Of a stretch of 15,871 nucleotides of DNA, positions 1-15,871 are shown piece by piece. The position numbers and the translations under genes were made by a program. Origin of the DNA: Promethearchaeota archaeon. Lineage in GTDB: Archaea > Asgardarchaeota > Lokiarchaeia > Sigyniarchaeales > SOKP01. The notes below the pieces were generated by a model that searched no databases, had not been told where the DNA came from, and saw only the letters and a list, made by a program, of their open reading frames with translations. Positions within the stretch are counted from its first letter, which is position 1. Each line of letters begins with the position of its first letter. The stretch covers positions 1 through 15,871 of the forward strand of contig JAFGGO010000030.1 in assembly GCA_016930515.1 (NCBI GenBank), read 5' to 3'.

Positions 1-269
1 GAGAGTTCTTTTATTTAATCCATTTCTGGTTATATACTAATAGACAATAATATGTAGGCTCGCAAGTCAAGAGGCGACTTTCAAGCCATTTCAACATTTT
101 ATAAAGGCTTCAAGGGTATTTAAATCTTTCTTTTCGAACTAAAAATATTAACCTGTTAACTATAACAATGAAATAGGCACATTTTAAACGGCGTTTAACT
201 TCATCAAGTCGATTAATTCGTGCTTGGCTTTTTAATCTTGTGGAGCCAAAATTACTAAAATAAATTTAA

Positions 270-1136
270 TTAATCTGTTATCTTTCTTATTCGCACTATT
301 TTTTCCGAGACGGTAATAAATCCTTCCTTTTCTAATTGTGTTAGGATTTGTAAAATTTTACTCTCGTCGACATTAAGTCTTGCGGCCAGTCCCCTCTGTG
401 ATTCTCCGGAAACCGAAAGGAGGTGTTTCAGGATTTTTCCCCGCAATTGCCTGTTGGATCCCTTAAAGGGGATTTGCTTCTTGTAATGTGCGCTCTGCTT
501 ATTCAATTCCGGGTGTTTTTTTTTCAGCATGACCCCGTAATCCATGAGTGCGTAATACCATTTCCTGCTGTCTTTCTCGTCCAAAGTAGCTTCTATCAAG
601 GGAATAATTTCCTTATCTTGCACCGTCAGCTTTCTAGGAAAGAAAAAATAAAGATATACCCGTCGTATGTTCGTTTCGATGAAAATTACGGGTTTATTAA
701 ACGCAAAAGCAATTATCGACGAGGCAGTGTTGTGGCCAATATTGGGTAATTTTTTCAGCGTTTCGACCGTGCTTGGCAGCTTCCCTCCGTGATCGTTTAA
801 AATAATGCCTGCAATTTTTTTTAGAGCGATCGCTCGGCGATTGTATCCTAACCCTTGCCAGCTCTTTAGAACATTCTCTAAAGGCGCTTTCGAAAGCGAT
901 TCAAAATCAGGGAATTGGGCGGTAAATTGCAAGAATTTCTCGGCCACCCTTCCGGTCTGGGTTTGCTGGAGCATCATTTCGGAAACGACCACGTTGTAAG
1001 GCGTGATGTTGCTCCGAAAGGGAAAATTCCTACCATGCCGCTTGAAATAGGACTTGATGATCTTTTGGAAGACTTCTATGACTTGAGCACTAAGTCCTTC
1101 TTTATTGTAAAGGGCATGAAATTGCGATACGAACAT
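270..1136 (-). CDS. HhH-GPD DNA glycosylase, MutY-like catalytic domain, no Fe-S cluster, with a C-terminal winged-helix-like tail
   Basis: 288-aa ORF with ATG start and TAA stop. It carries the MutY-type motifs VSEMMLQQTQ (catalytic Glu helix), WQGLGYNRRA, the helix-hairpin-helix/GPD loop LPNIGHNTASS (no EndoIII-type Lys) and YALMDYG (catalytic Asp context). The protein has no cysteine at all, so the usual C-x6-C-x2-C-x5-C 4Fe-4S loop is absent. The last ~60 aa (RGKILKHLL...LTQLEKEGFITV) look like a wHTH rather than a NUDIX domain. Confidence 0.8.
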   Translation of the reverse strand: MFVSQFHALYNKEGLSAQVIEVFQKIIKSYFKRHGRNFPFRSNITPYNVVVSEMMLQQTQTGRVAEKFLQFTAQFPDFESLSKAPLENVLKSWQGLGYNRRAIALKKIAGIILNDHGGKLPSTVETLKKLPNIGHNTASSIIAFAFNKPVIFIETNIRRVYLYFFFPRKLTVQDKEIIPLIEATLDEKDSRKWYYALMDYGVMLKKKHPELNKQSAHYKKQIPFKGSNRQLRGKILKHLLSVSGESQRGLAARLNVDESKILQILTQLEKEGFITVSEKIVRIRKITD

Positions 1137-1249
1137 GAACGATCTCTAAAGTATTCAACACTCAAAAAATTTTTCTCTTATAACTCATAAAACAATTAAT
1201 ATGATTTTATAATCAAGAGAACAGCGTAAGCAGCGTCAAGCGAATGTGA

Positions 1250-2278
1250 TTATAAAATCTTGGAGGTTGCATATTGCATATTGATCCCTCGAATAAAAAG
1301 CAACTTGGGAGGTTTTATGGGCGTTTTGTGAACCTCGCACTGATCGCGTTCTTTATAGTATTGGTCACATTCACTACAGTAAAAATTTTGCCTTGCTTGA
1401 TGTCTTAATGCTCGTGCTAATACCTCACTTGAGTTCAACAAGCTTCCAAAAGTTTCGGCGTCGATATTGGAAACAATCTCATCGAACTTGCAACTATCAC
1501 ATGTGATTGTTAGCTTTAATATCACGAACACGAGCTTGCGAGGACTTTTCCGGACGAGATCGAGCAAGAGAGATTTGCACCTCAAGTTCTGATCCCCGCA
1601 TTTACTACACGCCTCCTTGTTGGTTGGGGAGCTATCCCCGATGGAATGCCCTTGCAAGGGCTTCTTCTTAGCGTCGTCTAAGGTGTCCTCAAATATTTTT
1701 CTCATTTCAAGAATGTCATGTAATCTATCTTTTAGACATCTTCTTTCTTGATGTGTTACTGAGCGAGCGTGTAGTTCTTTATTTATTTCTTCTTCAAGGA
1801 GTCTTTTTTCTTTTGAATTAAATATAATGGTGATGGTTTTAATTCGTTGGTTCTCAGGTGCAGGTGATGAGATCAATTTCGATTGCGAATTCAATGCAAC
1901 TTCGTTTTTCACGACATTGCTCCTAATTGGGCGGCCTAAAATTTCCTCCATTAACTTCCTGAATGCATTTACGAATTCAGAGTGAATGTTAAACGCATTT
2001 CCGCTTAATTCAAGAGTCTCAACTTTCGTTAAAAGGTGTATCGAGTTTGGCAGTGAATATAAATTTTTGTCCTTTAACCACAGCCCGGTCACGTGCCTGT
2101 CTTTCGCTGTAAATCCAAAAATGGCATTCCCAGGATTTGACTCCGCTAGGATCGGAATTGACTGACCAAGCATTACTTCCAAGGCCACGAGAAATTGTAC
2201 CTCTTCGAGGACCAATTTCACTTCCTGATAGAAAGCTACTTTATCCCCAACCTTGTTTCTATCGTTGTTCGAGAACAT
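1250..2278 (-). CDS. hypothetical protein with N-terminal leucine-rich-repeat-like segment and C-terminal multi-CxxC zinc-ribbon region
   Basis: 342-aa ORF that starts 10 nt downstream of the stop of the HerA-like gene on the same strand, suggesting an operon. It has an LRR-like stretch HVTGLWLKDKNLYSLPNSIHLLTKVETLELSGNAF. The C-terminal half has Cys pairs CSKCGDQNLRC, CDSC and CSECDQYYKERDQC. I recognise no enzymatic motif. Confidence 0.5.
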   Translation of the reverse strand: MFSNNDRNKVGDKVAFYQEVKLVLEEVQFLVALEVMLGQSIPILAESNPGNAIFGFTAKDRHVTGLWLKDKNLYSLPNSIHLLTKVETLELSGNAFNIHSEFVNAFRKLMEEILGRPIRSNVVKNEVALNSQSKLISSPAPENQRIKTITIIFNSKEKRLLEEEINKELHARSVTHQERRCLKDRLHDILEMRKIFEDTLDDAKKKPLQGHSIGDSSPTNKEACSKCGDQNLRCKSLLLDLVRKSPRKLVFVILKLTITCDSCKFDEIVSNIDAETFGSLLNSSEVLARALRHQARQNFYCSECDQYYKERDQCEVHKTPIKPPKLLFIRGINMQYATSKIL

Positions 2279-2288
2279 CTTCTTCTCT

Positions 2289-5200
2289 CTAAGGTTTATT
2301 TTCGCTATTGTCTTGACTTAAAAGAATGTCTGAAAACTCTTGCTTTAAAAGCGTTGCGAGTCGTCCCGTGGTGTCCGTAGTACTTAATCCCTTAGCCCGT
2401 TCGAATAATTCGTGTAACTTATTCGTTTTTTCTAAAATCTTCGCCTCGATCTGCATGTTGAGGATTGGAATTTTCACACTGATGTCTTGATTTACCTGAT
2501 CATTACATTTCGGACAACGCGCCTTGGAAGCAGCAGACGAACGAAATACCTTGGGACAATTCGAACAGAAAACATAATTAGCGTGAAAGCCTCGAAGTCG
2601 TTCCCATAACTTGTCCGAAAAGTTTTGAACAGCAAAGCATGCTTTTTTAGAGGGAAACTTAATTTTCTCGATTGTTCCCTCTCGATTAATCGATATTTCA
2701 GAGATGATAAACGAATATTCGTTGGAGTCTTTCTGTCCACTTATCTGATAATGCAGCTGTTCGATGACTCCTTTATTGCAACTTTTATTTTCGAGTTCCT
2801 CGTCCCTAATCTCATCTTTCACGCCCCAATCTTTTGGTTTTACTAGATCCATTACGACTAAAAAAGGCTGGTCGTATTGTTCCAACTTAATGACGCACTC
2901 TCCAGGAGCAAGGCGGGTCACGTGTCCAAGATTCTCGGCGGATAAACCCAAAGAATCTCGAAAGTCTTCGATTTGATATCTTGAGGGTATCTTGTGGCAT
3001 ATCTTAAGCTCGGTGTTCGTGATCGCAACTTGATTGAGCTGTCGAGGTTTTTGCTCCGATATGATAAACCCTTCTCCGTAAGCGCGAATTTCGGCCAGAA
3101 TGTCGCTGAAATCCTCTTGCGACTTGTGTGCGATGCTATCTTTGGACCTATCTGAAATCCTCGCCGATGATAGAAGCCTGTGCGCCTCTTCTAATACCGT
3201 AATATGTCTCAAGGAGGTGGAAGGTTTATTTTGTTGTTGGTAAAGGTACAATAACCTCACGATGTAATTAAAAACTAGCGCTCTTTCTTCGTTGTTTCTG
3301 AGACTATCAAGTTCCAAGATGACATTTTTTTTTAAGATTCGATCGATGTTTGGATGATTTTTTGACGAATTAAAGATTTGTCCTCTCGTACCCTTGAGTA
3401 GCGAGCCAAATCTCGCCTCAAACGCTCCCAAGAAACCGTCCTTCGTGCGGTAGTCATAACTCGAGAATCGAATTTTCAAGACGGTATACTTGAAAAAATC
3501 TTCCAAGGTTGGCGTTCTTCCCCTCTTAATTTCGGTCCAGCCGTTTACCTGATAAATTTCAACCAGAGAGGTATAAATGACATCCCTAAAAGGGTACCAG
3601 ATGTAAAAGGTGTTCGAAATTACCTCAAGAAGCTCGTTTACCCATTGAGTATAATTCAAAAAGCGTGGAACTTCAAAAAGGTTAATCTTCAATCTATTCG
3701 TGGCTGCTCCAGCGGAATATACTTCCACGTTCTTGAAGTGATTGAGCACGTGACGATATTCTTTTTTAATGGGTTCCACGACTAGGAAGGGAATCTTTTT
3801 TTCTCGTGATTTCATCAAAATATTAAGGACGGTATTGGTCTTACCAGATCCCGTTGATCCTATGACTAAACAATGTCGGGTAAGAGAATCCAAATCCAGG
3901 TAAAAATCTTCTACCACGTCACTTCCTCGCTTAATGCGACCGATCCGAAGGGGATTTGCCATTTTATTTACCGCCATCTCTGGAAGTTCTTCGGAGAAAT
4001 CAGGGATCTTAAGAACTTTAAAATTCGAAATCGATCTTGTCGGTAAATTGATGTGATCGCCTAACCTGTGCGAGGAATAAATGGTTCGATATGGCTTAAA
4101 CTCGGAAGAGGCTTCCAAGCCCGTGCCCAAGGTCGTAACTGCCTTGAAGGACTTGGGAAACCAATTCAACGGCTCGCCAAGTTGAAATGCATCGACGGGA
4201 AACCAAAAATCGCCTTGGTTCTTAAAATGGGATTTGATGATGGCGTAGATGGTATAATAAGTGCTTTTTTTATCGGCAAAAATATAATTGAACGTGTCCC
4301 AGAGGCCGTGTGTTGCATTTTCTCTTATATATTTATTAATTAATCCGATTTTTTTGATCGCTCTGAATTTTGCGTGCCTCATCGTAAACTCTCTAGTCTT
4401 TTCCGTGTTATCTATTTCGTTGAAATAAAACTCCTCGTCTGGCGTGATTATTGCGTCTAATACATCCTTCAAGTCGGAAAGAATGACCTTGATCCGTTCC
4501 TGATTCAGGCTTTCACCTATTGTAAGAAATCCCCATTTTTGCTTGTTGAGAGCGTTGTTAATCTCGGAAAGGACACTGTTTGTAATAGTCTCCGTTGCGT
4601 GACCTGTTAAGCAACCATAAATTCCTCTATTCTCCACGAACTCAAGGATATCCTCGTGCTCTTGTTGGTTCAAGAACGATATCTTCAGGTTTGGAAAACC
4701 CGAAACCAGTACTTTCTTGAACAAATCGAACTGCTCTTGAAGCGACTTAAGAACATCTTTAGGATTGTTGCCAGAATGTAAAATTCCCAAATAGAATCGA
4801 AAACCTTTCTTGTCGTTTAGCAATATTCGAATTATCTTGCATCCGAAATAATTAAGCGCTTCGAGCATGTTCCTCATAAAAATGTGCCGTCCTTTCACGT
4901 TATCCTCGTTTTTTAAACTTAAACCGTCAATTCTTAAGAGTTTTACGTATTCGAACTTTATTCCGCTTTCTTCAGGGTTTTTTAGCTCTATCACATCATT
5001 GAAGGCATGTTTGGTAGTGAGCACGGCTTCTGCAAGCATTTTTGAATCTACGAGCGCCTCGAGCTCCTCCCGAACTGGGGCGTTGGAGTGATCCAAAGAA
5101 TTCAAAAGCAATTTCTCGTACGAGAGTTCTTTCTCACCGGGTACGGTCTCTTGGCGTTTCTTTAAGGTGTTTTCTAATGCAAAATGTATCAATTCTCCTG

Positions 5201-5582
5201 AAATGGTTAAAAAATGTAAACGAGCTCCCAGAACTTGCGATAATTTCTCTATAGTTGATTTGATCGAGTAATTATACTGATTCACGTTGAAATATAATCC
5301 TTCTTCGCAAACTGTAAGTTCCAACTCGTTTAATATTACATTGTAGAGCTCTTGAAAAAACACCTTATCGTTTAAGATCTCGATGGGGATTACAGACACC
5401 TTCGATCCTGGAAAGTAACTCTGTATTTTGTTAACGATGCCATTAATTTCGATTTTATTTATACTAACTAAGCCATGGGAAGATTCTTTTTCGTCCTTTT
5501 TCCTTCTTTTTATAATTGCATCCTTTTTAGGAAGGATGACAATATGAGAAGAGTTAGAAAGTAGAGCTGCTCGCACGGTCAA
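2289..5582 (-). CDS. HerA/FtsK-superfamily (DUF87/COG0433-like) ATPase with a large unknown N-terminal region and a C-terminal zinc ribbon
   Basis: 1097-aa ORF. Walker A is in RHCLVIGSTGSGKTNTVLNIL, followed by PFLVVEPIKKEY (HerA DPhGEY-like). Walker B is HITVLEEAHRLL. The arginine-finger region is AEIRAYGEGFIISEQKPRQLNQVAITNTELKICHKI. A CxxC-x13-CxxC zinc ribbon (CSNCPKVFRSSAASKARCPKCN) lies near the C-terminus. The first ~550 aa have no motif I recognise. The TTG start at 5582 is preceded by AGGAG with a 5-nt spacer. Confidence 0.8.
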   Translation of the reverse strand: MTVRAALLSNSSHIVILPKKDAIIKRRKKDEKESSHGLVSINKIEINGIVNKIQSYFPGSKVSVIPIEILNDKVFFQELYNVILNELELTVCEEGLYFNVNQYNYSIKSTIEKLSQVLGARLHFLTISGELIHFALENTLKKRQETVPGEKELSYEKLLLNSLDHSNAPVREELEALVDSKMLAEAVLTTKHAFNDVIELKNPEESGIKFEYVKLLRIDGLSLKNEDNVKGRHIFMRNMLEALNYFGCKIIRILLNDKKGFRFYLGILHSGNNPKDVLKSLQEQFDLFKKVLVSGFPNLKISFLNQQEHEDILEFVENRGIYGCLTGHATETITNSVLSEINNALNKQKWGFLTIGESLNQERIKVILSDLKDVLDAIITPDEEFYFNEIDNTEKTREFTMRHAKFRAIKKIGLINKYIRENATHGLWDTFNYIFADKKSTYYTIYAIIKSHFKNQGDFWFPVDAFQLGEPLNWFPKSFKAVTTLGTGLEASSEFKPYRTIYSSHRLGDHINLPTRSISNFKVLKIPDFSEELPEMAVNKMANPLRIGRIKRGSDVVEDFYLDLDSLTRHCLVIGSTGSGKTNTVLNILMKSREKKIPFLVVEPIKKEYRHVLNHFKNVEVYSAGAATNRLKINLFEVPRFLNYTQWVNELLEVISNTFYIWYPFRDVIYTSLVEIYQVNGWTEIKRGRTPTLEDFFKYTVLKIRFSSYDYRTKDGFLGAFEARFGSLLKGTRGQIFNSSKNHPNIDRILKKNVILELDSLRNNEERALVFNYIVRLLYLYQQQNKPSTSLRHITVLEEAHRLLSSARISDRSKDSIAHKSQEDFSDILAEIRAYGEGFIISEQKPRQLNQVAITNTELKICHKIPSRYQIEDFRDSLGLSAENLGHVTRLAPGECVIKLEQYDQPFLVVMDLVKPKDWGVKDEIRDEELENKSCNKGVIEQLHYQISGQKDSNEYSFIISEISINREGTIEKIKFPSKKACFAVQNFSDKLWERLRGFHANYVFCSNCPKVFRSSAASKARCPKCNDQVNQDISVKIPILNMQIEAKILEKTNKLHELFERAKGLSTTDTTGRLATLLKQEFSDILLSQDNSENKP

Positions 5583-5584
5583 TT

Positions 5585-5592
5585 CCTCTCCT
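5585..5592 (-). promoter_or_regulatory. Shine-Dalgarno-like ribosome-binding site for the HerA-like ATPase gene
   Basis: The minus strand reads AGGAGAGGAA immediately before the TTG start at 5582-5580. Confidence 0.55.
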
Positions 5593-6023
5593 TTATTCGT
5601 CCTTCATTGTCGTGAAATCCAAATCCGAGCAGCTCTTCGGAAATCATTAGATTTTTCCGATATTTCCTATAACGCACCTTCTTTTTCGAAATTGATTTAA
5701 CCCTGTTGTCTTTTTTCAATCACACACCCCCATTGATATTTTTTTCTTCAAGTAATAAGAAGTAGTGATAAGTATTTATACTTTATCACAATAATCTGCG
5801 TGATTAGGTGAGAGCGAAAAATTGTATTCACAATTTGGAATGGATTCTAAAGTTATGGAAAGGATTTCTAGGATTGAAAAATCACCATAGAATTACTTAA
5901 ATGAAATTTAAGACATCCAGATTATAATTAATACGAATTAACTCCATTTAATCCAAGATTAAAAAATAGTAATATGAAATTAATTCCCAAGATTAAGAAG
6001 GATATTCCATCGTATCTTAAGAA

Positions 6024-7268
6024 CTATTGGTTAAACACAGCAACTAGATTAGTGAAAAAGGCTATTGAATCGCTAAAACTGCAAGACATTGAGATTGAAT
6101 CGATTTTATCTAAAATAACTTTTAAATGATTGTTTAAGTTTTGGGATTTGTTGCCAAGCCGATTAATTTTTTCGCTCGTCGTAAAGACATGTGCATAGTC
6201 ATTTCTCTCAACCGAGAGAGAATTAACTTCTCCAAACAAGCTTGATTCGTTTATACCGTGTTCATTAGTGCTGGTTGCAAATCGAAACCTCCTAAAAAGT
6301 TCGTCGGACCTTTCCCTCTGAGCGGTATCGAGTGGATCAAGATCTAATATATCCTCACATAACCAAGATATGAAACTCTCTCGAACCAATCCAAGAGATG
6401 TTGAAAAATCCATTTTTCGAGTTAAGAGCAATCTTGCTAAATTCAATTGTCTCTTCCATAATTTCTTTATTTCATCGTTCTCTCCAAATATTTCTTTTTT
6501 TATCGTCTCGAGTTCAGGAATGATGCCTTGATAAAACGAGTTGCGATAAAAATCATCGTATTCTTTAAAAATATTTTGGGGTTTTCTCGTAAAATGATCG
6601 CTGCTCAAAAAGCGGTTTAATTTTCCCAATAATTCATCGCTCGCAACTCCTGAATTAAGGAATAGCATGATTTTTTGTAGTTCTAAAACTACATTTCTTA
6701 ACGCTTTTACCTTGCTTTTTGCCCATTCAAACGCAGAAATATCTAAGTTTTCTATCAAAAGCTTGATGTGAGATATCTCGTGTTGGAGCATTACTAATTG
6801 ATCGAGTTGTACGAATTTTGAGGTAGTATTAGGACCACGAGAGATTGCGTAATAAATCTTTTCGAGAATGTTTGAAGAAACATTTTCGAAGTAATAGACA
6901 AACGAAAAAAGCAAGCTTTGAAATAATCTAAATCCAAGAGTAATATCGATGATGACGGAGGAATGATTAATATTTCCTAAAACGGTAGTTAGCTTGTTTA
7001 AAAAAAGCCATATGTCCTTTTCTTCCTTGATCTCTGAAATTTCGTATGGTACAATTTTGCATGAGGACGAAGAAGCTTCTTCTAGGATTTGTTTAACTGG
7101 TTCTCGCTGCTTGAATCTCTCAGGAGGAGGATCGGGGATCGACCAACCGTTAAAGGTTTGCTTCCCTTCGGGCGTGTCGGGATAAAAAACGATTATCTGG
7201 GATAAGCTTGTTTTCTCGACTTCGTCTAAGTACTTTACGAGAGCATATGTAGAACACCAATGATTCAC
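6024..7268 (-). CDS. csx1: Csx1/Csm6-family CARF-HEPN ribonuclease; the ORF as tracked starts at GTG and lacks the first CARF strand, and may be disrupted
   Basis: The HEPN R-x4-H motif ERNDYAH (RNDYAH encoded at 6189-6206) sits in the C-terminal domain. The CARF loop motif is VIIDITLGFR. Length and architecture fit Csx1. The N-terminal strand KVLITVLGNS is encoded in frame upstream of the tracked start (see the next feature). Confidence 0.8.
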   Translation of the reverse strand: MNHWCSTYALVKYLDEVEKTSLSQIIVFYPDTPEGKQTFNGWSIPDPPPERFKQREPVKQILEEASSSSCKIVPYEISEIKEEKDIWLFLNKLTTVLGNINHSSVIIDITLGFRLFQSLLFSFVYYFENVSSNILEKIYYAISRGPNTTSKFVQLDQLVMLQHEISHIKLLIENLDISAFEWAKSKVKALRNVVLELQKIMLFLNSGVASDELLGKLNRFLSSDHFTRKPQNIFKEYDDFYRNSFYQGIIPELETIKKEIFGENDEIKKLWKRQLNLARLLLTRKMDFSTSLGLVRESFISWLCEDILDLDPLDTAQRERSDELFRRFRFATSTNEHGINESSLFGEVNSLSVERNDYAHVFTTSEKINRLGNKSQNLNNHLKVILDKIDSISMSCSFSDSIAFFTNLVAVFNQ

Positions 7269-7403
7269 GGAAAAACTCTCGTGAGAATCGGCTACATCAA
7301 AAGAATAAGTCGTGTCGTAATAAAATTGCGAATTGCCTAAAACCGTGATTAAAACTTTTTCTCGTTCTCGCTCTTCGTGTTGCTCTTCTTGTTATTCGTT
7401 CAT
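7269..7403 (-). other. in-frame 5' extension of csx1 encoding CARF strand beta-1, interrupted by a TAA at codon 4
   Basis: The minus strand reads ATG(7403-7401) AAC GAA TAA(7394-7392) CAA GAA GAG ... AAA GTT TTA ATC ACG GTT TTA GGC. This translates as MNE*QEEQHEEREREKVLITVLGNSQFYYDTTYSFDVADSHESFS and is continuous with the tracked ORF. There is no ATG, GTG or TTG between the TAA and the GTG at 7268. Confidence 0.7.
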
Positions 7404-7537
7404 TTCTATCACTGCTGCGGATCATTAGTCGATCGTATAAAAGTGTTTCTTTATATTTTTGAAACAAAGAAAAATTAAGTCTGCATGATTTCATGACAAA
7501 GATTTATAGCCTCGTTGTTGCGATTGTTAAGAAGGAT

Positions 7538-8176
7538 TTAAAGCCATAATACCTTCTTTCCACTGAAATACATTCGCTTCAAACCGTATTTATCGCTCAA
7601 TTCTCGAAGGGCAAGAGAAACGGGCTTCGTTCCTCCCGTTAGTTCGCAGATGATTTCAAACTCGTTGATATTTTCTATTATGAGGTCTTCAAGGTTTGAA
7701 AGCACTTCTGGATAATTTTCTCGCAAGATTTCTTGAAAATTCACGGCTTTAACTTCCGTTTTCACGGATTTAAACTTCCCTTTATCGAACTTCTTAAAGT
7801 CCTTGCTCAATTCAGGACTTGTGAGAAGGAGGTACTTCTTTGGCAGGATGCTTATATCTTCTAACGCAGCGAGCACGGCAGTAAAGAGATCCAGTTGGCC
7901 AAGACCTCCGATCAAGCATATTGGTACGATTTCCTGGAATAAAGACCTGAGAGGTTGAATACTCGTCTCGTTTATCTTGTAATATCCTCTTTTTTTAATT
8001 CTCTTGAGCAGTCCAGCGTCAACTAGTTTTTTCAGGTGAAAATCGGGTCGTGAAGTATCGTTGCGGACGTGATCCTTTATTTGCTCGTAATAAAGCGCCT
8101 TGCGTTCTGATAAGAAATAGAACATGATTTTCTTTCGATTAGGATTTTCCAATGCTTCGTTTAAATTACCTGACAC
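7538..8176 (-). CDS. wHTH-CARF protein, a putative cOA-responsive transcription regulator with Csa3-like logic but reversed domain order
   Basis: 212 aa. The N-terminus is an ArsR-type winged helix (NPNRKKIMFYFLSERKALYYEQIKDHV...HLKKLVDAGLLKRIKKRGYYKINE). The C-terminus is a CARF-like Rossmann unit with ICLIGGLG (strand 1 and Gly loop) and the ligand-loop motif EIICELTGGTKPVSLAL. GTG start. Confidence 0.7.
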   Translation of the reverse strand: MSGNLNEALENPNRKKIMFYFLSERKALYYEQIKDHVRNDTSRPDFHLKKLVDAGLLKRIKKRGYYKINETSIQPLRSLFQEIVPICLIGGLGQLDLFTAVLAALEDISILPKKYLLLTSPELSKDFKKFDKGKFKSVKTEVKAVNFQEILRENYPEVLSNLEDLIIENINEFEIICELTGGTKPVSLALRELSDKYGLKRMYFSGKKVLWL

Positions 8177-8444
8177 GACCGTATACCGTTTTAAAAGTTC
8201 ACTCGAAATGATTGTCGGAGCGGTAAACTTTAAGGCTCCGTTATTTTAATCTCATTATCTCACAATAGAAGGACCTTATTTAAATAATTATCGACTTTGC
8301 AGAGTAGATGGTACCTTCTTTGCGTTTATGTATATAAATATCACAATAAATATAAACCTTTTATGAAAATTTTGTATAATTCCAAGCCTTAAAAAAAAAT
8401 AAATTCTTATTTGAAATAGAACGATAAACCAACCCGAATGATTC

Positions 8445-8873
8445 ATGCTAGATAATGATGTTTTTTCTGAACTGAAGGATAAAAATAACACGTGTATGTT
8501 AGGTGGTCTGGGGGATGTTGAACTTTTTGTTGATTTATTGGATGCTCTCGAGCGAGATTACGGAATCGTTCCTAAAAAATATGTGCTTATTACTAGCCCT
8601 GAAATACACGAAAAATTTAAAAAAGGAGATCTAAATCTTGATAAGGTACGCAGCGAAATTTACGAGTTTGACTTTCAAACAGTTTTAAGAGAAGATATCC
8701 AGAAACTCAAGATCGTTTTTAAGGATATTATTGATAAAATTGAGAAAAACCACGAGATCATCTGCGACATCACGGGAGGGACTAAACCCGTATCTATTGC
8801 TTTAATGTCTATTGCAACTGAAAAAAAATTGCTTAAAATTTACTTTAGCGGACGGCATTTTATAAAGATATAG
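8445..8873 (+). CDS. stand-alone minimal CARF-domain protein, paralog of the CARF half of the 7538-8176 product
   Basis: 142 aa. It aligns along its whole length with residues ~85-212 of the neighbouring wHTH-CARF protein. Shared blocks are GGLG, PKKY.L.TSPE, FKK, LRE, EIIC.(I/L)TGGTKPVS.AL and YFSG, about 35-45 percent identity by eye. It has no DNA-binding or effector domain. An alternative start at the internal Met (MLGGLG) is possible. Confidence 0.65.
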   Translation: MLDNDVFSELKDKNNTCMLGGLGDVELFVDLLDALERDYGIVPKKYVLITSPEIHEKFKKGDLNLDKVRSEIYEFDFQTVLREDIQKLKIVFKDIIDKIEKNHEIICDITGGTKPVSIALMSIATEKKLLKIYFSGRHFIKI

Positions 8874-9095
8874 TATATTTCAAAATTACATGCGATATTG
8901 CAAGATTTAAATAAGGTGAAAATAATCCTCTTCAATAACTTGGATAATATTATCATTTAAATATTAGAATAAGGGAAAAATTTTGGATCCTAAAAAAATT
9001 TTCATAACTACAATAAGAATATATAGTTATAAAATACTGGATAAAAATATAACCACATAAATTAAAAGATATAAATCTAAATGGTTAATTAACTC

Positions 9096-11201
9096 ATGAT
9101 AACTTGGATAACTACGGTCGGATGGAGCCCGTTTGCCGTCATTAATCCCATCTGGGCGTATTGTAAGGATAAAGGGCGATTTCCCTCACGAATAAAGCTA
9201 TTGCACACCTCGCATATTAAGATTTTGGAAAACTTAGATATCTGCAAGAAAAATATTTTTAAAATCTTAAAATCTTATTCGAACGATCGGAATTTTCAAC
9301 CGCAAATCGATTCCTGCCCAGTGAAAAGCGAAGATATTGAAATATATACCGAAGCTCTCAAGGATGTTGTCAATTCGGTCATCAAGTTAGGAGACTCGGA
9401 ATTGATCATTCTCGACATGACGCCTGGAAGGAAATACATGTCGGCTAAAGTCATGCATGTGGGCGAGCAGGTAAATTCAATAGAAAATCCTGTTCAAGTT
9501 TTTTACCTCGCCTTGGAAGACTTGACTTACATGAATTCGACATATCCGACAATACCCTTATTTACTCAGGGCCTCAACAACATCTTGGAAGACGCCGATT
9601 TCCAGATGCAAACGCCTCCAGATCCCCAGGTACAACTGAACGATCTGATCAATCAAGTACTTAACACTAATTCGTTAAGAATGATAAACAATCCCGAAAA
9701 ACAACTGGAAATATTCGTACTTTCTGCTCTCGCTCTTGGATACGATACAATCACGAGGTTAAGCAGGTTTGCCAGGGAAAATCACCTAAATTACAATAGA
9801 AACGATATTAATAACACGGTAAGAAGGCTCGGAATCATGGAAGGATATCTTTACGAGAGCGTGCGAATTTCAAACGACACAACAGTAGACATCATCATCG
9901 TTACTCCTGAAGGTATCGAATATTTAAGAGAGATCCTTGAAGAACTTCTCACCGATCATCCTCCAGAAGCCCTTGTTAACGTGAATCGTCAGCCTCACAC
10001 GAGTCTTGACGAATTGAGTCTGCAAAACATCTACATGCAAGCCGAAAATAAAAATAAGAAATACATCGATTTAGAAGTAGACAAGCTCGTCGTTTTTCTG
10101 AACGAACTTTACTCTCATAACCTTAGAACCTTTCACGTGGTCGATTGTTATTATGGTATCAACTTGTTAAGGGTTGATCTCGAGCTAGGCAAGGACGAAA
10201 TCAATCTCCGATTTGAAAATTCCCTTAGATCCCTCCCGGATAAAAAAGGGCAAAAAAAATGTCTTGAAGATCTGCGTAGGAATGTTTCAAACATTCCGGG
10301 CATCGTGTTCAAGGAAATACCCTATAAAAACCAATTTCTGGACGCGATACGAAAATCTGGAGTGTTTTTTAACGAGACCTGCATGGAACAATTCAAGCAG
10401 AAACTCGATCAAATCGTCAATTCAAACCCGATTAGAGGCGATAGGTATAAAGTGTTTAGTTTCGACACGTGTACCTTTTCGAACCAGACTTTCTCTCATC
10501 TCTACAAATATTACACGAGCCACCCGATTTACGGTAATAAAATCAACCGATTAGACTTTTTGGTTTCAAAAGGAGTTATTGACGAATTATCCGATTTTGA
10601 AAACAAGTATGGAAATAAAGAATTTCACGATTTTCTCGACTACTTGACCAAGATCGCCTCTTTCCCAAAGATCGTGGAACAATTTAAAAATCAAAGCACG
10701 CTTCAAGCGAGATTAACCAAGTTAGGGCGATGCGACTACTTGAAGACGAAATCGCTTGCAAACGTGAGAGAGATAGAGATTGGTGGTGAAGAGTCCCTCC
10801 ACATGGACAGTCGCATCATTAGTGGCCTGCAAACCGAAGTTCAACGATTAAATAATATTGATTTATACTTGTGCTCGCACGACGATAACTTTTACGGTCG
10901 CGCAACAGGATTTGCGGGCGTTTCACCTCACTTATTTCTATACAAAAACGTACTTCACAAGAAAGAACAAAATTTCTCGATTAAAACAAGCTGGGACACT
11001 TTTTCAAGAATCCTCTATTATTTAGCAGTTACCTTCGGAGCTATCATACTAAACGTTGACAGTAAAGACAAGTTCGTGTTATTTGGAACTTGGCCTGGAC
11101 ATAAAACCCAAGATTGGCAACGGGAACGCACGCGGATCTATTCGGAGAATTCGATCCTGAAAAACATGGTTCGAGATATGAAAATTATCAATTCAGACTA
11201 A
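9096..11201 (+). CDS. CARF-wHTH-(unknown)-PIN-like multidomain protein, a candidate cOA-regulated nuclease
   Basis: 701 aa. Residues 1-~165 carry a Csm6/NE0113-type CARF signature (ITTVGWSPFAVINPIWAY and ILDMTPGRKYMS). Residues ~200-285 look like a MarR/Csa3-type wHTH (EIFVLSALALGYDTITRLSRFA...NNTVRRLGIMEGYLYE). Residues ~450-612 have acidic residues in PIN order and context: VFSFD(457)TCTF, GVIDE(497)LSDF, SLHMD(571)SRIISGL and LYLCSHDD(596/597)NFYG. Residues ~300-450 and ~615-701 are unassigned. Confidence 0.7.
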   Translation: MITWITTVGWSPFAVINPIWAYCKDKGRFPSRIKLLHTSHIKILENLDICKKNIFKILKSYSNDRNFQPQIDSCPVKSEDIEIYTEALKDVVNSVIKLGDSELIILDMTPGRKYMSAKVMHVGEQVNSIENPVQVFYLALEDLTYMNSTYPTIPLFTQGLNNILEDADFQMQTPPDPQVQLNDLINQVLNTNSLRMINNPEKQLEIFVLSALALGYDTITRLSRFARENHLNYNRNDINNTVRRLGIMEGYLYESVRISNDTTVDIIIVTPEGIEYLREILEELLTDHPPEALVNVNRQPHTSLDELSLQNIYMQAENKNKKYIDLEVDKLVVFLNELYSHNLRTFHVVDCYYGINLLRVDLELGKDEINLRFENSLRSLPDKKGQKKCLEDLRRNVSNIPGIVFKEIPYKNQFLDAIRKSGVFFNETCMEQFKQKLDQIVNSNPIRGDRYKVFSFDTCTFSNQTFSHLYKYYTSHPIYGNKINRLDFLVSKGVIDELSDFENKYGNKEFHDFLDYLTKIASFPKIVEQFKNQSTLQARLTKLGRCDYLKTKSLANVREIEIGGEESLHMDSRIISGLQTEVQRLNNIDLYLCSHDDNFYGRATGFAGVSPHLFLYKNVLHKKEQNFSIKTSWDTFSRILYYLAVTFGAIILNVDSKDKFVLFGTWPGHKTQDWQRERTRIYSENSILKNMVRDMKIINSD

Positions 11202-11255
11202 AATAAGATTAATAATTTATAGATTGAATATTTCTATTATTTTCTTCATTGATTC

Positions 11256-11558
11256 TTATTTGATCCTTTTTAAAATACCCATTTGATGTTCTTCTGCCAG
11301 CATTTCTTCAATGTTTAAAATCTTTCCCTCGGGAGGTCGATTTTTTAAGCGAAATACCAGCGCTATTTGGCTCGGCTTCATTTTTACCTGTATTCTATTC
11401 GCTTTAATCGGCGTGTTGAGAATAACAGATAGTATTTCTGCCGTTGATTCGTGTCCTACTGCCGAGATTGCTTTCGAAAGGTCTAATGTCATCTTGCTTT
11501 CGTCGAATTCGAAAAACTCGTAGGTACCATAATCCGTGAGGATGGCTGCGTTTAACAC
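11256..11558 (-). CDS. crn2: DUF1874-family ring nuclease (Crn2 / AcrIII-1-like, cA4-degrading)
   Basis: 100 aa with a GTG start. It is collinear with my recollection of the STIV B116 / SIRV1 gp29 family: LNAAIL..., the catalytic-His block SAVGHESTAEILSVIL, then NRIQVKM, ALVFRLKNRPPEGKIL. Size and motif order match the family. Confidence 0.8.
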   Translation of the reverse strand: MLNAAILTDYGTYEFFEFDESKMTLDLSKAISAVGHESTAEILSVILNTPIKANRIQVKMKPSQIALVFRLKNRPPEGKILNIEEMLAEEHQMGILKRIK

Positions 11559-11700
11559 GAAATCAATATTTACTGTTTGCTTGCCCTCATTACTTTTCTT
11601 GTTATTTTTATCAGTTTTAATCGTTTATCACTTTGCAATTTATTTTTTAAAGTATAGAAAAATGATTTATTGGATTGATCCTGACTTGAGATGGATTCGT

Positions 11701-12660
11701 TCAGGATCCGATGAATTTCGTTCTAATCTCTTGGAAATCAAACGGTCTCGTCAGACTGTAAACGCTTCCCGCCCTATAAAAGAAACTTGCTCGTGGAAAA
11801 TGTCCGCACAGTCCGTGCAGTAACACGGTATATATAATCCCAATAGAAGACAAACCCGCAGGGAGGACGGCGTACTTGCCTATTTTTAAATGCCTGAGGA
11901 CTCCTTCTAAATTAATCACATCGTCAATGGTCTTAACGCAAAAATCTTTAACCGTTTCGTGGTAGGTTAGCGGATTGGTAAGATCTAAACTTGGAGTAGC
12001 TCTTGTTACTTTTTTATACCCTTTCCACTGGCTTATCTCGTGAAGTGCCTCGTCGGACAACTCGTGGCGTGCCAGATTAAGAAAGACGAGGTCCTCTTCA
12101 ATGCTCGGCGGTTGATTCACGGGTGTTTGTACATCTCGATAATGGTTTCGAATGGATTGAAGCGTGATTCGAGGTGTTAAATCGTATCCGTTGTCTTTTT
12201 CGTAAAAGAACGACATTATCGGAAAGTGACCCGTCATTCCGTGAAGCATGGTCGTGAACATTATCGCAGTGGAGTTCAATCCTGGCGGAACGATGACGCA
12301 TTTCTGAGTCGCCAAGATTTCGACGAGAGATTCTCGATTTACGAGCCTATCGAGGATTTCAGCGCAATAATCTCCAACCACTTGCATGTAGGAGGCGGGA
12401 TTCGTCAAGTCCAGGGTTGCAGGTTCGATCTCCACGATTTCGATTTTTCCCCATTGAGATATCGTTTTCAGCGCGTCTTCGTTAAATTTACGCCCAGATA
12501 GGTTTACAACGATGACGTCGCACTCCTCGTATTTTTTCTTCTTTTTCCGGTTAAGTAGCTTTTTTCGAGCGGTAATAATTGATTTTACCAAACTTTCAAT
12601 CAACCTAAAAGTAAAGTAATTGTTTATCATGTTTTCCACGGTTTCCTTTTTTATCTTCAT
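11701..12660 (-). CDS. csx15: tandem-duplicated Csx15-like protein (two Csx15 modules fused), CRISPR type III accessory
   Basis: 319 aa. Two homologous modules span residues ~47-176 (nt 12133-12522) and ~189-316 (nt 11713-12096). Both share NL(S/A), DEAL..ISQW, LDLTNP, P.GL(N/S)S, LHG..GHFP..SFFY and LT.P...Q.IR. The pattern matches my recollection of single-domain Csx15 (LNFSHP..., PSLN..., ELHGRMGYFP). A ~45-aa N-terminal helix and Lys-rich linker precede module 1. Confidence 0.6.
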   Translation of the reverse strand: MKIKKETVENMINNYFTFRLIESLVKSIITARKKLLNRKKKKKYEECDVIVVNLSGRKFNEDALKTISQWGKIEIVEIEPATLDLTNPASYMQVVGDYCAEILDRLVNRESLVEILATQKCVIVPPGLNSTAIMFTTMLHGMTGHFPIMSFFYEKDNGYDLTPRITLQSIRNHYRDVQTPVNQPPSIEEDLVFLNLARHELSDEALHEISQWKGYKKVTRATPSLDLTNPLTYHETVKDFCVKTIDDVINLEGVLRHLKIGKYAVLPAGLSSIGIIYTVLLHGLCGHFPRASFFYRAGSVYSLTRPFDFQEIRTKFIGS

Positions 12661-12853
12661 TGGGTTTAAGGTAATGATATGATACTATTAAATTTAAAGG
12701 TTTGTACTCCATCACAAATTCGCGTGCGAAAGTTTATAAAGTTGCATTGATAAATTTAAATTGAAAAAAATTTTTAAGTGATTTAACACGAGTCAAGAAA
12801 TCGAAAAAATCGTTGCAAAACGAGATTGGTGGGACGATATTAATTGGTCCCAG

Positions 12854-13894
12854 ATGGAATTCGTCGTCAGGGAGTTTCAAGAAGAAATATCAAGAGCCTC
12901 GAAGAATAGGAACATGAAGAAGACAAATAAACTCATGAAAGAGCTCGTTCGATCCCCTGAGGCCAAGCTCCTTGCCATCTACAAGATTACCCAAAAAAAC
13001 AAGGGCAAGCATACAGCAGGAAACGACGGCAAGAAATACGAAACGACCGCAGCAAGAATGGACTTGTTTAAAAGGCGTTTTGATTATAGGTGGTACAGGT
13101 TTAATAAAATTCTCGTGAGAGAGATTCCAAAAAAAAACAAAGATAGGAATCGAAAGAAATTTGACGGTAATAACGTCGTAAAAAAGCGCAAGTTAGGAAT
13201 CATGACCCTGAAGGATAGGGTGATGACCAAGATCGTTAGTTTTGCGCTCGTGGCAAAATGGGAACCTTTTCTCGAGTCGAACGTGATGGGCTATCGCGAG
13301 GGAAAGAGTGTTCAAGATTGCATCCATTTGGCCTGCAAGGAGCTGACAAAGGGCAATAAAATCGTATTAGACGCCGATATCAAGAACTTTTTCGAAAACA
13401 TCAATCACGAGGCAGTTTTAAAACACCTGCAGGTGTTTCGAAGGTTTGTCAAGCGCTTGTTAAAAATAAAAGTTGCAACGCCACACAAGAGAGCTCGTAA
13501 AAATCGCAGGGGTATTGTCCAAGGGAGCCCTCTCAGTCCCGTGCTCTCGAACATCGCTTTACACGGCATGCAAGATCTGTTTGACACGCAATTAATCGGA
13601 AATAAACTCGTTAAAGCCGGATCGAAGGTTTCAGTGATCAGATATGCCGACGACTTCGTGGTGTTCGCACCTTCGAGACACGCCATTGAGTCCTGGGTCT
13701 TGCCTAAGATAAAGGATTTCCTGGAACATCGCGGTCTTTCTCTCAACATAGAAAAGACGAAAATCGTCACCAAGGAAGAAGGGTTCACGTTTTTAGGGTA
13801 CACGATCAAGCAAGAAGGCAAGGACCTGTTAGTGTTCCCGGAGAAAAATCCGAAAGCGCGACGGGCAAAAGAAATAATACACCTTGCACTATAG
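12854..13894 (+). CDS. group-II-intron-like reverse transcriptase, CRISPR adaptation-associated, not fused to Cas1, no thumb/X domain
   Basis: 346 aa with RT motifs in order: KGKHTAGNDG, RKLGIMTLKDRVMTKIV, VLDADIKNFFENINHE, RGIVQGSPLSPVLSNIALHGM, IRYADDFVVF, LNIEKTKIV and FTFLGY. The protein stops ~27 aa after FLGY. Homology to group II RT N-termini (W..INW) continues in frame upstream of the ATG to about 12824. Confidence 0.9.
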   Translation: MEFVVREFQEEISRASKNRNMKKTNKLMKELVRSPEAKLLAIYKITQKNKGKHTAGNDGKKYETTAARMDLFKRRFDYRWYRFNKILVREIPKKNKDRNRKKFDGNNVVKKRKLGIMTLKDRVMTKIVSFALVAKWEPFLESNVMGYREGKSVQDCIHLACKELTKGNKIVLDADIKNFFENINHEAVLKHLQVFRRFVKRLLKIKVATPHKRARKNRRGIVQGSPLSPVLSNIALHGMQDLFDTQLIGNKLVKAGSKVSVIRYADDFVVFAPSRHAIESWVLPKIKDFLEHRGLSLNIEKTKIVTKEEGFTFLGYTIKQEGKDLLVFPEKNPKARRAKEIIHLAL

Positions 13895-13938
13895 CGATTT
13901 CAATTGATTAACAAGAGAGTGGAGCGCGAGAAATAACC

Positions 13939-14217
13939 GTGTACATCGTGGCCTACGACATTACTGATAACAAGCGATTGAGAGAGGTCGCAAACACTTG
14001 CCTGCAATACCTCTCGCGGGTTCAAAAGTCCGTGTTCGAGGGAGATTTGACGCCGAGCCAATTGCATTCGCTAAAAAAAGAATTGAAGTCGATCATGGAC
14101 GATAAAACGGATTCCATCTTGTTTTATTTTTTAAAAAATTCCTCAATAAAAAAAAGAATCGTGCTTGGAAAGAGGAAAAACGACCCGTTTTTCATAAAAG
14201 AAGGGGACGAATCGTAA
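13939..14217 (+). CDS. cas2: CRISPR-associated endoribonuclease Cas2
   Basis: 92 aa with a GTG start. It has the canonical Cas2 N-terminus MYIVAYDITDNKRLREV with catalytic Asp, then RVQKSVFEGDLT and DSILFYFL. Confidence 0.9.
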   Translation: MYIVAYDITDNKRLREVANTCLQYLSRVQKSVFEGDLTPSQLHSLKKELKSIMDDKTDSILFYFLKNSSIKKRIVLGKRKNDPFFIKEGDES

Positions 14218-14294
14218 AAGCGTAAAGGATTAGAAATTAAGTGACATGTGAACAAACAAAAAAATTTGAATTCGAAGGGAGAGAGAGATAAAAG

Positions 14295-15305
14295 ATGCAA
14301 AAAACGCTTTACATAACGAGCTCGAAGTTTGAATTGAAAAAGGAAAACGACACGATCAAATACGAGCGAGCAGATCCCGATAACGCGGGAAAAAACATCA
14401 CGCAGGTAATTCCCGTGATGCAACTAGCGTCTATCGAAACCTATGGGAACGTGAAGATCAGCACGCCCCTGTTAAAGCTCTGCAACGAGCTGGGAATACC
14501 CTGCTTTTTTAACACTTATCGAGGGCATCCCATAGGGAAATTCGTGCCCGAAAGACCGAAACCAAGCATCGTGCGGCTCAAGCAGTTCGAAACCCATCTT
14601 GACGAGGAGAGAAAGCTCCACATTGCCAAGGCGATCGTTAGAAAAGCCTGCGAAGAACGGATAAAACTCGTAAATAAATACGACGAGAAGGGAAGCTTGA
14701 AAAAAATTACAGGAGAAATTTCTTCTTTTTTGAAAAAGACTGCGAGCGCCAAAACCACGAACCAACTTCGAGGATTTGAGGGAAACGCCATGAAGGCGTT
14801 TTTCGAGGCTTTTTCAAAAATTCTCAAGCACTTGTCCTTTAACGGCAGGTCCACGCAACCGCCCAAGGACGAGGCGAACGCCCTAATTAGCTTCGGGAAT
14901 GTGATGCTGTACAACAAGGTGCGAGCCGTTCTTTATCGAACCTCGCTCGATCCGTTAGTGGGATTCTTGCACGAACCTCACGAGAATCGAAACTCTCTTG
15001 CGCTTGATATGGCCGAGATCTTCCGTCCAATAACCGTGGATGCCACGATCTTAATGCTCGATCGAAAAAGAAATATTACTTCAGAACATTTTAAGCACGA
15101 TAAAATAAAATGCTTATTAAATCCTGCGGGTAAGCACATATGGATAGAGACATTCAGAAATAAATTAGAATCGTCTTTCGATTACAAACCGCTTAAAAGA
15201 AAGGTTTCTATACAAGAACAAATCAAGATTGAATGCTTTAATCTCATTAAATATTTCAATCGGGAAAAAAGTAATTACGCACCAATTGAATTTAATACCT
15301 TGTAA
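14295..15305 (+). CDS. cas1: CRISPR-associated integrase Cas1
   Basis: 336 aa. Cas1 motifs are LRGFEGNAMKAFF (catalytic Glu), PPKDEANALISFGNVMLY and DPLVGFLHEPHENRNSLALDMAEIFRP (catalytic His and Asp/Glu). A GGGAGAGAGAG purine tract lies upstream of the ATG. Confidence 0.95.
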   Translation: MQKTLYITSSKFELKKENDTIKYERADPDNAGKNITQVIPVMQLASIETYGNVKISTPLLKLCNELGIPCFFNTYRGHPIGKFVPERPKPSIVRLKQFETHLDEERKLHIAKAIVRKACEERIKLVNKYDEKGSLKKITGEISSFLKKTASAKTTNQLRGFEGNAMKAFFEAFSKILKHLSFNGRSTQPPKDEANALISFGNVMLYNKVRAVLYRTSLDPLVGFLHEPHENRNSLALDMAEIFRPITVDATILMLDRKRNITSEHFKHDKIKCLLNPAGKHIWIETFRNKLESSFDYKPLKRKVSIQEQIKIECFNLIKYFNREKSNYAPIEFNTL

Positions 15306-15319
15306 AAATAGAGGATTCT

Positions 15320-15871
15320 TTGAAAATGTTCACGCACGATTACATCGAACCCCATCAAGTCAACTCCTTCGTCTATTGTCGCCGCAAGTGGTATTATCAA
15401 AATCGATTGAAATTAAGACTTGAACGCGATAACTTAATTTTAGGACAAAAAATTCACCAAGAGCACAAGTTAACTCGATATAAATATAAGGAACTATACA
15501 TGACTTCGGAACAGTTAAAATTGAAAGGAATGTGCGATTACGTCATCGAAGATGAGGGAGTTCTCGTTCCCTTGGAACTTAAAATCGGAAAGTCTAACAA
15601 TGGCAGGCCTTTCGAAAACGATATCGCTCAACTGGTTTGTTACATTCTCTTGTTAGAAGATTACCTTAAAAGTCCCCTGACCCACGGATATCTCCTCTAT
15701 CTTGGATCGCGACAAAAATTAAAAATTAAATGCGATAAAAAAGCAAGATCCGAATTATTCACGATAATTAAATCGATTCGAGAACAAGTTCGCTTGAATA
15801 AAATACCTAAGCTCCCTCAAACCAACGATAGATGCAAGAATTGTTCATTTTTTGACTATTGCTGGTATTAA
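15320..15871 (+). CDS. cas4: CRISPR-associated RecB-like exonuclease Cas4 (Fe-S cluster type)
   Basis: Cys in VYCRRKWYY plus the C-terminal CKNCSFFDYC gives the four-Cys cluster. The nuclease motifs are CDYV...PLELKIGK (D...ExK) and QLVCYILLL (QxxxY). The tracked start is TTG at 15320. ATG at 15326 (MFTHDY) is an equally plausible start, downstream of AGAGGA. The TAA stop occupies the last 3 nt of the window. Confidence 0.9.
   Translation: MKMFTHDYIEPHQVNSFVYCRRKWYYQNRLKLRLERDNLILGQKIHQEHKLTRYKYKELYMTSEQLKLKGMCDYVIEDEGVLVPLELKIGKSNNGRPFENDIAQLVCYILLLEDYLKSPLTHGYLLYLGSRQKLKIKCDKKARSELFTIIKSIREQVRLNKIPKLPQTNDRCKNCSFFDYCWY

Follow-up and report, generated by a model that had tools for sequence, protein, structure and literature searches.

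Csx15 proteins bind cA4 and act as a sponge or a slow ring nuclease (PMC13148439, PMC13462974). The characterised members, such as PfCsx15 (9TET) and CliCsx15 (9TEU), are homodimers of about 125-146 aa with a PPG...LHGxxGHFP core and an S-x-H motif I, and the dimer has been reported to superpose on the SAVED monomer of the viral ring nuclease AcrIII-2/Crn5 (9R8S). Like Csx15, the Crn2/AcrIII-1 ring nucleases (SIRV1 gp29, STIV B116, AFV3-109), for which H47 is the catalytic residue of the 2x4i-type enzyme, have proved cA4-specific in all tested cases (PMC12409355, PMC13148439). According to the literature they are mostly viral, their copies in archaeal genomes usually adjoin open reading frames of mobile elements, and a survey counted only seven prokaryotic loci in which they have a host CRISPR neighbourhood. 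In archaeal type III loci only cA4 effectors, and no cA3 or cA6 effectors, have been found (PMC11229360), while surveys report that loci with three effectors are rare and that 10 of 242 ring-nuclease-positive loci contain more than one ring nuclease.

Among CARF proteins, roles have been assigned to a serine and an Arg-Lys pair in the ring nuclease Crn1 (PMC10018336), and Csa3, which combines a CARF with a winged helix, is predicted to control transcription in dependence on cyclic oligoadenylate (cOA). Crf6 proteins (CARF_m1 plus PIN) have been described as typically not CRISPR-associated. SiRe_0806, a CARF-PIN protein of about 410 aa from Sulfolobus islandicus for which a literature search found no publication, is represented in the PDB as apo form (9JXW) and with cA4 (9JXX).

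Results

The window, the whole stretch of 15,871 nt analysed here, is an entire 16-kb contig of a Lokiarchaeota MAG. Between 6024 and 12660 it holds six consecutive cOA-pathway genes, which alternate in orientation to give four transcription units and are followed by an RT-Cas2-Cas1-Cas4 adaptation module. The open reading frames lie exactly where the original prediction had placed them, and all six of its domain assignments, including CARF-wHTH-PIN, DUF1874 and a double Csx15, are borne out by profiles; the CARF searches which it had proposed as its own test uphold the CARF assignments, and the loop motifs DITLGFR, TGGTKPVS and TPGRKYMS that it had listed are all found. Cas10 and an array are, as it had stated, absent: the window contains no Cas10-sized gene, no gene bearing GGDD and no CRISPR array, a profile search found no Csm or Cmr genes, and tRNA and Rfam scans returned zero tRNAs and zero family matches.

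The first gene (6024-7349, minus strand) encodes, by PADLOC profiles and motifs, a Csx1-type CARF-HEPN effector of the CARF2 clade. From the first canonical start, a GTG at 7268, the frame spans 6024-7268 and 414 aa, matches the PADLOC models Csx1/Csm6 CARF+HEPN (E 1e-19) and CARF2--CARF_HEPN (2e-19), and carries the DITLGFR loop at residue 108 and the HEPN motif R355-NDYA-H360 (RNDYAH) at 6189-6206. The first CARF strand (KVLITVLG) is encoded in frame upstream of this GTG, to about 7349, where NCBI calls a 441-aa 'TM1812 family CRISPR-associated protein' from an ATC codon; in this longer form the PADLOC E value improves from 1e-19 to 4e-22 and the match reaches model position 3-7. As inspection of the upstream frame found no ATG, GTG or TTG ahead of the first CARF strand, Csx1 may be poorly expressed or decaying.

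Two CARF_m5 paralogues, both with the loop TGGTKPVS, are separated by a divergent intergenic region of 268 nt. The minus-strand gene (7538-8176), which heads the unit reading into csx1, encodes a 212-aa protein with an N-terminal ArsR-type winged helix (Pfam HTH_5 and HTH_20; NCBIfam ArsR/SmtB) and a C-terminal CARF (PADLOC CARF_m5, 6.2e-42 over residues 8-212; Pfam CARF_Card1, 1.8e-4; loop at residue 180) and is predicted to be a cOA-responsive transcription factor. It resembles Csa3 in combining CARF and winged helix, and profile scans give weak Csa3 matches, but the order is reversed, with the winged helix first, and the CARF is of the minor clade CARF_m5, whose closest solved relatives, the CARFs of Card1 and Cdn1, match only weakly. 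The plus-strand gene (8445-8873) encodes a stand-alone CARF_m5 of 142 aa that is devoid of a DNA-binding domain (PADLOC 2.2e-27; CARF_Card1 33.8 bits against a cut-off of 24.6), shares 44% identity with the CARF half of its paralogue and has a 116-aa orthologue in two related loci (L009/L010); it may be a buffer for cA4, a ring nuclease or a partner in heterodimers. In the intergenic region a repeat search located a 25-nt near-palindrome (8216-8240; CGGAGCGGTAAA-C-TTTAAGGCTCCG), with 12-nt arms that are 83% complementary at a spacing of 1 nt, which might conceivably be an operator.

The fourth gene (9096-11201, plus strand) encodes a 701-aa protein of the Crf6 family (PADLOC CARF_m1--CARF_PIN, E 5.8e-43), for which an AF2 model of high confidence (pLDDT 90.3, pTM 0.82) delimits a CARF (aa 1-165; 9096-9590), a wHTH (aa 177-285; 9624-9950), a low-confidence linker (aa 294-316), an alpha/beta domain (aa 320-445; 10053-10430) and a PIN domain (aa 451-701; 10446-11198) with the acidic residues D457, E497, D571 and D595/D596 and the consensus DTN..EL..D..S.D. 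The best Foldseek match is cA4-bound SiRe_0806 (E 5e-9), followed by Crn1 and Csa3, and against the PDB the family profile likewise favours SiRe_0806 (7e-12) over Crn1 (about 1e-6). SiRe_0806 shares the N-terminal CARF with its D-x-TPGRKYM loop and the C-terminal PIN with DTN / D / S(T)xD acidic motifs, but lacks the wHTH and alpha/beta domains that are inserted between the two in the longer protein. The N-terminal half has the domain order of the CARF-wHTH form of Crn1 (Sso1393/Sis0811), and its CARF superposes on Sso2081 at about 3.1 A with 20% identity, keeping the catalytic serine (GWS11P vs GTS11P) and the Arg-Lys pair (R112-K113 vs R105-K106) of Crn1. It differs from Crn1 (Sso2081, Sis0455) in that the NCBIfam Crn1 model yields only 13.7 bits where 125 are required, CARF_m1 rather than CARF7 is the best-matching family, and the CARF is fused to a nuclease module. 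The protein is a fusion: in five of six related Promethearchaeota genome loci (L008-L012) its counterpart is two adjacent genes, the sixth holds a 49-residue fragment only, and fused copies number only 2 among 1.84 billion representatives.

The DUF1874 gene (11256-11558, minus strand; 100 aa) encodes a Crn2 ring nuclease of the AcrIII-1 family, as indicated by Pfam PF08960 (STIV_B116-like; 75 bits against a cut-off of 26, E 5.6e-21) and by PDB sequence matches to AFV3-109, STIV B116, SIRV1 gp29 (2x4i, 6scf) and Csx1-Crn2. It resembles known Crn2 in size and PEG loop, while its host CRISPR neighbourhood sets it apart. An ungapped alignment of residues 24-88 with 35-99 of 2x4i places H36 of a GHES motif on H47, so that the catalytic histidine is kept. 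PADLOC labels the protein Csx16; a scan of the NCBIfam library gave no Csx16 family match at E <= 0.1.

The last gene of the cluster (11701-12660, minus strand) encodes a 319-aa tandem Csx15 (NCBIfam Csx15 matches two stretches with 59.9 bits, the cut-off being 35; PDB match PfCsx15), the halves of which (aa 46-175, 12136-12525; aa 188-319, 11704-12099) share 38% identity (E 1e-34). In the AF2 model (pLDDT 81, pTM 0.84) both halves of the chain align by Foldseek with SAVED domains over about 290 columns, and the target-normalised TM against AcrIII-2 is 0.53. Each half has the core of characterised Csx15, with the LHGxxGHFP and Arg motifs retained in both, but the protein is a covalent fusion instead of a homodimer, motif I reads S-G-R in half 1 and A-R-H in half 2, an additional N-terminal helix bears a basic stretch, and its genomic partner is an RT adaptation module and not Crn1. 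Another nine tandem homologues, 311-320 aa long, were found, and the catalytic motif-I histidine of half 1 is replaced by arginine in 10 of 10. The protein is predicted to be a SAVED-like single-chain pseudo-dimer acting as a cA4 sponge or slow ring nuclease.

Divergent from it, the adaptation operon is opened by a reverse transcriptase gene (12854-13894, plus strand; Pfam RVT_N and RVT_1; PADLOC RT and the RT part of Cas1_IIIb), related to group II intron RTs and devoid of a maturase domain. PF08388 is also absent from the closest relatives (346-372 aa), an Rfam scan of the window found no group II intron RNA, and in six of seven related loci a maturase-less RT adjoins the tandem Csx15. On the same strand follow cas2 (13939-14217; Pfam CRISPR_Cas2), cas1 (14295-15305; Pfam Cas_Cas1; PADLOC Cas1, 3e-81) and cas4 (15320-15871; Pfam Cas_Cas4), on the stop codon of which the window ends. 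Cas1 is closest to the I-B type by PADLOC, and with Cas4 and this Cas1 the module could serve a type I system.

On the other side, 1250-5582 (minus strand) encodes a 1097-aa HerA/FtsK-like ATPase and a neighbouring 342-aa zinc-ribbon protein (Pfam, PADLOC, PDB), whose membership in the cOA cluster is uncertain. The ATPase (Pfam DUF87; PADLOC HerA 1.4e-17 and 'HerA Type III coevolved' 6e-10; PDB HerA matches) has a P-loop region at aa 540-920, C-terminal zinc ribbons and 540 N-terminal residues in which hhalign found no similarity to CARF or Csx15. A 30-nt inverted repeat at 101-130 has its partner 28 nt past the cas4 stop, just beyond the window (L001 15800-15829), and the Logan contig begins and ends at copies of it. 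If Logan assembles with k = 31, 30 nt equals k-1 and the repeat would only mark a branch point of the assembly graph.

The synteny comparison recommended by the original prediction shows that gene order is partly kept in related genomes: L009/L010 retain the core miniCARF_m5-DUF1874-CARFwHTH-PIN, which in L010 is flanked by arrays on both sides, and L016 retains the block Csx15x2|RT-Cas2-Cas1-Cas4. CRISPR arrays, with repeats ending in ATTGAAAC, directly adjoin relatives of cluster genes in L002, L003/5, L007, L010, L014, L018 and L019. Neither matches to window proteins nor neighbour annotation revealed Cas10 in the related loci fetched. In three long Promethearchaeota contigs (L008, L011, L012) the split CARF-wHTH/PIN pair lies in defence islands with Hma and restriction-modification genes, with cas genes absent within 10 kb.

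Discussion

That six genes of a single pathway lie side by side, in an order partly shared with related genomes, is not a matter of chance. All six families are already known; unusual are the number packed together, which is, as originally predicted, high compared with surveys of effectors and ring nucleases per locus, and the two fused architectures. From the families, motifs, predicted folds and gene order, and from the arrays that adjoin relatives, we infer the ligand, what the enzymes do, how the genes are regulated and that a cyclase exists: the cluster is probably the accessory signalling part of a Lokiarchaeota/Promethearchaeota CRISPR-Cas locus answering cA4 from a type III Cas10 encoded outside the contig. 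That cA4 is the likely messenger, as already proposed, agrees with the literature on Crn2, Csx15 and the effectors of archaeal type III loci and with the cA4 co-crystal of the closest PIN-protein relative.

Less probable, but to be taken seriously, is accretion, a defence-island set of cOA modules that arrived independently of one another, are in part redundant or in decay and function singly, if they still function, without an evolved division of roles. Extensive module shuffling is the rule in these pathways (PMC12669027), and the components turn up in varying combinations among relatives: L009/L010 have the four-gene core by itself, L014-L016 pair Csx15x2 with just the RT, L003-L006 combine it with a solitary PIN, and in L008/11/12 a helicase and a PLD nuclease accompany the split pair; the alternating orientations with their four transcription units and the Csx1 gene without canonical start fit as well. 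However, sub-blocks keep their order across genomes at 35-60% identity, which suggests that at least the pairs are under selection, and all parts indicate the same ligand; at the level of biochemistry, accretion is compatible with a cA4 circuit.

It is improbable that the sensors answer a signal other than that of Cas10, be it the product of a different cyclase, such as a CBASS-like one or a minimal CRISPR polymerase, or a ligand outside the cOA class. The CARF of RtcR does not use cOA (PMC7790460), orphans make up about 25% of csx15 genes (PMC13148439), and both the habit of Crf6 and the distance of the split homologues from cas genes point the same way; yet the window holds no cyclase-like gene, cas genes or arrays adjoin cluster genes both in this window and in L002, L010 and L014-L019, and the cA4 specificity of Crn2 and Csx15 and the cA4 in the SiRe_0806 crystal speak against it.

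Equally doubtful is mobile-element cargo or an anti-CRISPR, a 15.7-kb segment between the 30-nt inverted ends whose Crn2 and Csx15 would quench host type III signalling, to which the repeats, the viral affinity of Crn2 and the HerA/FtsK-type ATPase lend some colour, but against which stand the possible assembly origin of the repeat, profile and tRNA scans showing no integrase, transposase, capsid gene or tRNA target in the window, a viral collection in which neither the 701-aa protein nor HerA has relatives, the failure to find Csx15 in phage genomes (PMC13148439) and the presence of a complete adaptation module along with two toxic effectors, which are host-type content.

In the cA4 response circuit that is preferred here, the work may plausibly be divided among an effector, a regulator, a buffer and an off-switch. 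Binding of cA4 by the CARF dimer would switch on the HEPN RNase of Csx1, and binding by the Crn1-like CARF_m1 the PIN nuclease of the 701-aa protein, which, as the catalytic serine and Arg-Lys of Crn1 are kept, may also cleave cA4 and so limit itself. The wHTH-CARF_m5 protein would tie transcription of its own operon, including csx1, and of the divergent genes to the cA4 level, while the stand-alone CARF_m5 might titrate cA4 or form inactive heterodimers. Removal of cA4 would run on two time-scales: the tandem Csx15, a stoichiometric sponge or else a slow nuclease, may screen out low, accidental cA4, and Crn2 would be the fast enzyme that resets the cell.

Family assignments within the signalling cluster

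Profile searches with Pfam, NCBIfam and PADLOC on all proteins of the window bear out the original prediction that six consecutive genes at 6024-12660 belong to cyclic oligoadenylate (cOA) signalling. All six have profile matches, and their family assignments are supported by the three libraries, including the PADLOC CARF-clade models CARF1-9 and CARF_m1-13, whose naming we take to be that of the 2020 CARF classification. The CARF loop motifs DITLGFR, TGGTKPVS and TPGRKYMS are all present. The cOA-signalling cluster is real and was read correctly; in this Asgard archaeon it adjoins a CRISPR adaptation module, and its most likely messenger is cyclic tetra-adenylate (cA4). It is built of known families and is not categorically new; the new elements are two variants, a CARF-wHTH-PIN protein arisen by fusion and a SAVED-like tandem of Csx15 with linkage to a reverse transcriptase (RT).

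Csx1 (6024-7268, minus strand) matches CARF+HEPN profiles over its full length (PADLOC PDLC01032, 1e-19 for the 414-aa and 4e-22 for the 441-aa form, model positions 7-372 of 412; CARF2--CARF_HEPN, 3e-21), with just 26.9 bits against a cut-off of 76 for NCBIfam TIGR02221, and carries the HEPN R-x4-6-H motif near the C-terminus as R355-N-D-Y-A-H360. The codons for the first CARF strand, KVLITVLGNS, lie in frame ahead of the GTG at 7268 (7269-7400, minus strand), and the stretch from the preceding stop to this GTG contains no ATG, GTG or TTG; in the NCBI annotation the product of 441 aa starts at ATC. A rare start codon may be in use here, or csx1 may be in decay. The frame orf65 (7297-7494), Arg-rich, lacking a homologue and uncalled in both annotations, was treated as spurious. 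Among the JGI metagenome contigs, Csx1 as query found no relatives.

The next two genes encode CARF_m5 paralogues. The 212-aa protein (7538-8176, minus strand) combines an ArsR-type winged helix (residues 8-80) with a CARF_m5 domain (residues 100-212; 6e-42, PADLOC) and thus has the opposite order to Csa3, in which the CARF domain is N-terminal and the wHTH C-terminal, so that it does not qualify as a Csa3. The 142-aa protein (8445-8873, plus strand) consists of CARF_m5 alone (2e-27, with Pfam CARF_Card1 above cut-off) and shares 44% identity with the CARF half of the 212-aa protein. The 268-nt divergent region between the two is AT-rich except for a GC-rich 25-nt near-palindrome at 8216-8240, a candidate operator.

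The 100-aa protein (11256-11558, minus strand) scores 75 bits against PF08960 (DUF1874; gathering cut-off 26), and its H36 aligns ungapped to residue 47 of SIRV1 gp29 (2x4i), H47 being the absolutely conserved catalytic histidine of Crn2/AcrIII-1. The best PADLOC model goes by the name 'Csx16' (1e-20), whereas Pfam and the PDB sequence matches point to DUF1874/AcrIII-1; PADLOC seems to use one label for the two families.

A CARF-wHTH-PIN fusion of the Crf6 family

The 701-aa protein (9096-11201, plus strand) possesses a CARF_m1 domain (CARF_m1--CARF_PIN 5.8e-43, CARF_m1--CARF 1.6e-19, PADLOC), the fold of which is predicted with pLDDT >90. The AlphaFold2 model, built from a 73-sequence alignment (pLDDT 90.3, pTM 0.82), predicts a CARF domain (1-165), a wHTH (177-285), an alpha/beta domain (320-445) and a PIN domain (451-701). 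The four conserved acidic residues of PIN are present as D457, E497, D571 and D595/596, with the family consensus DTN..EL..D..I..S.D..F, and the domain aligns with the PIN domain of SiRe_0806; the Pfam PIN_12 and PIN_4 matches on homologues are weak and all below cut-off.

When 1.84 billion representatives were searched exhaustively with HMMER, 163 relatives were recovered, with the fused form in only 2. Three kinds make up the non-fused remainder: proteins with CARF+wHTH (about 285-305 aa), with CARF only (about 160 aa) or with the C-terminal module alone (about 340-395 aa). Adjacent genes, separate or with a slight overlap, encode the two halves in five Promethearchaeota genome loci (L008-L012 of the fetched loci L001-L019, where L001 is the Logan contig of the window itself and the others are related loci), and the 701-aa protein is therefore a gene fusion; a low-confidence linker in the model falls exactly at the split point of the relatives. 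The fusion of genes otherwise conserved as a pair is a classic indicator of physical interaction, and the CARF-wHTH and PIN parts would therefore work together.

Foldseek against the PDB ranks SiRe_0806, the CARF-PIN protein of S. islandicus (9JXW; 9JXX with cA4), first with an E-value of 5e-9, followed by Crn1 Sso2081 and Sis0455 and then by Csa3, Card1 and Csm6. The family profile matches SiRe_0806 at 7e-12, in an alignment that includes the D-x-TPGRKYM loop and the DTN / D / SxD motifs of PIN. Its match to Crn1, at about 1e-6, aligns the catalytic Ser and the Arg-Lys. The likeness to Crn1, the CARF7 ring nuclease, is one of structure and of the conserved Ser and Arg-Lys only, the curated Crn1 model NF040581 scoring 13.7 bits where the cut-off is 125. 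As its loop is also that of cA4-bound SiRe_0806, we infer that the 701-aa protein would bind cA4 and act as a cA4-dependent nuclease.

In the 2025 CRISPR classification, Crf6 stands for CARF_m1 proteins with CARF and PIN domains that are typically not CRISPR-associated, which agrees with the split pairs of L008, L011 and L012. These three Promethearchaeota contigs have in common a six-gene operon (L008 9316-17427, L011 9335-17396, L012 9334-17263) for a Csa3-like protein (CARF+HTH), CARF_m1-wHTH, PIN, an SF1 helicase (AAA_11/AAA_12, about 900 aa), a further protein (about 370 aa) and a PLD nuclease (about 520 aa). The operon is embedded in islands of Hma, SNF2 and type I restriction-modification genes, and cas genes are absent within 10 kb of it. 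In the window, L002 and L009/L010 the family is clearly CRISPR-linked. In L010, arrays flank a four-gene core of miniCARF_m5, DUF1874, CARF-wHTH and PIN on both sides (3-224 and 4964-5298; 37-nt repeat GTTTCAATCTTCTTTATGAAGCTAATTTTGTTGCTAC), and the same core is found in L009.

A tandem Csx15 that models like SAVED

Csx15 is a dimeric protein of the CARF superfamily whose dimers stack head to tail with cA4 sandwiched between them; certain members act purely as cA4 sponges, others cleave it slowly by means of two histidines, H13 of motif I and H90 (PMC13148439), and a Csx15 fused to a Schlafen nuclease is a cA4 sensor (PMC13462974). The 319-aa protein (11701-12660, minus strand) matches the curated Csx15 model NF040560 in two stretches (59.9 bits, cut-off 35) and PDB 9TET at 9e-5. 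Its halves are 38% identical, both keep the PPG...LHGxxGHFP core and a conserved Arg, and nine homologues of 311-320 aa are all tandem. Judged by motif position in the alignment of the tandem homologues (A3), the place of the motif-I His needed for ring-nuclease activity (H13 of CliCsx15, H11 of PfCsx15) is taken by S55-G56-R57 in half 1, the Arg being invariant in 10 homologues, and A197-R198-H199 in half 2 of the window protein. The second conserved His (H82/H90) is present in both halves, in LHGMTGHFP and LHGLCGHFP, and the C-terminal arginines R171 and R313 are invariant. The sequence is compatible with a sponge as well as with an enzyme and does not decide between the two.

The AlphaFold2 model of the tandem (pLDDT 81, pTM 0.84) aligns over 285-299 columns with the SAVED domains of SAVED-CHAT, Cap5, Cap4, TIR-SAVED and AcrIII-2 (E-values down to 3e-5, TM 0.4-0.53, the target-normalised TM for AcrIII-2 being 0.53), and also with one 236-aa viral protein. 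In the model the single chain would form two CARF-like lobes with one ligand site, as in SAVED. The alignment fits the published remark that the Csx15 dimer superposes on the AcrIII-2 SAVED monomer, with the dimer here made up of one chain. Pfam, NCBIfam and PADLOC give no SAVED family match. The protein is SAVED-like in its predicted fold but a Csx15 duplication.

The tandem csx15 adjoins a maturase-less, group II intron-related RT in six of seven loci (the window, L002, L014, L015, L016 and L018, the exception being L019); the Csx15 beside the RT of L002 has one domain only, and L016 repeats the window order of tandem Csx15 followed by RT-Cas2-Cas1-Cas4. In L003-L006 the tandem gene adjoins a stand-alone PIN gene related to the 701-aa protein and also an array. 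A rather improbable reading would be that the tandem is a recent duplication-fusion of a CARF domain, recognisable as such from the 38% identity of its halves, and a living intermediate from CARF dimer to SAVED, the monomers of which stack around cA4 and tie cA4 to RT-dependent spacer acquisition. The near-obligate pairing with the RT is what would give it this role in acquisition, and the tandem, if so, would couple the cA4 level to spacer acquisition, beyond switching off effectors.

Three further observations concern the tandem and its loci. In all homologues the protein begins with a helix followed by an Arg/Lys run (RRRRKSKK; window 12526-12660, aa 1-45), and this helix is hydrophobic enough for a membrane anchor in most homologues, less so in the window protein. 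L003, L004 and L006, contigs otherwise without a taxonomic label, carry small GTPase genes of the Arf/Ras/Roc type near the tandem gene; such genes fit an Asgard host. In L019 (3-4058) the RT has on one side a cas1-cas4 pair with an array after it, and on the other a second copy of the cas1 3' end together with cas4, which suggests a duplication or rearrangement around the RT.

Density of the cluster

The original prediction had called the density of the cluster unusual, and published surveys agree: the co-occurrence of three effectors is rare in about 1000 type III loci (PMC11229360), and more than one ring nuclease is found in just 10 of 242 ring-nuclease-positive loci, with only 7 prokaryotic loci carrying Crn2 and 18 carrying Csx15 (PMC12409355). 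The window locus stands out against the surveyed type III loci because it holds two nuclease effectors, one or two regulator-type CARF proteins, Crn2, the Csx15 tandem and a possibly self-limiting CARF_m1 protein, and its combination of signal-removing genes is unusually rich. The locus is not unique within the lineage. L002, the sister locus with respect to the fused CARF-wHTH-PIN gene, encodes a 915-aa protein (2794-5541, minus strand) with two CARF7 domains of the Crn1/Cami1 type ('CARF_RelE'), the fused CARF-wHTH-PIN protein, an RT, Csx15 and an array (10532-11262; 30-nt repeat GTTTCAATCTATTTCTAGTTAAAATAAAAC), and in L013 a Csa3-like CARF gene adjoins a CARF-PIN gene.

Genomic context

On one side of the cluster are genes for an HhH-GPD glycosylase (270-1136), a 342-aa zinc-ribbon protein with several CxxC pairs (1250-2278) and a 1097-aa HerA/FtsK-like ATPase (2289-5582), all on the minus strand; on the other is the adaptation module on the plus strand, with the RT as its first gene (12854-13894) followed by cas2 (13939-14217), cas1 (14295-15305) and cas4 (15320-15871). 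In the region 1250-5582, next to the CxxC protein, the HerA-like ATPase has a 540-aa N-terminus without a family match and C-terminal zinc ribbons, and weakly matches a PADLOC model labelled 'HerA Type III coevolved'. A hidden CARF/Csx15 sensor in its N-terminal 300 aa was rejected (hhalign probability <1%). Two other candidate features were discarded: the left end of the window as a CRISPR array, as a periodic repeat is absent; and the RT as part of a group II intron, as Rfam gave no match. A viral origin is unsupported, since relatives of the 701-aa family and of the HerA protein were both looked for in a viral contig collection and not found.

As the original prediction had stated, Cas10 and the array are missing from the window. 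Profile and array scans detected no Cas10, Csm or Cmr subunit and no array, no genuine gene in the window carries a GGDD motif, and the window holds neither a tRNA nor an Rfam family. Synteny with related loci is upheld in part: sub-blocks recur, namely the four-gene core in L009 and L010 and the csx15-adaptation block in L016, but no Cas10 stands in any fetched locus, as judged by matches to the window proteins and by annotated neighbours. The short related loci contain arrays and further CARF genes, and the long loci L008, L011 and L012 contain Hma, type I restriction-modification, SNF2, SF1 helicase and PLD genes and no cas genes. Cas1 is closest to I-B-type models (PADLOC) with Cas4 alongside, and the adaptation module may for this reason be shared with, or part of, a type I system; the presence of the RT favours type III use.

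The window is in essence a complete metagenomic contig, corresponding to Logan contig SRR13394437_2902062 (15,829 bp) and to a 16,029-bp NCBI MAG contig of Candidatus Lokiarchaeota archaeon (locus tags approximately JW891_02680-02720); an exact-protein look-up returned only these 15.8-kb and 16.0-kb contigs and none longer. An identical 30 nt (ATAAAGGCTTCAAGGGTATTTAAATCTTTC and its reverse complement) bounds the Logan contig at both ends in inverted orientation (window 101-130; L001 15800-15829), the right copy lying 28 nt beyond the cas4 stop, just past the window, and has no exact match among the JGI metagenome contigs. As 30 nt would equal k-1 of the Logan assembly, for which we assume k = 31, the terminal inverted repeat may be much longer. 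Paired CRISPR leaders with their arrays, copies of an IS or the two termini of a mobile element could each account for it.

Proposed mechanism and significance

Cumulatively, we infer the following course of signalling. A Cas10 complex encoded elsewhere would make cA4, and Csx1 and the PIN protein would be the toxic outputs. The wHTH-CARF_m5 protein, encoded by the first gene of a unit that continues into csx1 and is divergent from the wHTH-less paralogue, would be a likely transcriptional feedback element. The signal would be removed by the Csx15 tandem as a threshold filter or sponge, a role previously proposed for Csx15, and by Crn2 as a fast reset, to which the Crn1-like CARF domain of the PIN protein may add.

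Should none of this hold, the locus remains a correctly annotated multi-CARF CRISPR accessory island of known families. Most work dissecting type III signalling has been on bacteria and Sulfolobales, and the locus offers a compact Asgard-archaeal test bed with two different cA4-type nucleases, a CARF transcription factor of reversed order with its wHTH-less paralogue and up to three ways of signal removal. Of wider interest are the CARF-wHTH-PIN fusion, the two-gene form of which is conserved in related genomes, and the covalent Csx15 tandem that models like SAVED. With this locus it can be tested why a sponge, a fast ring nuclease and effectors that limit themselves occur together in one cell.

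Follow-up and report, generated by a model that had tools for sequence, protein, structure and literature searches.

Described CARF regulators, ring nucleases, and sponges

Type III CRISPR signaling is set by how cyclic oligoadenylate (cOA) is made, sensed, and removed. CARF domains function as dimers (PMC10018336, PMC8844856), and several described proteins can be compared with the pair analyzed here, a long wHTH-CARF protein (212 aa) and a short stand-alone CARF domain (mini-CARF, 142 aa) encoded in a 15,871-nucleotide stretch of DNA from a Promethearchaeota archaeon, referred to as the window. Csa3 is a cA4-binding, cA4-responsive regulator of cas and related genes without ring-nuclease activity (PMC8844856, PMC8699464). 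It resembles the long protein in being CRISPR associated and in having one CARF and one wHTH domain, and the mini-CARF gives a fold match to 6w11. However, the wHTH order is reversed in the window, the CARF domain is closer to that of Card1/Can2 than to that of Csa3, motif I is GGLG instead of the T-Phi-G-F-(D/N)-E of Csa3, and the Csa3 profile TIGR01884 scored 12.9 and 17.2 bits versus a cut-off of 60.2.

Among the Crn1 ring nucleases, the long CARF-wHTH forms Sis0811/Sso1393 and the short CARF-only forms Sis0455/Sso2081 share the same messenger (PMC9638899). A long CARF protein with a wHTH and a short CARF-only protein are likewise found in one genome here, the motif II Lys is common to both systems, and the CARF fold matches Sso2081/Sis0455 with TM scores of about 0.55 to 0.61. 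The wHTH is C-terminal in the long Crn1 forms, whereas it is N-terminal here, and Ser11, Arg105, Tyr133, and the helical lid are all absent here, Arg105 being absent from the long Crn1 forms too.

The best match in both sequence and structure is the CARF domain of Card1 and Can2 (PF23400, "CARF4"), which are reported not to cleave cA4 (PMC12409355). In these proteins the domain is fused to a PD-(D/E)xK nuclease which has no counterpart here, and the motif I of Card1 carries Ser11 where a Gly-rich loop is found here. Finally, Csx15 resembles the mini-CARF as a small CRISPR-associated protein without an effector domain which co-occurs with other ring nucleases. It damps cA4 signaling as a sponge or slow ring nuclease, some members only sequestering cA4, and offers a precedent for a CARF-like cellular sponge (PMC13148439). 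The branch to which Csx15 belongs is unrelated, however: its profile is matched by a 319-aa protein of the window but not by the mini-CARF. Moreover, Csx15, which assembles into head-to-tail filaments, is one CARF strand short, whereas the mini-CARF model has the full six strands.

The divergent gene pair and its neighborhood

The 212-aa and 142-aa proteins are true paralogs. When aligned by BLASTP, they share 54 identities over 122 positions (44%), with 69% positives and an E value of 9e-33, residues 87 to 207 of the long protein being paired with residues 17 to 137 of the short one. This bears out the first-pass annotation, which had described the short protein as aligning end to end with the CARF half of the long one: that half is aligned throughout, and residues 1 to 16 of the short protein alone stay unaligned. 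The blocks which it had listed as shared (GGLG, PKKY.L.TSPE, EIIC.(L/I)TGGTKPVS.AL, and YFSG) are all found in both products, and the divergent arrangement that it had reported across an AT-rich spacer of 268 bp agrees with the ORF coordinates (Table 1) and with a GC content of 29.5% in the spacer versus 38.8% in the whole window. A degraded wHTH 5' of the mini-CARF was ruled out, since a tblastn search with the wHTH as the query detected no remnant of it in the spacer, where many stop codons interrupt the mini-CARF frame ahead of its ATG. Neither a CRISPR array nor a structured RNA was found in the window.

Table 1. Features of the wHTH-CARF/mini-CARF locus, with positions in the window
Feature	Position	Strand	Description	Basis
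Csx1	6024-7268	-	CARF-HEPN effector	PADLOC Csx1/Csm6, E value 1e-19
orf65	7297-7494	-	On the same strand as the wHTH-CARF gene	
wHTH-CARF gene	7538-8176	-	212 aa, GTG start; putative cOA-responsive transcription factor, CARF_m5 member	ORF, PADLOC, AF2, Foldseek
CARF domain of the long protein	7541-7924	-	Residues 85-212	Alignment with the mini-CARF; Card1 CARF profile and fold matches
wHTH of the long protein	7937-8176	-	ArsR-like wHTH and linker helix, residues 1-80	AF2, HTH profiles, Foldseek
Divergent promoter spacer	8177-8444		268 bp, AT-rich	GC content
Putative operator	8249-8263	-	GTGAGATAATGAGAT, tandem ATGAGAT-like repeat, period 8	Motif enrichment upstream of long-form genes
Putative TATA-like box	8277-8284	-	TTTAAATA, 13 bp upstream of the operator	Read from the sequence
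mini-CARF gene	8445-8873	+	142 aa, ATG start; stand-alone CARF domain	ORF, Pfam, PADLOC, AF2, Foldseek
CARF-PIN gene	9096-11201	+	CARF_m1-PIN-like protein, 701 aa	PADLOC PDLC01973, E value 5.8e-43
DUF1874 gene	11256-11558	-	DUF1874/STIV B116-like protein (Crn2/AcrIII-1 ring-nuclease family)	Pfam PF08960, E value 5.6e-21
Csx15-like gene	11701-12660	-	Tandem-duplicated Csx15-like protein, 319 aa	NCBIfam CAS_Csx15, E value 2.8e-16

The wHTH-CARF gene, orf65, and the Csx1 gene follow one another on one strand, separated by 43 and 28 bp, and, judging from this spacing, are probably cotranscribed. The CARF-PIN gene begins 222 bp downstream of the mini-CARF gene. The DUF1874 gene is intact, and its product gives PDB sequence matches to AFV3-109, STIV B116, and 6scf, while the two halves of the Csx15-like protein are 38% identical to each other (E value, 1e-34). 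RT, Cas2, Cas1, and Cas4 are also encoded in the window, and the region is a type III CRISPR-Cas accessory island. Csx1, Crn2, and Csx15 have been linked to cA4 (PMC12409355, PMC13148439).

A putative wHTH-first regulator of the CARF_m5 type

The long protein matches the PADLOC profile PDLC01987 (CARF_m5) over its residues 8 to 212, corresponding to profile positions 5 to 195 of 195, with an E value of 6.2e-42. Its AlphaFold model (pLDDT, 93.9) contains a wHTH with helices at residues 12 to 24, 30 to 36, and 44 to 53 and a beta-wing at residues 57 to 68, and Foldseek matched the protein to the ArsR-family protein SqrR (6o8o). Profile matches to HTH_5 (E value, 0.0023) and HTH_metalloreg (E value, 9.6e-5), both sub-threshold, agree with the model and with the N-terminal position of the wHTH, which had been pointed out at first sight as the reverse of the Csa3 order; PDB profile matches to Lmo1102 and ArsR were obtained as well. 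Homologs begin with MSS..E.L.NPNR, and the N terminus of the long protein conforms to this pattern. Further Foldseek matches were to Card1, Can2, and Csm6, and the Pfam family CARF_Card1 (PF23400) scored 21.9 bits, just under the gathering score of 24.6.

Since the match to CARF_m5 runs end to end, the reversed-Csa3 layout is already catalogued and, as judged by this profile, is not new. We take the CARF_m5 label to come from the CARF classification of Makarova et al. (2020); the profile itself carries the plain label "CARF." A full-text literature search for "CARF_m5" retrieved no experimental work on the wHTH-CARF layout, nor any account of the operator, of a wHTH at the N terminus, or of a CARF_m5 subclade without the wHTH. 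Proteins of this type make up a tiny family confined to Asgard-type MAGs, the matches being to Asgard archaea wherever they are named. We propose that the long protein is a transcription factor responsive to cOA, and we infer its ligand to be most likely cA4.

The mini-CARF and its clade

The AlphaFold model of the mini-CARF (pLDDT, 91.8) displays the full six strands, preceded by a disordered N terminus of 15 residues. The protein scored 33.8 bits against PF23400, above the gathering score of 24.6, and several homologs bear precomputed matches to the same family. It matches CARF_m5 at positions 71 to 195 only (E value, 2.2e-27), that is, without the wHTH part of the profile (positions 1 to 70). 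Foldseek aligned it with Card1 at a TM score of 0.68 to 0.69 (E value, 3e-06; about 21% identity), and for both proteins the best PDB matches were CARF domains, namely, those of Card1, Cam1, Cdn1, Can2, Csm6, Cad1, Crn1, and Csa3. Structure prediction and Foldseek agree, and the Pfam and PADLOC profiles concur, on the CARF fold that the first-pass annotation had attributed to both proteins. The absence of an output domain from the short protein, also claimed there, is seen in the model, which consists of a complete CARF domain alone. Beyond the CARF domain, and the wHTH in the long form, neither protein has any further sequence, and no nuclease domain is present in either.

Short-form homologs of 116 to 146 aa make up a single clade separate from the long forms, within which dN/dS values range from 0.06 to 0.27, indicating purifying selection; the standing first given to the mini-CARF ORF is thus backed by its conservation in relatives. 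The mini-CARF of the window is 44% identical to its own neighbor and 38 to 48% identical to other long forms. A recent local duplication was ruled out, the short forms being one clade and the pair in the window being no closer to each other than non-neighbors are. On these sequence comparisons, we regard the mini-CARF as an old, conserved, small branch of the family, which is neither a recent copy of the regulator nor its obligate partner. For the mini-CARF, no relatives were found in IMG/VR, no match was found in PHROG, and only generic Rossmann-like matches were found in BFVD; a viral or anti-CRISPR origin has no support from these three resources.

The copy in the window sits on the longest branch of the mini-CARF clade and departs from positions conserved in the clade at V47, Y73, LREDI, and CDITGG. 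His47 and His73, which are the clade's own conserved residues, could be catalytic; the copy in the window, with Val and Tyr at these positions and with the longest branch, may behave unlike the rest of its clade. Elsewhere, two relatives seem damaged: the mini-CARF gene of L012/L013 lacks a canonical start codon, and that of L029 is frameshifted. The long branch, the departures from conserved positions, and these seemingly damaged relatives are what would be expected if the window's mini-CARF were a drifting, functionless copy. We deem this highly improbable, since its reading frame runs uninterrupted from an ATG, the pocket motifs are kept, the AlphaFold model is confident, and pN is 0.32 to 0.37 versus a pS of 0.73 to 0.86 when it is compared with other mini-CARFs.

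Genomic context in relatives

Our survey covered 10 distinct mini-CARF loci, for which the presence of the long form was scored per contig. A long form shares the contig in 4 of the 10 loci, and the other 6 are without one. The two genes are in tandem in L017, about 130 to 150 bp apart, and about 6 kb apart on a shared contig in L011 and L033. The divergent layout was seen in the window only, so the divergent long/mini pair was rejected as a conserved arrangement. In relatives, the gene facing away from the wHTH-CARF gene is usually DUF1874/Crn2 (L007, L019, L021, L023, and L024), and the mini-CARF gene of the window fills the slot held by DUF1874 in those relatives. Long-form homologs adjoin Cas10/RAMP operons in L004 and L032. 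The neighbors of mini-CARF genes vary by locus and comprise Csx1-like proteins with PHP, Can1/2-like proteins, CARF-PIN with DUF1874, Csx15, and HerA; because these cOA-effector neighbors are so varied, the pattern is the one expected of a modulator acting at the level of the messenger.

A more direct tuning of the regulator is conceivable, in which the mini-CARF heterodimerizes with the regulator's CARF domain and the resulting one-wHTH dimers bind the operator poorly. Such a dominant-negative partner would suit the adjacency of the genes, which are divergent in the window and in tandem in L017, their presence on the same contig in L011 and L033, the 44% identity and the core motifs common to both proteins, and the dimeric functioning of CARF domains mentioned above. 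We consider this reading unlikely, because the short forms constitute a single old clade instead of locally matched copies, 6 of the 10 mini-CARF loci have no long form on the contig and carry the mini-CARF beside other effectors, the mini-CARF of the window is no more like its neighbor than like other long forms, and class-specific substitutions are present in both the long and the short classes. Among the roles suggested initially for the mini-CARF, namely, sponge, ring nuclease, or heterodimer partner, the evidence mildly favors a buffer or slow nuclease and, to the same degree, disfavors an obligate heterodimer.

Pocket motifs and ring-nuclease features

Motif II, located after strand 4, reads D-I-T-G-G-T-K in the mini-CARF and E-L-T-G-G-T-K in the long protein, and its T, G, T, and K residues are invariant in 46 sequences. 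The motif conforms to the CARF pattern [DN]x[ST]xxx[RK] of Makarova's 2014 description. The ligand-pocket motifs of the long forms are all kept in the mini-CARF. The invariant Lys of motif II is K114 in the mini-CARF and K184 in the long protein, equivalent to K102 of Card1 and K106 of Crn1 (PMC9638899); in the alignment, TGGTK corresponds to T98 to K102 of Card1 and TS corresponds to S38-T39.

Motif I reads C-L-I-G-G-L-G in both classes, with no hydroxyl residue, so that the polar Ser/Thr which ends strand 1 in the CARF motif is missing. In ring nucleases, motif I is tied to catalysis (PMC8844856, PMC10018336). In both proteins, GGLG takes the place of the Gly9-Thr10-Ser11 loop of Crn1 and provides no equivalent of Ser11, which Crn1 needs for cleavage (PMC10018336). 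In the beta4-alpha4 loop, the position of Arg105 of Crn1 is occupied by an invariant Thr, as in the non-cleaving Card1 (T101), and the Lys is retained (PMC9638899). The mini-CARF ends about 3 residues past its final strand (E139-141 of 142), leaving neither the C-terminal helical insert that forms the lid nor its Tyr133. The NCBIfam Crn1 profile (NF040581) matched neither protein at an E value of ≤0.1 and gave a weak match to the 701-aa neighbor only. By profile, Ser11, and lid, the mini-CARF is rejected as a member of Crn1, and on these features the "Crn1 type" reading, one of those offered by the first-pass annotation, is not supported.

The mini-CARF might nonetheless work by itself as an efficient, Crn1-like ring nuclease, rapidly converting cA4 to A2>P and acting as the main off-switch of the locus. 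It is, after all, a stand-alone CARF domain in a cA4-type locus, which keeps the Lys equivalent to K106 of Crn1, matches the structures of Sso2081 and Sis0455, and holds the divergent slot of the DUF1874 gene, and the long/short pair Sis0811/Sis0455 is a precedent (PMC9638899). We rate this as very unlikely, given the lack of a Crn1 profile match and of Ser11, Arg105, the lid, and Tyr133, the closest folds being those of the non-cleaving Card1 and Can2, the loss of the clade's His47 and His73 from the window's copy, and the intact DUF1874 gene already present. The GGLG loop without a hydroxyl, the Thr for Arg105, the missing lid, and the non-cleaving nearest folds favor a buffer over a fast nuclease. 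Ring-nuclease activity is not reliably predictable from CARF sequence, since Card1, with both the Ser and the Lys, does not cleave (PMC9638899).

Candidate operator and promoter

An ATGAGA repeat or the palindrome TCTCAT-N6-ATGAGA is found upstream of nearly all long-form genes. The density of ATGAGA is 7.6/kb in the 150 nt upstream of long genes versus 1.0/kb overall, and the palindrome occurs 21 times versus 1.0 expected from shuffles. Within the intergenic DNA of the window, the ATGAGA/TCTCAT hexamer is present at one site only, the candidate operator of Table 1. The arrangement of a TATA-like box, roughly 10 to 13 bp, and the operator recurs in L004, L007, and L019, and further operator sites are located in relatives ahead of DUF1874, RT, and a type III effector operon. 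From this association we infer that the wHTH of the long protein binds the ATGAGA operator.

The idea that mini-CARF promoters carry this operator in general was rejected, since it is absent upstream of the mini-CARF genes of L001, L002, L003, L012, L027, and L034; elsewhere it stands ahead of the L011 cluster only. In the window, the start codon of the mini-CARF is about 180 bp away from it. Because of this distance, and because most mini-CARF genes elsewhere have no such site, the mini-CARF gene is at most a possible target of the regulator. A scan of the spacer for bacterial-type promoters and terminators found 7 versus 6.6 expected, and no terminator-like site was found between positions 7400 and 9200.

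A proposed cA4-responsive circuit

The explanation which we favor, with about even confidence, is that of a cA4-responsive auto-repressor accompanied by a free protein which buffers cA4 or is a slow ring nuclease. Auto-repression is proposed because the operator is situated over the expected start site: the 212-aa protein would bind there, over the start of its own transcript (wHTH-CARF, orf65, and Csx1), and binding of cOA by the CARF dimer would change its DNA binding. The mini-CARF would bind the same messenger as a free homodimer, buffering cOA as a sponge or, at most, cleaving it slowly, and this buffering would raise the cOA threshold for the response of the regulator, Csx1, and CARF-PIN. 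More than one ring nuclease is found in only about 4% of ring-nuclease-positive loci (PMC12409355), and since the locus already has DUF1874/Crn2 and the Csx15-like protein, a third modulator looks redundant.

Only tentatively do we extend this to an Asgard-specific feedback circuit controlled by the messenger, in which the regulator would sense cA4 and switch on the locus together with the opposite gene for a cOA remover, DUF1874/Crn2 in most relatives or, here, the mini-CARF. The mini-CARF clade would then be a family of extrinsic cOA modulators that has not been described before, the ninth such family, made up of sponges or ring nucleases. The locus would give a first handle on the control of cOA signaling in Asgard archaea and could place one more family beside the eight extrinsic ring nucleases and sponges known so far; should both proteins prove to be ordinary cA4 binders, the value would be mainly one of annotation, naming a small uncharacterized family and its operator. 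A transcription factor and a free protein with one ligand pocket, together with a candidate operator, make up a compact, testable system, which could be used to ask how the cOA thresholds for transcriptional and for enzymatic responses are set in a cell.

PHP-linked mini-CARF genes

A Csx1-like/PHP/mini-CARF module is found in L001, L011, L029, and L033/L034, with the mini-CARF gene 137 to 294 bp after the PHP phosphoesterase gene, and HerA adjoins the mini-CARF gene in L003. These neighbors lend themselves to a reading in which the mini-CARF is a cOA-sensing subunit that activates a separate enzyme, PHP in relatives and CARF-PIN or a HerA-like protein in the window. We find this decidedly unlikely: profile searches detected no PHP gene in the window, the neighbors of the mini-CARF differ widely among loci, and the substrates of PHP could just as well be linear oligoadenylate products. 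To our knowledge, no CARF sensor has been described that works through a separate effector. For the window, we retain the buffer or slow ring nuclease. In the relatives, a PHP-linked mini-CARF may serve as the sensor of a new two-protein phosphoesterase that degrades cOA or is activated by it. The recurrent adjacency of PHP and mini-CARF genes hints at another role of the mini-CARF.

Two members of a small Asgard CARF family

According to our analysis, the wHTH-CARF regulator (long form) and the mini-CARF (short form) are members of a small, Asgard-restricted, already catalogued CARF family. The observation and core reading of the first-pass annotation stand, while its treatment of the two genes as a paired unit and its "Crn1 type" label do not. 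Both ORFs lie where it had placed them (see the table), every sequence block it quoted occurs in the products, and the paralogy of the CARF halves is borne out by BLASTP (44% identity, E = 9e-33, long residues 87 to 207 against short residues 17 to 137). The spacer between the genes is 268 bp long and AT-rich as described (29.5% GC versus 38.8% across the window). No inverted repeat in the window is longer than that formed by 7611 to 7657 and 8754 to 8800 (47 nt, 81% complementary). Its arms are simply the stretches encoding the TGGTKP motif in the two oppositely oriented paralogs, and it is not a regulatory hairpin.

The CARF and wHTH assignments hold, since profile matches, AlphaFold models, and Foldseek comparisons agree. 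The short protein falls within Pfam CARF_Card1 (33.8 bits, above the gathering score of 24.6); the long protein reaches 21.9 bits, slightly under that score, and has weak ArsR-type HTH matches in Pfam at its N terminus. PADLOC profile PDLC01987, "CARF_m5--CARF," matches the long protein end to end (E = 6e-42) and the short one at positions 71 to 195 only (E = 2e-27). AlphaFold models built from family alignments gave a winged helix-turn-helix joined through a linker helix to a six-stranded CARF domain for the long protein (pLDDT 93.9, pTM 0.88) and, after about 15 disordered residues, the CARF domain alone for the short one (pLDDT 91.8, pTM 0.86), in keeping with its proposed lack of an output domain; neither model shows a non-CARF fold. 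The top PDB matches in Foldseek are all CARF domains (Card1, Cam1, Cdn1, Can2, Csm6, Cad1, Crn1/Sso2081, Sis0811, Sis0455, and Csa3), the best TM-score of the short protein being 0.68 to 0.69, to Card1, and the N terminus of the long protein also resembles SqrR, an ArsR-family repressor.

The modeled N-terminal wHTH confirms the reversal of the Csa3 domain order. This layout is not new, since the existing PADLOC profile spans the whole long protein; the names of CARF profiles in PADLOC derive from the CARF classification by Makarova et al. (2020), and a full-text literature search found no mention of "CARF_m5." The regulator's proposed mode of working resembles that of Csa3, a CARF and wHTH factor that binds cA4 but does not cleave it (PMC8844856). 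However, the long protein does not belong to the Csa3 family: its domain order is reversed and its score is far under the Csa3 model cutoff.

Features of the window and a recurrent module in relatives
Feature	Position	Strand	Remarks
MutY-like glycosylase fused to wHTH	270-1136	-	
342-aa product	1250-2278	-	No assigned function
HerA-like ATPase	2289-5582	-	1097 aa
Csx1 (CARF-HEPN)	6024-7268	-	
orf65	7297-7494	-	65 aa; between wHTH-CARF and csx1 genes
wHTH-CARF gene	7538-8176	-	212 aa; GTG start
Candidate operator GTGAGATAATGAGAT	8249-8263	-	Contains the only intergenic ATGAGA/TCTCAT hexamer of the window
TATA-like TTTAAATA	8277-8284		13 bp upstream of candidate operator
mini-CARF gene	8445-8873	+	142 aa
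CARF_m1-PIN-like protein	9096-11201	+	701 aa
DUF1874/STIV-B116-like	11256-11558	-	Crn2/AcrIII-1 ring-nuclease family; PDB sequence matches AFV3-109, B116, 6scf
Csx15-like protein	11701-12660	-	Internally duplicated; halves 38% identical, E 1e-34
Reverse transcriptase, Cas2, Cas1, Cas4	12854-15871	+	
Csx1-like/PHP/mini-CARF module	L001 3368-4884; L011 3943-7592; L029 5894-9649; L033 7320-10432; L034 468-3580		

Distribution and neighbors in relatives

The CARF_m5-type family has very few members: 5.8 billion proteins searched by word index yielded 43 relatives for the long protein and 8 for the short one, and an exhaustive HMMER search with a profile of the short form, run against 1.84 billion cluster representatives, returned only 20 proteins at E ≤ 1e-3. 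Wherever a match carries a name, its source is a Promethearchaeota/Lokiarchaeia MAG or an "uncultured archaeon," and so it is for 11 of 11 loci in the GTDB species collection; no relatives were found in IMG/VR, PHROGs, or BFVD. The family is tied to type III systems, since a Cas10/RAMP effector operon adjoins the long form in L004 and L032 (L numbers denote loci of relatives carrying either form).

In a neighbor-joining tree of the CARF portion, all 11 short forms (116 to 146 aa) fall in a single clade, of which the window's copy is the longest branch, and this copy is no closer to its neighbor (44% identity) than to long forms generally (38 to 48%). A local duplicate of the regulator is rejected on these grounds, and the mini-CARF is an old lineage. 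Its ORF is conserved in relatives and is under purifying selection (dN/dS of 0.06 to 0.27 for pairs with unsaturated dS). Some mini-CARF genes look damaged: the frames in L012 (3821 to 4243) and L013 are intact but have no ATG, GTG, or TTG ahead of strand 1, and that in L029 (7175 to 7617) is shifted by one base within a homopolymer. These genes could be misassembled, could use rare start codons, or could be truly decaying.

The long form shares a contig with the short form in 4 of 10 distinct short-form loci: divergently only in the window, in tandem on the same strand in L017, and about 6 kb apart in L011 and L033. Together with the single old short-form clade, this shows that the two genes are not a conserved unit, and we would rather describe the "pair" as two family members that evolve separately and are neighbors by happenstance in the window. 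A mini-CARF serving as heterodimer partner of the regulator, as had been proposed for these paralogs, or as the detached sensor of a separately encoded effector is deemed less likely. Elsewhere the mini-CARF adjoins other cOA effectors, namely, a Can1/2-like CARF4-PD-(D/E)xK protein (L002), HerA and the 342-aa protein (L003), CARF-PIN and DUF1874 (L012/L013), or Csx15 (L027). In L001, L011, L029, and L033/L034, it follows the gene for a 324-aa PHP-domain phosphoesterase, next to a Csx1-like 449-aa protein with a CARF1-type N terminus. The PHP protein, which has no PADLOC match, may be a so far unrecognized enzyme of the cOA pathway, for example, one clearing linear oligoadenylates, or an effector.

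Ligand and function of the mini-CARF

Because the pocket motifs GGLG, KY, TSP, LRE, TGGTK, and YxSG are common to the long and short classes, both should bind the same ligand, and the company of Csx1, Can1/2-like, Crn2, and Csx15 proteins points to cA4 (PMC12409355, PMC13148439). From a Card1 alignment and published correspondences (PMC9638899), the invariant Lys (K184 in the long form, K114 in the short) equates to Card1 K102 and Crn1 K106, and Ser120 (long) or Ser51 (short) to Card1 T39. The position of Crn1 Arg105 holds an invariant Thr in both classes; Card1, which leaves cA4 uncleaved (PMC9638899), likewise has Thr there, and long Crn1 forms also lack the Arg. Motif I, which is linked with catalytic activity in ring nucleases of the CARF type (PMC8844856, PMC10018336), is a GGLG loop without a hydroxyl in both. 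The helical lid of Crn1 with Tyr133 is missing from the mini-CARF model, which ends directly after the last strand, and the NCBIfam Crn1 model matches neither protein. The proposed Crn1-type reading therefore fails, as the Ser-type motif I, lid, and profile match of Crn1 are all missing. The long/short arrangement echoes Sis0811/Sis0455 of Sulfolobus (PMC9638899), but the proteins here represent another CARF branch without the catalytic features of Crn1. The mini-CARF is outside all eight recognized extrinsic ring-nuclease families (Crn1 to Crn4, Csx15, Csx16, Csx20, and AcrIII-2) (PMC13148439).

We favor a mini-CARF that is free in the cell and either buffers cA4 or cleaves it slowly. In role it would resemble Csx15, a family in which some proteins do no more than sequester cA4 (PMC13148439). 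A fast nuclease is considered less likely. Two residues conserved in the short clade itself, His47 and His73, may have a catalytic role; the window's copy has Val and Tyr in their place. Residues conserved specifically in long forms (P85, S109, I170, and W211) probably lie against the wHTH or linker.

Candidate operator of the long-form genes

Nearly all long-form genes are preceded by an ATGAGA-based element, as an inverted repeat (TCTCAT-N6-ATGAGA), a tandem (ATGAGAT-N-ATGAGAT), or both. Across 15 non-redundant long genes, ATGAGA reaches 7.6/kb in the 150 nt preceding the gene, versus 1.0/kb in 190 kb of loci, and the palindrome (at most one mismatch) occurs 21 times in 230 kb versus 1.0 (maximum 3) in shuffles. 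Four additional relatives, the window's closest homologs among them, also carry the element upstream. This association suggests that the wHTH of the long protein binds it.

The wHTH-CARF, orf65, and csx1 genes are probably co-transcribed from a start in the spacer, since they follow one another on the same strand at distances of 43 and 28 bp. In archaea the center of the TATA box lies some 26 nt ahead of the transcription start, so that the candidate operator would cover the minus-strand transcript start, a position at which archaeal repressors block polymerase recruitment. This placement points to auto-repression of the wHTH-CARF/orf65/csx1 transcript; the TATA-gap-operator layout likewise occurs in L004, L007, and L019. 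The mini-CARF start codon is about 180 bp from the operator, and most mini-CARF genes elsewhere, except the L011 cluster, have no operator copy; that the regulator controls the mini-CARF is therefore no more than possible. Relatives carry further copies ahead of DUF1874, reverse transcriptase, and the type III effector operon; the L019 site, directly upstream of a homologous reverse transcriptase (3111 to 4211), hints that adaptation genes are part of the wHTH-CARF regulon. The candidate operator and common ligand pocket make the system directly testable.

Gene neighborhood

Taken as a whole, the window is an island of accessory and adaptation genes of a type III CRISPR system, within which no CRISPR array or Rfam family was found. 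At its edge, a MutY/HhH-GPD domain is fused, unusually, to a C-terminal wHTH (HTH_24/MarR-like). The HerA-like ATPase, whose first ~500 residues have no match, and the adjoining 342-aa protein recur together in the CRISPR-accessory loci L003, L004, and L026. orf65 matches no family and has no counterpart in the loci compared; it could be a spurious ORF or else encode a small protein specific to the lineage. The reverse transcriptase ahead of Cas2, Cas1, and Cas4 is stand-alone and group-II-intron-like. Characterized Csx15 is a dimer that stacks head to tail; the duplicated Csx15-like protein, a homolog of which adjoins the mini-CARF in L027, would in effect be a fused pseudo-dimer.

The DUF1874/B116-like gene recurs in the window, L007, L019, L021, L023, L024, L026, and L012, in most cases facing away from the wHTH-CARF gene across a stretch that contains operator-like sites. 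It is the commonest divergent neighbor of the long form (L007, L019, L021, L023, and L024), a slot taken in the window by the mini-CARF, with DUF1874 3 kb off. Since Crn2 was reported in only 7 of ~39,000 prokaryotic genomes (PMC12409355), this recurrence suggests that Asgard archaea may be an unrecognized reservoir of cellular Crn2.

Follow-up and report, generated by a model that had tools for sequence, protein, structure and literature searches.

A CARF-winged helix-PIN protein of the CARF_m1/Crf6 family in a Lokiarchaeal CRISPR locus, and relatives in which the sensor and the putative nuclease are separate genes

Proteins which join a CARF sensor to a PIN domain feature in all recent catalogues of type III CRISPR signalling. 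We found just one published biochemical test of such a protein, performed on ST0035, and it was negative: cA4 was bound weakly and no RNase activity was induced. The family closest to the protein described here is CARF_m1, which was presented in Makarova et al. (2020) and Makarova et al. (2025). In the 2025 CRISPR classification (Makarova et al., 2025) CARF_m1 is named Crf6, a CARF+PIN protein with the PIN given as RNase and with the roles of sensor, effector and ring nuclease (s, e, r). The family is described there as typically not CRISPR-associated, and the CARF+PIN combination is also listed under Crf10 and Crf11. In the literature searched we found no published assays for any CARF_m1/Crf6 member, no experiment behind the RNase listing of the Crf6 PIN, and no published demonstration of a PIN output switched by cyclic oligoadenylate (cOA). 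A sister family, CARF_m3, contains SiRe_0806 from Sulfolobus islandicus, with structures deposited for the apo form (PDB 9JXW) and for the complex with cA4 (9JXX); no publication on 9JXW or SiRe_0806 was found in the same literature. A previous sequence-only reading of the DNA analysed here held that a PIN output had been predicted in silico for CARF proteins but not characterised. The combination is already catalogued (Crf6, Crf10, Crf11), and a related CARF-PIN protein has been crystallised with cA4.

The window, i.e., the whole stretch of DNA analysed, comprises 15,871 nt. An ATG-initiated open reading frame at positions 9096-11201 on the forward strand encodes a protein of 701 aa, which was assigned by its reading frame and PADLOC matches as a CARF-wHTH-PIN-module protein, a long variant of the CARF_m1/Crf6 family. 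The motifs named earlier (the SPFAV and TPGRKYMS loops; D457, E497, D571 and D596) were found in their places in this reading frame. Its exact sequence is on record as a hypothetical protein from a Candidatus Lokiarchaeota MAG. The fusion is no assembly artefact, since two further MAG proteins, P0002 and P0003, have it as well. The Pfam scan of the whole protein at E<=10 gave no match, PIN included, except for a chance JmjN, and Csa3_N did not match either. The NCBIfam scan gave only Crn1, below the cut-off, and nothing was found when the PDB was searched with the whole sequence. A word-indexed homolog search returned a single relative, while the exhaustive profile search returned the whole family.

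In PADLOC the whole protein matched PDLC01973 CARF_m1--CARF_PIN (E 5.8e-43) and PDLC01068 CARF_PIN (9.2e-24). The CARF_m1 match consisted of an N half (4e-27, model positions 1-146) and a C half (residues 407-685, 1.3e-16, model positions 243-457 of 465), with model positions 146-243 left uncovered. Judging from these profile matches, both halves of the protein belong to the catalogued CARF_m1/Crf6 family, and it is not a new kind of system. The canonical member P0052 (496 aa), which matched CARF_m1--CARF_PIN at 4.6e-189, falls in the same CARF clade with 35% identity, has the D-M-T-P-G-R-K-Y/F-M-S loop in common with the 701-aa protein, and shares the PIN module with it, down to the C-terminal 'G-x-W-x-G-K...DW' domain. 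However, in P0052 and in the CARF_m1 model the CARF domain is contiguous with the PIN (approximately 465-500 aa), whereas the 701-aa protein has approximately 120 extra residues, the wHTH, at the CARF/PIN boundary, together with a larger N-subdomain. What is new is, firstly, this wHTH inserted between sensor and nuclease; secondly, relatives in which sensor and PIN module are two abutting genes; and thirdly, an Asgard-archaeal subgroup in clear CRISPR context, within a family for which such association is not typical. The CARF/wHTH half and the PIN module were modelled separately by AF2. A single combined alignment (A4) for a full-length model was rejected, as MAFFT had aligned the N-terminal ends of distant PIN modules with the CARF region.

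The CARF sensor domain, residues 1-170 (9096-9605, forward strand), was assigned from AF2, Foldseek, the family profile and PADLOC. It was modelled as a six-stranded Rossmann fold with the order b1a1b2a2b3a3b4a4b5b6 (pLDDT 93), and the best 50 Foldseek matches of the CARF half in the PDB were all CARF proteins, including Crn1 Sso2081 (1.9e-6), Csa3 (3.2e-6), SiRe_0806 (4.6e-5), Csm6 and Card1. The two ligand loops, G9-W-S11-P-F-A14-V after beta1 and D107-M-T-P-G-R112-K113-Y-M-S116 after beta4, show the highest conservation among the loops of the family. Loop residues G9/S11/A14 and D107/T109/G111/R112/K113 were kept in 38-45 of 45 homologs; D107, T109 and also N17 were invariant, K113 was present in 44 and S11 in 38. 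The loops align with 'GTSPGGV' and 'DITGGRKSMS' of the ring nuclease Sso2081. By analogy with the nearest solved CARFs in complex with cA4, the domain probably binds cyclic oligoadenylate as a CARF homodimer.

Crn1 (Sso2081, Sis0455) was the best match of the CARF domain both by sequence profile, where the family profile of the target matched it at 4e-8, and by fold. The catalytic residues of Crn1, S11, R105 and K106, have their roles described in PMC9638899 and correspond in the alignment to S11, R112 and K113 here; in Sis0455 both R105 and K106 are indispensable (PMC9638899). The protein could act chiefly as a ring nuclease or as a sink for cOA which switches off the neighbouring Csx1, with the PIN being regulatory or processing the linear products. 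The conservation of S11, R112 and K113, the Crn1 ring nucleases as the closest solved CARFs and the 'r' flag of Crf6 are in line with this. On the other hand, the NCBIfam Crn1 equivalog NF040581 reached no more than 13.7 bits, far below its cut-off of 125, Crn1 is a CARF-only enzyme of approximately 180 aa while the present protein is multi-domain, and one would not expect a strongly conserved 380-aa module, whose metal-binding tetrad is invariant, to be dispensable. The inference of ring nuclease activity is weak in itself because TsCard1 has the Ser/Lys pair and yet does not cleave cA4 (PMC9638899). We consider a primary role as ring nuclease very improbable.

The wHTH, residues 172-291 (9609-9968, forward strand), was delimited by AF2 secondary structure, alignment to Csa3 6wxq and a wHTH HMM. 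It is composed of helices at 177-248, a beta-hairpin wing at 252-269 and a helix at 271-287 in the AF2 model. The structure of Csa3 with cA4, 6wxq, aligned over 285 columns of the N-terminal approximately 300 aa (Foldseek, 3.2e-6), in agreement with the Csa3-like winged helix proposed earlier. Matches of the clean wHTH HMM were confined to the long fusions and to stand-alone CARF-wHTH proteins, and the ortholog at locus L006 gave a weak match to a MarR-type regulator (HpaR). The N-subdomain of the PIN module was also considered as a second wHTH and was discarded: the HMM was contaminated by misaligned rows, and the signal was gone with the clean wHTH HMM.

Since the CARF + wHTH layout of the N-terminal 300 aa superposes on that of Csa3, the protein could be regarded as a Csa3-like, cOA-responsive transcription factor for cas or adaptation genes, with a secondary role for the PIN. 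Stand-alone CARF-wHTH orthologs do exist, and in all three long-fusion loci read (the window, L001 and L003) the gene has an RT or a Cas2-Cas1 adaptation module nearby. However, Csa3 ends at the wHTH while here the chain runs on for another 400 aa as a nuclease module, the NCBIfam Csa3 model TIGR01884 did not match the 701-aa protein, and R243 and R244 of the putative recognition helix were not conserved in an alignment with the stand-alone orthologs. In addition, most family members are short CARF-PIN fusions or CARF-only partners without the wHTH, which is therefore not core to the mechanism, and the 'effector-regulator hybrid' suggested by the sequence-only reading is disfavoured for the same reason. 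The HTH of Csx1 is probably a structural linker. It is likewise placed between the CARF and the effector domain (8y75, 'CARF-HTH domain of Csx1-Crn2'). Altogether, a mainly regulatory function appears quite improbable to us.

Residues 321-700 were modelled as a single compact module of N-subdomain, PIN core and C-terminal domain (AF2, pLDDT 92, pTM 0.93). The N-subdomain, residues 321-445 (10056-10430, forward strand), has the modelled order beta-alpha-beta-beta-beta followed by four helices, and it was found N-terminally in most of the stand-alone PIN-module proteins. The PIN-like nuclease core, residues 447-613 (10434-10934, forward strand), was assigned from the acidic tetrad, PIN_4/PIN_12, Foldseek and PADLOC; the codons of the tetrad are at 10464-10466 (D457), 10584-10586 (E497), 10806-10808 (D571) and 10881-10883 (D596) on the same strand. 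The C-terminal alpha/beta domain, residues 622-700 (10959-11195, forward strand), was recognised by alignment A2 and high pLDDT. It has conserved Y641, G648, G664, W666 and W674 in the same alignment and 23% identity with the C-terminus of P0052. The approximately 230 aa left without assignment in the sequence-only reading thus turned out to be integral parts of a conserved module of approximately 380 aa, which is also found as a separate gene.

The tetrad was compared across 55 PIN-module homologs with 19-41% identity to the 701-aa protein. D457, D571 and D596 were each present in 55/55 and E497 in 54/55, as were R539 (55/55) and S/T594 (54/55), and in the model every tetrad residue lies where a strand ends or a helix starts, in the order D...E...D...D. 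Chance does not explain such conservation at such low identity. Among the same relatives, Pfam PIN_4 matched 17 of 55 (best 1.4e-5) and PIN_12 matched 12 of 55 (best 1.6e-7). The majority consensus of the module had no PIN match in Pfam, and its profile retrieved no PIN chain and no meaningful match among PDB sequences. The only significant fold match in the PDB was SiRe_0806 (Foldseek, 3.8e-5, probability 1.0, with a TM-score of only 0.41), while the rest of the best 50 were generic Rossmann-like folds. No significant match to the module was found in the viral fold library, where the weak top matches included FEN-type 5'-3' exonucleases and a LabA/NYN protein. The PIN-like nature of the C-terminal region is supported by the conserved tetrad, the PIN_4/PIN_12 matches of the relatives, the CARF_PIN model and the fold of SiRe_0806, which is named as a 'PIN domain-containing protein'. 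The three domain calls made earlier, CARF, wHTH and PIN, are all supported. None of the outcomes named in advance as fatal to the sequence-only reading was observed, whether the lack of a PIN-fold match for residues ~450-612, a tetrad not conserved in homologs, or an N-terminus not modelled as a CARF Rossmann fold.

SiRe_0806 has a 'D-I-T-P-G-R-K-Y-M' loop and the D/E/D/D motif order in common with the 701-aa protein, but it belongs to another curated family, is 429 aa long and lacks a full wHTH. Fragments of SiRe_0806, rebuilt from the HMMER alignment, matched PADLOC PDLC01982 (CARF_m3 / Crf10-11) at 1e-67, whereas the 701-aa protein gave no match to this model at E<=1e-3. Comparison of the PIN parts by hhalign, with the same SiRe_0806 fragments, gave a probability of 51%, i.e., a marginal sequence relatedness.

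Several genes related to CRISPR signalling surround the 701-aa protein in the window. Upstream are a Csx1-type CARF+HEPN effector of 414 aa (6024-7268, reverse strand; PADLOC Csx1/Csm6 1e-19, NCBIfam cas_TM1812 weak), an HTH(ArsR-like)-CARF protein of 212 aa (7538-8176, reverse strand; Pfam HTH_5 and CARF_Card1), and a small CARF-only protein of 142 aa with a 'TGGTKPVS' loop (8445-8873, forward strand; Pfam CARF_Card1 4e-8, Csa3_N). The last one is of another CARF subtype and matched the CARF HMM of the target weakly. Between it and the 701-aa gene lies intergenic DNA at 8874-9095. Downstream are a Csx15-domain protein of 319 aa from a ring-nuclease-type family (11701-12660, reverse strand; NCBIfam CAS_Csx15 2.8e-16, PADLOC Csx15) and an adaptation module of group-II-intron-like RT, Cas2, Cas1 and Cas4 (12854-15871, forward strand). 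The module was recognised by Pfam (RVT_1 2.3e-35, Cas1 1.3e-76, Cas4 1.2e-22) and NCBIfam (Cas2 TIGR01573 1.3e-16), with Cas4 cut by the window end. No Cas10, CRISPR array, tRNA or Rfam family was found within the 15,871-nt window, and the missing Cas10 counts against the reading preferred below as regards the source and kind of the ligand.

Among the relatives, L003 has Cas6/Cas2/Cas1 nearby, L007 adjoins a Cmr2/Cas10-RAMP-Cmr5 operon, and the P0052 gene is located directly 3' of a complete type III-A csm operon. The place directly after the csm operon is usually taken by a cOA-activated effector such as Csm6. The window together with L003, L007, L011 and L012 are unmistakable CRISPR loci, while L006, L009 and L014 contain a Mokosh-like helicase and a PLD nuclease, with no cas genes within the flanks read. 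The latter three loci, as well as the annotation of Crf6/CARF_m1 as typically not CRISPR-associated, would fit a CRISPR-independent stress or defence nuclease in a defence island, responding to RNA ends or another nucleotide in place of cOA. There is a precedent in the divergent CARF of RtcR, which is reported to respond to damaged tRNAs and not to cOA. Nevertheless, the five CRISPR loci and the match of the ligand-loop residues to the cA4-binding Crn1 speak against another ligand, and we regard it as improbable.

Approximately 17 independent CARF-PIN fusions were counted; some relatives have sensor and nuclease in one chain, others in two adjoining genes. All stand-alone PIN-module genes with readable upstream DNA (7/7 loci checked) had a CARF gene from the same family which abuts or overlaps them, with a 4-nt overlap at L007, a 20-nt overlap at L008, and genes abutting or sharing one base at L004-L006. 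The two genes occupy 275-1192 and 1194-2363 at L004, and 5504-6004 and 6001-7086 at L007. The fusions and the pairs both speak for a functional coupling of sensor and nuclease. These PIN modules have the full catalytic tetrad and no sensor of their own. In the split relatives sensor and nuclease are separate chains, and intramolecular allostery in its simple form cannot fully account for the control there.

In VapBC pairs, a small upstream gene overlaps the downstream PIN gene. The split pairs mirror this order with a gene for a small, possibly DNA-binding protein overlapping or abutting the PIN gene, and the PIN modules without own sensor point in the same direction. The CARF(-wHTH) partner might then inhibit a constitutively active PIN until cOA releases it, and might use the wHTH to repress its own promoter as well, the Lokiarchaeal protein being such a two-gene pair in a single chain. 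However, many pairs, those at L007-L009, use a CARF-only partner without a DNA-binding domain, and the characterised CARF effectors are activated by ligand and not de-repressed, so that release from inhibition is at present a tentative and rather unlikely explanation. A cOA-responsive two-component switch, where a separate CARF sensor controls a PIN toxin in trans and the Lokiarchaeal protein is a single-chain toxin-antitoxin-regulator, is a possibility which we find doubtful. In such a switch the control in trans would be exerted by antitoxin-like inhibition relieved by cOA, or by ligand-dependent assembly. The wHTH-bearing sensors would also autoregulate transcription, and the recurrent Mokosh-like helicase/PLD neighbours would let cOA signalling feed into a second defence system.

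The reading we prefer, with a probability of roughly 55%, is that the 701-aa protein serves a Lokiarchaeal CRISPR-Cas system with cOA signalling, most likely of type III, as an accessory effector, acting as a cOA-gated, metal-dependent PIN RNase. The protein would dimerise through its CARF domains, which would bind cOA made by Cas10 upon recognition of target RNA. The most likely ligand is cA4, because the nearest solved CARFs (Crn1, Csa3, TtCsm6 and SiRe_0806) all bind it. The conformational change would travel via the wHTH linker, as through the HTH between CARF and HEPN in Csx1. The PIN module would thereby be switched on and cleave RNA non-specifically, dependent on Mg2+/Mn2+, which would lead to growth arrest. 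The logic of CARF sensor, helical/HTH linker and RNase is common with Csx1/Csm6, but the predicted output here is a metal-dependent PIN, whereas theirs is a metal-independent HEPN. The CARF domain may limit its own signal through the ring-nuclease residues S11, R112 and K113; since these align with the catalytic residues of Crn1, it may slowly cleave its own ligand and so time the response.

The gain would be incremental and would not change the concept. The lineage offers test constructs, namely a fused protein with high-confidence domain models and D457, D571, S11 and K113 as targets for point mutations, while the natural split pairs allow a direct test of a CARF sensor controlling a nuclease in trans. 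If the ligand-gated, metal-dependent RNase is true, it would be an alternative to HEPN enzymes in type III-based diagnostics. For the organism itself, several effectors of the cOA type are found side by side in one Asgard locus, i.e., Csx1, the CARF-PIN protein, small CARF proteins and a Csx15-domain protein.

The gene at 9096-11201 (+) is an open reading frame with an ATG start encoding 701 aa, and the deposited identical protein is a hypothetical protein on a 16-kb contig of a Candidatus Lokiarchaeota MAG. It first appeared orphan-like, since direct scans were nearly empty and a word-indexed search of 5.8 billion proteins returned a sole relative, P0002 (49% identity). The Pfam scan of the whole protein gave no meaningful match, the PDB sequence search gave no match, and the sole NCBIfam match was to the ring nuclease Crn1, sub-threshold, at residues 5-119. 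A profile built from the two sequences was searched exhaustively over 1.84 billion cluster representatives. The 163 matches fell into clear classes: CARF-only proteins (~160 aa), CARF-wHTH proteins (about 285-305 aa), stand-alone C-terminal modules (about 340-395 aa), short fusions with CARF directly joined to the C-terminal module (487-585 aa), and long fusions with an extra wHTH, like the protein studied here (663-735 aa). Short and long fusions together comprised ~17 matches. Named members originated from Promethearchaeota (Loki), Freyarchaeota and one Fimbriimonadales bacterium. Residues 321-445 and 622-700 group with the PIN core as one conserved unit, also found as a separate gene; thus, the ~230 residues left unassigned by the sequence-only reading are not linkers but parts of this unit. 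AlphaFold2 folded residues 300-701, with a 55-sequence alignment, into a single compact body (pLDDT 92.1, pTM 0.93).

The N-terminal CARF and winged helix of that reading are supported. Residues 1-299 were modelled (pLDDT 93.1) as a Rossmann domain (beta1-alpha1-...-beta5-beta6), after which come helices, a beta-hairpin wing and a last helix, and all of the best 50 PDB Foldseek matches were CARF proteins. These included Crn1 Sso2081 (1.9e-6), Csa3 with cA4 (3.2e-6, 285 columns spanning both CARF and wHTH), TtCsm6, Card1, SiRe_0806, Cad1, Cam1 and Can2. Relatives matched the Pfam CARF families Cas_APE2256, Cas_NE0113, CARF_Card1 and Csa3_N. The two loops quoted earlier as CARF signatures are the most conserved positions of the family, and align to 'GTS11PGGV' and 'DITGGR105K106SMS' of Sso2081. 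The sister enzyme Sis0455 requires R105 and K106 to cleave cA4, and its S11 is in contact with the phosphate (PMC9638899). Since S11, R112 and K113 are all retained here, ring-nuclease activity of the CARF domain is plausible; such activity is not proven by these residues, as TsCard1 has the same Ser/Lys pair yet shows no cleavage. That the protein is mainly a ring nuclease is an unlikely rival reading. A clean wHTH profile matched only long fusions and stand-alone CARF-wHTH proteins, with no match in the canonical short members. Most family members lack this domain, and basic residues in its recognition helix vary, which disfavours a role of the wHTH as a Csa3-like regulator.

In the nuclease half, D457, D571 and D596 were invariant among 55 homologs (19-41% identity) and E497 was present in 54, as was S/T594, while R539 was found in all 55. 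The AlphaFold2 model places the four acidic residues in a beta-alpha-beta core, each where a strand ends or a helix begins. Pfam PIN_4 was matched by 17 of the 55 relatives (best E-value 1.4e-5) and PIN_12 by 12 (1.6e-7). The only significant PDB fold matches were four chains of SiRe_0806 (E 3.8e-5, probability 1.0, TM 0.41), deposited as 'PIN domain-containing protein', apo and with cA4, and released in July 2025. The PIN call is weakened by the lack of a Pfam PIN match for both the protein and the family consensus, and of any classical VapC-type PIN among the best 50 fold matches. The refutation tests set for the sequence-only reading were run and none went against it; its architecture and functional guess are supported. 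The 'G-x-W-x-G-K' motif of the C-terminal domain has a near-invariant Lys (53/55), which our protein replaces with His (region of residues 669-670, 11100-11105); both our protein and P0002 carry Lys one position further on, and a register shift by one residue is the probable explanation.

PADLOC-DB models carry the names of published CARF families, and their matches settle the family as CARF_m1--CARF_PIN (5.8e-43). Residues 1-161 alone matched model positions 1-146 (4e-27) and residues 407-685 alone positions 243-457 of 465 (1.3e-16), a C-terminal part also matched by stand-alone PIN modules. The canonical short member P0052 (496 aa) matched end-to-end (4.6e-189), whereas in our protein model positions 146-243 are replaced by ~245 residues. 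SiRe_0806 fragments belonged instead to CARF_m3--CARF_PIN (1e-67). CARF+PIN accessory genes were already listed by Shah et al. (2018; PMC6546367), who reported weak cA4 binding and no induced RNase activity for ST0035. Given this listing and the PADLOC match, the kind is already known and catalogued, and with a sister family crystallised with cA4 the novelty had been overestimated. No biochemical characterisation of any member of Crf6, the published name of CARF_m1, was found in the literature.

The window holds further CRISPR genes. At 6024-7268 (-) lies a 414-aa Csx1-type CARF+HEPN effector (PADLOC 1e-19, no Pfam match), so two different CARF nucleases, HEPN and PIN, stand side by side. A divergent intergenic region shortly upstream of our gene separates two CARF paralogues, at 7538-8176 (-) and 8445-8873 (+), that share a 'TGGTKPVS' loop and are of another CARF subtype than ours; one is CARF-only and the other carries an ArsR-type HTH at its N-terminus, opposite to the Csa3 order. 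A 319-aa protein at 11701-12660 (-) has a Csx15 domain at residues ~110-175 (NCBIfam 2.8e-16) and no domain assigned to its remainder, and is over twice as long as the 125-position model; the Csx15 family is of a cA4-binding or ring-nuclease type. The adaptation module at 12854-15871 (+) consists of a group-II-intron-like RT, stand-alone and not fused to Cas1, then Cas2, Cas1 and Cas4. Scans of the window for CRISPR arrays, tRNAs and Rfam families were negative. At lower coordinates are a 1097-aa HerA/CedD-like ATPase (PADLOC HerA models, one labelled 'Type III coevolved', and mad8) with no domain assigned to its first ~500 residues, and a following 342-aa ORF with no match in Pfam, NCBIfam or PADLOC, both within 1250-5582 (-). 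A fusion of an HhH-GPD base-excision glycosylase domain with a C-terminal MarR/TrmB-type winged helix, an uncommon pairing, lies at 270-1136 (-).

By published description most Crf6 members lie outside CRISPR loci, and no cas genes were seen in some of the loci examined; on these grounds a rival reading has a ligand other than cOA. P0052 directly follows a type III-A csm operon that is complete (Cas10 with HD, Csm2, three RAMPs) in two loci (L011:1899-9491, L012:162-7753). At least in this archaeal branch, that position speaks against the table entry 'typically not CRISPR-associated'. Directly after the csm operon is the usual position of Csm6. The homolog P0003 lies between Cas6 and Cas2-Cas1, P0002 (locus L001) adjoins an RT and a 915-aa Cas_APE2256 protein, and one CARF/PIN pair (L007) is beside a Cmr2/Cas10-RAMP-Cmr5 operon. 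In all seven stand-alone PIN-module loci with readable upstream DNA (L002, L004-L009), a CARF gene of this family, with or without wHTH and running in the same direction, abuts or overlaps the PIN gene. These split pairs prompt a rival reading, antitoxin-like de-repression. Three unrelated metagenomic or MAG loci (L006:9119-14542, L009:7738-12263, L014:2-5119) have, adjoining the CARF/PIN-module genes, a conserved trio of an SF1 Upf1/IGHMBP2-like helicase (PADLOC MkoA, 1.6e-82), an unannotated ~350-380-aa protein and a PLD-family nuclease (DrmC/MkoB-like), with no cas genes in the flanks read; the arrangement resembles a Mokosh-type system coupled to a CARF sensor. P0021, a long fusion of 717 aa (L013:2699-4711), has as neighbours an RNase III gene and a pair of MazE-type antitoxin and PIN toxin; its locus shows no obvious CRISPR association.

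Domain order, folds, intact active site, family membership, sensor-nuclease gene linkage and CRISPR neighbourhood are shown by the analysis. A cOA-gated PIN ribonuclease, an activity that we infer, is the reading with most support. The protein would dimerise through CARF and bind cA4, the presumed ligand because the nearest solved CARFs bind it. The signal may pass via the wHTH to the PIN module, by analogy with the HTH between CARF and HEPN in Csx1; PDB 8y75, 'CARF-HTH domain of Csx1-Crn2', was among the Foldseek matches of the sensor half. The PIN module would then cleave RNA non-specifically and metal-dependently, and ligand cleavage could make the response self-limiting. Within the catalogued CARF_m1/Crf6 CARF+PIN family, the protein is a long Asgard variant that carries a wHTH and is linked to CRISPR. 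It is a reasonable candidate for showing biochemically, for the first time, that cOA can control a PIN nuclease, and with its split relatives one could test whether a separate CARF protein exerts control in trans.

Follow-up and report, generated by a model that had tools for sequence, protein, structure and literature searches.

A tandem, single-chain Csx15 beside a Crn2 ring nuclease in a CRISPR accessory island of an Asgard archaeon

What does a Csx15 protein do when its module is present twice in one chain, and why is it encoded next to another ring nuclease? This question is raised by a locus on contig JAFGGO010000030.1 of a Promethearchaeota archaeon, for which we have analysed a stretch of 15,871 nucleotides (the window). 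Csx15, a cA4-binding member of the CARF superfamily that regulates type III CRISPR signalling, is the one family of ring nucleases to be found regularly alongside another; it sponges well but is slow as an enzyme. Ring nucleases accompany cA4-activated effectors (PMC12409355), and a number of CARF genes are present in the window together with a CRISPR adaptation module (Table 1).

Table 1 Features of the window
Feature	Coordinates	Strand	Basis
Csx1-like CARF-HEPN	6024-7268	-	PADLOC Csx1/Csm6, E 1e-19
wHTH-CARF	7538-8176	-	PADLOC CARF_m5
CARF-only	8445-8873	+	PADLOC CARF_m5
CARF-PIN family effector, 701 aa, convergent with csx15-crn2	9096-11201	+	PADLOC CARF_m1--CARF_PIN, E 5.8e-43
crn2 (DUF1874/AcrIII-1 family ring nuclease), 100 aa, GTG start	11256-11558	-	PF08960
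Intergenic gap csx15-crn2, 142 nt, AT-rich	11559-11700	-	Sequence
Tandem (single-chain) csx15, maximal ORF 319 aa	11701-12660	-	ORF list, NF040560 match
Csx15 module 2, aa 188-319	11704-12099	-	Self-alignment, NF040560, residue map, sequence read
Inter-module linker, aa 179-187, PVNQPPSIE	12100-12126	-	Low pLDDT, no secondary structure in AF2
Csx15 module 1, aa 47-178	12127-12522	-	Self-alignment, NF040560, residue map
N-terminal extension, aa 11-46: predicted helix, then polybasic stretch RKKLLNRKKKKK	12523-12630	-	AF2
Adaptation module, divergent from tandem csx15	12854-15871	+	Pfam, NCBIfam
RT	12854-13894	+	Pfam/NCBIfam
Cas2	13939-14217	+	Pfam/NCBIfam
Cas1	14295-15305	+	Pfam/NCBIfam
Cas4	15320 to window end	+	Pfam/NCBIfam

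The tandem gene, its relatives and its locus

The original prediction of an internally duplicated Csx15 was made from shared motifs, with the formal significance of the self-alignment named as a check. The duplication is real: in BLASTP, aa 47-176 aligned with aa 189-319 with 48 of 127 positions identical (38%) and no gaps (105 bits, E 2e-35). Among the motifs quoted as common to both halves, LDLTNP, P.GL.S, LHG..GHFP..SFFY and Q.IR are indeed found in each, and two were slightly off: 'DEAL' reads EDAL in half 1, and the proline of 'LT.P' is displaced there by one residue (LTPR versus LTRP).

Both halves belong to Csx15. The NCBIfam model NF040560 (CAS_Csx15, curated cutoff 35 bits) matched the whole protein in two stretches with 59.9 bits; half 1 alone scored 39.1 bits, and half 2 alone 26.1 bits (E 8e-6), below the cutoff and spanning profile positions 3-120. 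The Csx15 model of PADLOC also matched. A profile made from Csx15 modules retrieved two experimental structures of the family, 9tet (E 2.5e-18) and 9teu (E 1e-17), along with the Csx15 domain of CbCash (E 2.6e-7). No Pfam family, SAVED included, was matched by the tandem protein at E<=0.01, and a sequence search of the PDB returned Csx15 entries only. Nine collinear homologues of 311-320 aa all begin at the position of Met11 (ATG at 12630), the probable true start, so the real product probably has 309 aa, not 319. The length of the inter-module linker differs across the family alignment.

Csx15 had been assumed to be normally a single-module protein, and this agrees with about 60 relatives, nearly all of which have one module and 120-170 aa. 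The tandem form is rare: its main family accounts for four full-length clusters among 1.84 billion representatives, and two further tandem lineages (P0017 and P0063) are independent. The contexts of these two are short, uninformative contigs. Scanning 185,579 species genomes with peptide patterns of the family alignment found none; a degenerate DNA motif (LHGxxGxFPxx[SA][FY]x[YF]) hit 35 loci, two of them real by tblastn, namely a tandem gene in a Lokiarchaeia MAG (L046) and the single-module P0014 (L037). Two candidates from the representative search, P0044 and P0054, were discarded as adhesin-repeat false positives. A viral origin, or an anti-CRISPR, was also considered and set aside, as neither 50,697 phage records nor IMG/VR yielded a relative by sequence. 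As to whether each half is orthologous across the family, which a single ancient duplication would predict, all halves grouped together in a neighbour-joining tree with 85% support, with 0% for separate half-1 and half-2 clades, and same-half and cross-half identities between lineages were equal within -5 to +7 points. Either recurrent duplication or gene conversion homogenising the halves may have shaped the family.

The adjacent gene is, as originally proposed, a DUF1874 Crn2. Its product matched Pfam PF08960 (STIV_B116-like/DUF1874) over the full length (E 5.6e-21, 75 bits against a cutoff of 26) and 2j6b, 2j85, 2x4i and 6scf in the PDB. Aligned with SIRV1 gp29 (2x4i), H36 corresponds to H47, S38/T39 to S49/T50, R55 to R66 and R74 to R85; in AcrIII-1, His47 is catalytic and S49, T50, R66 and R85 contact cA4 (bioRxiv 10.1101/778746). 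It is a stand-alone protein of about 100 aa in which nothing notable differs from Crn2/AcrIII-1. The PADLOC label 'Csx16' for this gene has no second source: NCBIfam gave no CRISPR-family match at E<=0.01, and both PDB and Pfam place the protein in DUF1874. The two genes, both on the minus strand, might form one transcription unit, as originally suggested. The gap between them contains a T5 tract about 40 nt past the csx15 stop codon and TATA-like A/T runs, and no bacterial-type terminator on its minus strand. Scans of the gap for sigma-70 promoters and intrinsic terminators gave chance-level counts; these models are bacterial and do not apply, because the host is an Asgard archaeon.

Altogether the window carries RT-Cas2-Cas1-Cas4, four CARF genes and Crn2; the wHTH-CARF and CARF-only genes matched CARF_m5 (E 6e-42 and 2e-27), and Pfam CARF_Card1 was matched among the CARF sensor genes. 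Neither Cas10 nor a CRISPR array is located within the 15.9 kb, and we infer cOA production at the locus from the context. PADLOC recognised no cA3- or cA6-type effector (NucC, Csm6-type) in the window, and Rfam matched no RNA family there. Nine of the ten tandem csx15 contexts sampled are linked to CRISPR, and the gene often neighbours a CARF-PIN effector, whose homologues adjoin it recurrently (L012, L013, L001-L004). Divergent RT-Cas2-Cas1 also flanks the homologue P0011 in L007; overall, RT-Cas2-Cas1 adjoins tandem csx15 in the window, L007/L008 and L015, and Cas1 does so in L046. Homologue loci contain CRISPR arrays as well as genes for Cas6, Cas1 and a fragmentary type III-D Cas7, and other tandem members adjoin arrays or CARF genes. 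The pairing with Crn2 is seen in the window only, and in none of the nine other contexts examined. A 93-aa ORF downstream of P0012, considered as a Crn2-like gene, is unrelated.

Predicted fold and ligand residues

The AF2 model of the tandem protein reached a pLDDT of 81 and a pTM of 0.84; for a trimmed construct the pTM was 0.80, with one of five models confident. Each half is predicted to form five strands, the last two making a beta4-beta5 hairpin, as is characteristic of the Csx15 fold (PMC13148439), and the linker block has a mean pLDDT of 56. All Foldseek matches at E<1e-3 (26 and 47 with two models) were SAVED domains, aligned over about 280-300 columns. They include the cA4-binding CalpL (7qda, E 2.3e-6), Cap5 (7rwm and 8fmf) and AcrIII-2 (9r8s), with TM scores of 0.50-0.53, and 3TM-SAVED filament proteins, the latter via their SAVED part only; the similarity is moderate overall (TM 0.4-0.53, rmsd 7-9 A). 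Among viral proteins, a single one of 236 aa matched the fold; its size is that of AcrIII-2. The entries 7RWM, 8FMF and 7QDA are three of the four that the model of the canonical Csx15 dimer was reported to match, and because these SAVED-only matches are shared with that dimer, the tandem chain looks like a covalent Csx15 pseudo-dimer. The halves are predicted to pack in the way that had been anticipated.

A single asymmetric ligand site per pseudo-dimer, also part of the original prediction, is one of two geometries, because the ligand sites of Csx15 and Cash differ. In the Csx15 structures of 2026, the cA4 site is composite, formed jointly by dimers that stack head to tail (PMC13148439); in Cash the ligand lies in the dimer pocket (PMC13462974).

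The asymmetry itself is evident at ligand and catalytic positions once the halves are mapped on PfCsx15, CliCsx15 and CbCash. Motif I of the references is Ser-Gly-His (S9/H11 in PfCsx15, H13 in CliCsx15), and PfCsx15 depends on its His for binding cA4, CliCsx15 for catalysis (PMC13148439). Half 1 reads S55-G56-R57, with Arg in place of the His of the solved proteins, and half 2 reads A197-R198-H199, where the His is kept (codon CAC at 12064-12066) and the Ser lost; most tandem relatives have Arg here in both halves. The Arg triad of PfCsx15 (R116, R120, R123), of which R120 and R123 contact ligand phosphates (PMC13148439), is reduced to two of three in half 1 (R171, R175, then Q178) and to one of three in half 2 (R313, I317, then the chain end), where equivalents of R120 and R123 are absent. 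Other positions are retained in both halves: the LHG His (H82 in PfCsx15, H90 in CliCsx15) is present as H140 and H282 and is invariant in the tandem family, the hairpin aromatic (Y113 in CliCsx15, F275 in Cash) as Y159 and Y301. About 65 positions are invariant among tandem proteins that are only 33-38% identical, among them PPG, LHG-G-FP, the aromatic hairpin and the first Arg, which line the pocket in solved structures. The family-specific motif DLTNPxTY, likewise invariant, sits in the loop that bears the adenine-contacting R204 of Cash.

Since the equivalents of R120 and R123 are lost from half 2, and that of R123 from half 1, the stacked-sandwich site of canonical Csx15 may not be formed. 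To judge from these residues, binding or sponging is more likely than turnover, because half 1 has Arg for the motif-I His and half 2 is devoid of two ligand arginines.

Comparison with known systems

With Csx15 (NF040560; PfCsx15 9tet, CliCsx15 9teu; Chi et al. 2026, PMC13148439) the tandem protein has in common the homology of both modules, the predicted five-stranded fold with its hairpin, the conserved PPG, LHG(H82/H90)-G-H-F-P, hairpin aromatic and first Arg (R116), and a probable type III CRISPR association. A second, bona fide ring nuclease alongside is a further likeness, the reported partner of Csx15 being Crn1 and the one here Crn2. Unlike Csx15, which is a homodimer of chains of about 125-146 aa, it has two modules per chain, the motif-I His (H11/H13) in half 2 only, the triad truncated to 2/3 and 1/3, an added N-terminal helix with a polybasic linker, and an Asgard-archaeal host.

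Cash, a Schlafen-Csx15 effector (9ylu/9ylv/9ylx, PMC13462974), resembles most tandem halves in its degenerate catalytic positions: its Csx15 domain, the cA4 sensor, has Gln in place of either His and retains the first Arg alone. The contacts of cA4 in its dimer pocket are equivalent to L128/L270 and Y159/Y301 of the tandem protein. In Cash two chains, each with a single Csx15 domain fused to a Schlafen nuclease, form a homodimer, whereas the tandem protein lacks any enzymatic effector domain.

The SAVED ring nuclease AcrIII-2/Crn5 (9r8s) is likewise a stand-alone protein in which a loop connects two CARF-like domains, and it gives one of the best fold matches (TM up to 0.53); to function, it stacks head to tail around cA4 (PMC12751052). 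Its only catalytic His lies in one of the domains and faces basic residues on the other side (catalytic set H128, R96 and K99); H199 and R171/R175 would be the counterparts here, the analogy being limited to these residues. In contrast to viral AcrIII-2, the tandem gene is cellular, and neither sequence homology between the two nor a Pfam SAVED match is detectable. Because its halves are still 38% identical and of Csx15 lineage, the tandem architecture is independent of and more recent than that of AcrIII-2.

Function and meaning of the fused form

We favour, with moderate confidence, a fused Csx15 pseudo-dimer that binds and buffers cA4 beside a fast Crn2 in an Asgard-archaeal CRISPR accessory island. 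Its two modules would pack like the subunits of the Csx15 homodimer into a stand-alone SAVED-like unit, preceded by the N-terminal helix and polybasic linker. This unit would bind Cas10-made cyclic tetra-adenylate (cA4), the type III CRISPR signal, either within the pocket of the pseudo-dimer or between copies stacked head to tail. It would buffer cA4 by sponging or by slow ring-nuclease activity at one active centre; His199, His140/His282 and Arg171/Arg175 are candidate catalytic or ligand residues. Crn2, with its catalytic site intact, would be the fast degrader, and the two proteins together may determine at what threshold and for how long the CARF effectors (CARF-PIN, Csx1) are activated.

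The N-terminal extension bears on a different role, that of effector or sensor, in which a cA4-driven head-to-tail filament would cluster the helices and perturb the membrane, or else recruit or activate CARF-PIN. Membrane-perturbing parallels are provided by TM-CARF, TM-SAVED, Csx23 and Cam1-type effectors. The helix (aa 19-38 in AF2, pLDDT 50-76) and polybasic stretch are conserved across tandem members and also in relatives with one module, among them P0014, P0018 and P0019; the Kyte-Doolittle maximum over 19 residues is 1.8-2.0 in P0004 and P0006-P0009, and N-termini of the farther relatives P0050 and P0056 are clearly TM-like. The absence of the catalytic His from both halves of most tandem members, like in the Cash sensor domain, the convergent CARF-PIN pairing conserved in at least four lineages and the 3TM-SAVED filaments among the fold matches point in the same direction. 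However, the helix of the window protein is amphipathic (muH 0.56), contains charged residues and, with a maximum of 0.78, is too weakly hydrophobic for a TM segment. It is a single short helix in a protein with no recognisable effector domain and no effector match in Pfam or PADLOC, the TM-SAVED matches stem from the SAVED part, and the stand-alone Csx15 proteins studied to date act as sponges or ring nucleases (PMC13148439). We therefore regard an effector role as unlikely.

The same residue asymmetry that shapes the cA4-buffering model could alternatively mean that the halves, free to diverge once fused, recognise another, asymmetric or larger signal (for instance cA3, cA6 or some product that is linear or modified) and buffer a messenger that Crn2 cannot handle. 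SAVED pseudo-symmetry does read asymmetric ligands such as cA3 and 3'2'-cGAMP, DLTNPxTY sits in the loop of the adenine-contacting residue of Cash, and the two regulators of the locus would be non-redundant. This proposal is quite improbable, as every characterised Csx15 (PfCsx15, CliCsx15, Cash) is cA4-specific (PMC13148439, PMC13462974), Crn2 and the Csx1-like effector, both from families tied to cA4, point to this signal, and the window is without a recognisable NucC or Csm6-type effector. The loss of canonical ligand residues (motif-I His, R120, R123) would also be expected of a degenerate derivative that no longer binds nucleotides and has a structural or spacer-acquisition role with RT-Cas2-Cas1, next to which, or next to Cas1, the gene is repeatedly found. 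The numerous invariant positions in proteins of such low identity, pocket-lining ones included, argue against it; adjacency to an adaptation module is expected from ordinary CRISPR locus layout, and other members lie beside arrays or CARF genes. We consider degeneration very improbable.

The tandem Csx15 is a rare and apparently undescribed form of a regulator already known, and not a new kind of system. It extends Csx15 biology to Asgard archaea, to a partnership with Crn2 and to forms whose helix may target the membrane. Fusion of two CARF-like subunits is the supposed origin of SAVED domains, and to our knowledge the halves of known SAVED domains are too diverged for sequence to reveal this origin. 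The tandem halves are still 38-55% identical, in a family whose homodimer was solved structurally in 2026 along with its cA4 chemistry, and for this reason tandem and canonical Csx15 constitute a natural 'before and after' pair for studying what fusion may bring: asymmetric sites, one catalytic centre lost and altered stacking. A bolder reading, which we think rather doubtful, would see here a 'SAVED domain in the making', arisen by recent and repeated fusion in at least three lineages, with the Asgard form helix-tethered and acting as a cA4-triggered filament membrane effector or as gatekeeper of CARF-PIN. As a single-chain scaffold, the protein allows each half of the ligand site to be mutated separately, which is impossible in a homodimer.

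Internal duplication and relatives of the tandem Csx15

Two homologous modules make up most of the tandem Csx15 chain, half 1 (aa 47-178) and half 2 (aa 188-319). In a BLASTP self-comparison aa 47-176 align with aa 189-319 without gaps (105 bits, E 2e-35; 38% of the 127 residues identical), so the duplication described in the original prediction is, at the sequence level, genuine and well beyond chance. Its assignment to Csx15 was borne out: the NCBI curated model NF040560 matches the whole protein in two stretches (59.9 bits, cutoff 35), the PADLOC Csx15 model also matches, and a Csx15-module profile built here recovers the solved PfCsx15 (9tet, E 2.5e-18) and CliCsx15 (9teu, E 1e-17) as well as the Csx15 domain of CbCash, a Schlafen effector (9ylu, E 2.6e-7). 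No Pfam model matched. Scanned alone with NF040560, half 1 exceeds the cutoff (39.1 bits), but half 2 falls below it (26.1 bits), though with E 8e-6 and over profile positions 3-120. The product length had to be revised: the N-termini of nine homologues all align at Met11, so the true start is probably ATG 12630, and a product of 309 aa is likelier than 319 aa.

These nine proteins (311-320 aa, collinear, 33-38% identity) were the only relatives that a word-indexed search returned from 5.8 billion proteins. Exhaustive HMMER analysis of 1.84 billion cluster representatives gave 64 matches at E<=1e-3, two of which were discarded as adhesin-repeat false positives. Full-length members of the main family, i.e., the tandem lineage of the window protein, account for four clusters, with a few others present as fragments; P0017 (315 aa) and P0063 (325 aa), each with two HMM stretches, have the tandem form too. 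The remaining matches are single modules of 120-170 aa, the usual form of Csx15.

A neighbour-joining tree of modules groups the main-family halves, without exception, into one clade (85% bootstrap), whose sister (87%) is P0014, a single-module protein already equipped with an N-terminal helix. The halves of P0017 pair together (99%), and those of P0063 pair within another group of single-module proteins. As the halves of the three lineages are placed apart, we conclude from the tree that Csx15 was fused in tandem at least three separate times. The halves of one main-family protein share 37-55% identity, and between lineages same-half and cross-half identities agree within a few points; relations between halves 1 and 2 across the family may reflect recurrent duplication or gene conversion, neither being favoured.

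A member of the main family is present in a Lokiarchaeia/Promethearchaeia MAG (locus L046), where the 308-aa protein is named by NCBI just 'CRISPR-associated protein Csx15'. Phage and IMG/VR collections contained no relative, in agreement with the reported absence of Csx15 from phages. The MutY-like protein of the window has its closest named relatives exclusively in Asgard archaea (58-68% identity), and its fused C-terminal winged-helix domain recurs in many Asgard MAG proteins. On contig L001, two Arf/Ras/Roc-family small GTPase genes directly adjoin the island of CRISPR and tandem csx15 (encoding P0003). Together these findings assign the window to an Asgard archaeon.

Features of the window and of contigs bearing homologues
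Feature	Contig	Position	Strand	Remark
Tandem csx15 ORF	window	11701-12660	-	319 aa
N-terminal helix and polybasic stretch	window	12523-12630	-	
crn2	window	11256-11558	-	100 aa
CARF-PIN gene	window	9096-11201	+	701 aa; PADLOC E 5.8e-43
CARF-only gene	window	8445-8873	+	
wHTH-CARF gene	window	7538-8176	-	
Inverted repeat	window	7611-7657, 8754-8800		47 nt, 81% complementary
HerA/FtsK-like ATPase and following ORF	window	1250-5582	-	1097 aa, then 342 aa
MutY/Nth-type HhH-GPD glycosylase	window	270-1136	-	
CARF-PIN homologue	L012	3472-5026		split: CARF (169 aa), PIN (353 aa)
CARF-PIN homologue	L013	1961-2437		
CARF-PIN homologue	L001	6141-6842		233-aa C-terminal piece left
CRISPR arrays	L001	6900-9580		
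CRISPR arrays	L003	2060-5660		
CRISPR arrays	L012	2018-2171, 5401-6428, 9860-12165		
Small GTPase genes (two)	L001	2077-4349		
ORF after cas6	L046	1313-1762	-	149 aa

Predicted fold and residues at ligand positions

AlphaFold2 with the family alignment gave a mean pLDDT of 81 (75 to 81 in the five models) and pTM 0.84. Each half is modelled as five strands that end in a hairpin of strands 4 and 5, a feature that sets Csx15 apart from canonical CARF (PMC13148439). Foldseek matches in the PDB at E<1e-3 were exclusively SAVED domains, over ~290 columns, and included SAVED-CHAT, Cap5, 3TM-SAVED, TIR-SAVED, Cap14, Cap4 and AcrIII-2, a stand-alone SAVED ring nuclease from viruses (TM up to 0.53). 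Without the N-terminal 46 residues (pTM 0.80, one of five models confident) the result was alike, with cA4-binding CalpL (7qda, E 2.3e-6) as top match. In a viral structure library the sole significant match was a protein as long as AcrIII-2 (236 aa). Hoikkala et al. report matches to 7RWM, 8Q3Z, 8FMF and 7QDA for the modelled dimer of canonical Csx15; here a single chain matches three of these four (7rwm, 8fmf, 7qda), and this, at moderate TM (0.4-0.5), is the best available evidence that the modelled halves pack like the subunits of a Csx15 homodimer.

Ligand and catalytic positions in the two halves
Position	Half 1	Half 2
Motif-I His (Pf H11, Cli H13)	Arg57	His199
Ser preceding motif-I His	S55	A197
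Central LHG His (Pf H82, Cli H90)	H140	H282
Adenine-flanking aromatic (Cli Y113, Cash F275)	Y159	Y301
Residue after PPG (Cash F241)	L128	L270
Arg triad R116/R120/R123	R171/R175/Q178	R313/I317/chain ends

The motif-I His is essential to binding of cyclic tetra-adenylate (cA4) and multimerisation in PfCsx15, and to catalysis in CliCsx15. Most relatives carry Arg here in both halves; the closest ones retain at least one His (P0011 in both halves, the L046 protein one His and one Tyr). The H90A change abolishes oligomerisation of CliCsx15, which makes the retained LHG His a position of functional importance. The Arg triad of PfCsx15 touches the ligand phosphates from the 'upper' dimer. In Cash, the Schlafen-Csx15 effector, cA4 touches only the dimer it sits on and not the stacked neighbour; its sensor-type Csx15 domain carries Gln in place of each His and, of the Arg triad, keeps the first residue alone. 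The halves of the window protein differ at motif I and in the Arg triad, and both keep the LHG His and the aromatic residue. AcrIII-2 shares this layout: a single His lies on the lower face of one of its CARF-like domains, basic residues lie on the upper face, and the composite site is formed between stacked monomers (PMC12751052). From these residues, the tandem family looks like a Csx15 drifting from symmetric enzyme or sponge to asymmetric binder.

Crn2 and the CRISPR surroundings

The neighbouring gene, 142 nt beyond tandem csx15 on the same strand, does encode the DUF1874 ring nuclease proposed earlier: the product matches PF08960 over its full length (E 5.6e-21) and aligns to AFV3-109, STIV B116 and AcrIII-1 SIRV1 gp29, with H36 at the position of catalytic H47 and S38/T39, R55 and R74 at the cA4 contacts S49/T50, R66 and R85 of gp29 (bioRxiv 10.1101/778746). 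PADLOC calls it 'Csx16' (E 1.1e-20), and by comparison with Pfam and the PDB it belongs to Crn2/AcrIII-1, so the libraries appear to name it inconsistently; NCBIfam gave no CRISPR-family match at E<=0.01. The gap has several TATA-like A/T runs and, ~40 nt past the stop codon, a T5 tract. A scan with bacterial consensus patterns, for an archaeal host, found chance-level counts and no minus-strand terminator; transcription of crn2 from a promoter of its own and by read-through are equally plausible.

None of the other contexts compared has a crn2-like gene beside tandem csx15, therefore the pair is specific to this contig among these loci. In published surveys, two ring nucleases occur in only ~4% of ring-nuclease-positive loci, Csx15 being the exception (alongside Crn1 in 7 of 18 loci), and Crn2 is scarce in cellular genomes (7 loci) (PMC12409355). 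The pair is a fresh case of the known habit of Csx15 of accompanying a second ring nuclease.

CRISPR linkage is seen in nine of ten distinct tandem-csx15 contexts. In the window the gene is divergent from RT-Cas2-Cas1-Cas4, and farther along lie CARF-only, wHTH-CARF and Csx1-like CARF-HEPN genes and the HerA-like ATPase; neither Cas10 nor an array was found in the window. P0011 (L007/L008) has RT-Cas2-Cas1, also divergent, L015 an RT, L046 Cas1 and Cas6, and the P0012 locus CARF genes; P0003, P0008 and L012 have arrays with a common 30-nt repeat, L012 also a Cas7 type III-D fragment. CARF-PIN homologues adjoin the tandem gene in L012, L013 and L001-L004. CARF-PIN is its recurrent convergent neighbour; in the window both csx15 and crn2 converge on it, and a ~230-aa unassigned insert separates its CARF and PIN parts.

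The short arrays (repeat GTTTCAATCTATTTCTAGTT...) are separated by ~300-nt repeated segments of 82-98% identity, which resemble duplicated leaders. In L046, cas6 comes after tandem csx15, and next to it an ORF that matches no family and contains an HExxH-like motif (HEIGHRKGLMH). The inverted repeat reflects CARF domains that are paralogous (44% aa identity) in the divergently oriented wHTH-CARF and CARF-only genes. The HerA-like ATPase (P-loop region ~aa 540-920, N-terminal half unassigned) is followed by a 342-aa ORF without family match; among the PADLOC matches of the ATPase is a HerA model annotated 'Type III coevolved'.

Possible function of the tandem protein

The best-supported reading, which we hold at slightly better than even, is a covalent Csx15 pseudo-dimer that would bind cA4 and buffer it, damping spurious signalling as proposed for Csx15, with at most one slow catalytic centre, around His199. 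Crn2 would provide fast cA4 breakdown, and the two would tune co-encoded CARF effectors. An effector that forms filaments at the membrane, or a partner of CARF-PIN, is unlikely: the N-terminal helix and polybasic stretch are conserved (window protein, P0014, P0018, P0019, P0050, P0056), and several tandem members as well as P0050 and P0056 reach TM-like hydropathy, but the helix is only amphipathic in the window protein. A tandem unit with altered ligand specificity appears somewhat less probable still, and a derivative that does not bind and is linked to the adaptation module is improbable. The helix, hydrophobic or amphipathic and followed by a Lys/Arg-rich stretch, marks a subgroup of single-module and tandem Csx15; the Csx15 literature examined gives no description of it.

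The Csx15 family, its relation to the SAVED fold and its Schlafen fusions are already known, as is a fusion to CARF (PMC4012209); the literature searched makes no mention of a Csx15-Csx15 tandem, nor does database annotation flag it. The tandem Csx15 offers a sequence-traceable example of the conversion of a CARF dimer to a SAVED-like protein, and a handy single-chain system to dissect the composite site of Csx15.
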